Part shown: positions 1-64,000 of the stretch, one piece after another | Position numbering within the stretch: the stretch's first letter is position 1 | How the letters are laid out: each line of letters begins with the position of its first letter | Source: Pirellulales bacterium | GTDB taxonomy: Bacteria > Planctomycetota > Planctomycetia > Pirellulales > JAICIG01 | Assembly: GCA_035252155.1 (NCBI GenBank) | Contig: DATFDL010000224.1 | Coordinates: 2,984-66,983, forward strand | Length of the DNA stretch: 64,000 nucleotides | Reading direction: 5' to 3' | The notes under the pieces: model-generated | What the model was told of the DNA's origin: nothing | What the model saw: only the letters and a program-made list of their open reading frames with translations | Databases searched by the model: none | Made by a program: the position numbers and the translations under genes

Positions 1-269
1 GCCACGCGAAACACTTCGTCGGTCTCGGCCGCGCCCGCCCCGCCGGTAACGACCAACTCCTTGGGCGAGAATTGCTGCAAGTGCCTCAGCACTGCCCGGA
101 GCGTGTCGGGCTGCGTGACGCCGGTGGTGTCGTCCTTCGAGGCCCAGGTGTCGTTGGGTTTGACAGCTACCCGCTTGCCCCGCGCGATTTTTTCGAGATC
201 CAGGTGAGCGAGCGCCTGTTCGATGGCGCGCTCGATGTCGGCATGCTGGGTGATTGCGACCTTAGCCAT
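1..269 (-). CDS. DUF362 domain-containing protein, N-terminal part (rest lies outside the window)
   Basis: Absent from the ORF track because it runs off the left edge. Reverse-strand ATG at 267-269. Translation MAKVAITQHADIERAIEQALAHLDLEKIARGKRVAVKPNDTWASKDDTTGV... resembles DUF362 N-termini. Confidence 0.55.
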   Translation of the reverse strand, partial: MAKVAITQHADIERAIEQALAHLDLEKIARGKRVAVKPNDTWASKDDTTGVTQPDTLRAVLRHLQQFSPKELVVTGGAGAAETDEVFRV

Positions 270-375
270 ATGGTTCGACTCCGGGCGTATGTTTAATCGA
301 CAACCGCCCGGAGCAAGTCGCGCGCCTTTGGCGTTCAGTTGAGACGGATGGCGCCGGCGCATTACAATCGTTCCC

Positions 376-558
376 ATGCACGATGGTTCTGTCCCAGGTT
401 CTCGGCAAGCAACCGCTCCCCAGTTCTCGCTGGCAACTTTGCTCATTCTGGTGACCTTGGCGGCGATGGTCGCCGCCGCGATCAGCGAGCTGCCCGAATG
501 GATCGGAGCGCCGCTGCTGGCCTTGATCGCGACGACGGCCGGCGTGGGACGCCCATGA
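376..558 (+). CDS. small hypothetical membrane protein
   Basis: 60-aa ORF with one hydrophobic helix (FSLATLLILVTLAAMVAAAI). No family recognised. Confidence 0.25.
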   Translation: MHDGSVPGSRQATAPQFSLATLLILVTLAAMVAAAISELPEWIGAPLLALIATTAGVGRP

Positions 559-712
559 CGGCAGCGCTGTCCCGCCGAGCGGCAAGCTCGTGCAAGCACC
601 GAGCAACCTGACTGCGGGCGATCGTGTGCCGGCCATTCCTTAAAAAAACGCACGGTTGCTCGACGAGACTGCCAAAAGTACCCACAGATTCAAAAGCAAA
701 AGGGCCCGGGTG

Positions 713-2344
713 CTACGGCTTGACCACCGTCAGCCATAGATCGCTGGTGCGGGCGCCGAGAGAAAGCGGGGTTTCGGCGAGATGGCGGCGGCTCGTTGGC
801 TCGGTGGCCGTGCCGACAATCTGAATCGGCCCGGAAAAGACAGCCGAGCCGGTGAAGGTCAGTTTCACCGTCTTGGCGGTGTCGCCCTGGGCCAGCGATT
901 TAACGGGCGAGCACGTCACACCGTCTGGCAAGCCAACAACCGCGACTTCGATCTCGCCCGAAAAATTTTGCCGACGGTCGATCGTCACGGGCAGCTCCAG
1001 CGTTTTGCCGAGCCCAACCGCGTAGGCATGTTGCGCGACGCTGAGCGAAAAGTCGGGTCCGAGCGGTTCCAACGAGAGGCGATAAAAATAACGCCCGCCG
1101 CTGTGCTCATAGAGGTCGGACAGCTCCAGCGTGTAGTTGCCGTCGGCGGGCGCCGTGAAATTGAGTTCGGCGTCGATGTTTTTTCCCGCATCGTCGGAGG
1201 TGGCCAATACTTTGCCGGAACCATCGACGAGACGCAGCACCGAATCGAGCGGATAACCCAGCGCGCGGCTATCGACCTTGAATCGCCAGGTTGTTCCTTT
1301 GGCCAGATGCACGCGAAACGCGTCTCGATCGCCGTCTTCGGCGATACGGCCGCTGACGCTGGCTGGCAGCTCGATGGCTTGCGGATGCGCCAGGTCGTTC
1401 GGTTCCGTTTCGCACAGCGCCGGCGTGTCGACCACCGGCAGCGAGATCGCTCCGGCCCATTGCGGTAAAAACAGATCAACGGCGGTTTGATCGGCCGACG
1501 GCGCTAGAGTGAGCCGCTTGTCGGTATCTGAAATATTCCAGCCGAACGCTTCGATCGTGCTTGGCGCGCGAGAAGCGGCCAGCGGCAGCGCGGCGTCCAG
1601 AAAGCCGCCGGTGGTCACGGTCAGGCGATAAACGAACGTTTCACCGCCGGCCAGCGAGATCGAAGCGTCGGGCGTGGCGGGAAACGCGAAGATCCGCACC
1701 AGATACAGGCCGTCGGCCGGCGCGGCGAAGGTCACCAGCGGATCGAGGCCGCGCTCGTCGTCGCTCTGGGCCAGCACGCTTCCTCGCGGCGAAACGATTT
1801 GCAGCACCGCGTCCATCGGCGAGCCGAGCGTCTCGTGCGCGGCGACGGCGGCCACCAGCATTTGACCCTTGACGAGCGGCACGGCGAAGGTATCGACGTC
1901 GCCGCGTTTTTCCAAGCGGCCGTTGACGGTGCGGTTCGAACTAGCGAGCGACTGCGGTTTGGCCGGGCTGTCGTTGGGCTCTTCTTCGTTAGCTTCGCTC
2001 AGCGTGCCGACGATAAACGGCAGCGGCGCGGCCGCGCCTTCGGCGTTGTAAATGCGCAGCCAATAGACGCCGGGCGGCGCGTCGGCCGCGACCGTGACGG
2101 CAAACTTACCTTGCTCCTCGGCGGCGGCAATCTGAATTCCGGGCCGATCGACCCAAACTTGCGCGGGCCAGCCGCCGGGATTGCCTCCCACGGTCACTTG
2201 CACCGCCGCTCCGCGAGCGGCTCCGGCGGGGAATACGTATTTTATGTCTGGCGCGGCGGCCCACGTGACCGAGTTCAACAGCCAAAGTAAGCCGATCGCA
2301 GGCAGCTTCTGCCCCAGCCACCGTGAAGTAGCAACCAGGCTCAC
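713..2344 (-). CDS. secreted protein with two pre-peptidase C-terminal (PPC) domains
   Basis: Two EPND...GR(L/I)...D(V/R)D.F motifs typical of PPC domains. The track ORF extends to 2545, but a GTG at 2342-2344 overlaps the upstream TGA (GTGA), and the residues before it look like out-of-frame text. Confidence 0.7.
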   Translation of the reverse strand: MSLVATSRWLGQKLPAIGLLWLLNSVTWAAAPDIKYVFPAGAARGAAVQVTVGGNPGGWPAQVWVDRPGIQIAAAEEQGKFAVTVAADAPPGVYWLRIYNAEGAAAPLPFIVGTLSEANEEEPNDSPAKPQSLASSNRTVNGRLEKRGDVDTFAVPLVKGQMLVAAVAAHETLGSPMDAVLQIVSPRGSVLAQSDDERGLDPLVTFAAPADGLYLVRIFAFPATPDASISLAGGETFVYRLTVTTGGFLDAALPLAASRAPSTIEAFGWNISDTDKRLTLAPSADQTAVDLFLPQWAGAISLPVVDTPALCETEPNDLAHPQAIELPASVSGRIAEDGDRDAFRVHLAKGTTWRFKVDSRALGYPLDSVLRLVDGSGKVLATSDDAGKNIDAELNFTAPADGNYTLELSDLYEHSGGRYFYRLSLEPLGPDFSLSVAQHAYAVGLGKTLELPVTIDRRQNFSGEIEVAVVGLPDGVTCSPVKSLAQGDTAKTVKLTFTGSAVFSGPIQIVGTATEPTSRRHLAETPLSLGARTSDLWLTVVKP

Positions 2345-3684
2345 CCCATCAACTCCGCGATCGGCGTGGGGTCGCTCACCAAGTGCGTCGGGCGGCCTTG
2401 CGGCGTGTAATAAATCTTGCCCGGCTCGATGCCGAGTTTGAGATAGACGGTCGACACGAAATTTTCGGGCGAAAGCACGCGCTCGACGGCCGAATGGCCG
2501 TTGCGGTCGGTGGCGCCCACCACCACGCCGCCCGGTGTGCCGCAACCGGCAAACAGAATCGACATGGCGTTCGACCAGTGATCGCGGCCGGGTTTCGACT
2601 GCCCGGATAACGTCGAAATTTTCGGGGTGCGCCCGAATTCGCCCAGCGCCACGACGAGCGTGGTTTCGAGCAGCCCGCGGTGTTCCAGATCTTCGATCAA
2701 CGCGGCGATCGAGTTTTCGAACGGCGGCATGCGTTTGCGGAAGCCACCAAAGATGTCGCTGTGATGGTCCCAGCCGCCGTCGTAAAGCGTGACGAATGGC
2801 ACGCCCGCCTCGACCAAACGCCGCGCCAGCAGCGCCCGTTGGCCAAAGCCGTTGCGGCCATAGGCCGCGCGTACGTCGCCGGGTTCTTTCTGAATTTCGA
2901 AGGCCCGCTGAGCCTCAGGGCTGGTCACCAGGTTGTAGCCCTGCCGGTAGTATTCGTCGACCGCGGTCACGGGGTCACCGGCGGCTTTGTCGGCCATGCG
3001 CCGCAGCCGGTCGACTTGCGATCGCAATTCACGGCGTTTGAGAAAGCGGTCGTCGGCCAGCCCCTGCGGCAGGTTCACGTCGCGGACGCGAAAGTTCGGG
3101 TTTTCGGGATTATCGGAGACGACGAACGGCGCGTACTTGGCCCCCAGAAAATTCGGCCCGCCGGAGCGCGACATGCTGGGCATCGAGAAATAAGCCGGCA
3201 AACCGTTGGGCGCGCCCCGCTCGTAAGCCGCCACCGAACCCAGGCTGGGATGAAAGCTGACGAACGCGCCGCATCCCACCGGAATGCGCGGCGGGGCGCC
3301 GGTCATCATGTAATGGTTGCCCGCCCCGTGGTTGCCCTGATCGTGCCTCACCGACCGCACCACCGCAAACTTGTCGGCGATTGAAGCCAACCGCGGCAGA
3401 CACTCCGCGAACTGCACGCCGGGTATCTTGGTGTCGATGGCGTCCAGCTCGCCGCGGATTTCGACCGGAGCTTCGGGCTTGGGATCGAAGCTTTCGAAGT
3501 GCGACGGGCCGCCGTCCATCCAGATCAAAATGCAGGCGGTCGGCCGCCGGGCCGCCGCGCTTGCTTCCGCCGCCTGGCTTTGCAGCCGCAGCAAGTCGGC
3601 CAGGCCGCCCAGCCCCATCGCTGCCAGGCCAAAGTGCAGAGCGTCGCGGCGCGTGATCCCTTCGCAATTGCGGTACAAGCTCAT
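2341..3684 (-). CDS. DUF1501 domain-containing protein (sulfatase-like, Tat signal)
   Basis: N-terminal RRDALHFGLAAMGLGG twin-arginine signal. DGGWDHH and GEFGRTP motifs characteristic of DUF1501. Confidence 0.9.
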   Translation of the reverse strand: MSLYRNCEGITRRDALHFGLAAMGLGGLADLLRLQSQAAEASAAARRPTACILIWMDGGPSHFESFDPKPEAPVEIRGELDAIDTKIPGVQFAECLPRLASIADKFAVVRSVRHDQGNHGAGNHYMMTGAPPRIPVGCGAFVSFHPSLGSVAAYERGAPNGLPAYFSMPSMSRSGGPNFLGAKYAPFVVSDNPENPNFRVRDVNLPQGLADDRFLKRRELRSQVDRLRRMADKAAGDPVTAVDEYYRQGYNLVTSPEAQRAFEIQKEPGDVRAAYGRNGFGQRALLARRLVEAGVPFVTLYDGGWDHHSDIFGGFRKRMPPFENSIAALIEDLEHRGLLETTLVVALGEFGRTPKISTLSGQSKPGRDHWSNAMSILFAGCGTPGGVVVGATDRNGHSAVERVLSPENFVSTVYLKLGIEPGKIYYTPQGRPTHLVSDPTPIAELMG

Positions 3685-3686
3685 CG

Positions 3687-5885
3687 TCAGTCCTTAAACA
3701 AGAACTCAGGGGTGTTCAACAACGCCCACAGCAAGTCTTCGGTCGCCTGCCGACGGTTGGCCGCCGAGGCGAACCACTCGCCGCCGACCTGCCGCTCTTC
3801 AGCGTCCGGCCACCGAGAATATACCAAAAGATACAGCTCTTCCACGATTTTATCGGCCGGCTGGTCGCTGGCGGCCAGCCGGGCCGCTCGTCCGTCGTCG
3901 CTGGTCACTTTGCGGTGTACGTTCGGCGCATTCATCAAGTGCAAGGTTTGCACCATCGTGGTTTCGGGCGTGCGCTCGCAGGGTGGATCCTGATTTGGAT
4001 CGGGCCGCCCAAAGGCGTCGAGAAACAGCGACTCCACCCGGTGCGACCAGATTTGCGTGGCCCGCGACCCGCCCGGCAACGCCGAAAACGTCTCGGGCAC
4101 TTCGGTAATGTCGCTAACGGCGTCGAGCAGCACCTCGGCCCGCAACCGCTGCCGATAGTGGCGAGAGTAGCTGCGCGTGTCGGCCACGTTGCGGTCGTTG
4201 GCCAGCGACGACAGACCGTAGACGTGCGAAGTCATGATTGTCCGCAAGAGGCGCTTCATGTCGAAGCCCATCTCACGGAAATGTTTGGTCAGCGCCGAGA
4301 GCAGCGCTTCGTTCGAGGCGGGGTTGGTCACGCGCAGGTCGTCGACCGGATCGACCAGCCCGCGGCCCATCAGCTCGGCCCACACGCGATTGACGGCCAC
4401 CTTGGCGAAATACGGATTGTCGGGCGAAAGCATCCAGTCGGCCAGCGCCTCGCGCAGGTCTTCTTCACCTTCGGTCGTGCGGGCCGAACCGAACAGCGGC
4501 TTGGGCGGCACCGGCTGTCCGCTGGTCGGATGCGTCACCGTGCCCTTGGCCGCGGCAAACACCATCTCTTCGCCACCAGAGATGGGCGGCGACAGACCGG
4601 TGCCCTTACGCCCGACGTGCGAAAACCAGGCGGCGAAGCCGTAGAAATCGTCCTGTCCCCAGGCCTCGAACGGATGATGATGGCACTTGGCGCACTCCAG
4701 CCGAATGCCGAGAAACAGTTGGCTGACCGCCGTGGCGATTTCGGGCGGCTCGCGACGGTCGCGAAACAGCGTGACGGCGCCGTTGCGCCAGGTGCTGCCG
4801 CGGGCCGTCACCAGCTCGCGCACAAATTGGTCGTAAGGCAGGTTGCGGCGGAAGGCGTCGCGCAGCCAGGCGTCGAGGCTGAACGTCGCTTTGACGCCCA
4901 CGCGATAGGCGTTGGGCCGCAACAGATCGGCCCACTTGTTGGCCCAGAAATCGGCGTACTCCTCGCGGGCCAACAGCGCGTCGATCAGCCGCTCGCGCTT
5001 CGAGGGCGATTGATCGGCCAGAAACGCGCGGGTTTCGTCGGGCGTGGGCAGCCGGCCGATCGCGTCGAGATACGCCCGTCGCAGAAACGCGCTGTCGGTC
5101 GCCGGTTCGCTGGGGGTGACGCCCAGCTCTTGCAGCTTCGCCCAAACATGTTCGTCGATGAAATTCTTGCGCGGCAGGGCGGCATAAACGGCCGCCTCGA
5201 CCGGCTCGGCCAGCGGGATGAGCGTGTTCCAAGTGGCGATGTGGCTCATATAGCGGGCCATGATCGCGGTTTCGCCCGGCAGGATGCCGGCCTTCACCAA
5301 CCCGTGTCGATCGACGGCGACGATCGCGCTTTCGTTTGATTGAAACGTGCTGCCGCGCGTCACGTCGCGCGTCGAGCCATCGGAGTAGTGGGCGGTGACG
5401 GTGAGTTGCTCGCTTTGGCCAGCGGCCAGCTTATGCTCGTCGGGCGACAGCGAGATGCGCACCAACTCGGGGTCGCTGGGCAAGCGTCGTGGCATGCCTT
5501 GTTCGATCCAGCGCCGCACCAGTTCGTATTCTTCGCTTCCTTTTTGCAATCGTTCGCCGCCGCCGTGCGGCAATTCGGCCGACGCTTTTCGCAGCAGCAG
5601 GCTGCGCTCGGCGGCGGCCGGAAACAGCCGCCGTCCCCGAGCGTCTTTTACGATCCGCGCGTAGTCAAACTCGGCGTCGAAGCCCAGCAGCGAGAGTTGA
5701 AACCCGTTTTGCCCGCGTGCCTTGCCATGGCAAGCGCCCTGATTGCAGCCCGCCGCCGTCAGTACCGGCAGCACATCCAACTCAAACACCACCCGCGTCG
5801 CCGTCGGTTCGGCAGCCAGCGCCGGCCGTGCGGCCAGTAAGACGACCAAAGCGCACCACATTAGCAGCAGCGTACGGTGGACCAC
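3687..5885 (-). CDS. DUF1549/DUF1553 domain-containing protein with Ig-like (Big_2) domain
   Basis: Signal peptide, CNQGACHG, FWANKWADLLR, CAKCHHHPFE and NRVWAELMGRGLVDPVDD motifs. Forms an operon with the DUF1501 gene 3 nt downstream. Confidence 0.9.
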   Translation of the reverse strand: MVHRTLLLMWCALVVLLAARPALAAEPTATRVVFELDVLPVLTAAGCNQGACHGKARGQNGFQLSLLGFDAEFDYARIVKDARGRRLFPAAAERSLLLRKASAELPHGGGERLQKGSEEYELVRRWIEQGMPRRLPSDPELVRISLSPDEHKLAAGQSEQLTVTAHYSDGSTRDVTRGSTFQSNESAIVAVDRHGLVKAGILPGETAIMARYMSHIATWNTLIPLAEPVEAAVYAALPRKNFIDEHVWAKLQELGVTPSEPATDSAFLRRAYLDAIGRLPTPDETRAFLADQSPSKRERLIDALLAREEYADFWANKWADLLRPNAYRVGVKATFSLDAWLRDAFRRNLPYDQFVRELVTARGSTWRNGAVTLFRDRREPPEIATAVSQLFLGIRLECAKCHHHPFEAWGQDDFYGFAAWFSHVGRKGTGLSPPISGGEEMVFAAAKGTVTHPTSGQPVPPKPLFGSARTTEGEEDLREALADWMLSPDNPYFAKVAVNRVWAELMGRGLVDPVDDLRVTNPASNEALLSALTKHFREMGFDMKRLLRTIMTSHVYGLSSLANDRNVADTRSYSRHYRQRLRAEVLLDAVSDITEVPETFSALPGGSRATQIWSHRVESLFLDAFGRPDPNQDPPCERTPETTMVQTLHLMNAPNVHRKVTSDDGRAARLAASDQPADKIVEELYLLVYSRWPDAEERQVGGEWFASAANRRQATEDLLWALLNTPEFLFKD

Positions 5886-6005
5886 GGCGGGCTTTTTGGG
5901 TAGGCGGGAAACACGATCGGCGGGACGTCTAGCATAACCTATTGCCGCCGTGCGGGCAACGAAAGCGGCGGTGTCTTAGTAGTGTGTTGCCCCTGCGCAG
6001 ACTGA

Positions 6006-6069
6006 CACTAACCCGAAGCGTAAGCGAAGCAGAATCACCGTATTTCCTCGCTTACGCTTCGGGTTAGTG
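6006..6069. repeat. perfect 22-bp inverted repeat (long hairpin) in a divergent intergenic region
   Basis: CACTAACCCGAAGCGTAAGCGA (6006-6027) is the exact reverse complement of 6048-6069. Outer imperfect arms GTGTGTTGC / GCAACACAC extend the palindrome to about 5975-6095. Confidence 0.85.
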
Positions 6070-6176
6070 TGGAAAGCAACACACAATTAAGACACTGCCA
6101 CGAAAGCCATTTAGTTTACCGTTCATGCCGCTATGGTTACAATGTCGTGAAATTCGCCCCTGAAGAGGTTGCCACC

Positions 6177-7457
6177 ATGCGCTGCGCAGAATTCAAGAGC
6201 CCTCGACGACTGGCGCGAGTCGCCGGCTTAGGGGCCGTTGCCCTATTCTTGGTTGGAATGGTGACGGCTGGCGCCGCGGAACCTGCGACGGACGTAACTG
6301 ACCTCTCGTGGGTCGACCAGCGCATCGCAGACTGGGAGCTGACTGACGAAGAGCGCCGCTTTGATGAGATCGGCTGGGCCGGCGGCCTGGACGAGGCCGC
6401 GCGCCTGGCCCGCCAGTGGCAACGGCCATTGTTCGTATTCACTTACTCCGGATCAGCGACCGAGGCCAATGCCATCGCCTTGCGGCGTTGTTGAGGCGGG
6501 GCCAACAGCATGAGAGCGGGTCCGCTCTCCAACGAAACCGTCATCTCGTTGCTCAATAGCAGTTTCGTGCCGGTCTACGTCGACGGGGTCTACCTCTCGC
6601 ACAACGAGGCTGCCTCCGCCGACGAAAAAGCGGCCTATCGGCGGCTGTTTGAAGAATTCTCGCGATTCAATCGAGAGGCCGAAGCCAAGGGCGGGGCGCA
6701 GACGTCGATCGGCAGTGTGCATGCCTACATCCTCACCGCCGACGGCCGGGCCTTCGATTCGTTGCACGTCGCCGAAGCCAAAGCGAGTCGCGTGATCGAG
6801 ATGCTGCGCCGCGCGATCGAGCAACTGAAGCCCGCCGCCGGTGGACCGGCGACCAAGCCGGCGGCCCAGTCGTCGGCGCCGCAAGCGCCGCCTGGCTCGT
6901 TGGTTCTGCACCTGACTGCCCGCTATCTGCATGTGAAGCCCGGCGAGAAAGAGGCGCCCGAGGAATTTGTGCCCGTCCACACGAACGCCTTGGGGACCGA
7001 CCGCGCCGGCAACTGGTCGGACCTGCCCTCGGAGAACTGGATTGTGCTTGAGCCTGCCGAGGGGCAAAAGTTCGTGCCGGCCGGCGACCTGACCGTTGGA
7101 CGGTCGTGGGAAATCGACCGCGAGCTGGCGACCAAGATTTACTTGCGGTTCTACCCGGACACCGAGTCCAACGACTTTGCCGACAACCGGATCGACCGCC
7201 AGTCGCTCCGGGCGAAAGTCGTTTCCGTGGCCGACGGCCTGGCTCGGGTGCAGTTGGAGGGCGAGTTGAAGATGAAGCACCCCTTTTATCCGCACCGCGA
7301 AGACGACCACTTCGTCGACGCGACAGTGGCGGGTTATCTCGATTATGAAATCGGTCCGCGTCGGATTCGTTCGCTCCGGCTCGTGACCGACGAAGCCACC
7401 TACGGCAGTCCGCGGCAAACGCAGCATATTGGCGTCGCACTGCGGTCGATGCCGTGA
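6177..7457 (+). CDS. secreted thioredoxin-fold protein with an in-frame TGA at 6492-6494 (candidate selenoprotein, otherwise a nonsense pseudogene)
   Basis: Track ORFs 6069-6494 and 6510-7457 are in the same frame, separated only by TGA plus 5 sense codons. The signal peptide starts at the ATG at 6177. The pattern LFVFTYSG...RRC-TGA-GG...ETVISLLNSSFVPVYVDG spans the stop and resembles Thioredoxin_7/DUF255-type domains. Confidence 0.6.
6512..6529 (+). promoter_or_regulatory. SECIS-like stem-loop downstream of the in-frame TGA
   Basis: GAGAGCG-GGTC-CGCTCTC forms a perfect 7-bp stem with a GGUC loop starting 17 nt after the TGA. A possible lower stem pairs CGTTG (6486-6490) with CAACG (6530-6534). 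Confidence 0.5.
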
Positions 7458-7533
7458 GGGCGATTGACCCGATCGGGATCATCGGTAAATCGGACGACAA
7501 ACACTGCACCGGACTCGGGCTATTGATGAAGCG

Positions 7534-9054
7534 CTAATGCGATGCTTCGCCTTCGACAAACCGAGAACGCGATTTTGCCGGGTCTGCCGTCGTCTCGATG
7601 TCGAACAAGGCACGCACGCCGAACAGCGAGACCAACTGCGATAGTTTGGGCTGTGGAAAATTGATCTTCACGTGCAGAAACCGCTTGTCGCCGTTCTGCT
7701 CCACGGCCCACACCAGCCGGTGCTCGGCAACATCACCGCCCATTTTTAGTTCGCGCAACTGCACGGACGATACATTCCGCTCGCCCAGAGGCACCACCGC
7801 CAGCACCCGTAGTGCCTGCGAATTCTCGTCCCACATCGCCAGCGGATCGGAACATTCGAGGAAGAGCTGCCGAGGATCGGTCGAGACGGCCACGCGCAGG
7901 CCATCTTCGACCGTTTCGATCTTCGTCTCCGTCGGTATCTCCTCGGGCCGCGCGGCGAAGGGCGTGAATATGGGATCGCCGAACACGATCCCGCCGGTCG
8001 CCATGTCGAGCAGAAGATCGCGAATCAGATCGCGCAGCGGTTGAATCGGCTGCCCGTCGGCTTCATGGATGATTTTCAGCCGGTCGAACCCCGCGGCCAA
8101 ACAAGCCAAAACGACGCGGTTGTAATCGCGGCGGCGGACCTCGCCGACACTTAGCCCCTCGGCCGCCAGCGCGGCAAAGTCGCCAAACAGTTCCGGGCCG
8201 GCAGGTCTCGGGCAGGTATACGCCACATAGGCCGCGGCCCCCGTCTTGAGCATTGCCAGGCAAAAGCTCTCGTCGCGGGGCACCGTGCGTTGCCGCTTGA
8301 CGCCCGCCTGCCAGTCTTCTTCAAACCAGCGGTTCGTCACTCCGGTCAGGCAGGCGATGTTCAGCACCACCGCGCCGTCGAATCGTAAACCATCAAGGTT
8401 TTTCCAGGTTGGTCCGCCCACAACCTCGCGCGGATAGCCGTGCCCGGCGAAGAGCACCAGCGACTTTCCCGCAAGCTGCGGCATGAGGTTTTGGATGAAT
8501 TGAGCATCGCGGCCCTCGGTGAAATTCTCTCCGCCGGCAATCTGCCCCCAAAGCTGCGGCAGCGTCGCCTTTCGCAGTGGGAACTGCTGTTGGCTGACGG
8601 CCGATCGCGTGACGGCCTTTTCGCCCACGCCCGCCACGGCGATTGTCGGCTCGCGGCGGTTTTGCTCGGCATCAAAACCACGCCGGGCCAGAGACAACGC
8701 AGTCTCGGGCGTATCGCCGGTGATGAATCCATAAGCAAAATCGACAAACGGATCGTCGTCGACTTCGGTGGACAATTTCAGAAAGCTCCGAGCAAGATTG
8801 ACATCCAAATCGTCGGGCCGCACGACGATGGCCACGTATTGCGGCTGCTTAGCGCGGAGTGTCTCCAGCAAATCCGAGAAATGCTGTACATCGCTTGAAA
8901 CAACTTCACCGCCGCGCAGCTTTGCCAAGCATTCCGCGGCGGCGTAATACGGGTCTTTGGGGCCGACCAGATCGACGACGATGTAGTCGCTGCCAACAGC
9001 GACCGAAGTGGCCGCAATCAACAAGACGAACAGCGCGCGTGGGAAATGAAGCAT
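7534..9054 (-). CDS. hypothetical secreted protein (possible clan-CD-like His/Cys dyad)
   Basis: 506-aa ORF with a signal peptide. LVLFAGHGYP ... LNIACLTG is reminiscent of caspase/gingipain-fold H-G and A-C motifs. This assignment is weak. Confidence 0.6.
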   Translation of the reverse strand: MLHFPRALFVLLIAATSVAVGSDYIVVDLVGPKDPYYAAAECLAKLRGGEVVSSDVQHFSDLLETLRAKQPQYVAIVVRPDDLDVNLARSFLKLSTEVDDDPFVDFAYGFITGDTPETALSLARRGFDAEQNRREPTIAVAGVGEKAVTRSAVSQQQFPLRKATLPQLWGQIAGGENFTEGRDAQFIQNLMPQLAGKSLVLFAGHGYPREVVGGPTWKNLDGLRFDGAVVLNIACLTGVTNRWFEEDWQAGVKRQRTVPRDESFCLAMLKTGAAAYVAYTCPRPAGPELFGDFAALAAEGLSVGEVRRRDYNRVVLACLAAGFDRLKIIHEADGQPIQPLRDLIRDLLLDMATGGIVFGDPIFTPFAARPEEIPTETKIETVEDGLRVAVSTDPRQLFLECSDPLAMWDENSQALRVLAVVPLGERNVSSVQLRELKMGGDVAEHRLVWAVEQNGDKRFLHVKINFPQPKLSQLVSLFGVRALFDIETTADPAKSRSRFVEGEASH

Positions 9055-9350
9055 CAGTTAACCATCAAAGCTCGCTCGGACGATTCCGGCATTTTAGCCG
9101 CTTGGTTCGCCAATGGAACCGAGATGATCCCAAATTCGTCGTCATACGCGGCGGCGATGATCAGGAATTGCAAAGGAAGCGTGAACAATAGGCCCACGTA
9201 GCAAAAATAAACGCCCATCATGCCAATGATCATCGCCAGAAAGCTCACCAGCAGCCTTTCCAGCAGCCGTACTCGCGTGGCGCGCCAGCTTTCGCCGATC
9301 GCCGTGGCAAAATCGTAGCCGCGATCGGCCACCAAGGGCATGACGAACAT
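9054..9350 (-). CDS. small membrane protein, possibly a remnant
   Basis: 98-aa ORF with two hydrophobic helices. A stop codon lies 12 codons upstream of the ATG, so it cannot be extended. Confidence 0.35.
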   Translation of the reverse strand: MFVMPLVADRGYDFATAIGESWRATRVRLLERLLVSFLAMIIGMMGVYFCYVGLLFTLPLQFLIIAAAYDDEFGIISVPLANQAAKMPESSERALMVN

Positions 9351-9560
9351 GGTGCGCGCGTTAATCCATAGGGTCCCGCTGGATCAGCCCCGCTTGCCAC
9401 GACTGTATTTCTACGCATCGAGCGGGCTCGTTTCAAGGCAAGCGGCTCGGGCGGTTTGAAGGGACGGTTAATTCTTGCCAGCCGGTACGGTTCTCTTCGC
9501 GTCAGGCGAAACGTCGATCGCGTTTTTCGCCCCATCTATGTTTAAGCGATCAAGCCCCGC

Positions 9561-10463
9561 ATGAGTATCTACGTCGAAACGCGAATCCAGGCTCCCATGG
9601 CAGACTTGTGGCAGAAGTCGCAAGACCCTCAATTGCACCAACGCTGGGACGCCCGGTTTTCCTCGATTACGTATCGCCCTCGCCTCCACGAGTCGCAGCC
9701 ACAGAAGTTTCATTACGCAACTAGACTCGGTCTCGGACTCACCATCGCTGGCGAAGGTGAGACGATCGGCCAGCGCGACGATCTCGACCGGTGCACATCT
9801 TCTCTACGGTTTTGGTCGGATGATCCGAAATCGCTGATCTGCGAAGGGGCCGGATATTGGCAGTATGTAGCGACAGACGCCGGCATCCGATTCATCACGG
9901 CGTATGACTACAAGACACGCTTCGGTTGGGTTGGCCAGGCCGTCGATCGGCTTGCGTTTCGGCCCTTTTTGGGGTGGGCAACCGCCTGGAGCTTCGACCG
10001 CTTGCGGTTATGGCTGGAGCGGGGAATCGATCCGGCCTTGTCGCTGCAGCGAACGCTGATCCATGCGATCTGCCGCGTCGCGCTCGCTTTTGTCTGGATT
10101 TATCACGGTCTGGTTCCCAAGCTGATCGCCAGAGATCCGGACGAGCTGCGGCTATTGGGCGAGACGGGCATCAGCGAGATGAGCTTGCCGGCGGCGCTGA
10201 CGGTCATCGGTATTGCGGAAATGTGCCTCGGTGTTTGCGTCCTGGTTTTTTTCCGCAGCCGCTGGCCGCTGGCGATCACAGCCGTCTTGATGCTCCTGGC
10301 CACCATTGCCATCGCCTTCAATTCGCCACGCTATTTGAGTGCCGCCTTCAATCCGGTCAGTCTCAACTTTCTGCTGACGTTGGTTTCGCTCATCGGGCTC
10401 GTGACGATGAACGACCTGCCGTCCGCCCTACGATGTCTTCGCCAGAAACCGAGGAACGAATAA
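9561..10463 (+). CDS. SRPBCC-domain / DoxX-like membrane fusion protein
   Basis: N-terminal polyketide-cyclase-like region (YVETRIQAPMADLWQKSQDP) followed by about four C-terminal TM helices typical of the DoxX-like family. Confidence 0.65.
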   Translation: MSIYVETRIQAPMADLWQKSQDPQLHQRWDARFSSITYRPRLHESQPQKFHYATRLGLGLTIAGEGETIGQRDDLDRCTSSLRFWSDDPKSLICEGAGYWQYVATDAGIRFITAYDYKTRFGWVGQAVDRLAFRPFLGWATAWSFDRLRLWLERGIDPALSLQRTLIHAICRVALAFVWIYHGLVPKLIARDPDELRLLGETGISEMSLPAALTVIGIAEMCLGVCVLVFFRSRWPLAITAVLMLLATIAIAFNSPRYLSAAFNPVSLNFLLTLVSLIGLVTMNDLPSALRCLRQKPRNE

Positions 10464-11140
10464 TGCCATCGATCTACCAGCGCGCTCTTGGCTCCGATTT
10501 TCAGAAGCTTCATCCAAAGATTCAGCAGCGCTTCGGATTTTCGAGCGACGACGGGGTGGCGTCGATCGGCTCAGGAATCATGGAAGAAATCTGGCGAGGC
10601 GGCTTCTACACCGTCCCCTTCTTGTACCTTGGCGCCGTGAGGCGGATTATGTTTCCCGAGCGGGGCCGCCACGTTCCATTCACCGTCGAAAACTATGCCT
10701 ATCGCGATCGCTTCGGTCGGGATACGGTCACTTGGATTCGGACCTTTGAAGGTCGCAAACGACGCCGCTTCGATGCCTACATGGTCTTTAGCGAATCCCG
10801 CGGCGGTGTGGTTGATTATCTAGGATCGCACCAGCATCTCGCCGTTGACCTTGACCTATCAGTCGACGAGCGGGGCGGACTCCGAATTCGCTCCAGCGCG
10901 CAACGGTTCTATGAAGGGCACGTCGCCTTCGACTTTCCAATGTCCTTGTCTGGAATTGCCGACGTTTGCGAGTGGTACGACGACGACCAGCAGGCATATC
11001 GTATCCAGGTCGAGGTCACCAACGGCAGGTGGGGGCGTCTCTTCGGGTACCGGGGCTGGTTTACGGCGAAGTGGCAGAAGGTGGATCCCTGCAAAATTCC
11101 GGATAAAGTTCGGCCGATGAGGGAGGAGCGTCGCGAATAG
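10463..11140 (+). CDS. DUF4166 domain-containing protein
   Basis: The ATG overlaps the upstream TAA (TAATG). MPSIYQRALGSDFQKLHPKIQQRF is a typical DUF4166 N-terminus. The track ORF start at 9926 is an overlap artefact. Confidence 0.7.
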   Translation: MPSIYQRALGSDFQKLHPKIQQRFGFSSDDGVASIGSGIMEEIWRGGFYTVPFLYLGAVRRIMFPERGRHVPFTVENYAYRDRFGRDTVTWIRTFEGRKRRRFDAYMVFSESRGGVVDYLGSHQHLAVDLDLSVDERGGLRIRSSAQRFYEGHVAFDFPMSLSGIADVCEWYDDDQQAYRIQVEVTNGRWGRLFGYRGWFTAKWQKVDPCKIPDKVRPMREERRE

Positions 11141-11273
11141 CACAAGCATCGACGCGATTACGGCTTGCCTTCGCTATCAGGACGACGGCTTGATCGCCAC
11201 GGTGGAAATCGAGCGAGCAAGCGACGACAAAAACGGGAATTGATCTGACTAGTAAATACTCGTCACCGCAGAC

Positions 11274-12299
11274 TCAGTAACAAACGTCGCAGACCACCAT
11301 GCGGTGATCGGAGTGCCGCGTTTTTGAACTGTACACGTCGGTGGCTCGCAATTGCGGCGAAAGCCAAATCTGGTCGATCCGCGAGAAGGGTGCAGTGTTG
11401 ATCGCGGTATTGCCCCAACCGCGGCCGGCTTCGCCGAACGCGTCGTGAAGGGACGATTGCAGCGAATCGAACACCGCGTCGCCGGGCGGAGCATTGAAAT
11501 CGCCGCCGATAATGATTGGCAATCCCGCGGAGGAATTGCCGAGTGCTGTGATGATTCGCTGCAACTGTTTGCGCCTCCGCTGGCGATTCGCGGTTTGCGC
11601 TCGCCAGCAGTCAGGTGACCACAGGTCGACGCGCACCACCGGCGCTTCCAGCCGTAAACTGATGACTTCGATTTCAGATCCCTGCCGGAGGCGTATTCGG
11701 GCATGAACAGCATTCGTCGTGATATCTTCCGGCACTGGTAGGCGGATGATTTTGCCATGCGCAATGATCGAGGCGTCGACGCCCGATAACACTTCGCCCT
11801 CATCGCCGAATAGATCGCGGGCGAATGATACGAGCGGTTCGCGACCCGGCGATTCCTGCACGAGCACGATATCTGGGCGCAGGGCGGCCAGTTCGCACAA
11901 TGCCTCGCTGCTCCCCGCGCAGTTGAGTGAAACGAGCCTGATGCCCTCGCCGCGCTCGTCGGCTGAAAACCTCAGCAGGCTTCGCGGATGGTCCGAGAAA
12001 ACGAGAAGCAACACGCACCAGGCCAGTATCCCACCAATTAACCAACGCCTGGTAAATTGCCTTCGTGCCGCGGCAACAAGTATGAGGCCAGCCAGCACCC
12101 AAACCCACACTGGGAAGACGGTAACCGCGGCCCACGCATCGAGCCTCCAGGCATAGCAGATTGCGATCGCCAAGCACAATAGTAGCGAACAGCCATAGGC
12201 GGTTCGGCTTAAATGCTTCTTAAATGCGAGCGCCCGCGATGATGTCCGCTTCAAGGATGCATCGCGCACTTCCATGGACCCTCGCGACCCTAGTTCCAT
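11274..12299 (-). CDS. endonuclease/exonuclease/phosphatase (EEP) family protein with N-terminal TM helices
   Basis: LVSLNCAG..., IVLVQES, GGDFNAPPGD and SDHRMVVCDV motifs. Start choice is uncertain among 12374, 12299 and 12275. Confidence 0.75.
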   Translation of the reverse strand: MELGSRGSMEVRDASLKRTSSRALAFKKHLSRTAYGCSLLLCLAIAICYAWRLDAWAAVTVFPVWVWVLAGLILVAAARRQFTRRWLIGGILAWCVLLLVFSDHPRSLLRFSADERGEGIRLVSLNCAGSSEALCELAALRPDIVLVQESPGREPLVSFARDLFGDEGEVLSGVDASIIAHGKIIRLPVPEDITTNAVHARIRLRQGSEIEVISLRLEAPVVRVDLWSPDCWRAQTANRQRRRKQLQRIITALGNSSAGLPIIIGGDFNAPPGDAVFDSLQSSLHDAFGEAGRGWGNTAINTAPFSRIDQIWLSPQLRATDVYSSKTRHSDHRMVVCDVCY

Positions 12300-12307
12300 A
12301 GTGCGGC

Positions 12308-12625
12308 TTACAGATGGACGGCGATCCAACGTTCCTGTTCGCCGGGCACCGGCTTCGCAGAGGATTCGGCCCACGGGATCGACTGGCCGGCGGCGCGGTA
12401 TCGCGAGACGGCAGTTTTGAACGCCGCAACCAGCGCAGCCAGCGCCTCACGTTGGCTTTTGCCGCGGGCAACCACTTCGGGCAGGTTGCACGAGCGCGCC
12501 GAAATCCATCCCTCGGCGTCCGGAGGCGAGAGAAACGCATGGCAATTGTAAACCGGCACGCTCGCGGCCGAATTGCCGTCTTCGCTGGCGGCGTGAGGGG
12601 CCGATTCGTTCAATTCGTTATTCAT
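12308..12625 (-). CDS. HicB-like (UPF0150-fold) small protein, orphan
   Basis: An internal ATG at 12625 gives 105 aa. ...GWISARSCNLPEVVARGKSQREALAALVAAFKTAVSRYRAAGQSIPW matches the HicB antitoxin pattern. No HicA gene is adjacent. Confidence 0.4.
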   Translation of the reverse strand: MNNELNESAPHAASEDGNSAASVPVYNCHAFLSPPDAEGWISARSCNLPEVVARGKSQREALAALVAAFKTAVSRYRAAGQSIPWAESSAKPVPGEQERWIAVHL

Positions 12626-12734
12626 TTCACTGGGCGGGAGCGGGTTTTCACGCAGTCTGGCGCCTTCTCCACGGTTTGTCACGTCCGAATGCCGCGACCC
12701 TCCGCTGCCGCGGACCGTCTGCGTAAATCTTTTT

Positions 12735-14786
12735 CTAAACCGAAGGCGGTACGTCCAGAACTGGGTTACGATCGAAGAATCCATCCGGCTTGAGCGAGAA
12801 GCCCAGGGATGCCACCGGCATGACCGGCCAATCTTCGATGCGCGGCACGTGCGTGTGGCCGAAGACGTACCAAACCACCAGCGGCGTATTTTCGATGGAA
12901 CGATCGGCGGCGGTCCAAATCGGCAGACCGTCGCCCGTGGGGTGCTGGTTGGGAAAATCGCCCGCGGCGAAGCGCTGGTTGGCATCGTAGGGCGTAACCC
13001 AGAGCTGGTGATTGATGAAGCCTGCCCGCTTCACCACGGCTGCGTCGGGCTGCACGAGCGGCGGAGAATTTTCGCCCGGAACAAGTCGATAGGCTGCCGG
13101 TCTGCCCAGGTAGTTCTTGCGCTGCGGATTCAGAATCCGCCAGAAGCGCGACGAGGCGCTGTTGACCGAGCGCCGCGCGGCCAGTTCGCTCGCAAGCCGC
13201 GTCGCTTCGGCTCGGAAGGCGTTGCCGTGCGGATTCTCGGGGCCGCGGGGCACCGAGACCGTGTTGACTTCCTCCACCGAGTTGGCGTCGCCATCGACCG
13301 CCACGTCAAGCCGGGCGGCAAAAATGTGCTGGTGGAACGGCGCATTTAAGCGCGGGGCGACTTCGCTGCCAAACCGCGATTGTTCCCCAGGTTTGAGCGC
13401 CGTGGTGTTGACGATGCCCGTCAGCTTCACCTCGCACTGAATCGTCCCGTCCAGATAAAAGTGCCAATAGAACCCGTAGTCGTAGTTGCCGACGGTGGCG
13501 ATGAACGACACCACCAGCCGCCGGTTGCGGCGCGTTTCGGTTTGGCCGGTGCGCCAATCGGTGTGCTTCCAGAGCAGGCCGGCGTCTTCCTCATGTAGGC
13601 AGACGGCGTTCTTGAGGGTGACCGGCCGGCCGCGGCTGTCGCAAACGTGGACATCAAAGTACCGTACCGTTCCCAAGCAATCGCAGCCCAGGACCAGCGA
13701 GTTGGCCATTGTGCCGATGCCAAATTCGCCGATGTCGAAAGCGTTCTTGCGATAGCTGCTTTCATCAGGATCGCCATAAGGCACTACCATCTCGCCGATG
13801 CTCGCGCGGTAAAGAACCGGCCGTTCGCGGCCCTGGTCTTCATAACGAATCGTGTACAGCACGAGTCCTTCGCGAGGCGTGAAGCCGATGCGGAATTTCC
13901 ACCTCTGCCAGCTCACTTCCTGGCCGTCGACGGTGAAGCTTGGTCCGTCGGGCTGCGATACTTCGAGTGGCTTCAGGCCGCCCCGCATCTCGGGAAGATA
14001 ATCGCGCGACCAGTTGCCGCTGGCTGGCGGCAGCGGCACGGTGCCAAAATCTTCGATCCGCAGCACTTTCATCTTGTGCAGGTCGACGACGGCCACGATT
14101 CCTTCCAGCGGCCGGGCGTAGCCATTATCGCCCGGCTCGCTGCGGAGCCAGCAGAGTGCCCGCGACAACCGTCTGCCCTGGTCTTCCGGCAATTCCGTCC
14201 CATACATGCCCGCCGACCAGGCGTCGACCATCACCAGATCGACATCGCCCACGCCGCGCTTAGCCAGCGCCGCGCGAAACTCGGGCGAGCTTTTGACAGC
14301 AGCCTCGCAGTCGGCGAATTCCTCGAGCACAATGGGCGGTTGCAAGCCCGCGGCCAGCGGTTCGAACTTCGTAACCTGAGTGGTGGTCAAATCGACTTGG
14401 GCCTCGAACGCCTGTCCTTTCGCGGTGTCCATCACCAGCACGGCTGCCATCCGCGCAAGACCAGCTTGCGGCAGCGAGGCCACGGCGTTCAGGCGGCTCG
14501 GCTCGGCCAAAGTGACACTGACGAACCGCCAGGATTCGCTGAGTGATTTTTGCTGGCGGAGGGCGGCCACAGCCCGTTCGATCTCTCCGGCGGTGAGGGG
14601 ATCGAGCGGATGAGCGGCGAGTGTGGCAATCTGGTGATCGTCGGAATGCCGCTCCGTTGCTTGAGCGGCTTCGACGCACAGCCACCGTCCGGCTGCCACG
14701 AGGCCCGTCGCCGCGGCCGACGCGCCAAGAAAGGTCCTTCGTGAAGCTAAACTACCAGCCGGGACATGTTCAGGGGTGTCTGCCAT
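12735..14786 (-). CDS. copper-containing primary-amine oxidase (TPQ cofactor)
   Basis: TVGNYDYGFYWHFYLDG contains the N-Y-(D/E)-Y TPQ consensus. The Tat-type signal MADTPEHVPAGSLASRRTFLGASAAA starts at the ATG at 14786, and the track's longer N-terminus looks non-coding. Confidence 0.9.
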   Translation of the reverse strand: MADTPEHVPAGSLASRRTFLGASAAATGLVAAGRWLCVEAAQATERHSDDHQIATLAAHPLDPLTAGEIERAVAALRQQKSLSESWRFVSVTLAEPSRLNAVASLPQAGLARMAAVLVMDTAKGQAFEAQVDLTTTQVTKFEPLAAGLQPPIVLEEFADCEAAVKSSPEFRAALAKRGVGDVDLVMVDAWSAGMYGTELPEDQGRRLSRALCWLRSEPGDNGYARPLEGIVAVVDLHKMKVLRIEDFGTVPLPPASGNWSRDYLPEMRGGLKPLEVSQPDGPSFTVDGQEVSWQRWKFRIGFTPREGLVLYTIRYEDQGRERPVLYRASIGEMVVPYGDPDESSYRKNAFDIGEFGIGTMANSLVLGCDCLGTVRYFDVHVCDSRGRPVTLKNAVCLHEEDAGLLWKHTDWRTGQTETRRNRRLVVSFIATVGNYDYGFYWHFYLDGTIQCEVKLTGIVNTTALKPGEQSRFGSEVAPRLNAPFHQHIFAARLDVAVDGDANSVEEVNTVSVPRGPENPHGNAFRAEATRLASELAARRSVNSASSRFWRILNPQRKNYLGRPAAYRLVPGENSPPLVQPDAAVVKRAGFINHQLWVTPYDANQRFAAGDFPNQHPTGDGLPIWTAADRSIENTPLVVWYVFGHTHVPRIEDWPVMPVASLGFSLKPDGFFDRNPVLDVPPSV

Positions 14787-14935
14787 AGGAGCGGTCCTTG
14801 AAAACCTGCCATGAGGGGCAAACTTATCCAGCGGGCTGCCGGCGCCAAATAGATTCAATTCTCCGTCAGCAAGCCGCAATACTGTATTACAGGATCTAAG
14901 AACCACCAACCCCCCGCGTCTGGTAGAATGAGTGG

Positions 14936-15820
14936 ATGAAACGAAATCCTCCTCGGACGCACCTGAGCATTCTCCCCGCACTTTGCTGCCTTGCCATCTA
15001 CAGCCATTGCGCCTTCCTGGCGGAAGCGGCTCCTTCGGGCGCGGCGCCACAGAGCATCATGGCGGAGCGGCCTGAAGACCAGGCCAATGACGAAGTCGGC
15101 CGCATCACGTTGAAACGGCCGGGTGAGCGGGACTTCATTGTCGATCTGGCCGACCTCGTCTCTTCGTCCGATGAGCAGCGCATCCGAGACATTGCCACCA
15201 AGCTGCTCAACCACAAGGCGACGCCCATCATCGTCGTGACGATCGAGTCGATGGCCAAGTACGGCGGTGCCGGCATGCGTATCGAGACGTTTGCCCACCT
15301 ATTGTTCGATCAGTGGGCGATTGGCCAGGCCAAGGTCAAGGGCCAGCTTTGGAACACGGGCATTCTGCTGTTGGTGTCGCGAGACGATCGCAAGGCTCGG
15401 ATCGAACTCGGTGCCGGCTGGAAGCATGAGCAAGATTCGCTCGCTCAGCAAATCATGGACGAGCAGATTGTTCCGCGGTTCCGCCAGGGCGATTTTTCGG
15501 GCGGCATCGTGGCCGGGGTTGAGGCACTCGACAAGATGGCCCGCGGGCTTGAGCTGCCGCGGCCTCCGACTCCGTGGTGGCTGCCGGTGCTGATGGCCGT
15601 CGCGATCGGGTTGATGATTTTCACCATCGTGTCGCTCATCCGGCGCGGGGCCAGCGGTTGGGCTTGGCTGTTCTGGGGCGCTGTCTTTTCGCTCATCGGA
15701 TACCTGCTTTACTCGTTCTTAAGAAGCTCCATGAGTTCGGGCGGGGGTGGGGGCGGGTTCTCGGGCGGCTCGTTTGGCGGCGGCTATTCCGGCGGCGGTG
15801 GCGCAACCGGCTCATGGTAG
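14936..15820 (+). CDS. TPM domain-containing protein (YgcG-like)
   Basis: Signal peptide, TPM-phosphatase-like core (IIVVTIESM..., ILLLVSRDDRKARIELGAGW), a TM helix and a Gly-rich tail GGGGGGFSGGSFGGGYSGGGG. Confidence 0.8.
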   Translation: MKRNPPRTHLSILPALCCLAIYSHCAFLAEAAPSGAAPQSIMAERPEDQANDEVGRITLKRPGERDFIVDLADLVSSSDEQRIRDIATKLLNHKATPIIVVTIESMAKYGGAGMRIETFAHLLFDQWAIGQAKVKGQLWNTGILLLVSRDDRKARIELGAGWKHEQDSLAQQIMDEQIVPRFRQGDFSGGIVAGVEALDKMARGLELPRPPTPWWLPVLMAVAIGLMIFTIVSLIRRGASGWAWLFWGAVFSLIGYLLYSFLRSSMSSGGGGGGFSGGSFGGGYSGGGGATGSW

Positions 15821-15831
15821 CGAGGTAAAAC

Positions 15832-16515
15832 ATGGCAAGCGCCAACAAGAAGCTCACGGCCGACGACAAGAAGCGGATCAATGACGCCGTGGCCTCGGCG
15901 GAAGCGAAAACTTCTGCGGAGATAGTGCCCGTCATCGCGACGGTTTCCGGTCGCTACGATCGCCCGGAAGACATCGTGGGGCTCTGGATGGCGCTGTTGG
16001 CACTAGCCGTCACCTGGTGCGTTTTGCCCGAACATGCGAGATCGGGAGACTGGGGAGCGATGCCGGCTTGGGCGCACCTGCTTCTGTTGGCCGTCAGCGT
16101 CGTCGTCGGCTTCGTCATCGGGGCGTTGGTCGGCGCTCACGTTAATCCGCTTCGGCACCTTTTCACCCCTTCGCAGCAGATGCGCGATGAGGTTCTGCTG
16201 CGATCGCGGCAGGTGTTCTTTGACAGCCGCGTGCATCACACCGCCGGCCGGACGGGCATCTTGATCTATGTCTCGTTGTTCGAGCGGATGGCCGCCGTTC
16301 TCGCGGACGACGCCGTAATCGAGAAGCTGGGGCAGGCTGCCTTGGACGAGATGCGTGACCATCTTGCCGCCTCGTTAAGCAGCCAGTCACTCGCCGACGC
16401 AGTCTGCGGCACGATCGCCGCCGCGGCCCCTAAGCTGGCGGCGGCGCTGCCCAGGGCCGAGGGTGACGTCAACGAGTTGCCCGATGCCCTCATCGTTCTT
16501 GATCGGCCCGTTTAG
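15832..16515 (+). CDS. TPM domain-containing membrane protein
   Basis: DDKKRINDAVASAEAKTSAEIVPVI... is the TPM N-terminal pattern. The gene is paired with the preceding TPM gene. Confidence 0.7.
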   Translation: MASANKKLTADDKKRINDAVASAEAKTSAEIVPVIATVSGRYDRPEDIVGLWMALLALAVTWCVLPEHARSGDWGAMPAWAHLLLLAVSVVVGFVIGALVGAHVNPLRHLFTPSQQMRDEVLLRSRQVFFDSRVHHTAGRTGILIYVSLFERMAAVLADDAVIEKLGQAALDEMRDHLAASLSSQSLADAVCGTIAAAAPKLAAALPRAEGDVNELPDALIVLDRPV

Positions 16516-16619
16516 CCGTGGGATCGTCGCATGAAGGACTTCTCTATATGAACGCCGCGTCCGGCAGCTCAACGAAAAAATTCTTGTGAACCTCGCGAAA
16601 CTTCCGGCGTCTAACAGGG

Positions 16620-16625
16620 TATAAT
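16620..16625 (+). promoter_or_regulatory. perfect TATAAT hexamer (candidate -10 box)
   Basis: GGGTATAATG lies in a 375-nt gene-free stretch. I found no convincing -35 element. Confidence 0.25.
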
Positions 16626-16631
16626 GTATCA

Positions 16632-16669
16632 GGCACGACCACTCACGCGATCAGGTCGTGCCGGTTTTA
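16632..16669 (+). terminator. hairpin plus short U-run (terminator or attenuator-like)
   Basis: GGCACGACC / GGTCGTGCC forms a 9-bp stem followed by GGTTTT. Confidence 0.4.
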
Positions 16670-16838
16670 ACGACTGCCCCCGGCGGGCCAGCGAGACTTT
16701 CCCATGATGTCCATACGGCCCAGCATCACCAACGAACGCAAAGGGACGGGCTTATTTGCCGGTCAACCGGCGAATTCGCTCCCCGCGCATCCGTTGCGCT
16801 TGTGACGCTCGGCCATCAAGCAAGCAAGGCTCTTCAAA

Positions 16839-16870
16839 GGCCCGGTGTCACGAGACACCGGGCCTTTTTT
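16839..16870 (+). terminator. rho-independent terminator
   Basis: GGCCCGGTGTC-ACGA-GACACCGGGCC forms a perfect 11-bp stem followed by TTTTTT. It sits 21 nt before the first tRNA. Confidence 0.85.
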
Positions 16871-16891
16871 CGTTGGCAACCAGAAACACAC

Positions 16892-16964
16892 GGCTCGTTC
16901 GTCTAGCGGCTCAGGATGCCGGCCCTTCAAGCCGGAGGCCGGGGTTCGACTCCCCGACGAGCTA
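16892..16964 (+). tRNA. tRNA-Glu(TTC)-like
   Basis: Acceptor GGCTCGT/ACGAGCT (G1-U72), Glu-type D arm GTCTAGCGGCTCAGGA, anticodon stem CCGGC/GCCGG with loop CCTTCAA (C rather than U at 33), T arm CGGGG-TTCGACT-CCCCG. Confidence 0.7.
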
Positions 16965-16973
16965 CTTGAAAAG

Positions 16974-17046
16974 CAGAACGTAGGAGAGCGGCCACTCCGC
17001 CTGGTCGGGGGCCAGGAGACCGCCGGTTCGAGTCCGGCCGTTCTGA
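16974..17046 (+). tRNA. tRNA-Pro(GGG)-like
   Basis: C1-G72 and A73, D stem GGAG/CTCC, anticodon stem CCTGG/CCAGG with loop TCGGGGG (C at 33), T arm GCCGG-TTCGAGT-CCGGC. Confidence 0.7.
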
Positions 17047-17065
17047 CAGACTGAACGAAGAATCA

Positions 17066-17137
17066 CGGGATGTAGGGTAGCGGTGGCCCGCGTGCCTTGG
17101 GAGCACGAGCAAGTGGGTTCAACTCCCACCGTCCCGA
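17066..17137 (+). tRNA. tRNA-Pro(TGG)
   Basis: Canonical cloverleaf: CGGGATG/CGTCCCG, anticodon stem CGTGC/GCACG with loop CTTGGGA, T arm GTGGG-TTCAACT-CCCAC, A73. Confidence 0.9.
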
Positions 17138-17148
17138 CTCGTAATCAT

Positions 17149-17237
17149 AGTCCGGTGTTGTAACGGAAGCATGGCGATCTGATACGTCGCCGGCGACCAC
17201 GCTGCGCGCGGTGCCCGTTCGACTCCACCCCGGACTA
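17149..17237 (+). tRNA. tRNA-Ile(GAT)-like carrying a 21-nt hairpin insert
   Basis: Acceptor AGTCCGG/CCGGACT, anticodon arm GCGAT-CTGATAC-GTCGC, A73. The T stem GGCG..G/CCACC closes only if 17196-17216 (ACCACGCTGCGCGCGGTGCCC) is looped out. Confidence 0.5.
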
Positions 17238-17309
17238 CTTCGCCAAAACAAGGAGAACCACAATGCGGCAGCGACAGCGGCTCAAACGCATACGCCAGAC
17301 CGACAACAT

Positions 17310-17380
17310 GGGGTCGTGGCGTAACGGTAGCGCATCCGCCTTTTAAGCGGAAGGGTGAGGGTTCGACTCCGGCTGGGTGC
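17310..17380 (+). tRNA. tRNA-Lys(TTT)-like, probably defective
   Basis: The 5' two-thirds fold well (GGGGTCG, D stem GCG/CGC, anticodon arm TCCGC-CTTTTAA-GCGGA) and a GGTTCGACTCC T-loop is present. I could not find a 3' strand that closes the T stem or acceptor stem. Confidence 0.35.
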
Positions 17381-17388
17381 TTATAGAG

Positions 17389-17484
17389 CGGCGTGTGGGA
17401 AAGCCTGGAATTCCGCGTGCTTCGGGAGCACGAAACCGACCAACGCTGCGCGTCGGTGCCCGGGTTCAAATCCGGCCACGCCGA
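17389..17484 (+). tRNA. tRNA-Pro(CGG)-like carrying a 23-25 nt hairpin insert
   Basis: Acceptor CGGCGTG/CACGCCG (C1-G72, A73), D stem GGAA/TTCC, anticodon arm CGTGC-TTCGGGA-GCACG (same stem as the TGG isoacceptor). Insert at 17439-17461 lies just 5' of GGTTCAAATCC. Confidence 0.5.
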
Positions 17485-17490
17485 CTCGAT

Positions 17491-17565
17491 TGCGGTGGGA
17501 CCCGTGCTGGTACGGGTAGGCGGCTGTTAACCGCCCTGACGCAGGTTCGATTCCTGGCGCCGCAG
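17491..17565 (+). tRNA. tRNA-Asn(GTT)
   Basis: U1-A72 and G73, D stem ACCC/GGGT, anticodon arm GGCGG-CTGTTAA-CCGCC, T arm GCAGG-TTCGATT-CCTGG. Confidence 0.85.
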
Positions 17566-17579
17566 CTCACGATGAAAAC

Positions 17580-17664
17580 GGAACGGCAAGCCAACGGGCG
17601 ATGGCAGCCGCCTCGAAAGCGGTCGAGCAGCAATGCCTTGGGAGTTCGACTCTCCCTCCTTCCG
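17580..17664 (+). tRNA. tRNA-Ser(CGA), class II
   Basis: Acceptor GGAACGG/TCCTTCC (one C-C mismatch), anticodon arm GCCGC-CTCGAAA-GCGGT, long variable arm, T arm GGGAG-TTCGACT-CTCCC, G73. Confidence 0.8.
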
Positions 17665-17671
17665 CCTTCAC

Positions 17672-17763
17672 GTGCCCTTGGCCGAGCGGCAAAGGCTCCA
17701 GCCTTCCAAGCTGGCGCGACCAACGCTGCGCGTCGGTGCCCGGTTCGACTCTCGCAGGGCACT
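17672..17763 (+). tRNA. tRNA-Gly(TCC)-like carrying a 23-nt hairpin insert
   Basis: Acceptor GTGCCCT/AGGGCAC, U73, anticodon arm CCAGC-CTTCCAA-GCTGG. The T stem GCG..GG/CTCGC closes only if 17719-17741 is looped out. Confidence 0.5.
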
Positions 17764-17773
17764 CTTTCAATGA

Positions 17774-17844
17774 TCGGGGATCGGCTAACGGTAGGCTCCC
17801 TGGCTTTGAACCAGGAGATGGAGGTTCAAGTCCTTCTCCCCGAA
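17774..17844 (+). tRNA. tRNA-Gln(TTG)
   Basis: Acceptor TCGGGGA/TCCCCGA (U1-A72), anticodon arm CCTGG-CTTTGAA-CCAGG, T arm GGAGG-TTCAAGT-CCTTC. Confidence 0.8.
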
Positions 17845-17880
17845 CTTCGGTCGCGATGGCCGTGTCCCAAGAATACATGA

Positions 17881-17974
17881 TCCGGGGCAGTTGCTGCTGG
17901 TAGTAACGCCTGGCTCCGGGCACCGTGCGCAGCATGGTCGCAGGAAGCCATTGGTTCGATTCCAACCCCCGGAA
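17881..17974 (+). tRNA. tRNA-Arg(CCG)-like carrying the hairpin insert in inverted orientation
   Basis: Acceptor TCCGGGG/CCCCGGA, D stem GTTG/TAAC, T arm ATTGG-TTCGATT-CCAAC. The anticodon stem 5' strand CCTGG and loop CTCCGGG are followed by a ~19-nt hairpin (the 17918-17938 element) before the 3' strand GCAGG. Confidence 0.45.
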
Positions 17975-17986
17975 CTTTAGACATAC

Positions 17987-18071
17987 GGAGGTCATCCGGC
18001 CGGATGAGGAGCCTGTCTTGAAAACAGGTGGCGGCGCAAGTCGCTTGTGAGTTCGAGTCTCACGGCCTCCG
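17987..18071 (+). tRNA. tRNA-Ser(TGA), class II
   Basis: Acceptor GGAGGTC/GGCCTCC, anticodon arm CCTGT-CTTGAAA-ACAGG, long variable arm, T arm GTGAG-TTCGAGT-CTCAC, G73. Confidence 0.8.
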
Positions 18072-18085
18072 CCTCTGGTGAAACA

Positions 18086-18158
18086 CGTCCCGTGGCCTAG
18101 TAGCGAAGGCAGCGCCTCCACACGGCGAAGATCGACAGTGCGAGTCTGTCCGGGACTA
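18086..18158 (+). tRNA. tRNA-Val(CAC)-like
   Basis: D stem GCC/GGC, anticodon stem CGCC/GGCG with loop TCCACAC (C at 33), T arm GACAG-TGCGAGT-CTGTC (G at 55), C1-U72 mismatch, A73. Confidence 0.55.
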
Positions 18159-18159
18159 C

Positions 18160-18234
18160 GTCCTCGTGGAGCAGCCAGGAGTGCTCGCCTGCTTGTCAGG
18201 CAGGAGGTCGCGGGTTCAAGTCCCGCCGGGGACG
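18160..18234 (+). tRNA. tRNA-Asp(GTC)
   Basis: Canonical: GTCCTCG/CGGGGAC, D stem GAGC/GCTC, anticodon arm CCTGC-TTGTCAG-GCAGG, T arm GCGGG-TTCAAGT-CCCGC, G73. Confidence 0.9.
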
Positions 18235-18248
18235 CTTTCATAAAGCAC

Positions 18249-18323
18249 GGCGCGGTACGCAAACAGGCAAAGCGGCCAAGCTCAAACCTTGGTGACCTGT
18301 CGGTTCGATTCCGACCTGCGCCA
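18249..18323 (+). tRNA. tRNA with anticodon CAA (Leu) on a short-variable-loop (class I) body
   Basis: Acceptor GGCGCGG/CTGCGCC, D stem CGC/GCG, anticodon arm CCAAG-CTCAAAC-CTTGG, ~6-nt variable loop, T arm GTCGG-TTCGATT-CCGAC, A73. Confidence 0.6.
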
Positions 18324-18459
18324 CTCGCACAACGAGCAACATGCGTCGGTTGAGCATTCGGATACAAAATCAGCGTCTATTGAGTGAACAGTGCTGGCCG
18401 GCGTTAACCGTGCGACGGCAATACGATCGAGTCCTGAACCCCGAACCTTGAACCCTCCC

Positions 18460-19050
18460 ATGGCCAAGATGCTCAACAGGCCGGCGCTGGTGCTCAACCG
18501 CAACTGGCAGCCGGTGAACGTCGCCACCGTCGCTCGCGCGCTGGTCATGCTCTTCAATGAGGCGGCCCGCGTCGTCGATCCGGCTGACTACCAGCTCTAC
18601 ACCTGGGCTGACTGGTCAGGGCTGGCTCCGCGCGACGGCGAGCCGTTCATCCAGGCGGTGAGCATGCGGTTGCGCGTACCGGAGGTGATCGTGCTGGCGG
18701 GCTACGATCGGCTGCCCGAAGCGGCCGTGGCGTTCAGCCGGCGGAACATCTTCAAGCGCGACCACTACACTTGCCAGTATTGCGGCGTACAGCCGGGCGT
18801 CGAGGAGCTGTCGATCGACCACGTAATTCCGCGGTCGCAAGGCGGCATCTCGACCTGGGACAACTGCGTGCTGGCGTGCGTGGAGTGCAACAAGCGCAAG
18901 GCCAACCGCACGCCGGCTGAGGCGGGCATGAAGCTGCGCAAGCAACCTTGCCGCCCGCAGTGGAAGCCGCTCTATGCTGCGCACAGCGTGCGTGTCGAGA
19001 GCTGGTCGAAGTTTGTCAGCGAGGCTTATTGGAGCGTCGAACTCCGCTGA
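18460..19050 (+). CDS. HNH endonuclease
   Basis: DHYTCQYCGVQPGVEELSIDHVIPRSQGGISTWDNCVLACVECNKRKANRTP is an HNH motif with two CxxC pairs. The likely start is the ATG at 18460 (MAKMLNRPALVLNRNWQPVN). Confidence 0.9.
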   Translation: MAKMLNRPALVLNRNWQPVNVATVARALVMLFNEAARVVDPADYQLYTWADWSGLAPRDGEPFIQAVSMRLRVPEVIVLAGYDRLPEAAVAFSRRNIFKRDHYTCQYCGVQPGVEELSIDHVIPRSQGGISTWDNCVLACVECNKRKANRTPAEAGMKLRKQPCRPQWKPLYAAHSVRVESWSKFVSEAYWSVELR

Positions 19051-19066
19051 GCCGCAGTTGAAGCAA

Positions 19067-19096
19067 GCCGATCCAAGCGGGGCAGCTTGGATCGGC
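19067..19096 (+). terminator. 12-bp perfect hairpin after the HNH gene
   Basis: GCCGATCCAAGC-GGGGCA-GCTTGGATCGGC. No U-run follows, so it could be a processing or terminator element. Confidence 0.4.
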
Positions 19097-19101
19097 CTTA
19101 C

Positions 19102-19171
19102 AGGATCGTGCTCCTGGGAGAGCCAGCGGTCTCCAAAGCCGCTTTACGGGGTTCGACTCCTCGCGATCCTG
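19102..19171 (+). tRNA. tRNA-Trp(CCA)-like
   Basis: Acceptor AGGATCG/CGATCCT, anticodon arm GCGGT-CTCCAAA-GCCGC, T arm CGGGG-TTCGACT-CCTCG, G73. The D arm is unusually small (CTC-CTGG-GAG). Confidence 0.65.
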
Positions 19172-19174
19172 CTT

Positions 19175-19245
19175 GTCCTGCGAGTGTGATGGAAGCACGG
19201 CAATCTTCGGAACTGTAAGACGGGGTCCGATTCCTCGGCGGGGTG
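19175..19245 (+). tRNA. tRNA-Arg(TCG)-like
   Basis: Acceptor GTCCTGC/GCGGGGT (three G-U pairs), D stem GTGT/GCAC, anticodon arm GCAAT-CTTCGGA-ACTGT (one mismatch), T arm CGGGG-TCCGATT-CCTCG (C at 55). Confidence 0.55.
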
Positions 19246-19264
19246 CTGCTGGTCATAACAACTT

Positions 19265-19337
19265 GTCCTCGGAGTGTGCCGGATTCGCACTCGAGCCCGC
19301 GAAGCTCGTAGACCAGGTTCGATTCCTGGCGAGGACG
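19265..19337 (+). tRNA. tRNA-Arg(GCG)-like
   Basis: Acceptor GTCCTCG/CGAGGAC, D stem GTGT/GCAC, anticodon stem CGAGC/GCTCG with loop CCGCGAA (C at 33), T arm CCAGG-TTCGATT-CCTGG. Confidence 0.7.
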
Positions 19338-19349
19338 CTTGAACAACCC

Positions 19350-19422
19350 GACGCTGGAGCCAGACGGCACGGCAACCGCCTGCAGAGCGGTTTCAAGCGG
19401 GTTCGACTCCCGCCGGCGTTTC
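19350..19422 (+). tRNA. tRNA-Cys(GCA)
   Basis: Acceptor GACGCTG/CGGCGTT, D stem GCC/GGC, anticodon arm ACCGC-CTGCAGA-GCGGT, T arm GCGGG-TTCGACT-CCCGC, U73. Confidence 0.85.
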
Positions 19423-19451
19423 TCACTGTCCAACTGCGGGTTCAGACTAGC

Positions 19452-20660
19452 TCAACGCGGCAGCCAACGGGGATGATCGACGCCCCGGTTTTCGATCCCC
19501 TTGGTGACACTCCGTGCGTTGCTGCCGTCGGCGTTCATCACCCAGGCGGTCGGCGAGTCTCCCGTCGCCGCACGGCAAAAGACAACCAGACGGCCGTCGG
19601 GCGATTCGCTGGCGCGGAAATCCCAAACGCCGGGCTGGCCAGATAAGTCGCTGATGCGCCCTGATCGAGGGTCGAGCCGGCTGATCCCGACTCCGCCGCG
19701 CGCTTCATCGGGCTTGTATTCGCGATTGAAATGATCGAGATCCGGTTTGCCGACTCGGTATTGCCACGGCGTCTTCGTACCGGGCAGCCGGCGCGGGAAT
19801 AAGATTGTGCCGTCGCGGCTCCACGCAGGCAGATTCGAGCCGCCGCCATGGGCATCTGCGGGACCATACGTGGCGGCGAACCACATGGCTCCGTCTTTCG
19901 TTAGAACGCGGTGTTCGGAGCCGTCGGGACGCCCGATGCACACGTCAGCCCAGTCGTGACCCGGGTCAGCACCCGGCAGGCAGTCGACGTAGAGCACCCA
20001 GTCTCCGGTGGGCGACCAGCTTGTGCCGAAGTAAAGGTGTCCCGGCTTGGCTGCGACCGTGACGCGGTTGCCGCCATCGATGTTGCTGGTGAAGACCCGA
20101 TAGCCCGCCGGCCCGGCCAGATGGAAGGCCACTCGCGTGCCGTCGGGGCTGAGGCTGAAGCCATAGGGCACACCTTCGCCAGCCCTGGTAAAGTCACGAG
20201 CGTCTGAACCGTCGAGCTGCATGCTCACCACCCGGGCGATCTTGTCCTTGACGACCTGAACGAGCAGCCGCTCGTCGTTCACTAGGAGAGCCGGCGTCTC
20301 GAACGGGGCAATGCGGCCCTTGGTGCAGATTTCGTCAAGCGAGCCGCCTTCCAAGTCGTGCAACCAGATGTGCGTGGGCGTCTGCGTATAAAACTCCTCG
20401 AACGGCCGGCCAGGGCCGTCGCGGCGAGGTTCCATGCTGAGGAATACCAGGCGCCGGCCATCTGAAAAGAACGGGCCAGGTTGCCAGGTTGCCTGATTGG
20501 GAACGTTGAAATCAAAGTAGCTGAGACCTGTGCCGTCGGCCCGGATGATGCCCGTCTTGCCTTGCGACGTGAACATGAATGTCGCCGTCCGCAACGGCGC
20601 CGCATCGGGCGAGCTGGCCGGAAGAACAACCAGAATTGCGGCGAAGCTCAAAAAGTGCAT
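19452..20660 (-). CDS. TolB-like (PD40/WD40-like) beta-propeller secreted protein
   Basis: Signal peptide and repeated SPDG/DGS...VF motifs (FSLSPDGTRVAF, ASESPDGRLVVF, MNADGSNARSVT). Confidence 0.75.
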   Translation of the reverse strand: MHFLSFAAILVVLPASSPDAAPLRTATFMFTSQGKTGIIRADGTGLSYFDFNVPNQATWQPGPFFSDGRRLVFLSMEPRRDGPGRPFEEFYTQTPTHIWLHDLEGGSLDEICTKGRIAPFETPALLVNDERLLVQVVKDKIARVVSMQLDGSDARDFTRAGEGVPYGFSLSPDGTRVAFHLAGPAGYRVFTSNIDGGNRVTVAAKPGHLYFGTSWSPTGDWVLYVDCLPGADPGHDWADVCIGRPDGSEHRVLTKDGAMWFAATYGPADAHGGGSNLPAWSRDGTILFPRRLPGTKTPWQYRVGKPDLDHFNREYKPDEARGGVGISRLDPRSGRISDLSGQPGVWDFRASESPDGRLVVFCRAATGDSPTAWVMNADGSNARSVTKGIENRGVDHPRWLPR

Positions 20661-20884
20661 GCGCCATCAATGCGGTGAAACCAGCCGGACGCTACGTTCG
20701 TCGTGGGTCTCGGCTATCATGTATCATGGCCGCGTATTTGAGCAATTCTATTTCGCCCGCCCTGTCGGCCTCAATCATAGCGCAGCCGTGGAGTTCATCA
20801 AGTGGGCAGAGCCCGAATCGAAAGGCGGCCCTGTTGGGAAGTTGGTGTCTTTGAATCCAATTCCTAGATAGAACCTATCCGTGT

Positions 20885-20914
20885 TTGAGGAGCAGTCACC
20901 AGCGACGGTATAAT
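20885..20914 (+). promoter_or_regulatory. candidate sigma70-type promoter giving a leaderless mRNA
   Basis: TTGAGG-N18-TATAAT, with the -10 box ending 7 nt before the ATG at 20922. Confidence 0.3.
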
Positions 20915-20921
20915 CACGACC

Positions 20922-23900
20922 ATGTATCGGGCATTCAAAATCCGAGTCCTTTCGACCGCCATCGCACTCGGCCTTGCATCTTTGCTGCCTGGTTCCAAGT
21001 TATGCGCGGAGCCAGCTACGGGCAAGTTCGAGTGCCGCTGGGCGGATGGCGAGATCGTCATCGACGGCAAGCCCGACGATGCCCCTTGGAGCAAAGCGGC
21101 ATTCATCGAAGGCTTTTCGTTACCCTGGCTGGGCGAGGCGGCTCGGCCTGCAAAAACCACTACCAAAGCGCGGCTGCTTTGGGACCGCGAGAACCTCTAT
21201 TTCTTCGCGGACATGGACGACTCCGATCTCTTTGCCGACGTCAACGAGCACGACGGCGTCACCTGGGAAAACGACGTCTTCGAGCTTTTTTTGAAACCCG
21301 CCGACGATAAGCCGGGCTACTACGAATTTCAGGTCAACGCGGCCGGCGCCGTCATGGACATGTTCCTCCCGCACAGGGGGAGCGGCGGCTACCGGCGGTT
21401 CAAGAGCGACGCCGTCTTTCATGTGGAAGCCAAGGTATCGCTCAGGGGCACGTTGAATCGCTGGCAAGATCGCGATGCGGGCTGGTCGGTCGAAGGCCGC
21501 ATACCCTGGATCGACTTCTTGCGCACAGGCGGCCGCCCCGGCGACGGCGAGACCTGGAAGTTTGCGCTCTGCCGCTACGATTACTCCGTCGACTTCGAAG
21601 GCCCGGAACTTTCGACCTGCGCGCTGCTGAAGTCGCAACCGCCCGACTTTCATCACTACGAAGACTACGCCACGCTCATCTTCAAGGGGCCGAGCGAGCA
21701 GACAACCTTGCGGCCGCACGGCCTCGAGACGTACACACCGGTTACGACTTCCCGCCTGATCGGCTCGCCCGATCCGCCGCTGCCTTACCGCGCCCGACGC
21801 ACGCTGCCGGAACTGCAGCTTTCGTTCCCCGTGTTTATGATCGCCGAGCCGGGCAGCGGCAAGTTGTGGATCATCGACCAGCCCGCGGCCTATGGCCCGA
21901 CGCGGATCGCACGCGCCACCGGCAAACCCGACGAAGCCAGCCTGGAAACGCTGTTGCAAATGGAAGAGGGGCTCGCCTACTCAATCGTCTTCCATCCCGA
22001 TTTCCGCCAGAACGGCTTCGTTTATGTCGGCGCGAATACGAAGGCCGGCACCAAACGGCGGTCGACGCGGATTACCAGATATTCGGTCAGCCGTGAACCT
22101 CCCTACGCGCTCGATCCGGCGTCAGCCTTGGTGATAATCGAGTGGCCTTCGGAGGGACACGACGGCGCGGCCCTCGCGTTCGGCCTCGATCGCATGCTTT
22201 ACATTACCTCCGGTGACGGTACTTCCGATTCCGACACCGACATCGTGGGCCAAGACCTGAGCCTGCTCACCGCCAAGGTGCTGCGGATCGACGTCGACCA
22301 TCCTCAGGCCGACCAACCTTATTCAGTTCCGGCCGACAATCCCTTTGTGAGTGTGGCCGGCGCGCGGCCCGAGACCTGGGCCATTGGCTTGCGAAATCCG
22401 TGGCGGATGACGACCGATCCCGCCACCGGGCAAATCTGGGTCGGCAGCAACGGCCAAGACCTGTGGGAGCACGTCTTTTTGCTCCAGCGCGGCGCTAACT
22501 ACGGTTGGAGCATTTTCGAGGGGAGCCATCCGTTCTACCTCGAGCGCAAACTGGCCGACGTTCCGCACACGCCGCCTACCGCCGAGCACCCGCATTCGGA
22601 AGCAAGATCGCTCACGGGCGGCGTGGTCTATCACGGGGCGAAGCTGCCCGAGCTGCGCGGGGCCTATATCTACGGCGATTATTCGACCGGCAAGATCTGG
22701 GGCTTGAGGCACGATGGCGAGCGGGTGGTTTGGCACAAGGAGCTGGCCGATACGAGCCTGGCTATCACGGCCTTTGCCCTCGACGCCGACGGAGAACTGC
22801 TCATCGCCGACCATCGTGGTGGCGGCCAAGGCGGTTTTTATACTCTGGAGCCGAACATGGGCGATGATACGCAGGCTGCCTTTCCGCGGCGGCTCAGCGA
22901 AACGGGCCTTTTTCGATCCGTCGCCAGGCATGAGATGCAACCGGGCGCAATCCCCTACGATGTGAATGCGCCGCTCTGGTCCGACGGCGCCTACAAAGCA
23001 CGTTGGCTCATCTTGCCGCCCACGATGGCCGAGGACGGCCGTGATGTGCCCGTGCAAATTTCGTTGAGCGGCGATCGCTCGTGGGACTTGCCCGAGCGGA
23101 CTGTGCTGGTGAAGTCGTTTGCGCTGGAACGACAAGAGGGCAAGCCGGAAACGCGGCGCTGGGTCGAAACCCGCTTGCTCACACGCCAGCAGGGCGAATG
23201 GGTCGGCTACTCCTATCGCTGGAACGACGAGCAAACCGATGCCGTTCTGGTCGACGCCCAGGGGGCCGACCAGGAGTTTTCGATCGGCATGGCGGGCGGC
23301 GAGCGGCGGCAAACATGGCGCTATCCGAGCCGCGGCGAGTGCATGGTTTGTCATAGCCGCGCGGCCAACTTTGTGCTCGGCATCTCCACGCCGCAATTGA
23401 ACCGAGATTTCGACTACGGCGGTGTTGTCGATAATCAGTTGCGCGTGTTCGAGCATCTGGGGCTACTGCGGGTCGATTATCCGTTGGACGCGCGGGAGTA
23501 CCTGCAAGAACAGCTTCGCGCCGCGGGAGTTTCGGCCGACGAAGCGGCGGAGCGGGTGGCCGCAGCGACTGCGTCTCGCGGACAGCGGTCGCCCGTGGCT
23601 TCGGCGCTGCTCGCCCGGTCGCCGCAGCATTATCCGCGGCTCGCGGATCCCGCTGACGAGCGAGAGTCGATCGAGCGCCGGGCACGAGCGTATCTGCACG
23701 CCAATTGTGCCCAATGCCATGTGGAAGCCGGCGGCGGCAACGCTCAGATCGACCTGCGTTTTTCGACCGCCGGCGACAAAATGCGGCTCGTCGGCATTGA
23801 GCCGCTTCATGACCGTTTTGGGATCGAAGGGGCGAAGTTAGTGGCTCCAGGTGAGCCCGAGCGCTCCGTGCTTCTACGCCGCATCAGCATTCGCGGCCGC

Positions 23901-23993
23901 GGGCAGATGCCCCAGCTTGCGACTTCTTTAGTCGATCAACAGGCCGTGGAGCTGATCCGAGAGTGGATCAAAGGTATGGCTAAATCGAATTGA
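20922..23993 (+). CDS. multidomain secreted protein: CBM9/DOMON-like N-terminus, PQQ-dependent sugar dehydrogenase-like beta-propeller, C-terminal di-haem (two CxxCH) domain
   Basis: GLRNPWRM and DGMLYITSGDG-type propeller motifs. CMVCH and CAQCH haem-binding motifs in the C-terminal third. Confidence 0.8.
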   Translation: MYRAFKIRVLSTAIALGLASLLPGSKLCAEPATGKFECRWADGEIVIDGKPDDAPWSKAAFIEGFSLPWLGEAARPAKTTTKARLLWDRENLYFFADMDDSDLFADVNEHDGVTWENDVFELFLKPADDKPGYYEFQVNAAGAVMDMFLPHRGSGGYRRFKSDAVFHVEAKVSLRGTLNRWQDRDAGWSVEGRIPWIDFLRTGGRPGDGETWKFALCRYDYSVDFEGPELSTCALLKSQPPDFHHYEDYATLIFKGPSEQTTLRPHGLETYTPVTTSRLIGSPDPPLPYRARRTLPELQLSFPVFMIAEPGSGKLWIIDQPAAYGPTRIARATGKPDEASLETLLQMEEGLAYSIVFHPDFRQNGFVYVGANTKAGTKRRSTRITRYSVSREPPYALDPASALVIIEWPSEGHDGAALAFGLDRMLYITSGDGTSDSDTDIVGQDLSLLTAKVLRIDVDHPQADQPYSVPADNPFVSVAGARPETWAIGLRNPWRMTTDPATGQIWVGSNGQDLWEHVFLLQRGANYGWSIFEGSHPFYLERKLADVPHTPPTAEHPHSEARSLTGGVVYHGAKLPELRGAYIYGDYSTGKIWGLRHDGERVVWHKELADTSLAITAFALDADGELLIADHRGGGQGGFYTLEPNMGDDTQAAFPRRLSETGLFRSVARHEMQPGAIPYDVNAPLWSDGAYKARWLILPPTMAEDGRDVPVQISLSGDRSWDLPERTVLVKSFALERQEGKPETRRWVETRLLTRQQGEWVGYSYRWNDEQTDAVLVDAQGADQEFSIGMAGGERRQTWRYPSRGECMVCHSRAANFVLGISTPQLNRDFDYGGVVDNQLRVFEHLGLLRVDYPLDAREYLQEQLRAAGVSADEAAERVAAATASRGQRSPVASALLARSPQHYPRLADPADERESIERRARAYLHANCAQCHVEAGGGNAQIDLRFSTAGDKMRLVGIEPLHDRFGIEGAKLVAPGEPERSVLLRRISIRGRGQMPQLATSLVDQQAVELIREWIKGMAKSN

Positions 23994-24030
23994 CTGTCTA
24001 CGAACGCTCATCATCTAGGAGATTCTTTCC

Positions 24031-24882
24031 ATGTTTCTAACCACTTTGGCGCTCGCTATGGCCGCGATGGGCCAAGGCCAATCGAATTGGCACGAACCAT
24101 TCCCGGCGCATCGGGTCGTCGGCAACGTTTACTACGTCGGCTCCAAAGATTTAGCGACCTTTCTGATAACCACCCCTGACGGGCACATTCTCATCAACAG
24201 TGGCTTTGAGCGCACCGTTCCCTTGATTCAAAGATCGATGGAGTCGCTCCGCTTCAAGCTTACCGATGTCAAGATTCTGCTGGCGAGCCATGCCCACTCA
24301 GACCACGTTGCCGGGCACGCATTGCTGCAAAAGTTGACCGGCGCGAAGGTCTATGTAATGCGGGGCGACGACGAGGTCATCGCTTCGGGCGGCAAGGGCC
24401 AATACTTGTACACGACCGACCGCTGGGAGCCGTGCAGGGTCGACCGCGTTCTGGAAGATCGCGACGAAGTCAAATTGGGGGGCGTCACATTGGTTGCTCG
24501 TCGGACACCTGGCCATACTCGCGGCTGCACGACCTGGACTTGGCGCGCGGCGGACGGCGGCAAGCAATATGACATCGTGGTCATTGGCAGCCCCAACGTG
24601 AATCCGGGGTTTCAGCTCATCAACAACCAAGATTACCCCGAAATAGCCGCGGACTTCGCCAAGACGTTCGAGGTTCTCAAGAGCTTGCCCTGCGACGTGT
24701 TTCTCGGTGCGCATGGCGGCTATTACGGCATGGTGGAACGATACGATCTCCTCACGAAGGGGCAGGCGGATGTTTTCGTGAATCCCGAAGGCTACAAGAA
24801 GTACGTCGCACAAAAAGAGCAGGCATTCCGCCAGACGCTCGCCATGCAGCAGAGCAAGGCGGACCTGCAAACGGCGCCATAA
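24031..24882 (+). CDS. subclass B3-like metallo-beta-lactamase fold hydrolase
   Basis: SHAHSDH (HxHxDH) zinc motif, TPGHTRGC, and NVYYVGSKDLATFLITTPDGHILINSG. Confidence 0.75.
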   Translation: MFLTTLALAMAAMGQGQSNWHEPFPAHRVVGNVYYVGSKDLATFLITTPDGHILINSGFERTVPLIQRSMESLRFKLTDVKILLASHAHSDHVAGHALLQKLTGAKVYVMRGDDEVIASGGKGQYLYTTDRWEPCRVDRVLEDRDEVKLGGVTLVARRTPGHTRGCTTWTWRAADGGKQYDIVVIGSPNVNPGFQLINNQDYPEIAADFAKTFEVLKSLPCDVFLGAHGGYYGMVERYDLLTKGQADVFVNPEGYKKYVAQKEQAFRQTLAMQQSKADLQTAP

Positions 24883-24943
24883 GTCACGCCGCCTGCCGCC
24901 TTTCGCAATCAGCACGTGTCGGCCGAATTACCTGCGCTGACGG

Positions 24944-26998
24944 CTATGGTGCCGGCTCGCCGCCATGCTCGGCGAACCAGGCCAGCACGCGGCGAAGAAC
25001 GTCGGCCTGATGGCGCGGCTGGCGAATGCCGTGGCCTTCGTCGGGATAAATCACCATCGCCGTCGACACGCCGCGCGACACGAGTGATTGATAGAACATC
25101 CGCCCCATCGGCAACGGGCAGCGGCGGTCGTCACGGGAATGCAAGATCAAGGTCGGTGTTGTGACGCGGTCGGCGTAGCTGATGGGGCTGTGGCGCTGCA
25201 TGGCCTCGGCAATCTCCCACGGCGGGCCGCCCAACTCCCACTCGGTCCAGCTCTGGATGTCGCTGGTGCCCCACATGACGTTCAAGTCGGTGACGGCGTT
25301 TTGAGCGACAGCGGCGGAGAACTGCCGCGTGTGGCCGACGAGCCAACAGGTCATGTAGCCCCCGTAACTGATGCCATAGACAAACTGCCGGGCGGGATCG
25401 ACGAGATCGTCGGCAATCAATGAGTCGATGCCGGTCAGTATGTCGCGCATGTCGCCGCCGCCGAAGTCGCGGCGGTCGGCATCGAGAAACTGCTTGTCGT
25501 AGCCGGCCGAGCCGCGAAAATTCGGTTGAAACACAAGGTAGCCGTGCGCCGCCAGGATTTGAGCGGTAAAGCTGAAGCCAGCAGTCGAGCGGCTATGCGG
25601 CCCGCCATGCGGATAAACGACCAGCGGATACGGCGGCTTGCCTTTCGGCGGAATGGTAAGAATGCCTTCCAGCCGCAGTTGGTCGTTCGTCCATTCGACC
25701 ACGCGCTCTTCAGCCATCTGCCGCGACTTGAAGAGCGGGTCACCTGGCGGAGTGAGCCGTTGCCGCACCGAATGCCGTTGAGCCAACGGGCTGTCGCCGC
25801 CGTTTACCTGCTTGTCGATAGGGGTGCCTTCTCCGGTTCCCAGCGCAACGGACACGGTGGCGGTCTGTGTACCGTTGAAATTCGTGTACCAGAATGCGTC
25901 TTCGCCGCCCCAGCATTCGTCGGGCAGTGGAAACGACGGCACCGCATGTGGCGGCCTTCCCGTCGAGGCATGATGATCAAAGAGCACGTGGGGCGCGGAC
26001 CTCTCGCCATCGAGCGGCACCATCAGCAGATTATAGATGTCGGCGTGCGGGCCTTTTCGCGGCGAGCTGAGGCAAACCAAGCGAGAACCGTCGGGCGAAA
26101 CGCGCGGCGAGACCTCGGGGCCGGGGCCATGCGTCAATTGCCGCTGTTCGCCGCTGGCGACGTCGATTGCCCAAATATCAAAGTTCTTGTTGATGCTGTG
26201 GCGGACCGCCTCGACGTCGCCAGACTTATTGGCATGGCAATACAGCATACGGCCGTCGGGCGACCATTGCGGGTCGCCGTACCAAATTTCGTCGTCGGTC
26301 AGCCGCCAGATGCTTTTGGCCGCGCAATTTTCTTGTTCGGGTTCGAGATCGGCCACCCAGACTTGCGCCGTGCCGTAGCCGGTATAGCCCTCGCCCTGAT
26401 CGGGCCGCACCAGGTAAACGTCGGCGGCAATCTCGTCGGGCGTGCGTTGCTCTCGTCCATCGTCGGCGATCAACGCCAGCCGGCGGCCATCGGGCGAGAA
26501 CGCTACGCGGCCATAGAACTGATCGTTGAAGACGCGGCCATAGGGTTTGTCTCGGCCCGCAAGCGGCATCGTGCGACGACCGTCTGAGGAGACAAGCCAG
26601 ATGTCGGTCGCCGCCTCCGATTGTATTGGCACGCTCGGCGTTTGCGGCCAGCCCTGCGGACCTGGGCGAGTCGAGCGGATAGCGATCCACTGCCCGTCGG
26701 GCGAATAGACCGGCGAGCGAGCGTCGGGCTGCCCGAGTTCCAAGGGATGAGAGGCCGTGCCGTCAAACGTCCAGAGCGAAAAACGTTCGATCCGTGATGG
26801 GCCATCGATCCAGCGGCGAATGTAGGCCGTGCTTTTGCCATCGGGCGACAGAACCACCGATTGCGGGCCGTCCATGCGGAACAGGTCGTCGATCGACCAA
26901 GGCACCTTCGCCGGTTGCTGCGCGGCCGCCGAAAACGGACCGATGCCAATCAACAATAAGGCTACGGCCGGCCAATAGCGGCCTCGCCTGGTTCTCAT
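24944..26998 (-). CDS. S9 family serine peptidase (prolyl oligopeptidase/DPP type) with N-terminal beta-propeller
   Basis: GISYGGYM nucleophile motif, C-terminal D...H (YPDEGHGI), and PD40-like repeats. The start is taken at the ATG at 26998 (MRTRRGRYWPAVALLLIG signal). Confidence 0.85.
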   Translation of the reverse strand: MRTRRGRYWPAVALLLIGIGPFSAAAQQPAKVPWSIDDLFRMDGPQSVVLSPDGKSTAYIRRWIDGPSRIERFSLWTFDGTASHPLELGQPDARSPVYSPDGQWIAIRSTRPGPQGWPQTPSVPIQSEAATDIWLVSSDGRRTMPLAGRDKPYGRVFNDQFYGRVAFSPDGRRLALIADDGREQRTPDEIAADVYLVRPDQGEGYTGYGTAQVWVADLEPEQENCAAKSIWRLTDDEIWYGDPQWSPDGRMLYCHANKSGDVEAVRHSINKNFDIWAIDVASGEQRQLTHGPGPEVSPRVSPDGSRLVCLSSPRKGPHADIYNLLMVPLDGERSAPHVLFDHHASTGRPPHAVPSFPLPDECWGGEDAFWYTNFNGTQTATVSVALGTGEGTPIDKQVNGGDSPLAQRHSVRQRLTPPGDPLFKSRQMAEERVVEWTNDQLRLEGILTIPPKGKPPYPLVVYPHGGPHSRSTAGFSFTAQILAAHGYLVFQPNFRGSAGYDKQFLDADRRDFGGGDMRDILTGIDSLIADDLVDPARQFVYGISYGGYMTCWLVGHTRQFSAAVAQNAVTDLNVMWGTSDIQSWTEWELGGPPWEIAEAMQRHSPISYADRVTTPTLILHSRDDRRCPLPMGRMFYQSLVSRGVSTAMVIYPDEGHGIRQPRHQADVLRRVLAWFAEHGGEPAP

Positions 26999-27291
26999 AG
27001 AGCACCTTTTCGAGAGCGTCATGGATGCGTTGCTCGCTTGCGGCCTGGACCAACGCCAGTCGTGTTTATAACAATGGCGGAAAGCCGCGTCGGTCGGAGT
27101 ATAACCCAGCCAGCGCTCGCCGTCACCGATGGAGAGCACGAACGCGTCGGACGCCATACGTTGGGCTATCGATTGGTAGCCGACGAAGGCCTTGCCCGAA
27201 AGGAGGGCGATCTTTTGCCCCGACCCAAATCGACACACGGCTGGCCGACATTCTACGAATCACCAGCCGGCGTCGGGGACAGCATCAGCAT

Positions 27292-27570
27292 TCACCGGGC
27301 GGCCGACGAAGAGGCCCTCCCGCCTCTCCCCATGAGCAGGTAGATGAATGCCCCGATGAAATGCAGGAAGAAGATCACCAGAAACCAGAGGATCTTGCGC
27401 TCGGTCGTCGGCTCGTTGGTCAGCGCATCGATCATCATCCACAGCCAGAAGACCGTGGCCGCGATTCCCACGATCCAGAAGAGCACGACCAGCACCATGG
27501 CGCCGCCGAATAATCCGGCGGCGTTATTAACGTCAGGAGCGGCTTGAGCGAACAATGTGGATGGGTTCAT
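27292..27570 (-). CDS. PLDc_N-like small membrane protein
   Basis: FWLWMMIDALTNEP...KILWFLVIFFLHFIGAFIYLLMGR matches the PLD-nuclease N-terminal membrane domain pattern. Confidence 0.65.
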   Translation of the reverse strand: MNPSTLFAQAAPDVNNAAGLFGGAMVLVVLFWIVGIAATVFWLWMMIDALTNEPTTERKILWFLVIFFLHFIGAFIYLLMGRGGRASSSAAR

Positions 27571-27666
27571 CGTTTACCTCACCTTGCGATGCATTAGGAT
27601 AAGCAGTAGATGACAACAATGAGGAGCATTTCGCGTACCGCTGGTTTAAGTTGAAGTGTGCTGTTG

Positions 27667-29463
27667 ATGGCCATCCTGACCCTGCGTGAAGTCAGTCTCG
27701 ATTTCGGCGGACCGCCGCTGCTTGATCGTGTCGATTGGACCGTCGATCGCGGCGAACGCATCTGCCTGTTGGGCCGTAACGGCGAGGGCAAGAGCACGCT
27801 GCTCAAATTGATCGACGGCGAGCTTTCGCCCGACGGCGGCGAGATCGTTCGACAGCAAGGGCTGCGCGTGGCACGGCTACCCCAAGAAGTGCCGCAAGAA
27901 GTATCACAACGCACGGGCGGCTCCATCTTCGCTGAAGTTGCCGATGGCCTGTGCGCGGCCGGACACGAGCTGCCGGGCGCCGAACACCGCGTTGAGGCCG
28001 TCCTCTCACGCATGGAGCTGTCGCCCTATGCGATGTTTTCGTCGCTCTCCGCGGGCATGAAACGCCGAGTCTTGCTGGCGAAGGCCATTGTCGGCGAGCC
28101 CGACATCCTGCTGCTCGACGAGCCGACCAACCATCTCGACATCGATGCCATTCGCTGGCTGGAAGGCTTTTTGCTTCGTTTCGGAGGCACATTGATTTTT
28201 GTGACGCACGACCGGGCCTTGCTCGAACAGCTCGCCACGCGGATTGTCGAGCTCGATCGCGGGCGGCTGTTCGATTGGCGGTGTGATTATCCGACGTTTC
28301 TTGAGCGAAAGGAAGCGGCCCTCGCCGCCGAGGCCCGGCAGAACGAGCTGTTCGACAAGCGACTGGCGCAGGAAGAAGTTTGGATACGAAAAGGGATTGA
28401 GGCCCGCCGCACCCGCAACGAGGGCCGCGTGCGGGCGTTGAAGGCGATGCGCGAAGAGCGGCGACGACGGCGAGACGTGCAGGGCGTGGCGCGGATCGAG
28501 GCCCAGCAAGCCGAAGCGTCGGGGCGATTGGTGATCGAGGCCAAGGGCGCGAGTTTCGCTTACGGCGCGCGCCCGGTCATTCAAAACCTGACCACGTCGA
28601 TCATGCGCGGCGACAAGGTGGGCATTATTGGACCCAACGGCTCGGGCAAAACCACACTTTTGCGGCTGTTGTTGGGCGACCTGCCACCGCTTCAGGGGAC
28701 GGTACGTCATGGCACGCGGCTCGAAGTCGCGTATTTCGATCAATTAAAGGCCACCCTGCACGAAGAGCAGACGGTCCAAGAGAACGTCACCGATTACGAG
28801 ACGATTACGTTCAACGGGCAGTCGCGGCACATTCTCGGTTACCTGCAAGACTTCCTCTTTACGCCCGAACGTTCGCGGACCCTGGTCAAGTTTCTGTCGG
28901 GCGGCGAACGCAGCCGGCTGTTGCTGGCGCGGCTGTTCACAAAACCATCGAACGTGCTGGTGTTCGATGAGCCGACCAATGACCTTGATCTCGAAACCTT
29001 GGAACTCTTGGCGAGCCTGCTGGCCGAATATCAAGGGACCGTGCTGCTGGTGAGCCATGATCGAGCCTTCTTGAACGATGTGGCGACAAGCATGCTGGCG
29101 ATCGAGGCGGGCGGAACCATTCACGAATATGCGGGCGGCTACGACGACTATCTGCTCCAGCGGCCCGCGACCTCCGCACCGATATGCTTGCCGGCGTCGG
29201 TCGCACGCAAGGCGGCCCGGCCGCAACAGGAGCGTCGGGCGAGGCTGACCTATCAGGAAAAGCAAGAGCTCGCGGCGCTGCCGCAGCGAATCGAGACTCT
29301 GGAAGCTCGGCGACGCGATTTGCACAACGCGATGTCGGATCCGGCATTTTATCAGCGCCCTGGCGCCGAGATCGCCCAAGACAACGCCAGGCTCTCCGCG
29401 CTGGAGCAGGAACTGGTCGCAGCCTACGACCGCTGGGAATCGCTGGAATCGTTGGCCGATTAA
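27667..29463 (+). CDS. ABC-F family ATPase (Uup-like)
   Basis: Two Walker A sites (GRNGEGKST, GPNGSGKTT), two LSGG signatures (LSAGMKRR, LSGGERSR) and a C-terminal coiled coil. ATG at 27667, and the track start at 27658 is a GTG. Confidence 0.9.
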   Translation: MAILTLREVSLDFGGPPLLDRVDWTVDRGERICLLGRNGEGKSTLLKLIDGELSPDGGEIVRQQGLRVARLPQEVPQEVSQRTGGSIFAEVADGLCAAGHELPGAEHRVEAVLSRMELSPYAMFSSLSAGMKRRVLLAKAIVGEPDILLLDEPTNHLDIDAIRWLEGFLLRFGGTLIFVTHDRALLEQLATRIVELDRGRLFDWRCDYPTFLERKEAALAAEARQNELFDKRLAQEEVWIRKGIEARRTRNEGRVRALKAMREERRRRRDVQGVARIEAQQAEASGRLVIEAKGASFAYGARPVIQNLTTSIMRGDKVGIIGPNGSGKTTLLRLLLGDLPPLQGTVRHGTRLEVAYFDQLKATLHEEQTVQENVTDYETITFNGQSRHILGYLQDFLFTPERSRTLVKFLSGGERSRLLLARLFTKPSNVLVFDEPTNDLDLETLELLASLLAEYQGTVLLVSHDRAFLNDVATSMLAIEAGGTIHEYAGGYDDYLLQRPATSAPICLPASVARKAARPQQERRARLTYQEKQELAALPQRIETLEARRRDLHNAMSDPAFYQRPGAEIAQDNARLSALEQELVAAYDRWESLESLAD

Positions 29464-29821
29464 GGTCTACCTGTTCTTCACAGCCCGACAGTCTTGCCAG
29501 GCTCTTGGCTCATCAGACGTTGTGGTTTGGACTATGTGATTGCAAACGGCAACGGCTGAGGCGATGTCTTCGACCGGCCGCTCATCGTGCGGTGGTGGCA
29601 TCGACGCTGGCACGATGCGGTCAAATCTGCGGGGGCGCCGCCCGTTGGCAAACCAGCACCGACTCGGTCTTCGGGATGCCTGCTCCCATACCTTCTGGCG
29701 CTTAGGGCGGCGCTCCCGTGAGGGCTCAACCGCATCACGATATAGGTCGAACGTCCATTTCATCGGACGGCGCGCCTAGAAGGGGTCTCGGTACATCACC
29801 TATCAGAAATTCCGCGAAAAG

Positions 29822-30112
29822 ATGAAAGGGGTTCTTGATGAATTCACGGGCAAGGCATTTCGCGACGAAGTGAAGATTGACCTCAATGGCAGCGTGCTAA
29901 ACACGGATGACATGATGAACAAATGGTTGAACGGCTATGAGTACCACCACGCGCAGCAAGCCTTGGAGGTGTTTAAGGCAGTTCTGCCGGAGGAATGGCA
30001 GCGAGGTATTTTCATCAATATGATGATTGACAAGGTAAAGCAGGTGGCAAAGATCTATGCCTTCGTCGCCTGGCTCCATCGTCGGCAAAAAGGGGCAACG
30101 TTTCACATTTAA
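29822..30112 (+). CDS. hypothetical protein in an AT-richer patch
   Basis: 96-aa ORF with no recognisable family. Local composition is visibly AT-richer than the flanks. Confidence 0.35.
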   Translation: MKGVLDEFTGKAFRDEVKIDLNGSVLNTDDMMNKWLNGYEYHHAQQALEVFKAVLPEEWQRGIFINMMIDKVKQVAKIYAFVAWLHRRQKGATFHI

Positions 30113-30260
30113 TGAACCAGCCCCCGCCATCTCAGGGAGCGCCCGCATCGCCTAGTCGAGTTCCTGCGATGCCGGCTGGTGAAAAACCGGAAGTCGAAGC
30201 CATGCGCCGGCGGGATTGATGCACTGTCGAGCAGATGCTAAACTTGGTTTAAGAATACTT

Positions 30261-30318
30261 GAGGCCTGGGAGTGCTTCGGCACGTTAGGGCTAAACCCTT
30301 CCCGGGCCTCTTTTTTTT
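30261..30318 (+). terminator. rho-independent terminator (long stem plus T8)
   Basis: GAGGCCTGGGAG ... CTTCCCGGGCCTC followed by TTTTTTTT. Confidence 0.75.
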
Positions 30319-30324
30319 CCGCCG

Positions 30325-31362
30325 ATGTACCTGCTTTACGTTGACGCCTCCGGGACTCCTGAACCGCAGGACAGCAATAGCCGACATTATGTCCTGGTTG
30401 GTCTTTGCGTTCACGAAGGAACGTGGTTCGCGCTCGACAAGCGGTTGAACGGGTTAAAAGCGGCCTATTGCCCGCCTGGACGGGACTTTGAGCTCCACGC
30501 CGCTCAGTTCGCAGGCTCTATTCGAGAGCAGGATGAGATACCGGCGTTCGCTGGCATGTCGTGGACGGATCGGCGTGCCCGCGTCACGGCGCTTCAGCAG
30601 GCGAAAATCGCCGCTGCCCCTACCGCGCCCGAGAGGCGAAACCGAGCCAAGAAATACAAGCGCACGGAGCCGTTCATCCATTTGACGCGCCAAGAACGCT
30701 CGCAACTTCTCGAAGATGCGCTTGACCTGGTAGGGGCACACAGGGGAATCAGCTTGTTTGGAGAAGCCATCCGCAAAGCTCATCCGGCAGTGACGTCGGG
30801 CAACGTCGACCCTGTTCACCAAGCCTTCGAGCAAGTCGTTTCGCGGTTCGATTCGTTTCTGAAGCGGCTGGACGACTGGAAGCACCAAAAAAGTCCGCGT
30901 CGATTGATCGACAATGGTCTGCTGGTTCTCGATCAGGACTACACGACCGAAGCGACTATTCTCAGCCAATTTCGCGACTATCGGAGAAAGGGTCATCCGT
31001 GGGGGCGAATGAGGCACGTCATCGACGTACCTTTTTTCGCATCCAGCGAACGAGTTTGCGGGCTTCAACTTGTCGATATCTGCGCCTAGGCGTTACGTCG
31101 GTACCTTGACACCAATGCCGTGAGCGGCAGCCATGAAGAGCGGAATTTTCAGCGGATTTACCACCGATTCGATCGGGACAATCTTGGCAGGTTGCACGGA
31201 TTGAGACACTACACCCCTCCCGGCACGTGCGACTGTCTTGTCTGTCGAGAACGCGGTCACGCAACTCAAGCGGCCGCCTCGCCGCCTGTCGTTTTGCCAA
31301 CAGAGCCGCAGCAGTCGGGACGGGACGATTCGAATCCTGCTGTCAACGAACCGTCGAGCTAA
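30325..31362 (+). pseudogene. DUF3800 domain protein interrupted by an in-frame TAG at 31087-31089
   Basis: MYLLYVDASGTP is a DUF3800 N-terminus. ORFs 30325-31089 and 31120-31362 share a frame. The stop falls in GLQLVDICA-TAG-ALRRY, where the family normally has LQ.AD..AYA, so this is a TAC/TAT to TAG change. Confidence 0.65.
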
Positions 31363-31515
31363 CCTGCCCAGTGCTTCCGGGCCACTCGACGCGGTTTCGA
31401 TCACGAACCCCGCCCGGCAGCACCGCGCAATCGCTCTGGTCGTTCGCTTTAGCGCAAGCTCAGCGAGCGTTTTCCTACATAGGTGGCATCGACCGCTTGG
31501 GCGGACCGCGCACAA

Positions 31516-32967
31516 TCACGCCAGAACCGCGTTCACCACGCGTGCCGGCTGGCCATTCGTGAGCTGCTGTTGGCGGCCGTTGCTGTGGTAGACAAGCTTG
31601 TTGTGGTCCAAGCCAAATTGATGCAGAAGGGTCGCTTGGTAATCGTTGGGAGTGACGATGTCGACGGCCGCCTTGTGGCCGACTTCGTCGGTCTGGCCGA
31701 AAGCCATGCCGGGCTTGATGCCGCCGCCCGCCAGCCAGATCGAGAAGCCTTGGCCATTGTGGTCGCGGCCCACCTGGTCGTTCAATTCGCCCTCGCAGAC
31801 GGGCAGCCGGCCGATTTCGCCGCCCCAATGCACGATCGTCGAAGCGAGCAGGCCCCGCTGCTTGAGATCAGTTACCAGGGCGGCCGACGGTTGGTCGGTG
31901 CGGCGGCAGATTGCCGGCAGCGTAGTGCGCAGGTTGTTGTGGTTGTCCCAGGGCTGCCCGCCTAGAAACAACTGCACGAAACGCACTCCCCGCTCCACCA
32001 GTCGCCGGGCGATCAAGCAACGCGTGCCGTACTCGCGGGTCTCGTCCCGGTCTAGCCCGTAGAGCGTGTGGATGTATGCGGGCTCTCGGCCGATGTCGAG
32101 CGCCTCCTTGGCTTCGACCTGCATGGCCGCGGCCAATTCATAGCTGGCGATGCGGGTCTCCAGGTCGGCCTCGCCGGGGTGCACCGCCAGATGGCGGCGG
32201 TTCAGTCGTTCCAGAAAGCTCAAATTCTGCCGTTGCAATTCGCCGCGCAACTGCGGCGGCGGGTCGAGATTCAGGATCCGCGGTTCTTGGGGCCGCAATA
32301 CGGTGCCCTGATAAAGCGGCGGCATAAAGCCGTTCGACCAGTTGTGGGTGCCGTCGACGGGATGTCCTGCCGGGTCGGAAAGCACCATGTAGGCGGGCAG
32401 GTTCTGCGATTCGCTTCCCAGCGCGTAGACCAGCCAACTGCCCATCGTCGGACGGCCGGTCACGCCGGCGATGCCGCCATGAAAAAAGCGGATCGAAACC
32501 TCGTGGCCATTATGGCCGGTATGCATCGATCGAACGACGCAAAGGTCATCGACGATACCGGCCGTATGCGGCAACAGTTCGGAGACGTCGGCGCCACACT
32601 GGCCGTGTTTGGCAAACTTGAAGGGACTGCCGAGCAGCTTCTTGCTGGCCCGGTTGACGAAACTGTAGTGGACATCGCCGCCGTAATCTTTGCCGTTGAG
32701 CGCCGTTAGCTCCGGCTTCGGGTCGAACAGATCGACGTGCGAAGGGCCGCCGTGCATGAACAGCGAAATCATGGCGGTGGCTTTGGGCGAGAAGTGCGGC
32801 TGCCGCGGCTTCAGGTCGAGCGGCAAATTCTCACCGGGCTTGCCCGGCGTTTCCACGGCAAGCAAACGATCGTCGTTCAGCAGGTGCGCCAGGGCGAAGC
32901 TGCCGATGCCAAAAGCCGACTGGGCCAGGAATTCACGCCGGCTGCGAAAGCGAGGGTCAATCCACAT
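31516..32967 (-). CDS. DUF1501 domain-containing protein
   Basis: Tat-like N-terminus RSRREFLAQSAFGIGSFA, plus GGQPWDNH and GGEIGRLP motifs. Confidence 0.9.
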   Translation of the reverse strand: MWIDPRFRSRREFLAQSAFGIGSFALAHLLNDDRLLAVETPGKPGENLPLDLKPRQPHFSPKATAMISLFMHGGPSHVDLFDPKPELTALNGKDYGGDVHYSFVNRASKKLLGSPFKFAKHGQCGADVSELLPHTAGIVDDLCVVRSMHTGHNGHEVSIRFFHGGIAGVTGRPTMGSWLVYALGSESQNLPAYMVLSDPAGHPVDGTHNWSNGFMPPLYQGTVLRPQEPRILNLDPPPQLRGELQRQNLSFLERLNRRHLAVHPGEADLETRIASYELAAAMQVEAKEALDIGREPAYIHTLYGLDRDETREYGTRCLIARRLVERGVRFVQLFLGGQPWDNHNNLRTTLPAICRRTDQPSAALVTDLKQRGLLASTIVHWGGEIGRLPVCEGELNDQVGRDHNGQGFSIWLAGGGIKPGMAFGQTDEVGHKAAVDIVTPNDYQATLLHQFGLDHNKLVYHSNGRQQQLTNGQPARVVNAVLA

Positions 32968-35900
32968 ACAAAAACTCGTTCGAGCTGAGAAGTTGCTGGC
33001 AAAGGCTCGTCAGCGCCAGCAGTTCATGGTCCGTTTTGTCGGTGCTGCTGCGCAGGGCGGCGAACTGCCCGGCGATAAACTGACAGGCAGATTCCAGTTC
33101 TTCGAGCGTGGCTGCGCGTTGGTAAGCGATCTGCCAGGCATAGGCAATCTGCTGCGGCAGAGAAACCGTGAGCGGTCCGTGAAAATCGGTGGAAGAGTTC
33201 CATGCGTCGAGCTCGCGATTTTCGGAGTCGCATAGCTTGAGCGTGACATTCCAGGCAAACGAATCGGAATTTACATCGCCAAAACAATCAACGGCAAAGT
33301 CGAAGGTATCGCCGGCTTGCACTTCGGCCGGTAACATGTCGGTAGCCGTCTCGCCCGTCTTCACGAGCCACTCGGCCGACAAGCCGGCGCGACTCGACAC
33401 GATACGGCCGCGCACGCCGTCGCCATTTTCGGAGGGATGGTGCAGCTTGCCCGAAATCGAGACGGACCCGCTCCGCGGCGCCGTCCAACGGCGGATGGCC
33501 GCATGTTGCGAGTCGTTGCCGGCATGACCGCCCGCGGCGGTCAGCAGCACCCACCCCAGGTTGGCGTCGGGCAAGGTCGGGCCTCCCTGCCACGCCGATC
33601 CCGTGAAGTGCGGTAATGCGCTAAACTGTGTCACCCGCTTCTCGGCCTCATCGAACGTGCCGTAACCGAATTGCCAGCCTTCGACGCGCCGCGGATATTT
33701 TGCGATCAGCGGTTGCAATGCGGGCAAGCCAAAATCCGCGGGCGTCTCTGACCGCACTCGCTGGGCGAACAGCCCGGCCTGCTTGAGCACGAACTCGCTG
33801 TTCATCAGCATCAGCGACTGCGGCGCGCCGGTGCTCGGCGCACGCCGCTCGCAGTTCAATGTCATGACCGGCGCGTCGAACGCGGTCAAAAACGAGACGG
33901 GCTTCGACCGCCGAACTTCCAAGTAGACGCTGCGGCGAGGCAACCCGTCTTTGACGACGACCTGGCCGACAAAATCGTCGACCACCGGCACCGCCGGACC
34001 AAACGGCTTGCGGTCGAGCTGGCCGCTGGCCATGAGCATGCGGTCTCGCAACGTCTCTGCTTCCAGCCGCCGTACCGGATAGTGCCAGTAATACGAATTA
34101 TTTCCGTCCACCACTCGGGGATTCGTCTCGCCGTTTTTCAACGGCCGGGGCAGCGACGACTGCCGGTAAACCGTCGAGAGCATCAGGAGTTTGTGCATCC
34201 GCTTCATGCTCCAGCCCTGGCGAGCGAACTCGTCGGCCAGCCAGTCGAGTAGCTCGGGATGGGTCGGCCGCACACCGAGCACGCCGAAGTCGCCGGCCGT
34301 ATCGACCAGCCCGCGACCGAAATGATTGAGCCAGATGCGATTCACCAGCACGCGGCCGGTTAGCGGATGCTGGCCGCTGGTCAGATGCCTGGCCAGAGCA
34401 AGTCGCCGGCCCGAGGTTGGCAGTAGCGGATCGTCGCCGGGAATCTCGAAGCGATGCCCCTCGGCAGCCGCGATGGTCAAATCGCCGGGCGATACTTCCT
34501 GCTGCGGCTGGCGATAATCGCCGCGGTAAAAAACGTGCGTCGGAGGCAGCGTGCCAGCCACTTCATTGACGACGCTCACAAAATCTTCGACAGGTTTTTC
34601 CGCCCGCTTGGCGGCGATCTTGGCCTGGTCGGCCTTCAGTTCGTCGGCGGCCGCCTGATTGTATTGATAGAGCACACCGGCCGAGATGTTCACCTTGGGA
34701 TTCGCGGCCAGCAGTTGCTTTTGCTCTTCCGATCGCTTGTCGGCGGCAGTGTTATAGGCGTCACGCAGCTTGCCGCGGAGCTCCTCGGGGAATTTTTCCA
34801 GTTCCTTCTCCAGGGCATCGCTGAGGAACTTCGCTTGTTTCGCGTTGTAGGCGTCTTGCAGAACTTTCGCCTCGGCTTCGACCGCCGCCGCTTTGGCGCG
34901 GTCTTGGTCCGTATAGAGCGACACCAGCCGCTGCGCCGGCCGCCGCCAATGTGCCGGATCGAGGGCTGGCTCAAATACTGCCCGACGCCGGTAATAATCG
35001 TTCTGTGGAATCGGATCATAGCGGTGATCGTGGCATTGGGCACAGCCAACGGTCAGTCCCAGCAGCGACGAACCGACGATCTTCAGCGTGTCGGCCAGTT
35101 TTTGGTTGGCGCCTTCCGCCGTGTCGCCGCTGGTTGTCGTGGGGTCGGCCGCTGTTTGCAGGAAGCCCGTGGCGGCCAGCGTTTCGATCTGTTCGGGCGT
35201 GAGGTTGCTCCACGGTTGCGGCACCAGCTCATCGCCCGCAAGCTGTTCGATGAGGAACTGGTCGAACGGCTTGTCGAGGTTGAACGAGCGAATCACGTAG
35301 TCGCGGTACTTATAGGCGTACGGGCGTGGCGTGTCATCGCTGCCGTTTCCTTCCGAATCGGCATAGCCGGCGACGTCGAGCCAGTGTCGTCCCCAACGCT
35401 CGCCATAGTGCGGCGAGGCGAGCAGGCGATCCAAGAGCCGCCCGTACGCCAGTTCGCTTTTGTCGGCGAGAAACTCGGCGATTTCCTGCGCAGTAGGCGG
35501 CAGGCCGACCAGGTCGAACGAGGCCCGGCGGATGAATGTCAGCCGGTCGGCATCGGCGGCGAAGCGAAGTCCGTTCTCGCGCAGCTTGGCCAGCACGAAG
35601 GCATCGATCGGGGAGCGCACGATATCGGCACCGGGCTGCGCAGCGAGCGATACCTCATCACGAACCACATTGGCCAGCGGCGGCGGTTCGCTACGGCGAA
35701 TCGGCTGGAAGGCCCAATAGGCCCTTTCTTCGGGCGTGATGTCGATGCCCTGCGGCAGTTGCTCGGGTTCATCTCGCAGCGTCGGCGCCCCCGCGGCGAT
35801 CCACCGCTCGATGGCGGCAAGCTGCTCCGGCGGCACCTTCTTTTCGCCCGGCGGCATCTCGCCGGCCTTGGCGCGGTTCAGGAGCAGACTGGCGGCGGCG

Positions 35901-36187
35901 TTACTTGGTGCGATGGCCGGCCCGCTCTCGCCTCCGCGAACGATGAACCGCCTCAACCGCAGGTCGAGGCCGCCTTCGATCTTCTCGCCACCACCGTGGC
36001 AGTCGAAGCAATACGCCTTGAACACCGGCCGCGCATCATGCTCAAAGCTTGGCGCTTCGTCGGCATGTGCAGCGGAACGAATCACCGCCAGCGCCAGCGC
36101 AGACTGAATCAGCAAACGCCAACTACCTCGATCCATTAACAATGACAGACGCAACGAGGTACGCACTTCTTTCAATGGTCCGGACAA
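32957..36187 (-). CDS. PSCyt1/DUF1549/DUF1553 domain-containing protein
   Basis: CFDCHGG (planctomycete cytochrome c domain), CAQCHDHRYDPI and NRIWLNHFGRGLV. It overlaps the downstream DUF1501 gene by 11 nt. Confidence 0.9.
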   Translation of the reverse strand: MSGPLKEVRTSLRLSLLMDRGSWRLLIQSALALAVIRSAAHADEAPSFEHDARPVFKAYCFDCHGGGEKIEGGLDLRLRRFIVRGGESGPAIAPSNAAASLLLNRAKAGEMPPGEKKVPPEQLAAIERWIAAGAPTLRDEPEQLPQGIDITPEERAYWAFQPIRRSEPPPLANVVRDEVSLAAQPGADIVRSPIDAFVLAKLRENGLRFAADADRLTFIRRASFDLVGLPPTAQEIAEFLADKSELAYGRLLDRLLASPHYGERWGRHWLDVAGYADSEGNGSDDTPRPYAYKYRDYVIRSFNLDKPFDQFLIEQLAGDELVPQPWSNLTPEQIETLAATGFLQTAADPTTTSGDTAEGANQKLADTLKIVGSSLLGLTVGCAQCHDHRYDPIPQNDYYRRRAVFEPALDPAHWRRPAQRLVSLYTDQDRAKAAAVEAEAKVLQDAYNAKQAKFLSDALEKELEKFPEELRGKLRDAYNTAADKRSEEQKQLLAANPKVNISAGVLYQYNQAAADELKADQAKIAAKRAEKPVEDFVSVVNEVAGTLPPTHVFYRGDYRQPQQEVSPGDLTIAAAEGHRFEIPGDDPLLPTSGRRLALARHLTSGQHPLTGRVLVNRIWLNHFGRGLVDTAGDFGVLGVRPTHPELLDWLADEFARQGWSMKRMHKLLMLSTVYRQSSLPRPLKNGETNPRVVDGNNSYYWHYPVRRLEAETLRDRMLMASGQLDRKPFGPAVPVVDDFVGQVVVKDGLPRRSVYLEVRRSKPVSFLTAFDAPVMTLNCERRAPSTGAPQSLMLMNSEFVLKQAGLFAQRVRSETPADFGLPALQPLIAKYPRRVEGWQFGYGTFDEAEKRVTQFSALPHFTGSAWQGGPTLPDANLGWVLLTAAGGHAGNDSQHAAIRRWTAPRSGSVSISGKLHHPSENGDGVRGRIVSSRAGLSAEWLVKTGETATDMLPAEVQAGDTFDFAVDCFGDVNSDSFAWNVTLKLCDSENRELDAWNSSTDFHGPLTVSLPQQIAYAWQIAYQRAATLEELESACQFIAGQFAALRSSTDKTDHELLALTSLCQQLLSSNEFLYVD

Positions 36188-36198
36188 CGGGGGGAATT

Positions 36199-36300
36199 AG
36201 AAACGGACGAAAAATAACTTCGGCATACAGATTCCTCTCCCTCCGGGAGAGGTTAGGTGAGGGCCGACATAATTGCCGACGTTACTTTTTCGTCCGCTCC
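36199..36300. repeat. ~100-nt palindromic REP/MITE-like element
   Basis: Outer arms AACGGACGAAAAATAACTTCGGCA / TGCCGACGTTACTTTTTCGTCCGC enclose a CCTCTCCC-TCCG-GGAGAGG hairpin plus GGTGAGGGC. Related copies lie at 38101-38130, 51026-51054 and 51070-51100. Confidence 0.7.
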
Positions 36301-36860
36301 TTTGGGAAGCGAATCGGACGGCGGGCTACAACTATGAATCTAACGCGATCCCCTCGGAGCATCAACCTGAGGGGCTTGAATCACCCGCGCCTGGTGAAGC
36401 AGAGTCAGGCTCTGCGGGCGAGGCACCGGGCAAGGGAGAACTAAGCCCACGGGCGACTCAATGACGCCTGGCTGCCTTGTCAGAGCGCTCTGCCAAGACG
36501 GCTTATTTTTTCTCTCCCATTGAACGCCCTAGCCATGCCGCTAATCGTGGTCACCGTAGAGTTCGGTGCGCGAGAAAGTGCCCTCGGCGATGGGCCGGTG
36601 GAAGCTTCCTGGTAGACCAATCGGTCAAGCTCGTCCGGAGTAATCGTGCGCATTGCGGTGCAAGTTTCAGCCAGTGAAATCTTCTCCAAATAAGCCTGCA
36701 CCAAATCCTGAATCCCGCCCCGCGCTCCCCGCCCAAGCCTCCTGCCCCCAGCCGCGACCCACGCCCGACGCTCCCCGTCCCTCGCCCCTCGCTCCACACC
36801 TCACGGCCCCGCCCCCCGGTAATCTGTTCGCCGACGCGAGAGCGAGAGGGTATTATTGGA

Positions 36861-37262
36861 ATGGTTCATTCCGGCCGCGAGCGAGATGTGCCCCACCGCC
36901 GCCGCGGTCGAGGTAAGGGTAATCCAGTGCCAAAACTCGCTGAAAGCAACCTGCCAACCTTGATTCAGCGCATCACGTCGCGGATCTTGAAGCGGTTTCA
37001 CCCGGACAAGGTGATCCTATTTGGTTCTCAGGCGCGCGGAAACACAACCGCGGACAGCGACTTGGATTTGCTGGTGGTGATGGATTTTGAGGGGTCGAAG
37101 CTCGACAAGATGGTCGAGGTACGCGAGGTGCTGAGGGGGATCAGGATCCCGACGGACATTCTCATCACGACGCCCGACGACTTCGCCTGGCGCAAGGACG
37201 TGGTGGGCACCATTGAATGGCCGGCTTTCCATGAAGGCCAAGTCCTTTATGCCCGCGCCTAG
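36861..37262 (+). CDS. nucleotidyltransferase (MNT-type antitoxin)
   Basis: KVILFGSQARGNTTADSDLDLLVV is the NTase GS...D.D motif. The true start may be the GTG at 36927. Confidence 0.75.
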   Translation: MVHSGRERDVPHRRRGRGKGNPVPKLAESNLPTLIQRITSRILKRFHPDKVILFGSQARGNTTADSDLDLLVVMDFEGSKLDKMVEVREVLRGIRIPTDILITTPDDFAWRKDVVGTIEWPAFHEGQVLYARA

Positions 37263-37673
37263 CAATCCGCAGTTAGCCGTTCTGCGTCAATGGGTCGAGA
37301 AGGCCGAACACGACCTGACGGCCGCCAGACAGATTCAAAAGCTCGGCAAGGCCGCGCCGACGGATACGATTTGTTTTCACGCGCAGCAATGCGTCGAGAA
37401 GTATCTTAAGGCCGCTCTGGTCAACCTAGGGATTCCCTTCGCAAAGACCCACGACATCGAAGTGCTGATGAAGCTGATTCCGCCTAAGCACCGGCCAGCC
37501 ATGACGCCGACGGAGCAGAATTATTCACCAGTTATGCGGTCGTGGTTCGATATCCGCAAGCCGGACTGGCGATTCCTCTGCGCGAATCGCGCAGGGCGGT
37601 GGCCATCGCGCGGCGCATTCGCCGCGAAGTGCGCCGCTCGTTGCCCAGGTCGGCGGTACGGCGCACCAAGTGA
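37249..37673 (+). pseudogene. HEPN domain protein (toxin partner of MNT) with a frameshift near 37500-37515
   Basis: The N-terminal half is in the 37249 frame (LRQWVEKAEHDLTAARQI...HAQQCVEKYLKA). The C-terminal half AELFTSYAVVVRYPQAGLAIPLRESRRAVAIARRIRREV, with an HEPN-like YAV..RYP motif, is in another frame ending at TGA 37671-37673. The 277-aa track ORF is readthrough into repeats. Confidence 0.6.
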
Positions 37674-37884
37674 GCACGATTCTTCCGATCAGTCGGCCCC
37701 TAGTTCTCGAGCCTCCAGCGCCCAGTCCCCAATCCCAAGCCTCCGTCCCCAGTCCCTCCGCTCCACGCCCCACGCCTCCCGCCCCACGGCTACCAATCCA
37801 GCCTGGGCCAGTTGCTGCACAGCGCGGTTTACCTCGGCGGCTTTTGGCTTCCCCGACCTCCGAATCGGGACCGCGTCGCCTCGT

Positions 37885-37936
37885 CATTTTGCATTTTACT
37901 TTTGCATTTTGCATTTCGGTCTTTGCAAATTTGCAC
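37885..37936. repeat. AT-rich cluster of five TTTGCA hexamers
   Basis: CATTTTGCATTTTACTTTTGCATTTTGCATTTCGGTCTTTGCAAATTTGCAC. Confidence 0.8.
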
Positions 37937-38201
37937 TCACCGTGCGCGGCGAAGCGCGGAAAAACCACTTACGGCGATCTACGAGAGAGGCCAGAGGTCG
38001 GAGGTCGGAGACCGGGGCAGGAGAAAAAAGCCAACGGGCTAACTAAAGGGTGCGCTGCCACCCCCTGACCCCCGACCTCTGAATCCCCACCCATTTCCTC
38101 GGCCCTCACCCAGCCTCTCCCGGAGGGGGCTTTGCACCGCAACCTCGCCAAAAACGGAGGTTGTTGGGCAGCCGCCAAGGTTGTTGTGCAGTGACCTCGG
38201 C

Positions 38202-38495
38202 TCAATTCTCGTCGCCCCCATTCAAGGGCAGCACAAACTCAACACCGATTTCCATTTGATTCTGGAGCGCCAGCAGACCATTGGCGAACTGGCGAAGGTC
38301 TTTATCGACGTTGGGTCGCTGTCGTAGATCCTTGCCACAAATCGGGCAGATCAACGCTCCATTGACCAACCCAGAGACCGGCACTTCGGCGTAGGCATCG
38401 CCACATTGCATGCACTTGATTCGCACTCGCTCCAATTCCTTGGCTGGAAACCGAATCAGCTTTTCCATGACCGTTCCCTTGGTTTTTCGCTTCAT
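38202..38495 (-). CDS. small zinc-ribbon protein
   Basis: CMQCG ... CPICG double CxxC motif. The start could be the internal MEKLIRF. Confidence 0.45.
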   Translation of the reverse strand: MKRKTKGTVMEKLIRFPAKELERVRIKCMQCGDAYAEVPVSGLVNGALICPICGKDLRQRPNVDKDLRQFANGLLALQNQMEIGVEFVLPLNGGDEN

Positions 38496-38502
38496 TCGCC
38501 CC

Positions 38503-38871
38503 CTAGTTACTCTGCTGGCTCAATTGCTCCCGCAGATCGTCTTCGTCTTCGGCATTGCCGTGGAACATCATCCCCGGCTCGCTTATGCCGATCTTGTGAG
38601 CCAAGTAGCCCATCCTGAAAAACTGATCTGCAAAATCCGGGTTCTCTGGCTCGTCGGCATGCTCAACCTCTCGGCAGAACCAAAGCCGATCACGGTCATC
38701 TTTGAGCAAAAAGCAACCTTCCTCTTGAACTTCGGCTTCTGAGCCAGCCCTGAAACAGCAACGGTAAAGCGGCATGTCATTTCTCCGCTGGAGAATGGTT
38801 GTGGTTGGCTCGCCGTTGATGGATCGAACCTCGACGGCGAAGTATCGCTTGATGATAGGGCTGGTCTGCAT
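38503..38871 (-). CDS. hypothetical acidic protein
   Basis: 122-aa ORF located 30 nt downstream of acr3, with island-like composition. No family recognised. Confidence 0.4.
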   Translation of the reverse strand: MQTSPIIKRYFAVEVRSINGEPTTTILQRRNDMPLYRCCFRAGSEAEVQEEGCFLLKDDRDRLWFCREVEHADEPENPDFADQFFRMGYLAHKIGISEPGMMFHGNAEDEDDLREQLSQQSN

Positions 38872-38901
38872 GATTTAGAAGAGTGTGCGGCAGCCGTTTT
38901 T

Positions 38902-39981
38902 TCATTCGGCAGATGGCACAGCGGATCGACCGACCGACCAGCCAAAATACCGCCGCTGGAAGTAGAGCGAAACGCTTACCAATCCAATCAAGACCGGCAC
39001 TTCCACCAGTGGACCAATCACTGCGGCAAACGCTTCGCCCGAATTGATCCCAAACACGGCGACAGCAACGGCGATAGCTAACTCAAAGTTGTTGCTGGCT
39101 GCCGTGAAAGAGACCGTCGCCGATTTGGAGTAGTCAGCACCGATCAACCGACCCATCCAAAAGCTGACCAAGAACATCACGACAAAGTAGATCAGCAACG
39201 GCACTGCGATGCGGATCACGTCGAAGGGAATCTGCACGATCAAGCTTCCCTTCAAGCTGAACATGACGAGGATTGTGAACAAGAGCGAGACCAAAGTAAT
39301 GGGGCTGATTGCAGGGATGAAGCGGCGATCGTACCATTCCTTGCCTTTCAGCCTGAGCAGCACGAAGCGAGAGATGATGCCTGCCAAGAAGGGGATGCCC
39401 AGGTAGATGAGAACGCTTTGAGCGATTTCAGCCATGCTGACTTGCACGACGCTGCCTGAAACGCCGAACAACGGCGGCAGTACGGTGATAAAGAACCAAG
39501 CGTAGGCGCTGTAAAAGAGGACTTGGAAAACGCTGTTGAACGCCACCAGCCCCGCAGCGTATTCGCTGTCCCCCTTGGCTAGCTCGTTCCAGACAATGAC
39601 CATCGCAATGCACCGAGCCAAGCCAATCATTATCAGCCCGACCATGTAGTCGGGCTGCTCTTGGAGGAACAGAAGCGCCAAACCGAACATGAGCACTGGA
39701 CCGATGAGCCAGTTCTGGACGAGCGATAACCCGAGAATCTTCCAGTCCCGAAACACCTCGCCCATTTCCTCGTAGCGGACTTTCGCCAGCGGCGGGTACA
39801 TCATCAGAATCAAGCCGATGGCAATAAGCACGTTCGTCGTGCCGATCTGAAACTGGTTGATGATCGTCTCGACGCTCGGAATAAAATGCCCGATAGCAAC
39901 TCCCGCAGCCATCGCCAAAAATATCCAGAGCGTCAGATACCGATCTAAGAACGCCAAGCGTTTTGTAGTTCCGTTACTCAT
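38902..39981 (-). CDS. acr3: ACR3 family arsenite efflux transporter
   Basis: [25 protein letters not shown]...[13 protein letters not shown] plus about 10 TM helices. Confidence 0.9.
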
Positions 39982-40411
39982 TTGTTTTCCTTTCTAGGTT
40001 GTCGGGCAGATGCTCGACGAATGTTTTGATTTCATCCCGGATTCGGCGGTAATGGTTCAGAGCTTCTTCATCCGTTTTGGCGTCTCTCGCTAGCCGTGGC
40101 GGGTCATCGAAGCCGACGTGAACGATTCGAGCGCCGGGCAAGACAGGGCAGCTTTCGTGGGCGTGATCGCAAACGGTTACGACATAATCGAAGGTAATGT
40201 CTGCTAGTTCATCCACGTGCTTTGAGTGCTGGTTTGAGATGTCTATGCCGGACTCAGCCATAACTTGGATGGCTCGCTCGTTCATGCCATGAGGATCGAC
40301 ACCCGCCGAGTACGCCTCGATGCAATCAGCCTTGAGTGCCTTTGCCCAACCCTCAGCCATCTGGCTTCGGCAGGAATTTCCGGTGCATAAAAAGAGGATT
40401 CTTGTTTTCAT
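39974..40411 (-). CDS. arsC: arsenate reductase, LMW-PTPase (thioredoxin-coupled) type
   Basis: [18 protein letters not shown]-loop (CX5R). Overlaps the acr3 start by 8 nt. Confidence 0.9.
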
Positions 40412-40428
40412 ATTTGCTTAGGCGAATG

Positions 40429-40441
40429 TTCGTTTGACGAA
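40429..40441. promoter_or_regulatory. palindrome TTCGTTTGACGAA upstream of arsC (ArsR-operator-like)
   Basis: Inverted half-sites TTCGT/ACGAA lie 18 nt upstream of the arsC ATG. Same motif as 40825-40840. Confidence 0.35.
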
Positions 40442-40467
40442 TAGAATGTCCTTGGTCGCAGTAGGGT

Positions 40468-40824
40468 TTAGTCGCAGCAACCAGTTTTGCCGCAGAGCTT
40501 CAGTTTCTCGGCGTCTCGACTAAACTGAGGCAAGTCCTCATCGCAGGCTGCCAAACAATCGAGCAGCTTGGATCGCAGAGGCGACGGATTGCTTGCCAAG
40601 CGGTAATACGCCCAGTGCCCCTCTTTGCGTGCCTGCACCAGACCCGCTCGTCGCAGGTAAGCCAAATGGCGTGAGACCTTCGGTTGTGGCACATTCAGGA
40701 CAGCGACCAGATCGCAAACACAAACCTCGCCGCTTCGCAGCAGATTGAGGATGCGCAACCGAGTGCGGTCAGCCATCGCTCTAAAGACCAACTCGACGGG
40801 TCGCTGTTTTGCCTTCGTTTTCAT
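40468..40824 (-). CDS. arsR: ArsR/SmtB family transcriptional repressor
   Basis: FRAMADRTRLRILNLLRSGEVCVCDLVAVLNVPQPKVSRHLAYLRRAGLV (HTH with a CVC metal site) and a C-terminal CGKTGCC. Confidence 0.9.
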   Translation of the reverse strand: MKTKAKQRPVELVFRAMADRTRLRILNLLRSGEVCVCDLVAVLNVPQPKVSRHLAYLRRAGLVQARKEGHWAYYRLASNPSPLRSKLLDCLAACDEDLPQFSRDAEKLKLCGKTGCCD

Positions 40825-40840
40825 ATTCGTTTAGACGAAT
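40825..40840. promoter_or_regulatory. palindrome ATTCGTTTAGACGAAT abutting the arsR start (ArsR-operator-like)
   Basis: Inverted half-sites ATTCGT/ACGAAT sit immediately upstream of the arsR ATG. Confidence 0.35.
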
Positions 40841-40863
40841 GTTAGCAGAACCGACAGAACCCG

Positions 40864-42129
40864 TCAACCATCTGACGAAAATGTTTGCGGAGCTTCAGAC
40901 TCCTTCTCGTGAAAGAATTCGGGCTCGATGCCCAATTCATACATTTCCTGTATCAAGACACAGATGTTGTGGCATAGCAGCTTGCACAGAACCTCGTTCA
41001 CCATCGCCACGTCGGTCTTGCTCCGAATGTGGTCACGGAACTTGGTCTTAATCATCATGAAGGTGCTCTCAACATTGCTCCGCTGATGGTAATGCTTAAG
41101 AAACTCCTCTCGCTTAAACTTAAAGTAATGATACATCTTTGCCCATAGACCACCGCCTTTTCCCGTGTGAATCGCCTTGAAGCAGATGTAGGGCACTGCT
41201 CCATAAGCGGCGACCGTGTTCGTGTTCTTAATGCTGGCATAGCCCTTGTCTGCGCAAACTTCCTCCATCGTAAAGTTCTCGGCGGTTGTTTTAACCAGAT
41301 CGGGCAACAACTTGGTGTCGCTGGCATCCTTGTCCCGGATCTCGACCGCCGTTACAACATTTGTTTTGACGCCGCACATGATATGGACCTTCACCCACTC
41401 ATGCTGGCGGCGCTCGACCCCGTTCCGGTGATCGAGCCACTTAATGAACCTTGAAGTCGTGAAGCCAGTGCTGTCGGCAGCGAACACCGTCTCGACTTCC
41501 TTAAGTGGCAGGCTCGCCATGACGATCAAATCCCGCAGAACTGGCGTGATTTCAGGGTTTTGCAGATAGTTAAAGATCGAGTTGAAGTGGGGCACTCGGC
41601 TGATATAGCCTTTCTCTTTGGCTTCCCGCAGGTCGGTCATAAAGCGCCGACCACTGACCGTGCTGTAAATCTTAAATGTTGCAGCGAAGATGGCATCACC
41701 GAGCGGCAAGAACGGTCGCCCGCCCTTGGGCTGCTCCCGCTTGGGTTCATCAATCGTCCCGCATAGATCCGCCAGAAGTTGTTGGAACTTGGCTTTCTCG
41801 TTGGTTTGGGCAGCATTATATGCCCTCCAAACTTGCGGATAGGTCTTGCGTTCCTTGATCTCGACCGAGTTCGTCACGATCTCGCTCCCATCCGGGCTTT
41901 TTTCCCGCTTGATGAGGAACTCGACGGCGAAGATGTGCTTGCACTTACCGCCCCGAGTCTCGTGGTCTGGACAGGTGCAATGTGGGTTGCTGGGGTCGGG
42001 GCAGACTGTATACCTGCCCTTGCCCGATTGCGACGGGACGAGGTAAACGCCGCCCTTCTGCTCAATCCTGCACATCGCAGCGATGCGGAGTCCCCGTTGT
42101 TCCCGAACGTCCAGATTGGCTGTTTCCAT
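40864..42129 (-). CDS. DDE transposase (IS5/IS4-like) with N-terminal SWIM zinc finger
   Basis: CTCPDHETRGGKCKHIFA (SWIM). FAADSTGF, CADKGY and YHQRSNVESTFMMIKTKF match DDE_Tnp_1-type motifs. I could not identify terminal inverted repeats for a discrete IS. Confidence 0.8.
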   Translation of the reverse strand: METANLDVREQRGLRIAAMCRIEQKGGVYLVPSQSGKGRYTVCPDPSNPHCTCPDHETRGGKCKHIFAVEFLIKREKSPDGSEIVTNSVEIKERKTYPQVWRAYNAAQTNEKAKFQQLLADLCGTIDEPKREQPKGGRPFLPLGDAIFAATFKIYSTVSGRRFMTDLREAKEKGYISRVPHFNSIFNYLQNPEITPVLRDLIVMASLPLKEVETVFAADSTGFTTSRFIKWLDHRNGVERRQHEWVKVHIMCGVKTNVVTAVEIRDKDASDTKLLPDLVKTTAENFTMEEVCADKGYASIKNTNTVAAYGAVPYICFKAIHTGKGGGLWAKMYHYFKFKREEFLKHYHQRSNVESTFMMIKTKFRDHIRSKTDVAMVNEVLCKLLCHNICVLIQEMYELGIEPEFFHEKESEAPQTFSSDG

Positions 42130-42251
42130 TGGGTTGAACCTCTTACCTTGTAGTATATACCTACAAGTAATATACGGCTCGGTTTACCCAGTGTAAAGCA
42201 CTTCGACGGTTTTACTGGACGGAATATGCCGCCAGTAATATACTGTGAGGT

Positions 42252-42404
42252 ATGGCGAAAAAGATCCAACTCTGGGGCTGGTCGTGCCTCCGCTGTGGGC
42301 ATACATGGCTGCCTCGTAACAAGGACGAACAGCCGAGGGTCTGCCCAAAATGCAAGAGTCCCTACTGGGATCGCCCCAGAGAGTCGGAGAAGCGCAAAGA
42401 TTGA
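42252..42404 (+). CDS. 50-aa zinc-ribbon protein
   Basis: MAKKIQLWGWSCLRCGHTWLPRNKDEQPRVCPKCKSPYWDRPRESEKRKD. It is below the track length cut-off and has two CxxC pairs. Confidence 0.45.
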   Translation: MAKKIQLWGWSCLRCGHTWLPRNKDEQPRVCPKCKSPYWDRPRESEKRKD

Positions 42405-42520
42405 TGGCGCAAACCTTTGGCTATCAATGGCTTGCGACAGGCACAAAAATTCCGGTGCGGCTCGTTGACTTTGTCGAGCCAGTCGTCTAAGTTAACCCAT
42501 AGTTGATTGCTCAAAAGACG

Positions 42521-42593
42521 TTGCGGGGGAGGGAATTGAACCCTCATTCGACGCTTTAAAGGCGTTCGTCCTACCCAATTAGACGACCCCGCA
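42521..42593 (-). tRNA. tRNA with anticodon TTA (reads UAA; ochre-suppressor type)
   Basis: Reverse strand: TGCGGGG TC GTC-TAATTGGGTAG-GAC G AACGC-CTTTAAA-GCGTC GAAT GAGGG-TTCAATT-CCCTC CCCCGCA A. It has a perfect 7-bp acceptor (U1-A72), a perfect T arm, U33, A36-A37-A38 and A73. Confidence 0.75.
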
Positions 42594-42740
42594 AGCCTTT
42601 TGAAAAAACAGCAACCAGAGCCGGGGAAGCGCACAGCGACCCCGCAGGCAAAATGCCTGACTTTGCCAGAGCGCTCCGGTGGCTAAGGCAAAGGCTCGGT
42701 GGGATTTCCAAGGTCCGTCTACCGAGCCTTTTTTATGCGC

Positions 42741-43148
42741 TCATTTTCGTTTTGAGTAGATCGTCGCTCTCCTCCCTTTGCCGAGTTCGACCATAGTAAT
42801 CGTGCCCTCGCTGGACAGCTTCTTCAAGTGCCCCGATAGCGCCGGTTGATCGACTTCGCCGCCGTGCTCCTCGATGAACTTCTGCACCTCCCTGATGGTG
42901 AAGTGCTCGTCGCTGGGGAGCTTGGCGATGGCCTGCATGACCATATCCCGCCAGCCACGTATCACGCCTTGGGCACTGGCGTGCCCGTTAATCATTTGTG
43001 GCGGGGGCATGTTCTTGTTGAACAGCGCCCAAGTAGTATCGAGAGCCTCGATCTTACGCTGGCTTTCTTCTTCGATGACTTGTCGGGCCTTCAAATAATC
43101 CTGCCGGGTCATATTGGCATGATAGGACTTATGCCGACGAGCCGTCAA
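42741..43148 (-). CDS. hypothetical protein with a possible C-terminal winged-helix
   Basis: 135-aa ORF with island-like composition. The C-terminus LSGHLKKLSSEGTITMVELGKGRRATIYSK is wHTH-like. Confidence 0.45.
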   Translation of the reverse strand: MTARRHKSYHANMTRQDYLKARQVIEEESQRKIEALDTTWALFNKNMPPPQMINGHASAQGVIRGWRDMVMQAIAKLPSDEHFTIREVQKFIEEHGGEVDQPALSGHLKKLSSEGTITMVELGKGRRATIYSKRK

Positions 43149-43677
43149 GTAGCCCCAGAAGAATTTTCTTGGGAGGTAGTTGTGGGGCAGAATACTAGCT
43201 TATTGGGCAGGACGAGGTTGCTGTGCAAAGCCCCCGGAGGGAGAGGAGACGAGGCGAAGGGGCGACACGGCGACACGGCGAGGGGGCGACAAGGCGATGC
43301 TCCCTGACTGCCGAATCCTGAATGCCGAATCCTTGAACCAGCGCTTGCGTAAGCGGTGATTGATATTTTGCAAGGTCGCCCTAAACGTGCATGGTGCAGC
43401 AGCTTGCGAGTGCAGAGCAGCCGCGGGTGGCCCTGTTCTTCGCAAGCAAATCGATGCGGCCGGGCACGATGAACGAAATCGGAGTGACAGCCGCAACGCA
43501 ATCGCAGTGCGATTGGCTCATCGCTTGACCGGCCGGTGGTCGCGGCATCTATTAACGCTTGTTGACGCGCCGATCATGCGATCGTGACTAAGTGCCTAAC
43601 CGACAACCGGCAGGCAGTCCTGACGCCCGCACCAGAACGCCGGTTCTCGAATAGGCTCGAAGTATGAGGAGCTCAAA

Positions 43678-45069
43678 TTGAAATTCAGCCGGCGGAATCT
43701 GATCGAGATCGGCTTCTCCTCGGCGTTGGGAGCGGCAATGACTACCTGGCCGCAACGAGCTGGCGCCGCTACGGAGCAGGTGGGCGTGGCCGGTCCGCCA
43801 CCGCCGCGGGCCAAGTCGGTGCTGTTTCTGTTCCTCTTCGGCGGTCCTAGCCATCTCGACACATTTGATCCGAAACCCCATGCGCCCGACGAAGTCCGCG
43901 GGGAATTTCAGACCATTGCCACCGCGATCAGCGGCTTGCGGATCTGCGAACATCTGCCGTTGTTCGCCCAGCGCATGAACCGCTGGGCACTGGTTCGCTC
44001 GATGACCTGCAACCCGAGTTTTGGCGACCACCGGCTGGCGGTCCACGGCCTTTTGGGTGGCATCGACGAGCTGCCCGCCGGCGCAGGACTGGCCGCCTCG
44101 CGGCGCGATTGGCCCTCGTGGTGTGCGGGCGTCGAGTATGCGCGGGGCGGAGGCGATACCTTTCCCGCCAGCGTCATGCTGCCTGGCGAAGTGGTCGATC
44201 CGGGCACGGGTCTCTATCCGGGACAAAACGGCGGGTTGCTCGGCTCGCAATGCGATCCTTATCAGGTTCGCGATAACCCGGCTGATCCCAAATACCTGGT
44301 CGATGCGAGCCTGCGGATGCCGCCCGGGATTACGATCGAACGTTTGGCGTCGAAACACGCCCTGTTGGTCGATCTCGAACGGCAACAAACCCGCTTAGGG
44401 GCCGCGGACGCCGGCTCGTACGATGACCGTCGCCGCGAAGCATTCCGAGTGTTGACCAGTGGGCGATTGTCACAGGCACTCGATGTGGCGCAGGAACCGC
44501 AAGCGGTCCGCGACCGCTATGGCCGGCACATGTTCGGTCAGTCGATGCTCATGGCGCGGCGGCTCATCGAGGCCGGCGTGCCGATCGTGCAGGCCAATGT
44601 CAGCTATCAAGCCCTTTGGGACACGCATTACAACAATTTCGTCGCTTTACGCGACCTGTTGCCGCACCTCGACCGCGCGGTATCGAATTTGACCGACGAT
44701 ATGCAAGCCAGCGGCCTGCTCGATGAAACGCTGATTGTGATGATGGGCGAGTTCGGTCGCACGCCCAAACTGGCGATGCCCAACGGCTCGGTCCCCTACT
44801 TTACCAGCCCGGGCCGCGATCACTGGATGACATGCTTCTTTGGCCTCTTTGCCGGGGCAGGGGTGCGCGGCGGCCAGGTTATCGGTCGGTCGGATGCGAT
44901 CGGCGCCCACCCGGTGACGCGGTGCTACAGGCATTCCGACGTTGCCGCTACCGTCTACTCAGCATTGGGAATCGATCCGGCGATGGAAATTCACGATGCA
45001 CTCGGGCGCCCTTTGCGGCTCAACAGCGGCCAGGCGATCGAGGCGTTGTACACCGGCCACGAGGCATGA
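43678..45069 (+). CDS. DUF1501 domain-containing protein (no DUF1549/1553 partner)
   Basis: TTG start after GAGGA, Tat-like RRNLIEIGFSSALGAA, plus ALWDTHYNNF and GEFGRTPK motifs. Confidence 0.9.
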   Translation: MKFSRRNLIEIGFSSALGAAMTTWPQRAGAATEQVGVAGPPPPRAKSVLFLFLFGGPSHLDTFDPKPHAPDEVRGEFQTIATAISGLRICEHLPLFAQRMNRWALVRSMTCNPSFGDHRLAVHGLLGGIDELPAGAGLAASRRDWPSWCAGVEYARGGGDTFPASVMLPGEVVDPGTGLYPGQNGGLLGSQCDPYQVRDNPADPKYLVDASLRMPPGITIERLASKHALLVDLERQQTRLGAADAGSYDDRRREAFRVLTSGRLSQALDVAQEPQAVRDRYGRHMFGQSMLMARRLIEAGVPIVQANVSYQALWDTHYNNFVALRDLLPHLDRAVSNLTDDMQASGLLDETLIVMMGEFGRTPKLAMPNGSVPYFTSPGRDHWMTCFFGLFAGAGVRGGQVIGRSDAIGAHPVTRCYRHSDVAATVYSALGIDPAMEIHDALGRPLRLNSGQAIEALYTGHEA

Positions 45070-45108
45070 GGTAGCAGGAACGCTTGTCAACGAGCGGAGG
45101 ATCTTGCT

Positions 45109-46521
45109 TTGAGACGCGAATCACTGCCAGCGGCCCTGCTGCTCGTCGCGATCTGGGCCTTGCCGATTCGCGCGGAAGAAAGCAAGGAGGTGAATCAACC
45201 GCCACGGACGACCGGCAAGGCGGAGCAATCCAATCGATGGCCGCAGTTTCGCGGCCCCAACGCGCGGGGCGTTGGCGAAGGTACGAATCTGCCCGATCGC
45301 TGGTCGGCGGTGGAAAACGTGGCCTGGAAACGCGACATTCCCGGCCGGGGCTGGTCGTCTCCGATCGTCTGGGGAAGCCGCGTGTTCTTGACGACGGTCA
45401 TCAATACGGGCGAGTCGGAAGAACCGACCAAAGGACTCTACCTCGGCGGCGAGCGACTGATCCCGCCGACGTCGGTCCATCGTTGGATGGTGTATTGCCT
45501 CGATCTCGATTCGGGAAATGTTGTCTGGGAGCGGCAAGTCCATCAAGGGGAACCGGCGACGGCCATCCACATTAAAAACAGCTACGCCTCGGAGACGCCC
45601 GTAACCGACGGTGAGCGAGTCTACTGTTACTTCGGCAATCTGGGCATTGTCGCCTTCGACTTCGACGGTCGGGAAGTCTGGAAGGTCGCCCTACCGCCGC
45701 ATGCGACCCGTTTTGGCTGGGGAATGGCGGCGTCGCCGGTGCTGTACCGCGATCGGATTTACCTGGTCAATGACAACGAAGAGGATTCCTATCTGCTCGC
45801 CTTGGATGCCAAGACCAGCAACGAAGTCTGGCGAATCGCCCGTGACGAAAAAAGCAACTGGGCCACGCCGTTTGTTTGGGAGAACAGCGGACGCACGGAG
45901 ATCGTTACACCGGGCACGGGCCTCGTGCGGTCTTATGATCTGGGCGGCAACTTGCTCTGGTCGATGAAAGGCATGTCGAGCATCACCATCGCGACGCCAT
46001 ATCAGCACGAACGCTTGCTCATGGTCAGCTCCGGTTACGTCAATGACCTCTTCCGGCCGATCTACGCCATTCGGCCCGGAGCCGACGGCGACATCTCGTT
46101 GCTGCCCGGGCAGACGTCGAACGATTTCATCGCCTGGTGCAATCCCACGGCCGGTCCCTATAACCCGACCACGCTGGTTTATGATGACCGAATGTACGTC
46201 CTCCACGATCGCGGATTCCTCGCCTGCTTCGATCCTCGCAACGGCGAAGAGATCTATGGCATGCAACGGCTGCCGAATGGCCGAGGGTTTACGTCATCGC
46301 CCTGGGCCTACGATGGTAAGGTATTCTGCATCAACGAAGATGGCGTGACGTTCGTGCTCAAAGCCGGCGATGAGTTCGAGCTGCTGCACACGAATACGTT
46401 GGCCGACGACGACATGGCGATGGCGACTCCGGCCATGGTTGGAGACCGGCTGTTGATTCGGACGTCGGCGCGGCTCTACTGCATTAGCAAAGCCGCGAAG
46501 CTCAGCCGTCGGCGACGATGA
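45109..46521 (+). CDS. PQQ-like (BamB-type) beta-propeller repeat protein
   Basis: TTG start after GGAGG and a signal peptide. WPQFRGPNARG...WKRDIPGRGWSSPIVWGSRVFLTT is typical of PQQ-like repeat proteins. Confidence 0.8.
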   Translation: MRRESLPAALLLVAIWALPIRAEESKEVNQPPRTTGKAEQSNRWPQFRGPNARGVGEGTNLPDRWSAVENVAWKRDIPGRGWSSPIVWGSRVFLTTVINTGESEEPTKGLYLGGERLIPPTSVHRWMVYCLDLDSGNVVWERQVHQGEPATAIHIKNSYASETPVTDGERVYCYFGNLGIVAFDFDGREVWKVALPPHATRFGWGMAASPVLYRDRIYLVNDNEEDSYLLALDAKTSNEVWRIARDEKSNWATPFVWENSGRTEIVTPGTGLVRSYDLGGNLLWSMKGMSSITIATPYQHERLLMVSSGYVNDLFRPIYAIRPGADGDISLLPGQTSNDFIAWCNPTAGPYNPTTLVYDDRMYVLHDRGFLACFDPRNGEEIYGMQRLPNGRGFTSSPWAYDGKVFCINEDGVTFVLKAGDEFELLHTNTLADDDMAMATPAMVGDRLLIRTSARLYCISKAAKLSRRRR

Positions 46522-46583
46522 GGGCTGCGAGACCCAGTCGTGATTGTTCGGCAGTAGTTCTAACCAGCAGGAGAAAAAAACCA

Positions 46584-47753
46584 ATGCTCAATAGGCGGCG
46601 TCTTTCATTATGCGCTTCTACGATTCTGCTCGCCGTCATGTCATCGGTGAGAGCCGCGGAGAACCTCGATTCGTCGCGGGCAACCGCTTCCGCCGACGGC
46701 GCGGTTCTCTGGTATGACTTCACCGAGTTGGGCATCGAGGGAAAGGGCTGGGCCGACACGAAGGCCGCCTACGACCGATTGCCGGCGAAGGCGGAAAACA
46801 TGGTCCGCGGACCGGTGTGGAATCTCAGTCGCCAGTCGGCCGGCCTCTGTGGGCGATTTGTGACCGACGCCCCCATGGTTTCCGTACGATGGTCGCTTTC
46901 GTCGGCAAACCTGGCGATGCCCCACATGGCCGCGACCGGCGTCAGCGGTGTCGATCTCTATGTGAAATCCGAGCCAGGCTGGCGTTGGCTCGCCTGCGGT
47001 TTTCCCAAGGCACAAAGCAACGAGGCGGTGTTGGTCCAAGGTCTGCCCGCTGCCGAACGCGAGTACCTGCTTTACCTGCCGCTCTATAACGGCGTCACGA
47101 AGGTCGAGGTCGGCATTCCCAAACAGCACGCCCTCGCTAAAGCACCCCCACGGTCGGCGGAACGCGCCCAGCCGATCGTCTTCTATGGCACCTCGATCAC
47201 CCAGGGCGGCTGTGCCTCTCGTCCCGGCATGGTTCACACCGCTATCTTGGGCCGCCGGTTTGACCGGACGGTAATCAACCTGGGCTTTTCGGGCAACGGC
47301 AAGATGGAGCCGGAGTTGGCATCGCTTTTGGCCGAACTTGATCCCGCCGCCTACGTGCTCGACTGCTTGCCGAATATGTCGCCGCAGGAAGTCAGCGAGC
47401 GTGTCGAACCCTTTGTGCGCACGCTTCGAGCGGCGCGACCTGCCACTCCGATCGTGCTGGTGGAAGACCGCAACTATACCGATGGCTTTTTGATTGCGTC
47501 GAAACGAGAACGAAATGAGGCGAGCCATCGAGCGTTGCGCGCGGCGTTCGATCGGCTGGCCGCCGACGGCGTCAAGGATATGTACTACCTACCCGGGCAA
47601 GACTTGCTGGGCGACGACGGCGAAGCCACGGTGGACAGCTCGCACCCTACCGATCTCGGTTTTGTGCGCCAAGCCGCGGCTTTTCAAAGCGTGCTCGCGA
47701 AGGCCCTCGAACAGCCGCTCAACGATCCGGGGATCGGGCCAGGAGTACCATGA
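46584..47753 (+). CDS. SGNH/GDSL hydrolase family protein
   Basis: AGGAG Shine-Dalgarno before the ATG at 46584, a signal peptide, FYGTSITQGG (block I Ser), GFSGNG, and DSSHPTDLG (block V D..H). Confidence 0.8.
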   Translation: MLNRRRLSLCASTILLAVMSSVRAAENLDSSRATASADGAVLWYDFTELGIEGKGWADTKAAYDRLPAKAENMVRGPVWNLSRQSAGLCGRFVTDAPMVSVRWSLSSANLAMPHMAATGVSGVDLYVKSEPGWRWLACGFPKAQSNEAVLVQGLPAAEREYLLYLPLYNGVTKVEVGIPKQHALAKAPPRSAERAQPIVFYGTSITQGGCASRPGMVHTAILGRRFDRTVINLGFSGNGKMEPELASLLAELDPAAYVLDCLPNMSPQEVSERVEPFVRTLRAARPATPIVLVEDRNYTDGFLIASKRERNEASHRALRAAFDRLAADGVKDMYYLPGQDLLGDDGEATVDSSHPTDLGFVRQAAAFQSVLAKALEQPLNDPGIGPGVP

Positions 47754-47826
47754 CTACCGCGAACACCACTGCACCTGAACCCTTGGAGGCAGTCCACCAC
47801 CACGGCATTGCCGCGGCCAAGCCCGC

Positions 47827-48273
47827 TTAAAAGCCGAACTCTTCTTCGCCGATCAGTTGCGAAATGCGCTGATTGATGATGGTATCGGCGTCCTTCGCGC
47901 GGCGTTCGACGGCGCCTCGGAGCCGTTCGAGCTGAGCCTGGAGACGTTTGACTTCGAGTTCTCGCCGCTCCTGCCGCGCCTTGAAGTGCTGCTTGACCGT
48001 CTCTTGCAGCTTGGCGCCGAGTTCGTCGCGGGGCCGGCCTTCGGGCGCCCGGCGGTACTGCTCGGCTAATTCATGGCTTTCACGGTCGAGCCGCCGGTCG
48101 TTCTGTTCCAGCTCAAACATTTCGGGGTCGGTCTCACGAAGACGTTCCAGCGAAGGCATCCCCTCCATGTCCATGCCCGGACCCATCATCATGCCGGGCA
48201 TGCGTCCGCCGGGCATCCTTGGCATCGCGCCGGGCATCCCTGGCATCGCGCCTGGCCCTGGCATCCGCGGCAT
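47827..48273 (-). CDS. coiled-coil protein with MPG-rich N-terminus (Spy/CpxP-like?), probably 5'-incomplete as drawn
   Basis: MPGMPGAMPRMPG repeats then charged heptads. The same frame stays open about 170 codons upstream with no ATG/GTG/TTG. Confidence 0.5.
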   Translation of the reverse strand: MPRMPGPGAMPGMPGAMPRMPGGRMPGMMMGPGMDMEGMPSLERLRETDPEMFELEQNDRRLDRESHELAEQYRRAPEGRPRDELGAKLQETVKQHFKARQERRELEVKRLQAQLERLRGAVERRAKDADTIINQRISQLIGEEEFGF

Positions 48274-49022
48274 CGCCGCTCGGTCTCTGGCACGGCCCCG
48301 CCGAACGCCCTCCGGCTCCGGTCGACCTCGATCGCGATCCGCCTGTTCGCGACGCCGCTCGCCTTCGACCCTCTCGACATCGCGGCGTCCCTCCTGCCGG
48401 CCTGCTTCCCGCTCGGCTCGTCCCTCACGATCGGCCGCCGCGGCATCTCGCCGTTGCTCCGCTGTGTCGGCTGTATCGGCCTCCCGTTTGAGACGCGGGT
48501 CTTCCGCGGCCGCAGGGCCGACAGGCCGCGGCGGTTGTGACTCAGGACCGTGTTCAAGGGAATGCCGAGCTGCTCGGCGATTTCGTGGAATCCCAAATTG
48601 CCGTAATACCGCAACAGCAGCGTGCGCCGCTGGGGTTCGCTCAAGGCGCCAAGCGCCGCCGCCAGCAGCCGTTCGTTTTCGACCTGGGCCATGCGCTGCC
48701 AGGGCGCATCTTCGCGGCCGGCGCGTTCGACCGGTTGTGCTCCGGTGGCTTCCAGCGGCCCTTCGCGCTTTCGTCGGCGGACGTGGTCACAAGCCAGCCG
48801 ATCGGCAATCCGCAGCAGATAGGCGCGTTCGCGACCCGTATCGCGATAGCGGCCTCGTGCCTGCCAGGCCCGGCAAAAGACTTCTTGCATCAGGTCTTCA
48901 GCCAGCGCGCGGTCGCGCACCATGCCGGTAAGAAAGCCGAGTATTGCCGCCCCATGTCGGCGAACCCACACGGTCAAACGCTCTTGCTCTTCGTTGGTCC
49001 GTTCGGTGTCGCTCATGGCCAC
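48189..49022 (-). CDS. ECF-type RNA polymerase sigma factor (3' end doubtful)
   Basis: Region 2 (DLMQEVFCRAWQ) and region 4 (LSEPQRRTLLLRYYGNLGFHEIAEQLGIPLNTVLSHNRRGLSAL). The last ~95 codons form an implausible basic tail overlapping the downstream gene frame. Confidence 0.75.
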   Translation of the reverse strand: MAMSDTERTNEEQERLTVWVRRHGAAILGFLTGMVRDRALAEDLMQEVFCRAWQARGRYRDTGRERAYLLRIADRLACDHVRRRKREGPLEATGAQPVERAGREDAPWQRMAQVENERLLAAALGALSEPQRRTLLLRYYGNLGFHEIAEQLGIPLNTVLSHNRRGLSALRPRKTRVSNGRPIQPTQRSNGEMPRRPIVRDEPSGKQAGRRDAAMSRGSKASGVANRRIAIEVDRSRRAFGGAVPETERRCRGCQGQARCQGCPARCQGCPADACPA

Positions 49023-49339
49023 ACCCTAACTAAACGCCGGCAATGGGGAAATATTGCAGCAGCGGAAAAGAATTCGAGGTTGTCCGGCATCGAGACCTCC
49101 GGCACGGCGAGGTGGCCGGTGAGAATTCGGTGGATCGTGATCTCGACCAGCTTTTGGGCGACGACCGCCGCTTTCTGGGAGCGGGTCTTGAGAGACCGCT
49201 TGAATTCTTACGCGTGAAAGCGGAAGCGGACGACGTAGATGCCGCCCTTGGTGCCGCGGTTGGCCATGTTGCAGGAGCAGGCACCGGCGCCTAATTATAG
49301 GGATCGGCGGAGGCAAGCAATTGACGTAAGTCCTTGCAG

Positions 49340-49421
<82 letters not shown>

Positions 49422-49479
49422 AAGGAATTCAGCCACTCAAGTTTGGGGCATCGCCAGCGAGGCGTCAACTGCTCGCATT

Positions 49480-50667
49480 TCATCGGGCCGGCAACTCGAT
49501 TTCTCGTGATTGAGGGTCGGGCTGGCGCTTGAGCAATTTGCTGAACTGAAACGCGTAGTACTTTTGCGTGGCGGCGGGCTGACCGTCGGGCGAGGCGTTG
49601 GCCACCCAGAGACGAGTCGATTGCGGCTCGAAGAGCACGTTGTGCAAATTCGATTTCATCGCCACCGGGCAATCCATCAGGTGCAGGGCGCTGGCGGCAT
49701 CGAGCGAACCGGCCTGCTCACGCACCCGTCGGGCAAGCTCGTGATAACGCTGCCCGGCCGAGAGCAACACCGTGTCGGGCGTCGGTTCGGGCAGCCGTGG
49801 GTGCGATTCGCCGGGCTTCACCACTTCGAAGGTGTTCCAGTGCGCCGCCAGGCCGACCGCTTGCTTTTCGTCGCCATCGGCCACCACATAATAATATTCG
49901 CAAGTGCGCGGCGTATCGCGGAAGATCGCCACCGCTTCGTCGAGCGTGTGGGCCTCCTCGAGCACGCGCCGCACCAAGAAGGCCATGGGTGTGCCGCCCC
50001 AATGGCCGCGCCCGCCGCCGCCCATCTCGCCTACCGAGACGTGCTCGGCGTTCATGCCCGTCACCGAGCCAATGAAGCCGGCATACGTCACGTTGACAAA
50101 GGGAACGTGCCCCTCCGGCTCGGCCACAATCAACACGGCATGTTCTTGCAGCTTCCAGTCGATCGAGTAATCGAGGACGCGGCCGTGATAGAGCGTGCCG
50201 TCGCGCGTGGCGCTGTTCATCACCGCGAAGCCGCTGCAATGAAACAGTTCAGGAATGAAGTTGGCCGTCAAGGCGTCGTCGAGCGAACACTCGGCCCCGT
50301 CGGCCAGCCCTTGCAGTTCTTCCAAAAAGCGCGGGGGTATGTGGCGGCGCTGGATGGCCACGATGAGCGATATCACCTGCTTGGGATCGATCCGCACGCC
50401 CAAAAACTCGAGCCGCGAATTCTTGGCCTTCACCTCGAACAGATAGTGCAAGTTTTCTTGAATATGTTCTTTCAAGAGCGCGCCGTGCTGATAACCCATG
50501 TCGTAGGGCGCGCCTTTGAGATGGAGCACCCGGTACCCATCGATCTCTTCCAAGAATCCGTCGCCGCAACGGGCCACGGTTTGGGCCTCGGCGGGGCGGA
50601 GGGCCAACAAGATGACGGCCGCCACGGCAAGGTGGCCCAGCACGACGGCAAAACGATGCGACCGCAT
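49480..50667 (-). CDS. C45 family peptidase / acyl-CoA:6-APA acyltransferase-like Ntn hydrolase
   Basis: Signal peptide. ELFHCSGFAV carries the putative autoprocessing Cys nucleophile. Confidence 0.65.
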   Translation of the reverse strand: MRSHRFAVVLGHLAVAAVILLALRPAEAQTVARCGDGFLEEIDGYRVLHLKGAPYDMGYQHGALLKEHIQENLHYLFEVKAKNSRLEFLGVRIDPKQVISLIVAIQRRHIPPRFLEELQGLADGAECSLDDALTANFIPELFHCSGFAVMNSATRDGTLYHGRVLDYSIDWKLQEHAVLIVAEPEGHVPFVNVTYAGFIGSVTGMNAEHVSVGEMGGGGRGHWGGTPMAFLVRRVLEEAHTLDEAVAIFRDTPRTCEYYYVVADGDEKQAVGLAAHWNTFEVVKPGESHPRLPEPTPDTVLLSAGQRYHELARRVREQAGSLDAASALHLMDCPVAMKSNLHNVLFEPQSTRLWVANASPDGQPAATQKYYAFQFSKLLKRQPDPQSREIELPAR

Positions 50668-50821
50668 GAGACGGCTCCTGGTCAGGGCGGGTGGAACTCG
50701 ACAACGATTATAGCGGAGAAGCGGCCCGCGGCCCTAGAGCGCCGCCACGATCGACGACCTAGGAAGGTTGTCCTACGGGCCGTTAGAATAGGGGCTTCCC
50801 CTAAACTCTCGTTGCAACGCT

Positions 50822-51004
50822 GTGTCGCAAAACCGACTCATCTTGATCATCATGGCCGCGGTGGTTGCCTGGGGCGGCTTTTTGGCCCTCGGCAACTACT
50901 TAGCCGGCCATAATTGGCGCGGACCGGCAATGGTGATGGGATGCGTCGTCGCCTTCCTGGTATTTTGGGGGCTGATGCTCGCCTCGCGCCGCCGGCGCGG
51001 ATAA
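50822..51004 (+). CDS. small two-TM membrane protein
   Basis: 60-aa ORF with a GTG start and two hydrophobic helices. Confidence 0.3.
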   Translation: MSQNRLILIIMAAVVAWGGFLALGNYLAGHNWRGPAMVMGCVVAFLVFWGLMLASRRRRG

Positions 51005-51025
51005 CAACGGACGAAAAATTTTAGC

Positions 51026-51100
51026 GCCCTCACCTGGCCTCTCCCAGAGGGAGAAGCAAAGATAGATCAGCCCTCACTTGGCCTTTCCCAGCGGGAGAGG
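51026..51100. repeat. two tandem REP-like hairpin elements
   Basis: CCCTCACCTGGCCTCTCCCAGAGGGAGA and CCCTCACTTGGCCTTTCCCAGCGGGAGAGG. The flank AACGGACGAAAAAT (51007-51020) also occurs at 36202-36215. Confidence 0.7.
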
Positions 51101-51112
51101 AATGCTTCCACC

Positions 51113-52231
51113 ATGAAGATCGTCGAAGTTCGCACCATCGCCCTTGGCGGCGCCACGCACGACCACGGCTGGCCCGGCGGCACCGATCCCAATGTGCAGT
51201 ACAACACGCTCGTCGAGGTCGTCACCGATGAGGGCTTCACCGGCCTGGGAAGTTGCTACACCACGCGGGCGCTGGTCGAAGGCTCGCTGGAGCTACTGCG
51301 GCCGCATCTGATCGGCGAGACGGCCCTGGAAGCCGAACGGGTGAGCGAGAAACTGCGGCAGTCGATGTTCTGGCTCGGCCGCGGCGGCTCGGTCGAGCAC
51401 ACGATCAGCGGCATCGACATCGCGCTGTGGGACCTGCTGGGCAAGGCTGTGGGCCAGCCCGTCTCGCGGTTGCTGGGCGGCGATTATCGCGACCGGATCA
51501 AGCCTTACGCGTCGATGCTGTTTGAAGAGCCGGGCCTGCTGCGCGACAAGCTGGCCGAGCAAGTGTCGCGGGGCTTTCGGGCCATCAAGCTCGGCTGGCG
51601 ACCGTTCGGTCGCGTCAGCCGGCAGTACGACGAGCTGTTGGTGCGCACGGCCCGCGACACCGTGGGCGACGAGGTTGAACTGATGGTCGATGCCGGCGGC
51701 AGCGAGCAGTTTTGGCCGCACGGCGTAAGCTGGGCCCGCGAGACGGCCAAAATGCTCGGCCAGTATGGCGTGGTCTGGTTCGAAGAAGCGCTCAAACCGG
51801 ACGATGTCGAGGGTTTCCTCGAGCTGCGCCAAACCTCGCCGGTGTTGATCGCGACGGGCGAAGTGCTCACTCGCCGGCAATCGTTTCAGCCGTTCATCGA
51901 AAATCGCGCGGTCGACATCATTCAGCCCGATCTGACCAAGTGCGGCGGCTTGAGCGAAGGCCGACGGCTGGGCTGGGCGGCTTACGATCATGGTGTGTTG
52001 TTGGTGCCTCATGGTTGGAACACGGGCGTGGGCGTCGCGGCCGATTTGGCGCTTTCGGCGGCGATGCCGGTAGCCCGCTGGATCGAATTTCAGACCGGCG
52101 TGCCGTACATCGAGGAAATCATTTCGCCGCGGTTCAAGCTCGATGCCGAAGGCATGTTGCACGTGCCGACAGGGCCGGGCTTGGGCATCGAGCTCAATCT
52201 TGATGCGGTGGAAAGATACTCCCGCCGATGA
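51113..52231 (+). CDS. enolase-superfamily enzyme (mandelate racemase/muconate lactonizing family, sugar-acid dehydratase-like)
   Basis: MKIVEVRTIALGG..., ISGIDIALWDLLGK, LMVDAGG, WFEE and IQPDLTKCGG motifs. Confidence 0.85.
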   Translation: MKIVEVRTIALGGATHDHGWPGGTDPNVQYNTLVEVVTDEGFTGLGSCYTTRALVEGSLELLRPHLIGETALEAERVSEKLRQSMFWLGRGGSVEHTISGIDIALWDLLGKAVGQPVSRLLGGDYRDRIKPYASMLFEEPGLLRDKLAEQVSRGFRAIKLGWRPFGRVSRQYDELLVRTARDTVGDEVELMVDAGGSEQFWPHGVSWARETAKMLGQYGVVWFEEALKPDDVEGFLELRQTSPVLIATGEVLTRRQSFQPFIENRAVDIIQPDLTKCGGLSEGRRLGWAAYDHGVLLVPHGWNTGVGVAADLALSAAMPVARWIEFQTGVPYIEEIISPRFKLDAEGMLHVPTGPGLGIELNLDAVERYSRR

Positions 52232-52453
52232 CCGGGCATAATGACATCACGTGCTGTTATCGGTGGCCGGGGCAGAAGCTGGCCGCATTCGATATGGCAA
52301 TCAGAAAACGCTTGTCCGGGCCAGCGATGCCCCGGTGGTAGACCTGCCGGGGCATCGCCGCGATTAACCTCCGCCGTGAATTTCGTCGTTTAGATCGCGG
52401 CTCTGCCCCAGCCGCCTCTTTAGCCGGCCCAAATTCTCACAAGACGCGGGTTG

Positions 52454-53671
52454 TCACTCGATCGCGTCGAGCCCTTCGGCCAGCGCGGCCTGCACCCATT
52501 CGGACGATTCGATGCCCACGGAGAGGCGAATGGTGCCGTGAGTGATGCCCAGGGCCTCGCGCGCCGCATCGGGCATTGATCGATGACTTGTCGAGGCCGG
52601 ATGACTGAGCGTAGTGCTCAGGTCACCAAGAGACGGGCAAAAGGCAATCTGACGGGCGCCGGCGATCAACCGCTCGGCGGCGTCGCGGCCGCCCTTCAAA
52701 GTGAATGTGACCATATTGCCGAATCGCCCCTCGAATTGCCGCGCGGCCAACGCGTGATTGGGGTGAGCGGCAAGGCCGGGATAATCGACTTGCGCGACTT
52801 CATCGCGGGCTTGCAAAAATTGCGATGCCGCCAGGGCATTGGCGCCCGCCCGTTCGGCTCGCAGGGACAATGTACCCAGGCCACGCAACGCCAGCCAGCA
52901 ATCGAAGGGACTGGTTGACCAACCCCACGTCGATTGCGTGGAAACAACGCGCTGCCAATCGGCTGCGCGGCCGCAGAGCAAGCCGAGCAAGACGTCGCTA
53001 TGACCGCTCATCAACTTGGTCAGGCTTTCGACCACCAGGTCGGCTCCAAGCTCCAGCGGCCGGCAAAGCACCGGCGTAGCAAACGTGTTGTCAACCAGCA
53101 AGCGAGCACCGCGCTCACGCGCCAGTTTCGCCAGCGCCGCGATGTCTGAAACACGCAGACGGGGATTGGTGATCGTCTCGACCACCAGCAGCCGCGTGTG
53201 CGGGCGGAACGCCGCCGCCGTGGCGGCCGGGTCGCAGGTATCGACCACGGTCGATTCGATACCGAGCCGCGGCAACTCGGCGGCGAAAAGCTGTGAGCTA
53301 CGGCCATAGAGCTGATTGCTGACCACAACATGCTGGCCCGGCTCAAGGTGAGCAATGGCGGCCAAGGCCAGGGCGGCCATGCCCGAACTACAGACGGTGG
53401 CCCGCTCGGCGCGGTGCAGGTCGCGGCATTTTTCGGCGAGCAGGTCGGCATTGGGGTGGCCATCGCGGCTATAGACGTAGCCGGGCATCTCGCCGGAGAG
53501 CAGCCGGCTGGCGTCATCGGGCGAGCCACACCGATAGACTGACGCCAAGTAAATAGGCGGCGACGCCGGCTCGGTTGGTTGGGGCGGCAATGGAGATTGC
53601 CGGGGGCAAAGATCGTCGGGCGTGGGCGGCTGTCCGGCCGGCAATGAAGACCCTTGGTTCGGTGCGCCCAT
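52454..53671 (-). CDS. Cys/Met-metabolism PLP-dependent enzyme (cystathionine gamma-synthase/lyase family)
   Basis: VVESLTKLMSGHSD (PLP lysine), SGMAALA, and FTLAESLGG-like SLGDLSTTLSHPASTSH. Confidence 0.85.
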   Translation of the reverse strand: MGAPNQGSSLPAGQPPTPDDLCPRQSPLPPQPTEPASPPIYLASVYRCGSPDDASRLLSGEMPGYVYSRDGHPNADLLAEKCRDLHRAERATVCSSGMAALALAAIAHLEPGQHVVVSNQLYGRSSQLFAAELPRLGIESTVVDTCDPAATAAAFRPHTRLLVVETITNPRLRVSDIAALAKLARERGARLLVDNTFATPVLCRPLELGADLVVESLTKLMSGHSDVLLGLLCGRAADWQRVVSTQSTWGWSTSPFDCWLALRGLGTLSLRAERAGANALAASQFLQARDEVAQVDYPGLAAHPNHALAARQFEGRFGNMVTFTLKGGRDAAERLIAGARQIAFCPSLGDLSTTLSHPASTSHRSMPDAAREALGITHGTIRLSVGIESSEWVQAALAEGLDAIE

Positions 53672-53681
53672 GAGCTAGATT

Positions 53682-53900
53682 CTAAGCCGATGCGCTAGCC
53701 AGGCAACTTGGCTTCGCCGGCTTCGCTTGCGCGTCGGAGCGGCGTGTATCGCTTTCTTCCAGTTCGGCGCGCACAATGGCTAGGTGCGGCGGAGCATCGA
53801 TTCCGATCCGTACTACTCCCGGCGAAATGCGGACCACGGTGATCGTCACTTCGTCACCGACCCGGATACGTTCATCAACCTTGCGAGACAATACCAGCAT
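53682..53900 (-). CDS. csrA: carbon storage regulator CsrA
   Basis: MLVLSRKVDERIRVGDEVTITVVRISPGVVRIGIDAPPHLAIVRAEL. Confidence 0.92.
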   Translation of the reverse strand: MLVLSRKVDERIRVGDEVTITVVRISPGVVRIGIDAPPHLAIVRAELEESDTRRSDAQAKPAKPSCLASASA

Positions 53901-53987
53901 AATCGGCCTCCGTGCAAAGAGGGTTTTTGGCTTAAAGTGCTTGCAGCTTGGGTGCTAGCATAGTGATGCTAGCACGGCCGTGCAAGC

Positions 53988-55031
53988 TTGGTCCAAAAAG
54001 TACCGCAAAGCCTTGTGAAGACAGACGTTATTGCTATCGACCCGACTCGTCCGGACGGCCAGTTGCTGACCCGGGCGGGCCAAATACTTGGCCGAGGCGG
54101 CCTCGTGGCGTTTCCCACCGAGACCGTCTACGGCCTAGGCGCCAATGCCTTGGACACCGACGCCGTAGGGCGGATATTCACGGCCAAAGGGCGGCCGGCG
54201 ACGAACCCTCTGATCGTTCACATTGCGGAGGTTTCCGAGGTCAAGCAGGTTGCCGACGATTGGCCTAAGATTGCCGCTCAGTTGGCGCAGTCTTACTGGC
54301 CTGGGCCGCTGACACTTATCTTACCCAAGGCGGCCGCAGTGCCCGACGTGGTGACGGCTGGCGGCGCGACGGTGGCCATCCGCTTGCCGGCGCATCGAGT
54401 CGCGCGCGGTCTGATCCGCACCGCCGGAGTGCCCCTGGCAGCTCCGAGCGCCAATCGCTCGATGCGGATCAGTCCTACGCGCGCCGAGCATGTGATGGCC
54501 GGACTGGCCGGGCGAATCGACCTGGTGCTCGACGGCGGCCCCACGCCCGGAGGCCTGGAGTCGACCGTAATCGACCTGACAAGTTCGCCGCCGAGGCTGC
54601 TGCGCCCCGGGCTGGTTTCCCGCGACGAAATCGAAGCGGTGATCGGACCAATCCAGTTGCCGGAGTCAAACGCCGAGCGGCCACCTGCGTCTGGACCCGT
54701 GCGGTCACCGGGCATGATGCAGCGACATTATGCCCCGACGGCGCCGTTGGAATGCGTGGCTTCGGAAAGCTGGCGGCGCGTCGAAGAGCTCCATCGGCAC
54801 GGGGCGCGGATCGGTTGGCTGACATTCCACGGCGGGGCACCGATATCGCACTCGGGAGTGTCGGTGATCGAGCTGCCCGACGACCCAGCGGCCTACGCTG
54901 CCGGGCTGTATGCGGCGTTGCACGCGTTCGATGCCCAGGCCGTCGATCGGATTGTCGTCGAAATGCCGCCCGAGACCGACGCCTGGCTCGCCATCCGCGA
55001 TCGGCTCCGCCGAGCGGGTAGCTCGGCGTAG
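53988..55031 (+). CDS. tsaC: L-threonylcarbamoyladenylate synthase (Sua5/YwlC long form)
   Basis: GGLVAFPTETVYGLGANA, AKGRPATNPLIVH, SANRS, plus the Sua5 C-terminal domain. Confidence 0.9.
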   Translation: MVQKVPQSLVKTDVIAIDPTRPDGQLLTRAGQILGRGGLVAFPTETVYGLGANALDTDAVGRIFTAKGRPATNPLIVHIAEVSEVKQVADDWPKIAAQLAQSYWPGPLTLILPKAAAVPDVVTAGGATVAIRLPAHRVARGLIRTAGVPLAAPSANRSMRISPTRAEHVMAGLAGRIDLVLDGGPTPGGLESTVIDLTSSPPRLLRPGLVSRDEIEAVIGPIQLPESNAERPPASGPVRSPGMMQRHYAPTAPLECVASESWRRVEELHRHGARIGWLTFHGGAPISHSGVSVIELPDDPAAYAAGLYAALHAFDAQAVDRIVVEMPPETDAWLAIRDRLRRAGSSA

Positions 55032-55321
55032 GGCGTCGCTTGGTTGCGGCCGATTGGCAGGTGGGGCATTGGTCGGGTAAATTGTAGGGAACGCCCCCTG
55101 GCGGCGCGCCGGGAGAGGGCGTTCCCTAATCGGTTTTGACATTCAAAAACGGCATGTGGACCAGCCGCCCTCGGCTGGTTCCGCGACGCCGACTGGCGTC
55201 GGCGACACAGCCGAGGGCGGCTGTGCCACATGGCCGTTCCCACAATTATCGATTTTGAACGTCAAAACCGATCAGACGCTCGCGATCAAAACTTTATCTC
55301 CCTCAACCGGAGCAACATCCT

Positions 55322-56695
55322 TTGAACTTTGCAGACTCGCCGATCGTGGCCGAATATCGTCGCCGAACGCCGGGTTCGGCCGAATTGGCGCGGCAGGCCG
55401 CTTCGGTCTTTCCGGGCGGCGTTACCCACGATGGCCGCATCCTGGAGCCATACCCAATCTATGTCGATCGAGCAGCCGGTCCGCGCAAGTGGGACGTCGA
55501 CGGCAATGAATACGTCGATTACACCGGCGGCCACGGTGCGCTGCTGCTCGGACACAATCATCCGCAAGTGGTCGAAGCCGTGCATCGGCAACTCGACCGC
55601 GGCACGCATTTCGGGTCGTGCCATGCCTGGGAGGTCAGTTGGGGCCAGTGGGTCGAGCGGCTGGTGCCTTCGGCCGAGCGGGTGCGCTTCACTAGTTCGG
55701 GCACCGAAGCCACAATGATGGCCATGCGGCTGGCCCGCGCCTTTACGGGCAAGCCCAAGGTGATGCGGTTTTTGGGGCATTTTCACGGCTGGCACGATCA
55801 CGCGGCCTTTGGCGTCGGCTCGCATTTCGACGGCACGCCGACGCCCGGCGTGCTGGCCGAAGTGGCCGGCAACGTGGTGCTGGCTCCGCCGGGCGACCTG
55901 GCGGGCACACGTGCCGTGCTCGACGCACACCCCGACATCGCGGCAGCCATTATCGAACCGACCGGCGCGAGCTGGGGCCAGGTGCCGGTGCTGAAGGATT
56001 TTTTAGTGGGCCTGCGGGAGCTGACGGCCCAGCGTAGCGTGCAGTTGATCTTCGACGAAGTCATCAGCGGCTTTCGCTGCGCGCCGGGCGGAGCACAGCA
56101 GTGCTACGAGGTGCGCCCCGACCTGACCACGCTGGCCAAGATCCTGGCGGGCGGCTTGCCCGGCGGCGCAGTCGCGGGTCGCAAAGACATTCTCGATGCC
56201 CTCGATCTTGAGCGATCGGCCGCCAGCGGACGTGAAAAAGTGCCCCACCAGGGTACGTTCAATGCCAACCCACTTTCGGCCGTGGCCGGGGCGACCACGT
56301 TGGAGATCGTCGGCACGACCGACGTCTGTGAGCGGGCGAACGACTACGCCGCGCGGCTGCGCGAAGAGCTCAACCGCGTGTTGCGCGACGAGCGCGTACC
56401 CTGGGCCGTCTATGGCACGTACTCTGGCTTTCATGTTTTCACCAACCCGCAAAAGCTGGACATCACCGCCGCCGACATCGACGCCGGCAAGTATGATTAC
56501 CGCGTGCTCAAGGCCGCCGTGCCCCGTTCGTTGGCTACCAAACTGCGGCTGGGAATGATGATCCACGACGTCGAGATCTTTTCGTGGCCCGGCGGGCCGA
56601 CCTCGGCCGTGCATAGCATAGACGATCTGCAACAGACCGCCGATGCCTTCCGCCGCACGCTGAAGATGTTGCGGGCGGAGGGCGAAATAAGCTGA
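55322..56695 (+). CDS. class III aminotransferase (glutamate-1-semialdehyde aminomutase-like)
   Basis: SGTEATMMAMRLARAFTGK, FDEVISGFR and TLAKILAGGLPGGA (PLP lysine context). Confidence 0.85.
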   Translation: MNFADSPIVAEYRRRTPGSAELARQAASVFPGGVTHDGRILEPYPIYVDRAAGPRKWDVDGNEYVDYTGGHGALLLGHNHPQVVEAVHRQLDRGTHFGSCHAWEVSWGQWVERLVPSAERVRFTSSGTEATMMAMRLARAFTGKPKVMRFLGHFHGWHDHAAFGVGSHFDGTPTPGVLAEVAGNVVLAPPGDLAGTRAVLDAHPDIAAAIIEPTGASWGQVPVLKDFLVGLRELTAQRSVQLIFDEVISGFRCAPGGAQQCYEVRPDLTTLAKILAGGLPGGAVAGRKDILDALDLERSAASGREKVPHQGTFNANPLSAVAGATTLEIVGTTDVCERANDYAARLREELNRVLRDERVPWAVYGTYSGFHVFTNPQKLDITAADIDAGKYDYRVLKAAVPRSLATKLRLGMMIHDVEIFSWPGGPTSAVHSIDDLQQTADAFRRTLKMLRAEGEIS

Positions 56696-56768
56696 GTCGC
56701 TGTCCGTTCGTTGCCGCCTAACAAACAGGCAAAAAAATTGCGGGCAAAAAAATGGAATTAAGGGATGA

Positions 56769-57191
56769 TTATTCCCCGATCACCTTCACCAGCACGCGTT
56801 TGTCGCGGCGCCCGTCGAACTCTCCATAGAAGATCTGCTCCCAGGGGCCGAAGTCAAGTTTGCCCCCGGTGATTGCCACCACGACTTCGCGGCCCATCAC
56901 CTGCCGCTTCAGATGGGCGTCGGCATTGTCCTCGCCCGTGCGGTTGTGCTGATAGCGTGCCGGCGAGGCATCGAACGGCGCCAGCCCTTCGAGCCATTTC
57001 TTGTAGTCCTCGTGCAGGCCAGATTCATCGTCGTTGATAAAGACGCTGGCCGTGATGTGCATTGCGTTGACCAGGCAGAGCCCCTCGCGGACTTGGCTTT
57101 GGCGGACGATCTCTTCGACCCGCGGCGTAATGTTCAAAAACGCCATTCGGGCAGGCAGGTTGAACGTGAGATACGCAGTATGAGATTTCAT
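56769..57191 (-). CDS. yjbQ: YjbQ/UPF0047 family protein (secondary thiamine-phosphate synthase)
   Basis: [44 protein letters not shown]...NADAHLK. Confidence 0.88.
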
Positions 57192-57291
57192 AATGCTATA
57201 AGGTAATGCTATTCCGCCGGGTTCGCCCAGTCCCTTTGACCGTGCGATCTGCTACAATGAGGGCCGCACCGAGCCGTCTGGAGCGGCCATC

Positions 57292-57564
57292 GTGGGTGAT
57301 CCGACTCGGCGCTGCCATCTCAGACGAAAGAAACCGATGTCGCCCGCTGAACAAAAGGTACTCGCGATTTTCCGCATGTATCGCGTCTCGCCTTACCAGA
57401 TGTTGTGTCTAAATCGCGTCACCCAGGGCAATCTGGAGGCCCCGCTCCAGCGGCTGATCCAGCGGGGGCTGGTCGTCAAGGAACGCACCAAGGACGCCTA
57501 CCACCTGACGCCCGCCGGGTATGTGGCCGCGCAGTCAGAGACCGAGAGCCCAGTGGCGTCGTAA
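57292..57564 (+). CDS. hypothetical small winged-helix-like protein
   Basis: 90-aa ORF. The likely start is the internal MSPAEQKVLAIF (57337). LQRLIQRGLVVKERTKDAYHLTPAGY is wHTH-like. Confidence 0.4.
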   Translation: MGDPTRRCHLRRKKPMSPAEQKVLAIFRMYRVSPYQMLCLNRVTQGNLEAPLQRLIQRGLVVKERTKDAYHLTPAGYVAAQSETESPVAS

Positions 57565-57566
57565 CA

Positions 57567-57648
57567 CGGAATTCATTCCATTCCGTTCAAACACGGAGTG
57601 CATGCTTTTCTTCGAGAGGAATGGAATAAATTCCGTTCTACGAACGGG
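57567..57648. terminator. AT-rich inverted repeats between convergent genes (bidirectional terminator candidate)
   Basis: CGGAATTCATTCCATTCCG (57567-57585) pairs with AGGAATGGAATAAATTCCG (57618-57636) at 17 of 19 positions. A second hairpin follows, CCGTTC-TAC-GAACGG. Confidence 0.5.
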
Positions 57649-57669
57649 GTGCCAGTTGGCTCAGGCCGA

Positions 57670-58239
57670 TCACGCCGCCCGGCGGCGCGGGCGGCACTGC
57701 GCGGCGCGGCGGCGGATCTCGTCGTGCGCGAGCAACTCGAAGCGGGCCGGCGTCTGTTCCGAGCCGGGGCGCTCGATGAATACGCTCGTCGCGGCATGCA
57801 ACAGCCGCGGTACGTAGAACCAGGCCCGCTCGAGCGACTCGGTCGGCTGGTCCGAGGCAATCACGATCAAATCGCATGAACCAATTTCATTCGCCATTCG
57901 GGCCAGCGCCGTGAACGGGTCGCCTGGAATCAGCCGCACGCGCGCCGGCGTGGTCTTCAAGAGTGAGTGGATCTCTTTTAGTGAAAGGCCGTCGCTTTCG
58001 GCCGGCGGGCGCAACTCGAACAGGTCGATGCCGGCATAGTTTACCAGCTCATCCGTGCCGCGCGTGGCCGCCTCGATCATTCGCCGCGCCCGCTGCCCTG
58101 TACGCAAGCCGACTTCCAAAATCCTGCGCGCTCGGTTGCGCCGGATCGCCCGGTAGATGATCCGGTCGCCGGGCGGCTTGGAAAAATACGTAAGGTGCGC
58201 CAGCCGAATCGCGTCGAGCAATCTTCGCATGTTAATCAT
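57670..58239 (-). CDS. class I SAM-dependent methyltransferase-like protein
   Basis: RILEVGLRTGQRA resembles motif I. The size and layout resemble TylF/O-MT family 3 proteins. Confidence 0.5.
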   Translation of the reverse strand: MINMRRLLDAIRLAHLTYFSKPPGDRIIYRAIRRNRARRILEVGLRTGQRARRMIEAATRGTDELVNYAGIDLFELRPPAESDGLSLKEIHSLLKTTPARVRLIPGDPFTALARMANEIGSCDLIVIASDQPTESLERAWFYVPRLLHAATSVFIERPGSEQTPARFELLAHDEIRRRAAQCRPRRRAA

Positions 58240-58303
58240 CTTCGGCAGAAAAAGCGGTAAAGTCGAATGCAGACCCGTGATAGGGCGACTATACTAGACC
58301 CCC

Positions 58304-59368
<1,065 letters not shown>

Positions 59369-59376
59369 CACCTTCC

Positions 59377-60246
59377 ATGCACAAAGGCATCATCCTGGCC
59401 GGTGGCTCCGGCACGCGGCTTTACCCGATTACGCGGGCGGTCAGCAAGCAACTGCTGCCGATCTACGACAAGCCGATGATCTTCTACCCGCTGTCGACCC
59501 TGATGCTGGCGGGCATTCGCGACATTCTGCTCATCACCACGCCGGCTGACGTCGCGGCCTTCGAGCGGCTGCTGGGCGACGGCAGTTGGCTGGGCATCTC
59601 GGTCCATTACGCCGTGCAGCCGCGGCCCGAAGGGCTGGCCCAGGCGTTTTTGATCGGCCGCGAATTTGTCGGGCACGATCCGGTGGCGCTGATTCTGGGC
59701 GACAACCTATTTTATGGTCAGGGTTTTCAACCGATGTTGGCCGAGGCCGCCAGCCAGACGCGCGGCGCCACCGTGTTTGCCTACGCCGTGAAAGATCCCG
59801 AGCGTTACGGCGTGGTCGAATTCGACGACGCGGGCCAAGCCATTTCGATCGAAGAAAAACCTGCTCGGCCTAAGTCCCACTACGCCGTGACCGGCCTTTA
59901 CTTTTACGACAACCAGGTGCTCGACATCGCCGCGGCGCTGCGCCCCTCGGCCCGCGGCGAACTGGAAATCACCGACGTCAACCGCGAATATCTCGACCGC
60001 GGACAGCTTCACGTACAGTGCTTCACGCGAGGCTTCGCCTGGCTCGACACTGGCACCTTCGAGTCGCTCTTGCAGGCCTCGAACTTCATCGAGACGATCG
60101 AGCAGCGGCAGGGGCTGAAGGTGGCCTGCCTGGAAGAGGTCGCCTATCTGAAGAATTTCATTACCGCCTCGCAGCTCGAAGCGCTGGCGGCCTCACTCAA
60201 GAACAGTTACGGCGATTACTTGCGCGACCTGCTCGCACGCGAGTAG
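59377..60246 (+). CDS. rfbA: glucose-1-phosphate thymidylyltransferase
   Basis: [39 protein letters not shown], with the ATG at 59377. The track ORF start at 59233 overlaps rfbB. Confidence 0.93.
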
Positions 60247-60262
60247 GAGCGGCGAGTTTGGG

Positions 60263-60847
60263 CTACGAGTGTTCGCGCCAAACGTCGTCGGAATAGGTGC
60301 GTTCGACGATCCGCCCGTATTCCTCCAGCGAGCGGCGTTGCCCAACCGAATGCCAAGGATTCACCTCTTTCAGTTCGGGCATGATCTCCAAGATCTGATC
60401 GACCAGGGTGTCGGCCAGCCGTTGAATCGACGGGGTCTGGGCTTTTTCGCGGATGGCCGCCACGGTTTTCATGATGCGGACCAACCGCGCGCGTTGCAGC
60501 ACCGGGGTCGAAAGCGGCGCACCCGAATCGACTAGCAGTTCAGCAACCGGCACTTCGAGCGCCTGCTGCCACTGATAGAGCCGACTGAGCGGCAAATCGC
60601 TGGTTTTTTCCTCCTCACGGCGCAGTTCGCGAATGTCGGTGTGCAGAACTTGTCCGACTCGTCGGAGCGAAACGCCCTGCTGTTGACGTACTTCCTTGAT
60701 GCGGTGCAACGGTGGATCGGATCCCGCCGAGGCCGTCACCGCCGGCACGATGCGCAGCTCCTGCGCACCGATCTCCGAAAGACTCATGCAATGCTCTCCC
60801 TCGTTCGCTCCGTGGATGGGCCTCTCGGCAAGACGACTGCCGCTCAC
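60263..60847 (-). CDS. XRE-family helix-turn-helix protein
   Basis: RIKEVRQQQGVSLRRVGQVLHTDIRELRREEE...LSRLYQWQQALEVPVAELL. The start may be the internal MSLSEIG (60787). Confidence 0.55.
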   Translation of the reverse strand: MSGSRLAERPIHGANEGEHCMSLSEIGAQELRIVPAVTASAGSDPPLHRIKEVRQQQGVSLRRVGQVLHTDIRELRREEEKTSDLPLSRLYQWQQALEVPVAELLVDSGAPLSTPVLQRARLVRIMKTVAAIREKAQTPSIQRLADTLVDQILEIMPELKEVNPWHSVGQRRSLEEYGRIVERTYSDDVWREHS

Positions 60848-61222
60848 TCAAGCAACCCGCTGGCCCCGAGCAGCGATGAAACGCCGATCGGCCATTGGGA
60901 GCTGGATAATCGTCGCGGATCGGTCAGACCGCGACCATGAGCGCCGAAGCCGCGCTAGCTCGAAGATCGACTCATCTCCGTTCGTGGCCGACGTAGTGCG
61001 TCGGGGAACTTAGTGCAACGACAGACGAGATAGCACTATTTCCCGCGACGTTCTTGCCCGTTTACGTCGGCGGCCTGCTTACAGGCTGACCCCTGCCCTA
61101 CCTAAAGACTGCCCCTCCCCAAAGATTGCCCGTCCCCTTAGCTGCCCACGCCCCGTTTTTGCCACCGTCCGCCCCACGGGTCATCATAGGCGGGACATGA
61201 TAGCATGGCAAGTGGCAAAAAA

Positions 61223-61378
61223 GGGTTCAGGGTTTAGGGTTCAGCATTTTCGTTCGGGTCTGTTAGTTTGGCGCAGGCGGTCGGAGCCGCGATCGGTTTG
61301 GGGTACGTTGCGCGCCCGACGGGCTCGGCGCAAGCGATTTAGGGTCGAACAAAATGCTGAACCCTGAACCCTGAACCC
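61223..61378. repeat. 156-nt palindromic element whose arms are GGGTTCA/TGAACCC heptamer runs
   Basis: GGGTTCAGGGTTTAGGGTTCAGCATTTT (61223-61250) matches the reverse complement of AAAATGCTGAACCCTGAACCCTGAACCC (61351-61378) at 27 of 28 positions. It starts 2 nt after the GT2 stop. Confidence 0.8.
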
Positions 61379-61379
61379 T

Positions 61380-62105
61380 CTATTCGCCCCAGGCAAAGGC
61401 CTTGATCCGGTCGAGGTAGTTGGGACGCCGCGCGGCGGCACGGCCTTCAGCCGGGACCGGCTGCGCCGCGTGTCGAGGGGCGTTGGGCAGGCGAGCGGCC
61501 ACGCGTCCCTGCGGCTCGGCGCGCCAGGTTGACGAGCGAGCCTCGACCTCGTGCGACCGATAGCCGCGGTCTTGCAAATACCGCAGCCAATCACTTTCGG
61601 CACGTTGCCGCGCCCAGGACTCCAATAATCGCCGGCGGATCATTTGCCAGGCTGGCGCCTCGCTCGGCAAAACGGCGGGCGATGCCGGAATCGCGCCCAG
61701 CGAATGGTGGCCGCGCCCGGTCACCACCACGTCGGCCGATCGGGCGGCCTGCCACATTTCGGCCAGACACCGCGGACCCGTTTCGCTGCCTTCGCGGCGA
61801 TAGAGTATGACTTCGCCGGAACTATGCCGCAGACCGATCCGCATCACTTCGGCCGCGCTCGTGCGGGTCGGATTGGTGAGTAATTTTAACTGGGGATAGC
61901 AGACGACCAACTCGCCCAGGCTCTCGCGGGTGGCGTCGGTCGAGCCGTTGTCGATCACCAGCAACTCGAAACGGTGAGTCAGTTCCTCCGACGCTTCGAG
62001 CAGTCGGCCGATAAGCCCCTGGACCGTCGATTGGCAATTCAATACCGGAACGAAGACAGACAACAGATTCTTCAACGGACATATCCCCTTGTGGACAAGC
62101 TTCAA
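61380..62105 (-). CDS. family 2 glycosyltransferase
   Basis: LSVFVPVLNCQSTV...ELLVIDNGSTDATRE is a GT2 N-terminal DxD-type fold. Confidence 0.8.
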   Translation of the reverse strand: MKLVHKGICPLKNLLSVFVPVLNCQSTVQGLIGRLLEASEELTHRFELLVIDNGSTDATRESLGELVVCYPQLKLLTNPTRTSAAEVMRIGLRHSSGEVILYRREGSETGPRCLAEMWQAARSADVVVTGRGHHSLGAIPASPAVLPSEAPAWQMIRRRLLESWARQRAESDWLRYLQDRGYRSHEVEARSSTWRAEPQGRVAARLPNAPRHAAQPVPAEGRAAARRPNYLDRIKAFAWGE

Positions 62106-62411
62106 AACCCACCAGCTTTGGCATCGGCCGCCGGAAACAAGCGACTGAAGCCAGCCGGGGAAGTAGAGAAAGACACGGAGTGTGACGGTCTATCGGGCGG
62201 CAACGGCCGCCCGAGAAACTCCGCCAGCGCCGATTGTGCGGCGCGCGACGCCGACTGTGGTGAAGGCGTCGTGCTTGCGTCGGGACGGCCGAGACGACCG
62301 CATCAGCCAGGAGGAGACTGCCGTGTACCACACCTACTTGCAGCGCGCCCGCGGGTATGGCATATTCGGTTTCTTCAACTTCTGCCTCGGCCGAAGAGGG
62401 CTCCCGACGCG

Positions 62412-63167
62412 ATGCAGATCTGGCCGGCGATCGACCTGCTCGGCGCCAAGTGCGTCCGCTTGCAGCAGGGAGACTATCAACGCGAAACGGTCTTCGGCGA
62501 TGATCCGGCCGCCATGGCACGGCATTGGGTCTCGTTAGGCGCCCGCTGCCTGCACCTGGTCGATCTCGACGGGGCGCGCGATGGCCGGCCCGCCAACCTT
62601 GAGAGCGTCAAGGCCATCGTTAATGCCGTTGACGTGCCCTGCGAGCTGGGCGGCGGCATTCGCACCGAAGAAGACATCGTCCAGTTGCTCAAATTAGGTC
62701 TGGCGCGGCTCGTGGTAGGTACGCGCGCGCTCCGCGAGCCGGAATGGTTTTGCCGAATGTGCCGGCAATTCCCAGAGCGTCTGGTGTTGGGTATCGATGC
62801 CCGCGACGGCCGCGTGGCCACCGACGGCTGGCTGGCGACCAGTGATTTGCCGGCCACCGAGCTTGCCCGGCGATACGCGCGCGAACCGTTGGCCGCAATC
62901 ATCTATACCGACATCGCCACCGACGGCATGCTGGCCGGCCCGAACCTGGCGGCCATGGCCGAAATGTGCCAATCCGTGGACCTTCCGATTGTCGCCTCAG
63001 GCGGAATTGCCAGCGCCGCCGACGTGGCCGCGCTGGCGGCGCTGCCTCTGGCTGGCTGCATCATTGGCCGCGCCCTGTACGAGCGCGTACTCACCCTGCC
63101 CGACGCCTTAGCCGCCGCGGAACGTAGAGCGGGGGCCGGGCAGGTTACTCGGAAACCTGAGTCCTGA
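62412..63167 (+). CDS. hisA: ProFAR isomerase HisA
   Basis: MQIWPAIDLLGAKCVRLQQGDY...HLVDLDGA...GGGIR...ASGGIAS. The ATG is at 62412, and the track ORF start at 61974 is antisense overlap. Confidence 0.92.
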   Translation: MQIWPAIDLLGAKCVRLQQGDYQRETVFGDDPAAMARHWVSLGARCLHLVDLDGARDGRPANLESVKAIVNAVDVPCELGGGIRTEEDIVQLLKLGLARLVVGTRALREPEWFCRMCRQFPERLVLGIDARDGRVATDGWLATSDLPATELARRYAREPLAAIIYTDIATDGMLAGPNLAAMAEMCQSVDLPIVASGGIASAADVAALAALPLAGCIIGRALYERVLTLPDALAAAERRAGAGQVTRKPES

Positions 63168-63235
63168 GCGTACAGTAGGCATCACGCTCCGCGTGATGGT
63201 TCGCCTCACGCGGAGCGTGAGGACTACTATACGCC
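63168..63235. terminator. compound hairpin/REP-like element after hisA
   Basis: TCACGCTCCGCGTGA (63182-63196) is the exact reverse complement of TCACGCGGAGCGTGA (63206-63220). Outer arms GCGTACAGTAGG / ACTACTATACGC pair partly. Confidence 0.45.
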
Positions 63236-63243
63236 CGAAATAA

Positions 63244-63285
63244 ACTGAACCCTGAACCCTGAACCCTGAACCCTGAACCCTGAAC
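63244..63285 (+). repeat. six perfect tandem copies of the heptamer CTGAACC
   Basis: (CTGAACC)x6 followed by CTCTC and then the ATG at 63291. Confidence 0.95.
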
Positions 63286-63290
63286 CCTCT

Positions 63291-64000
63291 CATGGCCCAA
63301 CGCACCGTCGGAGACATCCGCAACATTGCTTTCTGCGGCCACGGATCGGCCGGTAAAACGACCCTTGTCGACAAGTTTTTGACCAAGACCGGAATGGTCA
63401 AGCACCCGGTCAACGTCGACGACGGCACCAGCGTCTGCGATTTCGACGAGGAAGAGAAACACCACAAATACACGATCGAAGCCAGCGTCGTGCATTTCGA
63501 GCATGCCGGCAAGCACTTCCAGGTCATCGACACGCCGGGCTATCCCGATTTCATCGGACAAACCATCGCCGCGTTGCGGGCCGTCGAGACGGCAGCCATT
63601 GTCATCAACGCGCACTCGGGCATCGAGGTCAACACCCGCCGCGTGTTCCGTGAGGCCGGCAATCGCGGTCTGGGGCGGATCATCGTCGTCAGCAAGATGG
63701 ATGGCGAGAACATCGACTTTCCCGGCTTGCTCCGCAAAATCAAAGAGCAGTTTGGCACGTGCTGCATTCCGCTCAACGTGCCGCTGGGCAGCGGCCACGA
63801 TTTTCGGGGCGTCGTCAGCACGCTCAAGCCGCCGGCCGACGCCAAAGGCGCGCTGGCCAATCCGTCTGAAATTACCACCTCGTTGATCGAGGCGATCATC
63901 GAGCACGACGAAGAGGCGACGGCCCGCTACTTCGACGGCCAGCAGCCGACCGACGAAGAGCTAAGCCGCCTGCTGCCCGAAGCCGTGGCCGAAGGCGGCC
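63291..64000 (+). CDS. elongation factor G family GTPase, N-terminal part (runs off the window)
   Basis: Not in the ORF track because there is no stop in the window. MAQRTVGDIRNIAFCGHGSAGKTTLVDK (G1), DTPGYPDF (G3) and SKMD (G4). Confidence 0.85.

Follow-up and report, generated by a model that had tools for sequence, protein, structure and literature searches.

A supernumerary tRNA array with an HNH nuclease gene and a predicted attenuator leader in Pirellulales

In the trn operon of Anabaena, 23 of 26 tRNAs are charged in vivo, and translation inhibitors induce the neighbouring HNH gene together with the operon (PMC8421152). Two surveys have already counted long tRNA arrays in Planctomycetes, without detailed description (PMC4758250, PMC8421152). 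Here we analyse such an array in a 64,000-nucleotide stretch of DNA from a Pirellulales bacterium, referred to as the window.

Anatomy of the window array

Positions 16892-19422 carry 19 tRNA-derived genes, all on the + strand, which flank an intact HNH gene. ARAGORN called 16 of them. The covariance model Rfam RF00005, run as a gathering scan and in E-value mode with a threshold of 29 bits, placed 12 of the 19 at or above threshold: ten from the gathering scan, one of them a partial match for Lys (35.3 bits), and two from E-value mode, Pro-CGG (38.5 bits) and Trp (30.4 bits). Both Ser genes have an ARAGORN call and a match to the class-II-like tRNA-Sec model, and two genes called by neither tool were identified through orthology, 19175-19245 with an ARAGORN-called Arg-UCG gene of locus L007, and 17881-17973, outside its insert, with Gln-CUG genes. 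The HNH gene and the apparently intact tRNA genes are as follows.

16892..16964, + strand: tRNA-Glu (UUC); ARAGORN, RF00005 55.7 bits
16974..17046, + strand: tRNA-Pro (GGG); ARAGORN, RF00005 53.2 bits
17066..17137, + strand: tRNA-Pro (UGG); ARAGORN, RF00005 57.2 bits
17491..17565, + strand: tRNA-Asn (GUU); ARAGORN, 75/76 identical to orthologue
17580..17665, + strand: tRNA-Ser (CGA), class II; ARAGORN, tRNA-Sec model 33.4 bits
17774..17844, + strand: tRNA-Gln (UUG); RF00005 60.3 bits
17987..18072, + strand: tRNA-Ser (UGA), class II; ARAGORN, tRNA-Sec model 43 bits
18086..18158, + strand: tRNA-Val (CAC); RF00005 44.4 bits
18160..18234, + strand: tRNA-Asp (GUC); RF00005 54.4 bits
18249..18323, + strand: tRNA-Leu (CAA), class-I size, A73, no long variable arm; RF00005 52.8 bits
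18460..19050, + strand: HNH endonuclease, 196 aa; Pfam HNH (2.9e-15) and HNH_5
19102..19171, + strand: tRNA-Trp (CCA); ARAGORN, RF00005 30.4 bits, 68/71 identical to L007
19175..19245, + strand: tRNA-Arg (UCG), weak scorer, 26.9 bits (below 29); 68/72 identical to L007 Arg-UCG
19265..19337, + strand: tRNA-Arg (GCG); ARAGORN, 73/75 identical to L007
19350..19421, + strand: tRNA-Cys (GCA); RF00005 43.2 bits

All 16 called genes keep the consensus order of related arrays, which excludes a chance origin, and these genes are real tRNA descendants, as an earlier note made from the letters alone had held. The gene positions and spacer lengths that it gave, the HNH reading frame, the absence of Ala, Phe, His, Met, Thr and Tyr, and the agreement of identity nucleotides with anticodons were all borne out.

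Five of the 19 genes are damaged, four by a dispersed hairpin repeat (the copy in gene 11 is 22 bp long) and one by deletion.

17149..17237, + strand: tRNA-Ile (GAU) with hairpin repeat 17195-17216 where the variable region meets the T stem; ARAGORN only
17310..17380, + strand: tRNA-Lys (UUU) pseudogene, damaged in the T arm and the 3' acceptor strand; RF00005 35.3 bits over model positions 6-65 alone
17389..17484, + strand: tRNA-Pro (CGG) with hairpin repeat 17438-17461; ARAGORN, RF00005 38.5 bits
17672..17763, + strand: tRNA-Gly (UCC) with hairpin repeat 17718-17741, T stem weakened; ARAGORN, RF00005 35.4 bits
17881..17973, + strand: tRNA-Gln (CUG) pseudogene, reverse-oriented hairpin repeat 17918-17939 in place of the anticodon loop; 72/76 identical to L019 Gln-CUG once the insert is left out

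The excess length of the Ile, Pro-CGG and Gly genes is due to the repeat copies at 17195, 17438 and 17718. The Ile-GAU gene, aligned with an uninterrupted orthologue and found identically interrupted in L002, is probably impaired by its copy. Pro-CGG can still form a bulged T stem despite the repeat, and L007 holds an uninterrupted version of Gly-UCC. The Lys gene received no ARAGORN call, and its L014 orthologue scores 75 bits; by alignment, the window gene lacks part of the T arm and the 3' acceptor strand. Gene 11 had been read as Arg-CCG, and this assignment was rejected: it is orthologous to Gln-CUG, and the letters CCG belong to the repeat. The other anticodons stand. The statement that about half of the genes deviate from the canonical fold proved too strong, since five are visibly damaged and the short-armed Leu is conserved and structurally constrained. 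The stems of Leu-CAA orthologues show compensatory changes that keep the cloverleaf, which is thus under selection in this one gene family examined. The leader and HNH gene of the window copy are intact, and about 14 of its tRNAs appear so. The damage to a quarter of the genes and the loss of the first gene, Phe, fit decay as well as function.

Related arrays in Pirellulales

In a genome scan, 287 loci proved to encode relatives of the window HNH; 80 of these loci were fetched and analysed. Among these Pirellulales loci, 43 carry 20-39 same-strand tRNAs each in a shared order; the array is not peculiar to this one genome. The median fraction of genes in consensus order is 0.96 across related arrays, and in eight well-kept loci 221 RF00005 hits reached the threshold, many with 50-75 bits. 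The full unit, widespread in Pirellulales, opens with the putative promoter and the leader treated below. About 34 tRNAs come next, Phe being the first and His the last; the HNH gene follows, and after it Trp, Thr, three or four Arg and Cys. Its tRNAs provide a nearly complete alternative decoding set that includes an initiator-like Met and Ile-UAU. The window keeps this order and has lost about half of the genes, including Phe and the whole Tyr-to-His block.

Synteny over the 80 loci and redundancy within individual loci, two comparisons that the earlier note had proposed, both set the array apart from a core set. Neighbouring genes vary from locus to locus, and the protein genes flanking the window array matched none of the 80 loci. 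Array copies number 0 to 3 or more per genome and hold 0 to 39 tRNA genes; six loci have the HNH gene without any tRNA, and in L012 and L073 a leader-plus-HNH module persists after the loss of all tRNAs. Lys-UUU and Asp-GUC also occur as canonical genes outside arrays, which share only 68% and 59% identity with the array copies of the same locus, and the window itself holds a canonical class-II Leu-UAG outside the array (ARAGORN). Given its differing flanks, its two or three copies in some genomes and the canonical tRNAs of matching anticodon outside arrays, the array is supernumerary and not core, with redundancy seen at the level of the locus. That it is the housekeeping tRNA operon of Pirellulales might be argued from the order conserved in many genomes and the nearly complete isoacceptor set of the full version, but the variable copy number and content, the lack of synteny, the divergent canonical copies elsewhere, the unusual gene bodies (the short-armed Leu, a Met with an odd T loop) and a terminator directly before the first gene make this reading barely credible.

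The unusual bodies could also suggest a non-translational role, as tRNA-like decoys, aminoacyl-transferase substrates or regulators, with the HNH acting on RNA. Some HNH nucleases cleave tRNA (PMC13096335), and the window HNH has a weak match (9e-10) to Septu PtuB that is confined to the HNH motif; non-canonical functions were left open for the Anabaena tRNAs (PMC8421152). We consider this role very unlikely, since anticodons and identity nucleotides agree, almost every codon is covered by the set, the corresponding tRNAs of Anabaena are aminoacylated (PMC8421152), and the HNH motif is nearest to DNA-cleaving domains.

Leader and internal mini-ORF

The array follows a conserved leader with a predicted promoter motif, a 33-codon ORF and a putative four-segment terminator/antiterminator. 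Long tRNA arrays as such are an established class of element, but we found no published description of this control region. About 175 nt of the leader can be aligned in at least 45 loci, and the promoter motif lies farther upstream in 36.

16586..16614, + strand: putative ECF-sigma-like promoter motif, GTGAACC, 14 nt, GCGTCTAA (GAAC-N17-CGTCT), preceded by an A-tract
16632..16668, + strand: 5'-UTR hairpin with short U-run; MFE fold, upstream sequences of related loci
16704..16805, + strand: leader ORF, 33 codons, MMSIRPSITNERKGTGLFAGQPANSLPAHPLRL, then stop; reading frame conserved among loci
16717..16729, + strand: attenuator segment 1, within leader codons 5-9, pairs with segment 2; MFE fold
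16802..16814, + strand: attenuator segment 2 (GTGACGCTCGGCC), holds the leader stop codon, pairs with segment 1 or 3
16839..16870, + strand: predicted intrinsic terminator, segments 3 and 4 plus T6 run; terminator scan, RNAalifold

The promoter motif, which we take from its resemblance to be ECF-sigma-like, occurs once in the window. GAAC-N16-19-CGTCT was found 87 times, compared with about 32 in shuffles, and 38 of the 87 sites, from 36 loci, precede a + strand tRNA by 200-420 nt. The 5'-UTR hairpin is present in only some relatives. Despite indels, the leader ORF stays open and in frame in about 40 of 45 loci, with ATG and TGA both conserved, and its peptides measure 31-45 aa. The C-terminal Pro, Arg and Leu codons vary synonymously, codons 4-7 are rare and A/T-rich (e.g. 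ATA, TTA, AGT), and a Shine-Dalgarno sequence is weak or absent in most leaders. For the 1:2 helix, 82% of cells are paired across 27 sequences, 11 cells being compensatory, versus 29-40% in slid controls, and its score was reached by 0 of 500 shuffles. The 2:3 helix, the MFE structure once the terminator 3' arm is left out, could pair in 89.5% of cells over 31 sequences versus 27-43% when slid; as its two strands are both conserved, it shows hardly any covariation. RNAalifold supports the terminator with 13 pairs, four showing compensatory changes. It ends 21 nt before the first tRNA, where a strong terminator had been noted previously, and belongs to the conserved array leader.

In the proposed mechanism, transcription would start at the promoter motif and normally stop at the leader terminator. 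A ribosome at the leader stop codon would cover segment 2, and segments 3 and 4 would then fold into the terminator; with the leader untranslated, 1:2 pairing would lead to the terminator again. Segment 1 would be masked only when a ribosome stalls within the rare-codon stretch, codons 4-9, leaving segment 2 free for segment 3 and allowing RNA polymerase to read into the tRNAs and HNH gene. We infer from this architecture that the array and HNH may be switched on upon ribosome stalling. If so, the array would be a spare tRNA set for decoding failure, for instance through tRNA damage or depletion or through ribosome inhibitors. The conserved leader peptide sequence goes beyond the needs of simple codon sensing, and that model is therefore incomplete.

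A further conserved element lies between the Ile and Lys genes.

17250..17346, + strand: Shine-Dalgarno AAGGAG (17250-55) and mini-ORF, ATG 17263 to TAA 17344-46, MRQRQRLKRIRQTDNMGSWRNGSASAF, then stop

The gap of about 70 nt reported before the Lys gene has the length given, but holds this element, which overlaps the Lys gene and has its stop codon in the Lys anticodon loop. Of 30 loci, 26 share the Shine-Dalgarno sequence, the ATG and the (R)LKRIR(P) motif, with synonymous variation; for Ile, nearly all loci shown use ATA. The mini-ORF has no part in the attenuation model. Leader, attenuator and mini-ORF, all missed at first reading, are the parts most relevant to the working of the locus.

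The HNH gene and known systems

The HNH protein has an uncharacterised N-terminal region of about 100 aa followed by an IscB/Cas9-type HNH motif; residues 7-187 match phrog_16726, and structure prediction gave a pLDDT of 38. Over 5000 homologues are present in the database, and the copies encoded by the 80 fetched genome loci are 68-93% identical. The gene is intact in 81 loci with dN/dS of 0.12-0.22 (median 0.215), which demonstrates purifying selection. It lies between His and Trp wherever both survive, in every locus examined, among them 6/6 arrays retrieved without HNH as bait. With this fixed position and purifying selection, the gene as a casual splitter of the array was rejected. It is integral to the array and predicted to be a DNA-type nuclease, the motif being nearest to the HNH domains of DNA-cleaving IscB, Cas9 and intron maturases. 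By analogy with the precedent of T4 SegB (PMC8421152; PMC13096335), its role is most likely to maintain, duplicate or spread the array.

The same precedent would suit a selfish relic, in which a tRNA-HNH cassette spreads by HNH-driven homing or recombination without host benefit and the window copy is decaying. Non-syntenic flanks, several copies in some genomes, tRNA content that turns over fast even between copies with 95% identical HNH (window and L002), the five damaged genes, and leader-plus-HNH modules that outlive all tRNAs would accord with it. We nevertheless hold it to be unlikely. Order conservation of about 96% over an order-level clade, with compensatory stem changes, argues for selection on the tRNAs, and an elaborate conserved promoter and attenuator are hard to square with useless cargo; no HNH-less array allele, a possible homing target, occurs among the six independently retrieved arrays, and the flanks examined contain no integrase or transposase neighbours.

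The array might instead be a tRNA island of phage or prophage origin that serves viral codon compensation or counters tRNA-cleaving defences. The match to a phage protein family and the one close and two distant array-plus-HNH loci in IMG/VR would fit this, and phage tRNAs do evade tRNA-targeting defences (PMC11555353). This origin is improbable given one close hit in 2.9 million viral contigs against 287 genome loci, no phage structural or integrase genes in the flanks examined, and a base composition no different from that of the surroundings.

Beyond the anatomy, conservation and non-core status of the array, the purifying selection on HNH and the cloverleaf selection in one gene family, we consider it reasonably likely that the window carries a reduced copy of a conserved, supernumerary Pirellulales tRNA operon with an HNH gene and a stall-responsive leader. 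The HNH gene beside the trn operon of Anabaena PCC 7120, taken as all8564 because it is the sole HNH gene adjoining that operon, encodes a protein with 36% identity to the window HNH over 84% of its length, and both match phrog_16726 over nearly full length. This homology bears out the placing of the locus among the tRNA arrays with HNH genes known from cyanobacteria, actinobacteria and phages. In Anabaena, 24 tRNAs follow the HNH gene and the Leu genes are short, like Leu-CAA in the window; the Pirellulales array is of the long type described in cyanobacteria.

tRNA genes of the array and a dispersed hairpin repeat

ARAGORN predicted 18 tRNA genes in the window, 16 of them on the + strand within 16892-19422, and a standard scan with the Rfam tRNA model (cut-off 29 bits) placed ten array genes at or above the cut-off, a partial Lys-like match included. 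An additional permissive scan returned Pro-CGG at 38.5 bits and Trp at 30.4 bits, both above the cut-off, and the gene at 19175-19245 at 26.9 bits; in the same scan two array Ser genes matched the long-armed tRNA-Sec model. The ORF at 18460-19050 contains clear HNH domains. These matches demonstrate that the one-strand tRNA array around an HNH gene, described in the earlier note, is real: 19 tRNA-derived genes lie on the + strand in 2.5 kb, at a density of approximately 6-7.5 tRNA genes per kb. The spacer lengths and the absent amino acids agree with that description, the acceptor-stem and discriminator features read off the sequences match its list, and the upstream hairpin with its T-run is present. 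The locus is also richer than that account.

Ile-GAU, Pro-CGG and Gly-UCC are over-long, and each holds the same 22-26-bp hairpin, e.g. GACCAACGCTGCGCGTCGGTGCCC, where the variable region meets the T stem. A fourth array gene carries its reverse complement, with the anticodon loop replaced. The copies in the window are:

17195-17216, forward: hairpin repeat copy
17438-17461, forward: hairpin repeat copy
17718-17741, forward: hairpin repeat copy
17918-17939, reverse: hairpin repeat copy inside the eleventh array gene (17881-17973)

The eleventh gene had been assigned as Arg-CCG. Outside the insert it is identical at 72 of 76 positions to the Gln-CUG genes of related arrays, and it is therefore a Gln-CUG gene. 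Alignment with uninterrupted orthologues revealed that the element replaces 1-8 nt of its target. Pro-CGG may still work, since a T stem with a bulge is possible and one pair has been altered on both sides; the T stem of Gly is weakened by the insert. The Lys gene has lost part of the T arm and the 3' acceptor strand, and scores 35 bits, compared with 75 bits for its orthologue in the related locus L014. As read from their sequences, about 14 array genes look intact and five are damaged, and the window copy is a partly eroded example of the array. The short form of tRNA-Leu(CAA), with A73 and without the long arm, is not counted as damage: compensatory changes preserve the cloverleaf in its orthologues, and in the Anabaena array the Leu genes are just as short. 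Several of the non-canonical folds noticed earlier can thus be traced to the hairpin repeat.

The repeat family, present in the window and in loci L007-L086 and L090-L209, follows the pattern CG-ACC-A-(3-4 nt)-loop-(3-4 nt)-C-GGT-GCCCG, over 22-26 bp. Its stems vary with compensatory changes, an A.C mismatch being kept on one strand and G.T on the other. The repeat occurs in both orientations within tRNA genes, and copies often nest inside each other or inside other palindromes. All four window copies lie in the array, and the repeat is about 15 times as frequent in arrays as in their flanks, as would fit an array-specific, HNH-linked element. This reading was refuted by a metagenome scan for exact 24-mers, in which 87 of 134 exact copies lay in contigs with no tRNA nearby, and the hairpin is therefore a dispersed repeat. 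The enrichment in arrays may reflect that tRNA genes offer hairpins and that array genes are dispensable. Another idea was that the extra arms are class-II-like variable arms which, as in allo-tRNAs, might change the charging; this was rejected because the same sequence occurs reversed in anticodon and D loops, and outside tRNAs. Like REP- or MITE-like repeats, the element is dispersed, found in both orientations, compensatory in its stems and self-nesting; it differs from them in landing within tRNA gene bodies with replacement of 1-8 nt. No transposase was identified with it, and no literature description of this sequence family was found. A dispersed hairpin inside tRNA genes provides a mechanical cause for apparent extra arms or wrong anticodons.

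Gene order, genomic context and the HNH gene in the array family

The database contains more than 5000 homologues of the HNH protein, the best 120 of which are 76-95% identical; the few named homologues among these 120 are Planctomycetota or Pirellulales. The array family is large, with members in hundreds of genomes of Pirellulales and in thousands of contigs from metagenomes. Scanning a single genome for each species yielded 287 loci encoding HNH relatives, and 80 of these were fetched for comparison. Same-strand tRNA genes number 30-39 in 23 of the 80 loci, 20-29 in 20, 10-19 in 13 and 1-9 in 18, and are lacking in six, some low counts being due to contig ends. In eight well-preserved loci, 221 tRNA-model matches reached the threshold, many at 50-75 bits.

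Comparison of the loci gave the consensus order Phe-Glu-Pro-Pro-Ile-Lys-Ile(UAU)-Lys-Thr-Gly-Pro-Asn-Ser-Gly-Gln-Gln-Ser-Val-Leu-Leu-Asp-Leu, continued by Tyr-Glu-Leu-Met-Leu-Val-Thr-Ala-Ala-Ser-Arg-His-[HNH]-Trp-Thr-Arg(x3-4)-Cys. The median fraction of genes in this order is 0.96 across loci, and in the window it is 16/16. The window lacks Phe, Ile-UAU, Lys-CUU, Thr, Gly-GCC, two Leu genes and the entire Tyr-to-His block; with the order kept and these genes missing, it is read as a deletion derivative. A search of the window between Leu-CAA and the HNH gene gave no convincing His remnant. The Met(CAU) gene of the family (e.g. L024 3495-3564, L007 4763-4832, and orthologues) is 69-70 nt long, with a C1.A72 mismatch and the T loop GGGTGCGAC in place of GGTTCGA, features that are conserved across loci; the C1.A72 mismatch makes it initiator-like.

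Some arrays carry an extra tRNA-like gene after the terminal Cys (L013 4308, L017 2501, L044 8055, L058 9057, L069 8490), with a variable, odd anticodon loop that reads as AUG or UUA; in L069 the array ends with a tRNA-like gene of anticodon UUA. A stand-alone tRNA gene in the window, different from the one in L069, also has this anticodon, and would read the UAA stop codon:

42520-42593, - strand: tRNA, 59.9 bits, anticodon UUA, U1-A72, body nearest to Gln tRNAs (74-77% identity); candidate suppressor or mutated Gln/Lys gene

The protein genes flanking the array in the window (two TPM-domain genes, a copper amine oxidase gene and a PD40-repeat gene) have no match in the 80 loci, even in those whose HNH is 91-93% identical. 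The synteny that the earlier note had proposed to check was thus not found for the window's flanking protein genes. Array neighbours vary from locus to locus, and no integrase or transposase was found among those examined. The base composition profile of the window gave no island signal. Three contexts that differ in other respects have a Band_7 (SPFH) gene 2-4 kb downstream of the array (L001 10278-11168, L212 12643-13746, L213 13528-14013), which may represent partial synteny in a subclade. Several genomes have two or three array copies, with HNH genes 77-99% identical in nucleotide sequence. In L002, the closest relative of the window copy, the HNH is 95% identical and the tRNA complement is different.

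The earlier note allowed that the array could be ordinary core tRNA organisation if it held the only copy of its isoacceptors in all relatives. Canonical tRNAs with the same anticodons were found outside the arrays, only 59-68% identical to the array copies of the same locus; canonical Lys-UUU and Asp-GUC genes adjoin the arrays of L022 and L020. The window has its own canonical class-II Leu-UAG gene, 30 kb from the array. These local comparisons speak against that condition, and we hold with high confidence that the array is an operon of the long-array type, apparently supernumerary, with an integral HNH gene.

A search of 2.9 million viral contigs in IMG/VR returned one close copy, against 287 loci in genomes, which argues that the family is not typically phage-borne. 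No phage genes were found in the array flanks examined, which sets the array apart from phage or prophage tRNA clusters, located in viral genomes or beside phage genes. Two IMG/VR contigs, L088 and L089, encode a distant HNH homologue (33% identity) followed approximately 1 kb downstream by 10-11 tRNA genes, a layout with the HNH gene upstream of the array, as in cyanobacteria.

The HNH gene is intact in 81 loci, with a median dN/dS of 0.215 (0.12-0.17 for the window copy against its nearest relatives). In six arrays retrieved through the hairpin repeat, independently of HNH, His is always followed by a gap of 570-846 nt, which fits the HNH gene. No empty target allele was seen in this small sample (6/6 with the gap), and so the presence and absence between alleles that marks a free-standing homing endonuclease was not observed in the six arrays. 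In L012, L016, L025, L026, L040 and L073 the leader and HNH gene persist without tRNA genes, and L023 keeps a single His gene; these leader-HNH modules suggest that, once the tRNA genes are lost, the nuclease is retained in its own right, with its control unchanged. The HNH motif most resembles the motifs of the DNA-cutting IscB, Cas9 and group II intron maturases. The N-terminal 100 residues have no match in Pfam or PDB sequences, and an AlphaFold model from a 20-sequence alignment gave an unusable fold (pLDDT 38). By analogy, our best guess is that, like SegB, the nuclease helps to keep, copy or amplify the array, and confidence in any specific role is low.

Leader and mini-ORF of the array

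An alignment of at least 45 loci covers approximately 175 nt 5' of the first tRNA gene, with a promoter motif farther upstream. The entire leader spans about 300 nt in the window, at 16586-16870, and contains the following features:

16586-16614: promoter motif, GTGAACC, 14 nt, GCGTCTAA (GAAC-N17-CGTCT)
16704-16805: leader ORF, 33 codons
16717-29: segment 1, leader codons 5-9, pairs with segment 2
16802-14: segment 2, includes the leader stop codon, pairs with segment 1 or segment 3
16839-16870: terminator with T-run, segment 3 as 5' arm and segment 4 as 3' arm

The GAAC-N17-CGTCT motif resembles ECF sigma-factor promoters and is a putative promoter of that kind. Its class has 87 occurrences, compared with about 32 in shuffled sequences, and a single one within the window; 38 of the 87 copies lie at a fixed distance (range 200-420 nt) upstream of arrays. 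A scan for sigma-70 promoters found none; the motif emerged from comparing loci. At one locus, L211, genes for ECF-type sigma factors flank the array (2005-2577 and 11280-12530).

Although its length changes, the leader ORF keeps an open frame in about 40 of 45 loci. Rare codons abound at positions 4-7, and the C-terminus, (H/Y)P(L/M/F)R(L/M)-stop, is encoded by synonymously varying codons. Could the ORF be a mere artefact of RNA structure? One hairpin inside it, GCCGNTCAANCGGC, covaries even where this changes the amino acids, yet the frame is kept, which speaks against a pure artefact. The maintenance of the frame across indels, together with the synonymous variation of Pro, Arg and Leu codons, favours translation of the leader ORF.

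The 1:2 helix is part of the MFE fold; 82% of cells are paired and 11 cells are compensatory, and none of 500 shuffles reached the observed score. The 2:3 helix can form in 89.5% of cells, compared with 27-43% in slid controls, with little covariation, and becomes the MFE structure once the 3' arm of the terminator is left out. The terminator has a 13-pair stem with four compensatory pairs and a T-run, and lies 21 nt ahead of the first tRNA gene; the T-run ends about 20 nt before that gene, too close for a separate promoter to fit in between. An intrinsic terminator directly upstream of the operon and mutually exclusive helices overlapping an ORF are the hallmarks of an attenuator, and the predicted architecture of the leader is that of the trp type. 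In the proposed logic, which we hold with moderate confidence, a ribosome stalled early in the leader would turn the operon on, while smooth translation of the leader, or none, would leave it off. The model does not explain the conservation of the leader peptide's amino-acid sequence. An Rfam search of the leader found no T-box, riboswitch or other known family even at an E-value of 10, and no literature report of a tRNA operon under leader-peptide attenuation was found.

The 70-nt gap of the earlier note, before the Lys-like gene, contains a second small ORF:

17250-17346: Shine-Dalgarno site and mini-ORF, between tRNA-Ile(GAU) and tRNA-Lys(UUU)

Of 30 loci, 26 conserve this mini-ORF, M..(R)LKRIR(P).., together with its strong Shine-Dalgarno site. 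Nearly all loci shown use the rare ATA as its Ile codon, and the frame reads into the Lys gene, where the usual stop is the UAA of the Lys anticodon loop. A putatively translated ORF inside a tRNA operon would be unusual, and it lies outside what the attenuator model explains.

Possible function and comparison with known systems

One tentative reading, which we regard as possible but rather doubtful, is that the array acts as a self-contained emergency decoding module, in which the attenuator senses stalls at rare codons and frees an alternative tRNA set and a partner HNH nuclease. The stall-sensing leader would release a complete alternative set, including the initiator-like tRNA and Ile-UAU. 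The HNH protein would be a working partner rather than a selfish passenger, and might target whatever causes the stress, or else remodel or amplify the array. If true, this would be the first tRNA operon known under ribosome-mediated attenuation, and would give long tRNA arrays a general, testable function. If the attenuator holds, conditional 'spare' tRNA sets would be a recurrent bacterial strategy, and such arrays might guard against tRNA-cleaving toxins, phage defence or counter-defence, or antibiotics. Why the arrays are always accompanied by an HNH nuclease would then be a further question.

The trp/his, bmrCD, msrD and erm leaders share with the Pirellulales leader a small ORF, exclusive 1:2, 2:3 and 3:4 helices and a terminator just upstream of the regulated genes. 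Unlike those attenuators, the Pirellulales leader would regulate a tRNA operon and a nuclease, has no run of one regulatory codon, has a conserved peptide sequence, and places its stop codon inside segment 2.

T4 SegB is likewise a free-standing endonuclease gene within a tRNA cluster and promotes inheritance or amplification of the cluster; it is a precedent for an endonuclease aiding a tRNA cluster (PMC8421152, PMC13096335). SegB is a GIY-YIG enzyme of a phage, whereas the Pirellulales nuclease is an HNH protein of bacterial chromosomes, with no empty target allele seen.

tRNA array units are defined by at least 20 tRNA genes at a density of at least 2 per kb (Tran et al. 2016, PMC4758250). 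The window array exceeds the density and falls short of the number, with 16 called and 19 tRNA-derived genes; 43 of the 80 related loci reach 20. Array units and the Mycobacterium arrays (PMC4758250, PMC5966550, PMC12803027) have in common with it dense tRNA genes, seen as horizontally acquired and redundant, and HNH genes are mentioned in the mycobacterial study. The Mycobacterium arrays (PMC5966550, PMC12803027) lie on plasmids, phages or islands, in contrast to the Pirellulales arrays, in which no mobility genes were seen.

Long arrays have been called cryptic, and functional data exist for one only, that of Anabaena, which responds to translational stress via a repressor. Santamaria-Gomez et al. 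(PMC8421152) described long arrays as supernumerary sets that spread horizontally and are usually silent, with a conserved HNH gene next to the cyanobacterial arrays that is co-induced with them by translation inhibitors; 23 of 26 tRNAs of the Anabaena operon are charged. The earlier note was not aware of a planctomycete example; Planctomycetes are already listed, with no detail, among the phyla with such arrays (PMC8421152; Tran et al. PMC4758250). Its remark that tRNA arrays with a nuclease are a known kind holds: the window HNH shares 36% identity, across 84% of the query, with the HNH adjoining the 24-26-gene trn operon of Anabaena plasmid delta (pCC7120delta), and both match phrog_16726 over almost their full length. 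The Pirellulales array has the L-array traits of PMC8421152, namely a one-orientation run, variable context with patchy distribution, and an all8564-type HNH. It shares with the arrays of that study dozens of same-strand, apparently extra tRNA genes, patchy and non-syntenic occurrence, an attached homologous HNH gene, Leu genes without a long variable arm, and some pseudogene members. The Pirellulales HNH gene lies between His and Trp, whereas that of Anabaena lies upstream with its own promoter, and gene order differs. The Pirellulales array is further distinguished by its internal mini-ORF led by a Shine-Dalgarno site, its spread across an order-level clade and its occurrence in as many as three copies in one genome. 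Translational stress induces the Anabaena array, and the same logic is suggested for the Pirellulales array by its leader; control would be exerted by an ECF-like promoter and a leader-peptide attenuator, as opposed to the repressor-bound direct repeats of Anabaena (TrcR, PMC10272220). A ribosome-stall-sensing attenuator would be an apparently different route to the same logic. The Pirellulales arrays represent a second large long-array family, with fixed gene order and an embedded, conserved HNH gene, and the locus, as far as its sequence tells, belongs to a known kind of element, in which both the architecture and the proposed, testable mode of control are new.

Follow-up and report, generated by a model that had tools for sequence, protein, structure and literature searches.

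A probable L-array-type tRNA gene array, partly eroded, in a Pirellulales genome and the unusual features of its tRNAs

Described tRNA arrays and the window locus

The closest described systems are the 'tRNA array units' of Tran et al. 2016 (PMC4758250) and the L-arrays of Santamaría-Gómez et al. 2021 (NAR, PMC8421152). An example is the trn operon on plasmid delta of Anabaena/Nostoc PCC 7120, with its HNH gene all8564 (PMC8421152). In Anabaena, 23 of the 26 array tRNAs are charged in vivo (PMC8421152). Planctomycetes are among the phyla listed as having L-arrays. Accessory tRNA sets also occur in the tRNA clusters of tRNA-rich phages (cluster C1 mycobacteriophages, T5), for which evasion of host anticodon nucleases has been proposed (PMC10264068).

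We analysed a 64,000-nt stretch of a Pirellulales genome (the window). The segment 16892-19422 is probably a long, HNH-associated tRNA gene array of the L-array type in a partly eroded form. Its deviations, including C33, would mostly be inherited array-family traits under selection, with local decay not their source. We give these two statements a joint probability of roughly 0.75.

All array genes lie on the plus strand. The intact or near-intact members begin with tRNA-Glu(UUC) (16892-16965) and tRNA-Pro(GGG) (16974-17047), both found by ARAGORN and Infernal/Rfam. They are followed by tRNA-Pro(UGG), with a canonical loop (17066-17138; 57.2 bits), tRNA-Asn(GUU) (17491-17566; ARAGORN), the class II tRNA-Ser(CGA) (17580-17666; ARAGORN), tRNA-Gln(UUG), which has the top score among the array genes (17774-17845; 60.3 bits), and the class II tRNA-Ser(UGA) (17987-18073; ARAGORN, Rfam). 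Next come tRNA-Val(CAC) (18086-18159), tRNA-Asp(GUC) (18160-18235; ARAGORN, Rfam) and tRNA-Leu(CAA) (18249-18324). The HNH endonuclease gene (18460-19050, plus strand, 196 aa) lies inside the array. Behind it are tRNA-Trp(CCA) (19102-19172, 71 nt; ARAGORN), tRNA-Arg(UCG) (19175-19246), detected only with a lowered ARAGORN threshold, tRNA-Arg(GCG) (19265-19338) and the last gene, tRNA-Cys(GCA) (19350-19422; ARAGORN, Rfam). The 5' boundary is marked by a terminator-like 14-bp hairpin with a T run (16836-16867, plus strand), 25 nt upstream of the first gene. By gene order in relatives, the ancestral first gene, Phe-GAA, is absent from the window copy.

Homologues of the HNH protein with 70-95% identity number more than 5000 and come from Pirellulales or Planctomycetota wherever the source gives a name. 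In species-representative genomes there are 553 HNH loci, and we fetched 80 of them for synteny. A tRNA gene lies within 400 nt of the HNH gene in 67 of these 80, and 52 have at least 10 same-strand tRNAs in conserved order. The gene order, with up to about 40 genes, is conserved in many Planctomycetia genomes. Relatives have the HNH gene between His(GUG) and Trp(CCA). The window HNH is 36% identical over residues 2-166 to the protein beside the Nostoc PCC 7120 trn L-array, and the alignment identifies the two as homologous.

The planctomycete arrays resemble L-arrays in their many same-strand tRNA genes, very short spacers and non-periodic order. Like L-arrays, they are supernumerary to the canonical core tRNAs. 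Four Leu isoacceptors have short variable regions both here and in Anabaena. However, the HNH gene is internal in planctomycetes and upstream of the array in Anabaena, and the gene order differs from the cyanobacterial one. The planctomycete loci are also widespread, whereas L-arrays were called 'sporadic' (PMC8421152). The window copy retains only 16-17 recognisable genes. The planctomycete arrays share with tRNA-rich phages a near-complete accessory set and anticodon loops unlike those of the host. Some viral contigs (L087-L089 and L091) likewise carry HNH homologues next to tRNA arrays. In contrast, the window array sits among ordinary chromosomal genes, and no adjoining phage genes were seen.

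Position 33 in the array tRNAs

The first-pass annotation had read C33 in four genes. ARAGORN and the Infernal/Rfam alignments agree on these loop registers, with C33 at 16925 in Glu(UUC), 17006 in Pro(GGG), 18118 in Val(CAC) and 19298 in Arg(GCG). The anticodon arms are CCGGC-CCTTCAA-GCCGG (Glu), CCTGG-TCGGGGG-CCAGG (Pro), GCGCC-TCCACAC-GGCGA (Val) and CGAGC-CCGCGAA-GCTCG (Arg). The annotation named folds restoring U33 as the finding that would contradict it. Neither program gave such a register, so the reading holds. We consider it practically negligible that the manual registers were wrong and that standard folds give back U33 and TΨC. The two programs reached the same registers independently, with perfect 5-bp anticodon stems around 7-nt loops, and the same loops occur in orthologues from dozens of genomes. 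We found no point in favour of an artefact, and we reject it. The inaccuracies were limited to a one-base shift of the Val T-loop and the description of the Trp D arm.

The covariance scores divide these four genes. Glu (55.7 bits), Pro-GGG (53.2) and Val (44.4) exceed the Rfam gathering threshold of 29 bits, and Arg-GCG (20.3) falls below it. For comparison, the window's two tRNAs outside the array reach 59-60 bits. C33 occurs in 4 of the 16 window array tRNAs versus none of 60 controls, drawn from the Anabaena L-array, two low-GC phage arrays and non-array tRNAs in the flanks (Fisher p = 0.0014).

Among 1424 array tRNAs, a sample that is phylogenetically non-independent and may be biased by ARAGORN's preference for canonical T-loops, position 33 is U in 84%, C in 15.7% and a purine in 0.5% (7/1424). 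The planctomycete arrays thus have 16% C33 versus 0/24 in the Anabaena array. C33 is present in all arrays of 12 or more genes, at 4-29%. Its distribution depends on the isoacceptor. It is found in Leu-GAG (37/38), Pro-GGG (10/11), Glu-CUC (29/38) and Val-CAC (8/11), and never in array Ile, Lys, Trp, Cys and Leu-CAA.

The annotation asked whether C33 is conserved or variable among relatives, and both patterns exist. It is conserved in Leu-GAG and Pro-GGG. The loop TCGAG is near-invariant (33/34 aligned genes), yet 8 of 22 stem pairs show compensatory changes. The Pro-GGG loop TCGGGG is likewise near-invariant (10/11), yet there are such changes in 10 of 23 stem pairs. The loop TCCACAC is common to other Val(CAC) genes and occurs on two different Val bodies. 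On the other hand, C33 is present in 10 of 41 Glu(UUC) orthologues, the L002 gene being identical to that of the window, and in 7 of 44 Arg(GCG) orthologues, on three different stem backgrounds. Parsimony on the HNH tree, which is poorly resolved, gives 7 U/C steps in Glu(UUC) and 6 in Arg(GCG). This toggling suggests that the constraint there is for a pyrimidine and not for C.

The frequency of C33 rises with tRNA G+C content (rho 0.49), and C33 is absent in the low-GC arrays. Together with the toggling, this points to mutation pressure at a site under weak constraint as a partial explanation. The annotation had proposed relaxed selection on a redundant island. In its full form, C33, the altered T-loops and the odd arms would be early pseudogenisation under GC-biased mutation in a redundant, silent array. 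The toggling and the G+C trend agree with it, and C33 appears most frequent where a U34 isoacceptor can also read the codons. However, purines are nearly absent at position 33 despite the G+C-rich genomes. Fixed C33 in Leu-GAG and Pro-GGG across families, with compensatory stem change, and the TCCACAC loop on two bodies also speak against it.

The anticodon provides a further objection. C33 is found in 2.1% of the non-Thr ANN decoders versus 17.5% of the other tRNAs (p = 3e-14). The Thr isoacceptors carry it in 34 of 90 cases, despite being ANN decoders. C33 is an anti-determinant that blocks bacterial t6A37 formation (PMC8887486), and its near-exclusion from non-Thr ANN decoders fits this role. 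It would be tolerated chiefly where anticodons are G/C-rich and do not depend on t6A37 or i6A37. A natural, conserved C33 is known in a functional tRNA, the cytoplasmic initiator tRNA-Met of multicellular eukaryotes, and C33 is an anti-determinant for the t6A enzymes of both bacteria and yeast (PMC8887486). That case demonstrates that C33 is compatible with the ribosome. Unlike it, the array tRNAs are bacterial elongators of several specificities.

Other tRNA features and the erosion of the window copy

The T-loop TGCGAGT (G55) of Val(CAC) is real, although its coordinates are 18139-18145 and not 18138-18144. This Val body and its G55 T-loop are common to Val(UAC) of L001 and L006, and a G55 T-loop is present in 31 of 35 Thr-UGU genes. 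The T-loop TCCGATT (C55) was placed exactly, at 19226-19232 within Arg(UCG), and recurs in L001 and L076. T54, C56, A58 and the G53-C61 pair are 98-100% conserved in array tRNAs, which argues against relaxed selection.

The Leu(CAA) gene indeed combines a short variable region with A73. It has U8, a canonical T-loop and a Leu-type D arm (3-bp stem, 11-nt loop). The short form occurs in 43 of 44 array Leu(CAA) genes, and short-variable-loop Leu tRNAs are present in all planctomycete arrays and in the Anabaena L-array. Bacterial LeuRS requires A73 and the tertiary core, and removal of the variable arm chiefly reduces affinity (PMC2377443). The Trp(CCA) D arm is unusually small, as reported. Nevertheless, ARAGORN gives it a 4-bp stem and 6-nt loop instead of the 3-bp/4-nt arm described. 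A single nucleotide separates the acceptor and D stems, and position 9 is missing. This small arm is kept in more than 40 loci, with D-stem covariation. Both Arg genes and Cys have G8. The G55 T-loops, G8 and the minimal Trp D arm are not seen in Anabaena. Arg(UCG) (26.9 bits) and Trp (30.4 bits) score, with Arg-GCG, below or near the Rfam threshold. These low scores favour relaxed selection and count against our preferred reading.

The window copy is plainly eroded. It keeps some 17 genes of an ancestral complement of about 40; one gene is chimeric and four are disrupted by hairpins. Upstream of the HNH gene, a stretch of about 12 genes running from Tyr to His was deleted. The Lys(TTT)-like gene (17310-17380, plus strand) lacks a 3' acceptor strand, as first noted, and its Rfam match spans model positions 6-65 only. 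Alignment identifies it as a chimeric pseudogene, with Lys(UUU) up to the T-loop joined to the 3' end of Gly(GCC). A deletion that took out Ile(UAU), Lys(CUU) and Thr(CGU) left it behind. One cause of decay is deletion, probably by recombination between similar T-loops, leaving this chimera and removing about 20 genes overall.

The second cause is a dispersed, palindromic mini-element of 21-27 nt inserted into the loops of four tRNA genes. In tRNA-Ile(GAU) (17149-17238), which Rfam did not detect, it lies in minus orientation at 17195-17215 (variable loop and 5' T stem) and breaks the T stem. In tRNA-Pro(CGG) (17389-17485), it occupies 17438-17460 in the variable region, and the T stem is partly disrupted. 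In tRNA-Gly(UCC) (17672-17764), it stands at 17718-17740 in place of the variable loop and 5' T-stem strand; the rest of the gene is identical to the uninserted L001 gene. The tRNA-Gln(CUG) remnant (17881-17973), which gives a weak Sec-like Rfam match, has it in plus orientation at 17919-17939, in place of the anticodon-loop bases TGAAC. Using REP-type palindromes as a comparison only, and not as a class assignment, the mini-element is similarly a short imperfect palindrome with conserved ends, a covarying stem and many dispersed copies in both orientations. Unlike them, it inserts inside tRNA genes, replaces 5-7 nt of target and at times sits within another palindrome or a copy of itself. We identified no transposase linked to it.

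Redundancy, selection and role

Redundancy with core genes and local erosion are the part of the relaxed-selection proposal that stands. The listed deviations do not behave as decay products. They are common to related arrays, isoacceptor-specific and kept through compensatory stem change, with purines nearly absent at position 33. As a whole, the proposal is quite unlikely. For a dedicated use, the annotation's other suggestion, or for a non-translational one, we found nothing in support.

An alternative tRNA set could also have diverged adaptively, evading anticodon-loop nucleases or toxins, or needing fewer modification enzymes, and rescuing translation when the cell is attacked or stressed. 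In the arrays, Arg-GCG (44 loci) is far more frequent than Arg-ACG (6), and Ile-UAU is present in 21 loci; neither the Arg-GCG nor the Ile-UAU anticodon needs TadA or TilS. The HNH homologues on viral contigs and the block of t6A formation agree with this proposal. Phage tRNA sets with anticodon-loop changes are predicted to evade tRNases (PMC10264068), and in Anabaena translational stress induces the L-array, which helps the cells survive (PMC8421152). Nevertheless, no tRNase or toxin was identified beside the arrays, and the toggling within families speaks against a strict requirement for C. Cleavage by the K. lactis gamma-toxin, the one anticodon nuclease with published U33C data that we found, is unaffected by U33C (PMC2275089). 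We regard adaptive divergence as a rather unlikely possibility, compatible with our preferred reading and not exclusive of it.

Under the preferred reading, the array tRNAs would be a second, supernumerary set alongside canonical housekeeping genes. In L045, a canonical class II Leu(CAA) and the short-variable-loop array Leu(CAA) share one locus, and outside its array the window carries a class II Leu(UAG). The lineage-specific traits comprise an isoacceptor-specific pyrimidine (U or C) at position 33, T-loops with G55 or C55 in certain families, a minimal D arm in Trp, G8 in the Arg and Cys tRNAs, and Leu tRNAs that lack the long variable arm and retain A73 and the Leu-type D arm. These traits are probably tolerated design features, inherited and under purifying selection. 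Homology, synteny, conservation, covariation and the types of lesion were observed directly. By analogy, the array tRNAs are most likely still transcribed, processed, charged and used in decoding. Their likeliest role, judged from the Anabaena trn operon, would be that of a supernumerary, inducible backup tRNA pool.

Position 33 in the tRNA genes of the window array

The eroded long tRNA gene array of the window contains 16 tRNA genes called by ARAGORN, all on the forward strand (16892-19422). With a lowered threshold, ARAGORN adds a 17th array gene, Arg(UCG), at 19175-19246. Infernal confirms most of these genes, and the anticodon-loop registers are the same in ARAGORN and Infernal/Rfam.

The U at tRNA position 33 is among the most invariant nucleotides in biology, and it anchors the anticodon U-turn. 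Four array genes show cytosine instead (C33). They consist of Glu(UUC) with the loop CCTTCAA (C33 at 16925, +), Pro(GGG) with TCGGGGG (17006, +), Val(CAC) with TCCACAC (18118, +), and Arg(GCG) with CCGCGAA (19298, +). The first-pass annotation had read these loops manually, and its registers stand. In both programs the four cytosines lie in 7-nt loops on clean 5-bp stems. Folds restoring U33 were sought and none was found. Alternative registers with U33 are ruled out, because ARAGORN and Infernal concur and shifting the loop disrupts the 5-bp stems.

All four genes form a cloverleaf with stems of 7/4/5/5 bp and a 7-nt anticodon loop, with the D stem of Arg(GCG) reduced to 3 bp. Glu (55.7 bits), Pro(GGG) (53.2 bits), and Val (44.4 bits) score above the gathering score of Rfam RF00005 (29 bits), and Arg(GCG) falls below it with 20.3 bits. 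Two window tRNAs outside the array reach 59-60 bits with the covariance model. None of the four has the U33 of a canonical bacterial elongator tRNA. C33 occurs in 4/16 array tRNAs of the window versus 0/60 control tRNAs (p = 0.0014).

Two of the other oddities listed for this array needed small corrections. The T-loop TCCGATT lies exactly at 19226-19232, as reported. The Val T-loop TGCGAGT exists, but its coordinates were one base off; the correct ones are 18139-18145. Likewise, the Trp D arm is unusually small, although its description as 3 bp and 4 nt was inexact. It has a 4-bp stem, a 6-nt loop, and a single linker nucleotide.

Elsewhere in the window, a tRNA at 42520-42593 (-) scores well (59.9 bits) and combines a Glu-like body with an anticodon, UUA, that would be expected to decode UAA stop codons. 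This tRNA, which could be a suppressor or a copy with a mutated anticodon, is located beside a DDE transposase gene (40864-42129) where the GC content is lower. A gene for a HEPN-domain protein (37213-38046, +) is also found in the lower-GC region, close to the transposase. Many HEPN domains act as RNases in defence or toxin systems.

The L-array family, its HNH gene, and the erosion of the window copy

An HNH endonuclease gene (18460-19050, 196 aa) interrupts the array. More than 5000 homologues share 70-95% identity with its protein, and those with a named source come from Pirellulales or Planctomycetota. In a one-genome-per-species collection we found 553 HNH loci. The identity of 70-95% across planctomycete families is unusually high for a homing-type enzyme. 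The HNH domain most resembles the IscB/Cas9 type.

The array is homologous to the HNH-associated long tRNA arrays (L-arrays). These have been described as supernumerary and horizontally spread, often linked to an HNH homing endonuclease, and Planctomycetes are among the phyla that carry them (PMC8421152). The HNH protein matches the HNH gene of Nostoc PCC 7120 plasmid delta (all8564) in tblastn with E = 1e-22 and 36% identity, N-terminal domain included. On this plasmid, the 24-gene trn tRNA array comes after the HNH gene. As in L-arrays, all genes of the window array are on one strand (+), spacers are mostly 5-20 nt, the anticodon pattern is non-repeating, and the linked HNH gene is homologous to all8564.

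We fetched 80 relative loci around HNH homologues (L001-L080). A tRNA lies within 400 nt of the HNH gene in 67 of them, and 52 have at least 10 same-strand tRNAs. In 13/80 loci, the HNH gene has no tRNA nearby. Gene order is conserved. It begins with Phe-Glu-Pro-Pro-Ile-Lys-Ile(UAU)-Lys-Thr-Gly-Pro-Asn-Ser-Gly-Gln-Gln-Ser-Val-Leu-Leu-Asp-Leu(CAA), and it continues with Tyr-Glu-Leu-Met-Leu-Val-Thr-Ala-Ala-Ser-Arg-His-[HNH]-Trp-Thr-Arg-Arg-Arg-Cys. The HNH gene occupies nearly always the His(GUG)-Trp(CCA) interval.

The density of the window array (more than 6 genes per kb) exceeds the 2 per kb that define a tRNA array unit (Tran et al. 2016). Its count, 16 genes (17 at the lowered threshold) plus 2 remnants in 2.53 kb, is below the required 20. 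The homologous syntenic arrays, with 20-40 genes, fit this definition. Because the count is too low while its syntenic homologues qualify, the window array is a degraded derivative and not a full tRNA array unit.

The flanks of the array are ordinary chromosomal genes, encoding a copper amine oxidase, TPM-domain proteins, and PD40 and GSDH proteins. No mobility genes were seen beside it. Flanks of the fetched loci are non-syntenic with the window, even in L001 with its HNH protein 91% identical, and a tblastx search for flank synteny gave noise only.

Copies of the locus also occur in other settings. Complete Planctomycetia chromosomes with the array include OY970273.1, OY970228.1, and JAXGXG010000001.1. 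A 94-kb contig classed viral (L087, IMGVR_UViG_3300007072_000340) bears a complete array of 36 genes, 10 of them for C33 tRNAs, with the order unchanged. On contig CAWDRV010000004.1, two full arrays (L021 and L035) stand about 48 kb apart, each with its own HNH gene. The assemblies DATKSN01 (L006, L023), JAXGPP01 (L014, L047), and CAZURK01 (L013, L060) have two HNH loci each, one of every pair with a reduced tRNA set (8 tRNAs in L023 and 2 in L013). Other HNH homologues were discarded as further arrays. Those of Acaryochloris pREB6, of Tsukamurella and Methylobacterium plasmids, and of Gordonia phage GodonK have no adjacent array; a homologue in a 595-kb uncultured phage has none either, with one lone tRNA call at the locus. 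The HNH family therefore extends beyond the arrays.

About 17 of some 40 ancestral genes are left in the window array, and its lesions are directly visible. The Lys-like gene had been considered broken, and the tRNA model indeed matches it over positions 6-65 alone. It is a chimera of the Lys(UUU) 5' part, up to the T-loop, and the Gly(GCC) 3' end. Ile(UAU), Lys(CUU), and Thr(CGU) were lost through a deletion from one of these two T-loops to the other. The HNH gene is preceded by His(GUG) in 56 loci, but by Leu(CAA) in the window, which implies a second deletion of about 12 genes upstream of HNH.

Moreover, a palindromic mini-element of 21-27 nt disrupts four genes: Ile-GAU, Pro-CGG, Gly-UCC, and a Gln-CUG remnant (17881-17973). 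It has the form GGCACC-stem-loop-stem-GGTC. With its junctions it reads CG|GGCACC-stem-GCGCAGC-stem-GGTC|G, and the stem covaries. The window copies lie at 17195-17215 (-), 17438-17460 (-), 17718-17740 (-), and 17919-17939 (+). The element is also present in L004, L006, L021, L024, L035, and other loci. Inside tRNA genes it is found in both orientations, and it substitutes for 5-7 nt of a loop or stem strand. Gly-UCC is uninserted in L001, and in L021 and L035 the gene was hit independently at the site used in the window. Some copies lie inside others or inside other palindromes. An intron or a new type of long variable arm is ruled out by the two orientations and by the 5-7 nt replaced. Excision cannot restore the tRNA, because the replaced nucleotides include anticodon or T-stem strand.

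The window and the fetched loci suggested an array-specific, HNH-linked element. All four copies of the 64-kb window are inside the array, with none expected by chance. The 41/41 pattern matches of the fetched loci fall in the tRNA-bearing stretch (locus positions 7-6863, with the HNH gene near 5000-5600, or 6001-6588 in L087). This idea was overturned by a metagenome scan with one exact 23-mer, in which 89/122 exact copies had no tRNA within 1 kb. It means that the mini-element is a dispersed element. Its left junction is CG in 105/120 metagenome copies. By duplex energy, pairing between its two flanks is in moderate excess of that in shuffled flank pairs; an always-contiguous helix is rejected, as contiguous runs show no excess over shuffled pairs. 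Our literature search on palindromic insertions in tRNA genes found nothing relevant.

Conservation of C33 and other deviant features across arrays

We compared position 33 in 1424 array tRNAs from the 80 loci and the window, which are not phylogenetically independent. ARAGORN detection favours canonical T-loops in this sample. At position 33, U accounts for 83.8%, C for 15.7%, and purines for 0.5%. C33 is present in every array with at least 12 genes (range 4-29%). By isoacceptor, it is found in Leu-GAG (37/38), Pro-GGG (10/11), Glu-CUC (29/38), Val-CAC (8/11), Ala-CGC (5/7), Thr-CGU (20/31), Glu-UUC (10/41), and Arg-GCG (7/44). It has a count of 0 in Ile, Lys, Trp, Cys, Leu-CAA, Leu-UAG, and Arg-UCU/CCU/ACG.

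Leu-GAG conserves the loop TCGAG in 33/34 aligned genes, with compensatory double changes in 8 of 22 stem pairs. Pro-GGG conserves TCGGGG in 10/11 aligned genes, with such changes in 10 of 23 pairs. In an alignment, near-invariant loops and compensated stems of this kind are a signature of purifying selection on the folded RNA. The C33 of Glu-UUC and Arg-GCG is found with several different stems and comes and goes repeatedly: parsimony needs 7 and 6 steps, respectively, on an HNH tree of poor resolution that may differ from the history of the arrays. The constraint on position 33 in these two looks like "pyrimidine".

The deviations of the window recur in relatives. The Glu gene of locus L002 is identical to that of the window, and L001 matches it in the C33 of Arg-GCG, in the T-loop TGCGAGT on Val, and in TCCGATT on Arg-UCG. 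In the window, TCCACAC is carried by a body of the Val(UAC) type; other Val(CAC) genes combine this loop with a different body. The first-pass annotation had left both relaxed selection and a dedicated use open; the deviations it listed are family traits and not local decay. RNAalifold extends the anticodon stem with U32-G38 in Leu-GAG, and with U32-A/G38 plus C33-G37 in Pro-GGG, so that C33 could reduce the loop to 3-5 nt if G37 carries no methyl group. Our literature search on C33 in tRNA arrays found nothing relevant.

The Leu tRNAs also deviate. In almost every array, Leu(UAA), Leu(UAG), Leu(CAA), and Leu(GAG) are 73-80 nt long (75-78 nt in Anabaena); long arms are retained in array Leu(CAG), Ser, and Tyr. 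For the window Leu(CAA) (GGCGCGG-T-A-CGC-AAACAGGCAAA-GCG ... TTCGATT ... A73), both reported features, A73 and a short variable region, were seen. This region has about 5-6 nt and not the stem-loop arm of more than 10 nt that defines class II, and 43/44 array Leu-CAA genes have 5-11 nt. The gene keeps A73 and the Leu-type core (U8-A14, 3-bp D stem, long GG-containing D loop, canonical T-loop). In general, A73, U8, and a canonical T-loop are retained by the short Leu genes, whose D arm has a stem of 3 bp and an 11-nt loop. For bacterial LeuRS, A73 and the tertiary core are critical, and deleting the variable arm chiefly reduces affinity (PMC2377443). Locus L045 has a canonical 84-nt class II Leu(CAA) alongside the array Leu(CAA), and the window has a class II Leu(UAG) outside the array (49339-49421). 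In L045, the array therefore duplicates an isoacceptor of the housekeeping type directly, and the Leu(UAG) gene suggests the same for the window.

Other positions are unusual too. Thr(UGU) has a G55 T-loop in 31/35 genes, and the Trp D stem covaries in more than 40 loci. About one array tRNA in three lacks U at position 8; Arg and Cys have G8 (in the window, Arg 19175-19246, Arg 19265-19338, and Cys 19350-19422). The alignments establish that the deviant features are conserved and covary. The anticodon set of the arrays is unusual as well: they use Arg(GCG) in 44 loci versus Arg(ACG) in 6, and Ile(UAU) in 21 loci. Arg(GCG) and Ile(UAU) require neither A34-to-I editing nor lysidine formation.

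Where C33 is tolerated and its possible role

C33 is not uniform among codon boxes. It is found in 2.1% of non-Thr ANN decoders versus 17.5% of the remaining tRNAs (p = 3e-14, loci not phylogenetically independent). Thr is the exception among ANN decoders (34/90). By the third anticodon base, the values are 4.7% for A36, 30% for C36, and 16% for G36. E. coli TsaBCDE is unable to make t6A37 on a U33C substrate (PMC8887486). The exclusion of C33 from non-Thr ANN decoders therefore fits tRNAs that still need position-37 modification and hence would be used in translation.

C33 frequency also rises with tRNA G+C content (rho 0.49), and the low-GC arrays of Anabaena and phages have no C33. Probably, GC-biased mutation supplies the variants, and selection then tolerates or rejects them. 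The U of a U-turn can be replaced structurally by protonated C (PMC4105743), and the initiator tRNAs of multicellular eukaryotes have C33 (PMC8887486).

The Anabaena L-array is induced by translational stress, and 23/26 of its tRNAs are charged in vivo (PMC8421152). The planctomycete arrays would be transcribed as a polycistron and then processed, and their tRNAs, whose genes seem not to encode CCA, would be charged and serve as a reserve pool. We give roughly one chance in five to the following reading. The L-arrays of Planctomycetia would be a selectively maintained alternative decoding set that rescues translation under attack. In this set, U33 would be relaxed to a pyrimidine (C fixed in Leu-GAG and Pro-GGG), the anticodons would avoid TadA and TilS (Arg-GCG, Ile-UAU), and U8 and U55 would be remodelled, making it insensitive to toxins directed at the anticodon loop or to modification loss. 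An adaptive explanation of the changes themselves, in which array tRNAs escape anticodon-loop tRNases or do without modification enzymes, seems unlikely. Escape of this type has been proposed for phage tRNAs (PMC10264068); nevertheless, cleavage by the K. lactis gamma-toxin is unchanged by U33C (PMC2275089).

C33 is present in about one gene in six of a large natural family of bacterial elongator tRNAs. This family covers hundreds of arrays in one phylum; nearly all copies of some of its isoacceptors have C33, and it bears signs of purifying selection. If the array tRNAs are active, they would be a natural experiment on what U33 is needed for, on its interplay with position-37 modification (t6A, i6A) and anticodon strength, and on how far LeuRS tolerates the loss of the variable arm. 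The poorly understood L-arrays are extended here to a phylum where they are apparently common, so their function could be tested in culturable Pirellulales.

Follow-up and report, generated by a model that had tools for sequence, protein, structure and literature searches.

A new miniature repeat family found in four genes of one planctomycete tRNA array, with one gene probably killed and three given a putative extra arm

Four tRNA genes of a single array contain the same short hairpin, three of them in one orientation and the fourth in the other, which raises the question of what kind of sequence this is and what it has done to the genes that carry it. A sequence-only reading of the locus had offered three explanations: a mobile palindrome that targets tRNA genes, short introns, or a tolerated extra arm. 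Here, these are weighed against the whole 64-kb stretch of DNA that was analysed (the window) and against related genomes. The hairpin, which we call E, belongs to a new family of miniature repeats and is not an intron; it hit four genes of one tRNA array, probably killing one and giving the other three a putative extra arm.

In the window, the pattern CGACCA(N)NGCTGCGCN(N)CGGTGCCC occurs at exactly four sites, three on the forward and one on the reverse strand (Table 1). The chance expectation for the degenerate pattern is 0.00 in 100 dinucleotide shuffles, and a search of the remaining 63 kb for further E-like sequence found none. The sequences and coordinates originally given for the four copies were borne out. 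The Pro and Gly genes share a 27-nt block, CGACCAACGCTGCGCGTCGGTGCCCGG, identical at 17437-17463 and 17717-17743, and the variant in the Ile gene forms a 28-nt inverted pair, 89% complementary, with the inverted copy in the fourth gene.

Table 1. Positions in the window of the E copies, the tRNA genes that carry them and the surrounding array
Feature	Position	Strand	Description
E copy 1	17194..17216	+	23 nt, CGACCACGCTGCGCGCGGTGCCC; variable-loop/T-stem junction of tRNA-Ile(GAT); pattern match
E copy 2	17437..17461	+	25 nt, CGACCAACGCTGCGCGTCGGTGCCC; in tRNA-Pro(CGG); pattern match
E copy 3	17717..17741	+	25 nt, same sequence as copy 2; in tRNA-Gly(TCC); pattern match
E copy 4	17918..17940	-	23 nt, reverse orientation; overwrites anticodon loop of tRNA-Gln(CTG) gene; pattern match
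tRNA-Ile(GAT) with E	17149..17238	+	90 nt; ARAGORN; Rfam tRNA 24.5 bits, under gathering score 29
tRNA-Pro(CGG) with E	17389..17485	+	97 nt; ARAGORN; Rfam tRNA 38.5 bits
tRNA-Gly(TCC) with E	17672..17764	+	93 nt; ARAGORN; Rfam tRNA 35.4 bits
Disrupted tRNA-Gln(CTG)	17881..17974	+	No ARAGORN call; sole match tRNA-Sec, 20 bits
Long tRNA array	16892..19422	+	16 ARAGORN calls and at least 3 degenerate genes; context of all four E copies
HNH endonuclease ORF in array	18391..19050	+	Pfam HNH, 3.5e-15

The surrounding array is an L-array, putatively supernumerary, as seen from its dense run of tRNA genes on one strand and the conserved HNH ORF embedded in it. This ORF shares 57-78% identity with ORFs in the arrays of five related loci (L022, L102, L043, L054 and L106), and the gene order of the window array is common to L022, L102 and L106; the related arrays hold 28-35 genes each. 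L-arrays with a neighbouring homing endonuclease have been described, with Planctomycetes among the listed phyla (PMC8421152). The window shares with them about 20 same-strand tRNA genes in 2.5 kb, an embedded HNH ORF and synteny with related arrays. In the L-array literature we looked for hairpin-repeat insertions within array tRNA genes and found no description. Two other identities of the locus were tried and rejected. Against a phage origin, megablast with 50,697 phage records returned only 32-nt tRNA-Ser matches and the flanking genes are cellular; as for an allo-tRNA or tRNA-Sec-like array, the tRNA-Sec matches are ordinary class II Ser genes or weak. The window also matches a soil-type metagenome contig in ENA.

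The fourth gene had been read as Arg(CCG)-like, with an anticodon loop CTCCGGG. Its orthologs identify it as tRNA-Gln(CTG) with an overwritten anticodon: the genes at L022:7143-7218, L130 and L148 have the anticodon loop CTCTGAA, and where they continue with TGAAC, the window and L106 carry CTC followed by CGGGCACC...GGTCG. The supposed loop is a chimera of CTC from tRNA-Gln(CTG) and CGGG from E. Positions 35-39 are replaced, among them anticodon positions 35-36, and the Gln anticodon is destroyed. The gene is flanked by Gln(ttg) and Ser(tga), as is tRNA-Gln(ctg) in L022. Judging by its sequence, it is probably a pseudogene.

Under the Rfam covariance model, the genes with the three forward copies fold into a cloverleaf in which E forms a long variable arm. 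The model puts 16-22 nt of E in the variable region and builds the T stem from the 3' tail of E, leaving a bulge of 1-3 nt. At the Ile site, E-free orthologs read ...GCC GGC GGTGG TTCGACT CCACC and the window allele GGCG-ACCACGCTGCGCGC-GGTG-CCC-G, for which the model pairs GGUG^ccc^G with CCACC. The T stem of Pro is modelled as GCC^cg^GG/CCGGC, and nine E-free Pro orthologs were found; that of Gly contains one non-standard pair, and its eight E-free orthologs include L153 with the T stem GCGAG/CTCGC. In both Gly and Pro, the 5' strand of the T stem is partly overwritten by E. The claim that the T stem closes only with the element looped out does not hold, and the pairing proposed for it (GGCG..G/CCACC and its counterparts) was rejected: in E-free Ile orthologs GGC is variable loop and GGTGG the T-stem strand. 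The fold agrees with an ordinary variable arm in where it places E, with Pro and Gly above the gathering score, but the T stem is bulged rather than intact. The three forward copies may be tolerated extra arms.

The long arm of class II tRNAs is restricted to the Leu, Ser and Tyr (in bacteria) and Sec isoacceptors, where it is ancestral. The E-bearing Ile, Pro and Gly genes, with the anticodons GAT, CGG and TCC, lie outside that set; their arm is not ancestral, and most of their orthologs are without it.

Beyond the window, E is a family of dispersed, imperfectly palindromic repeats of 23-26 nt with the unit CG-ACCA(N)NGC-TGC-GCN(N)CGGT-GCCCG. Its head is CG(A) and its tail GCCCG, and a C precedes the head (C-CGA) in 77 of 135 copies (57%). 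The stem covaries: the inner free positions are complementary in 117 of 135 strict copies, in 11 different variants, and in the broader family perfect palindromes make up 29 of the 45 distinct apex sequences, where shuffling predicts 1.65 (no more than 7 in any of 1000 shuffles). What was first described from the four window copies, a hairpin with a 3-nt loop and differences at paired positions, is real, except that the fourth stem pair is an A.C mismatch in the forward window copies and G.U in the inverted one. This asymmetric mismatch is kept in 154 of 189 copies, and the basal CGACCA/CGGTGCCCG is strongly conserved; the apex is freely variable, with some variants forming C(UUCG)G-type tetraloops on the top strand. 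Support for the hairpin is taken from covariation because the folding energy of isolated E gives none: a gain in stability of the 24-26-mer over shuffles was looked for and not found (z -1.3 to +0.3). In the Rfam search E matched no family, the sole hit being a chance-level match to CRISPR-DR20 (17 bits against a gathering score of 42).

E was found in at least 119 stretches of GTDB representative genomes, nearly all of Planctomycetota and mainly Pirellulales, in many unrelated contexts; the retrieved loci, drawn from 66 assemblies, contain 163 copies. An assembly may hold as few as about 2 copies or as many as dozens (up to 20 among the retrieved loci). In related genomes, E lies in the loops of GTAG-type REPs, in other palindromes, in its own loop, giving nested forms such as CGACCAACGC[E]GTCGGTGCCCG, in ORFs, in tRNA genes and in intergenic hairpins, the last of which hold the majority of copies. 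Within IS3-type transposase ORFs it adds a net 21 nt. The core is therefore not restricted to tRNA genes. The mobile palindrome is the best supported of the three original options, but tRNA genes are not its exclusive targets, about 80% of copies in related genomes having non-tRNA contexts. The converse, that E is a REP spread throughout the genome without favouring tRNAs, is right about the dispersal and wrong about the preference, since tRNA arrays are strongly over-represented. A T-loop box is found within 90 nt for 38 of 171 copies, about 20% of copies sit in long, putatively supernumerary tRNA arrays with an HNH endonuclease gene, and array-bearing metagenome contigs (108 kb) contain 38 copies. 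The tRNA sites include the D, anticodon and variable loops and the 3' strand of the T stem. Commonest is the variable site, where 15 of 38 copies lie exactly, always in the same orientation and always abutting G(G)GTTCRA. Because all four window copies lie in tRNA genes, spread independent of tRNAs is seen in the other genomes only. In IMG/VR, the exact 26-mer is absent; the degenerate pattern matched only two viral contigs, and in one of these E lies in the Arg(CCG) gene of a tRNA array.

Orthologous sites with and without the element reveal how it sits in its targets. Alignment to insert-free orthologs, one of the checks proposed at the outset, gave the insertion points: there is no target duplication, and the 24/26-nt unit stands in place of 3-7 native loop nt, in most cases 5. 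Of the GTAG-REP arm GGTGGGGCTCGC-TGCGC-TCGACCC, 14 empty and 17 filled examples were found. Such filled arms could in part have multiplied as units and not by separate insertions of E. In the D loop of tRNA-Phe, GTTTA is replaced by E in both orientations (L004, L102 and L051 compared). Likewise, E takes the place of TAAAC in Leu(TAA), AAGTG in Pro(TGG) and AGGTC in Leu(GAG), and further replaced sites occur in Trp, Gly and Pro(CGG). Two loci of a single MAG, L022 and L106, differ: L022 carries E in Leu(TAA) and not in Gln(CTG), and L106 the reverse. Insertion has recurred independently. Of the Ile(GAT) alleles compared, 23 lack E and 8 carry it; the latter show three junction types, each nested in a different acceptor-stem lineage, a pattern that points to at least three independent insertions. 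To our knowledge, replacement of target bases is the signature of no characterised transposition pathway.

In our view E is very probably a REP- or SDR-like miniature repeat that replaces loops and accumulates in the L-arrays of Planctomycetota. It would spread at the DNA level, not by simple insertion but by replacing about 5 nt of single-stranded loop in a pre-existing hairpin-forming sequence. Suitable targets would be the loops of GTAG-type REPs and other palindromes, the loop of E itself, with nested copies as the result, and the D, anticodon and variable loops of tRNAs; L-arrays, redundant and hairpin-dense, would accumulate it. We infer that E acts on folded single strands and that short identities between the target and the ends of E guide the copying, which may proceed by template switching, by gene conversion or with the help of a hairpin-specific enzyme of single-strand DNA, for example a HuH-Y1 protein. 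The three tRNAs with E at the variable site would then be tolerated carriers and not adaptive designs. The search for a mobilising enzyme covered 12 ORFs bracketed by or adjoining E copies, which are ordinary genes with no Y1 transposase domain; a crude HuH...Y motif screen and Pfam scans of ORFs near E returned housekeeping genes only. An apparent IS-like unit at L007 was discarded, the gene bracketed by its two inverted E copies being serine-acetyltransferase-like and not a transposase. At the same locus, E also occupies the middle of a separate inverted repeat, 160 nt long.

Among the alternatives, a functional extra arm fares best, although we regard it as doubtful. The forward copies would stay in mature tRNAs that can be charged and would form a long variable arm like that of class II, which may be neutral or may be used, for instance in protein recruitment or altered synthetase recognition. 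The modelled fold with its 5-bp, bulged T stem fits this, as do the acceptance of all three genes by ARAGORN and the single orientation at the favoured variable site. Hairpin aptamers placed at the variable-arm tip are tolerated by engineered tRNAs (PMC7590224), and expression and charging are documented for 23 of 26 tRNAs in the L-array operon of Anabaena (PMC8421152). Ile(GAT) alleles carrying E persist across several samples and keep both their acceptor stem and the E hairpin intact; their occurrence in several metagenomes would also fit a selected function. On the other side, alleles without E predominate (Ile, 23 of 31; Gly and Pro, 8 or 9 of 10), part of the T-stem 5' strand is lost in Gly and Pro, a CCC bulge lies within the T stem, and Ile stays below the gathering score. 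Minimum-free-energy folds are not cloverleaves, and at other sites, in the anticodon, the D loop or the 3' strand of the T stem, E clearly kills the tRNA.

Somewhat less likely is an extension of the preferred account in which the loop-replacing mobile hairpin, through a putative activity on folded single strands, also, as a by-product, repeatedly turns class I tRNAs of L-arrays into tRNAs with a long variable arm, which would be expressed and still charged. Here about 5 loop nucleotides would be exchanged for the 24/26-nt unit in either orientation, guided by identities of 4-6 nt to the ends of E, and the substrate would be either single-stranded DNA at the replication fork or RNA that is then reverse-transcribed.

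It is improbable that E entered once and was then copied locally, by gene conversion between tRNA paralogues through the GGTTCRA box, without being mobile in its own right. Such conversion may have been triggered by the array's own HNH endonuclease, whose ORF is conserved in the arrays, and the homing endonuclease SegB of phage T4 prefers tRNA genes (cited in PMC8421152). The identical block in Pro(CGG) and Gly(TCC), the constant abutment on G(G)GTTCRA at variable sites and the tendency of an array towards one subtype (L004, L125 and L130 carry CC/GG in four genes) are all in keeping with local copying. It leaves unexplained the roughly four-fifths of copies that lie far from any tRNA, however, and fails for the anticodon- and D-loop sites, for both orientations at one site and for three junction types in one Ile gene.

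A little less probable again is a cis element selected by the host, that is, a protein-binding or RNA-stability/termination hairpin kept at many loci for a shared regulatory role. The conserved base and mismatch beneath a variable apex, the tetraloops and the predominance of intergenic hairpins suit such a role. Against it stand presence/absence polymorphism among close relatives, nesting of E in itself and in REP loops, insertion into ORFs and essential tRNA positions, the wide range of copy number per assembly and the lack of an Rfam match.

Short introns removed from precursor tRNAs by a putative activity can practically be dismissed: although the inverted copy sits within the anticodon loop, close to where introns canonically lie, and in its minimum-free-energy fold the E hairpin is stacked on an extended anticodon stem, E replaces essential nucleotides (TGAAC of Gln(CTG), 3-7 nt at the variable/T-stem junctions, as insert-free orthologs show), so that clean excision would regenerate neither anticodon nor T stem, a unit of 23-26 nt is far too small for a self-splicing intron and matches none in Rfam, both orientations occur at the tRNA-Phe D loop, and most copies are outside tRNAs. 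The bulge-helix-bulge geometry that was checked for is likewise not seen, the structure being a plain hairpin on the anticodon stem and not two 3-nt bulges around a 4-bp helix.

As a loop-replacing miniature repeat, E invites comparison with several known families. The repeats SDR1-8 of Nostocaceae cyanobacteria are reportedly 21-27 nt long and form hairpins with compensatory changes; they are said to lie inside other repeats and nested in their own copies, to be confined to one clade and to have no known transposase, and they have reportedly been argued to be the smallest mobile elements. E is alike in length, in its hairpin with compensatory changes, in self-nesting, in its location in other repeats and in its confinement to a single clade, but it is unrelated in sequence and belongs to a different phylum (its hosts are Planctomycetota, those of the SDRs Nostocaceae cyanobacteria), which makes it SDR-like and not a member of the SDR family. 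It is set apart by empty/filled pairs with about 5 nt replaced, by both orientations at one site and by its concentration in tRNA L-arrays. The small dispersed repeats of Nostocaceae (Elhai et al. 2008) are cited in PMC5861425 and PMC3116915.

Similarly, GTAG/CGTC REPs and REPINs, with their RAYT (TnpA-REP) transposases (PMC3733652, PMC3116915, PMC6006769), share with E an imperfect palindrome of 20-40 nt, an unpaired head and tail, a dispersed multi-copy family with sub-types and occasional insertion in palindromic targets and ORFs. The head of E is (C)CGA/CG, however, and not the GTAG or CGTC tag (families per PMC3733652), and its copies are mostly single or nested rather than inverted dimers. 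E lies inside the loops of canonical GTAG REPs and therefore forms a separate layer. No RAYT association was found among the 12 ORFs adjoining or between E copies. Class-3 HuH-Y1 genes, mainly of Planctomycetes and Acidobacteria, are flanked by hairpins with a 5' 'CnGA foot' (PMC6006769), and E has in common with these the imperfect hairpin, a fitting phylum and the C-CGA left flank and head. Identity with them was rejected, since the published examples CCGAGCCGCGACCGTAAGGGAGCGGA (Legionella, Solibacter) are dissimilar to E; no class-3 gene was seen adjoining E at the loci looked at. Finally, in-frame insertion into genes is a trait of the Rickettsia palindromic elements (RPEs) and of other REPs; in PMC3733652, RPE-4 and RPE-6 are the families CGTC-4 and CGTC-1. 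Like E in IS3-type transposase ORFs, RPEs are selfish palindromes tolerated within functional genes; they measure 100-150 bp against the 23-26 nt of E, and E replaces target bases. Our literature search found no paper that contains the E sequence or describes the element.

REPs and cyanobacterial SDRs are common, and E bears on the question of how the smallest such hairpin repeats move. With dozens of clean empty/filled pairs, independent repeated hits at the same nucleotide and both orientations at one site, all of them showing loop bases replaced and no target duplication, E constrains the mechanism and makes it testable. In the annotation of planctomycete MAGs, it accounts for unusually 'long' Ile, Pro, Gly, Lys and Trp tRNAs as well as for false anticodon calls; the 'Arg(CCG)' of the window is a probably dead tRNA-Gln. 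The position of E at the variable-loop/T-stem junction of class I tRNAs amounts to a test, made by nature, of the extra structure that a tRNA can bear. If loop replacement did also yield charged tRNAs, novel tRNA architectures, and perhaps ambiguous decoding, could arise naturally in this way.

The degenerate pattern CGACCA(N)NGCTGCGCN(N)CGGTGCCC, which describes the hairpin repeat E, matches the window exactly four times where shuffles lead one to expect none, and no other E-like sequence occurs anywhere in the 64 kb. Repeat comparison confirmed two points of the sequence-only reading, namely that the Pro(CGG) and Gly(TCC) copies share 27 identical nucleotides and that the fourth copy is inverted relative to the others. 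The 7-8-bp stem with a 3-nt loop that it had drawn is possible in each copy, with the correction that the top strand has an A.C mismatch at the fourth pair, read as G.T or G.U on the other strand. This mismatch is found in 154 of 189 E copies, most of the remainder having Watson-Crick pairs instead. By folding energy, isolated E is not distinguishable from shuffled sequence. The hairpin is supported because its paired positions covary: the free positions are complementary in 117 of 135 copies, in 11 different variants among the matches listed, and with an unconstrained apex 29 of the 45 distinct sequences found there are perfect palindromes (1.65 expected). The basal CGACCA...CGGTGCCCG parts are conserved.

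Features of the window and of comparison loci (L numbers, loci from other assemblies and metagenomes) with their coordinates
Feature	Locus	Position	Strand	Basis or remark
tRNA gene array	window	16892-19422	+	all on one strand; 16 genes called by ARAGORN
E, first copy	window	17194-17216	+	pattern match
E, second copy	window	17437-17461	+	pattern match
E, third copy	window	17717-17741	+	pattern match
E, fourth copy	window	17918-17940	-	pattern match
Weak tRNA-like gene	window	17315-17375	+	extra Rfam match
Lys(TTT)-like gene with broken stems (spans the preceding match)	window	17311-17385	+	partial Rfam match, 35.3 bits; no ARAGORN call
Weak tRNA-like gene	window	17881-17973	+	extra Rfam match
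Disrupted tRNA-Gln(ctg) gene (spans the preceding match)	window	17881-17974		not called by ARAGORN
HNH endonuclease ORF	window	18391-19050	+	inside tRNA array
Weak tRNA-like sequence	window	19175-19245	+	extra Rfam match, 26.9 bits, below gathering score; between Trp(cca) and Arg(gcg)
Lower-GC stretch	window	38-44 kb
DDE_Tnp_1 transposase ORF	window	40864-42129	-
Well-formed tRNA, anticodon loop CTTTAAA	window	42520-42593	-	Rfam, 59.9 bits; 'tRNA-Stop' in ARAGORN
Inverted repeat of ~160 nt	L007	228-388 and 1991-2151		arms 95% complementary, E at centre
IS3-type transposase ORF with E	L031	~5134-5200
Array HNH gene with E	L054	~2150-2761	-

Scanning one genome per GTDB species with the E pattern gave at least 119 stretches. 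The matches listed fall nearly all in Pirellulales, Thermoguttaceae, Lacipirellulaceae, Bythopirellula and other Planctomycetota MAGs; the few from other phyla have inner bases that mostly do not complement each other, and resemble chance matches. Flanking sequences vary widely. A canonical GTAG-type REP/REPIN arm (GTAGGGTGGGTCGAGCGCAGCGAGCCCCACC) carries E in its loop, a 'GGGGACAGTCCC...' palindrome contains it, and many unrelated inverted repeats have it at their tips. E also nests within other E copies and lies inside ORFs and, in either orientation, in tRNA genes. The ORFs include IS3-type transposase genes of three different MAGs (L031, L082, L085) with E at an equal position, the one expected for the conserved 'SDNG' catalytic-core motif; the apparent net gain is 21 nt, in frame, if the native sequence is taken from the family motif. 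The GTAG REPIN family (GTAGGGTGGGTCGAGCGCAGCGAGCCCCACC with its inverted partner) is abundant in Thermoguttaceae MAGs (L009, L012, L013, L019, L021, L045, L053, L068, L084, L114 and others), typically with E in the loop of one arm and the other arm free of it. The inverted repeat of L007 brackets a serine-acetyltransferase-like gene and recurs on other contigs of the same MAG (see also L094 and L118).

Many orthologous or paralogous sites are known both empty and filled, and none of them has a target-site duplication; what the filled sites show is the loss of a few target bases. The GTAG-REP arm reads GGTGGGGCTCGC-TGCGC-TCGACCC when empty (14 times), and when filled TGCGC is replaced by CGACCA...GGTGCCCG (17 times), always in one orientation and by many different E subtypes. 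Nested copies replace the identical TGCGC of E's own loop. Among tRNA genes, the D loop of Phe is empty in L051 (GTTTA) and holds E forward in L004 and reversed in L102; Leu(TAA) is empty in L106 (anticodon-loop TAAAC) and filled in L022, Leu(GAG) empty in L022 (AGGTC) and filled in L102, and Pro(TGG) empty in the window (AAGTG) and filled in L004. At junctions the target is often identical to one end of E over 4-6 nt, as in Ile(GAT) (native CGGTGG, E tail CGGTGC), Pro(GGG) (native TGGTCG, the reverse complement of the E head) and the 'GGGACAGTCCC' palindrome (loop CCGAGA, similar to CCGACCA). Most targets are loops that exist only where a single strand folds, namely REP loops and, in the cloverleaf, the D, anticodon and variable loops; a smaller share of copies have overwritten stem positions, such as the 3' strand of the T stem in L064 and L002.

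The Ile(GAT) gene gives the fullest view of one such site. A metagenome scan with its 5' half brought the orthologs, window copy and previously found loci included, to 31, 23 without and eight with E. The E-free sequence, GCC-GGC-GGTGG-TTCGACT-CCACC, defines the T stem as GGTGG/CCACC, not as the GGCG..G proposed earlier. The eight E-bearing alleles have three junction types, GGCGACCACGC... (window), GGCCGACCACCGC... (L004, L125, L130) and GGACCAACC... (L101, L128, L151, L152), each in its own acceptor-stem lineage (A1, G1, T1), so that E was acquired independently at least three times at one hot spot. All three keep native GGTG as part of the E tail (GGTG^CCC(G)^G). Eight E-free alleles, among L124, L131, L137, L143 and L147-L149, have GGTTGG before the T loop, a natural one-base bulge or mismatch, so small T-stem irregularity occurs even without E. 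For Gly(TCC) and Pro(CGG) there are eight and nine E-free orthologs, and since some share the window's T-stem 3' strands (L153 for Gly, GCGAG/CTCGC; L051 and L153 for Pro, GCCGG/CCGGC), the comparison shows that in Gly the 5' strand of the T stem lost four of its five bases to E, and that in Pro the fusion of E with GCCGG produced GCC^CG^GG.

The gene holding the inverted copy, previously taken for Arg(CCG), is tRNA-Gln(ctg): with Gln(ttg) and Ser(tga) on either side, it occupies the exact place of that gene in the array L022 and is ~90% identical to it except in the anticodon loop. The anticodon arm is CCTGG-CTCTGAA-CCAGG in L022, L130 and L148, and CCTGG-CTC-(CGGGCACC...GGTCG)-CAGG in the window and L106. 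E has overwritten positions 35-39 and with them the anticodon, so the seeming 'CCG' is an artefact of the junction. This junction is identical in the window and L106, but the E subtypes there differ. L022 and L106 are sister arrays of one MAG, 92% identical; L022 has Gln(CTG) empty and Leu(TAA) filled, L106 the reverse, a reciprocal pattern that indicates recurrent, site-specific hits.

As targets are mostly loops and ends share 4-6 nt, we infer that E works on folded single strands of nucleic acid, with homology-assisted copying. No mobilising enzyme was found among 12 ORFs adjacent to E pairs, all housekeeping genes. The mobile palindrome suggested before stands, without its restriction to tRNA genes, E being present also in REP loops, inverted repeats, ORFs and itself. 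Cyanobacterial small dispersed repeats are likewise 21-27 nt long, form covarying hairpins and nest in themselves and other repeats, and no transposase is known for them; they resemble E in all these respects but are unrelated in sequence and clade. In architecture E is like REPs, except that it has neither the GTAG nor the CGTC tag of the REP families (PMC3733652), and E inside GTAG REPs is a separate layer. The C-CGA start of E recalls the 'CnGA foot' of hairpins associated with class-3 HuH-Y1 genes, found mainly in Planctomycetes (PMC6006769); the published hairpins differ from E in sequence, and no such gene was found adjoining E.

Within 90 nt of a T-loop box lie 38 of 171 broad-pattern copies (22%), from 13 of 66 assemblies, among the matches listed. 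Because arrays by inference make up far less than 0.1% of a genome, this is an enrichment of the order of hundred-fold. Array-bearing metagenome contigs hold 38 copies in 108 kb (~one per 2.8 kb), an IMG/VR contig has a tRNA array with E in tRNA-Arg(CCG), and all E-bearing tRNAs seen were in arrays, none in isolated genes. Redundancy, and with it relaxed selection, probably contributes to this load, as probably do hairpin-loop density and sequences resembling E ends, such as the T-stem strands GGTGG, GTGGG and GCCGG; copying within the array, with GGTTCRA as anchor, may be a further source, given the 27-mer identical in Pro and Gly. The arrays fit the published L-array type, which is supernumerary, horizontally spread, often cryptic, neighboured by a homing endonuclease and known from Planctomycetes among other phyla (PMC8421152).

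Gene order and the HNH ORF are common to related arrays, the window's ORF being 57-78% identical to same-place ORFs of five other Pirellulales assemblies and like the homing endonuclease adjoining the Anabaena L-array (PMC8421152). The L054 gene aligns to the window protein with ~19 extra residues and holds one E copy and E-like fragments. The Lys(TTT)-like gene has broken T and acceptor stems; its orthologs are intact in L101, L051 and L102 and carry E at the variable site in L004, L123, L125, L130 and L149. Where L022 and L121 have Thr(tgt), Arg(ccg) and Arg(tcg), the window has the weak sequence near the array's end, probably a decayed array gene. Neighbouring genes are ordinary cellular ones (copper amine oxidase, TPM-domain proteins, CBM9-glucose/sorbosone dehydrogenase), base composition is that of a 62% G+C bacterium, an ENA metagenome contig matches the window, and a search of phage records gave nothing resembling it. 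Elsewhere, the 'tRNA-Stop' gene, with anticodon TTA, would read the UAA stop codon; it adjoins the transposase ORF at the edge of the lower-GC stretch.

The Rfam tRNA covariance model (gathering score 29 bits) aligns the Ile, Pro and Gly genes full-length, with the 5' two-thirds of E as a variable-region insertion and a T stem made of the E 3' tail and the following G residues: GCC^cg^GG/CCGGC in Pro(CGG) (38.5 bits), GCC^c^GG/CUCGC with one bad pair in Gly(TCC) (35.4 bits) and GGUG^ccc^G/CCACC in Ile(GAT) (24.5 bits, below the gathering score). Contrary to what had been supposed, the T stem therefore does not need E looped out; a covariance fold with E as variable arm, an outcome named beforehand as counting against the earlier reading, was obtained in part, its T stem being bulged rather than intact. 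Minimum-free-energy folds of E-bearing tRNAs are not cloverleaves. E is possibly a tolerated arm, as had been proposed; that the three forward-copy genes give working tRNAs we consider less likely than not. Among tRNA sites the variable one is hit most often by a wide margin (15 of 38 copies, always forward), yet alleles without E predominate, E also lands at lethal positions, and the bulge falls where EF-Tu contacts the T stem. Precedents in favour of tolerance are engineered tRNAs that accept hairpins at the variable-arm tip (PMC7590224) and the Anabaena L-array, most of whose tRNAs are expressed and charged (PMC8421152). E is neither an intron, the further option raised before, nor a class II variable arm of ancestral origin.

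E matches no Rfam family, and its sequence was not found in the literature searched; the novelty lies in a family of very small planctomycete hairpin repeats that leave a footprint of loop replacement and load tRNA L-arrays strikingly. Its importance could be raised by two points, the possible use of the long-arm class I tRNAs and the mechanism of E.
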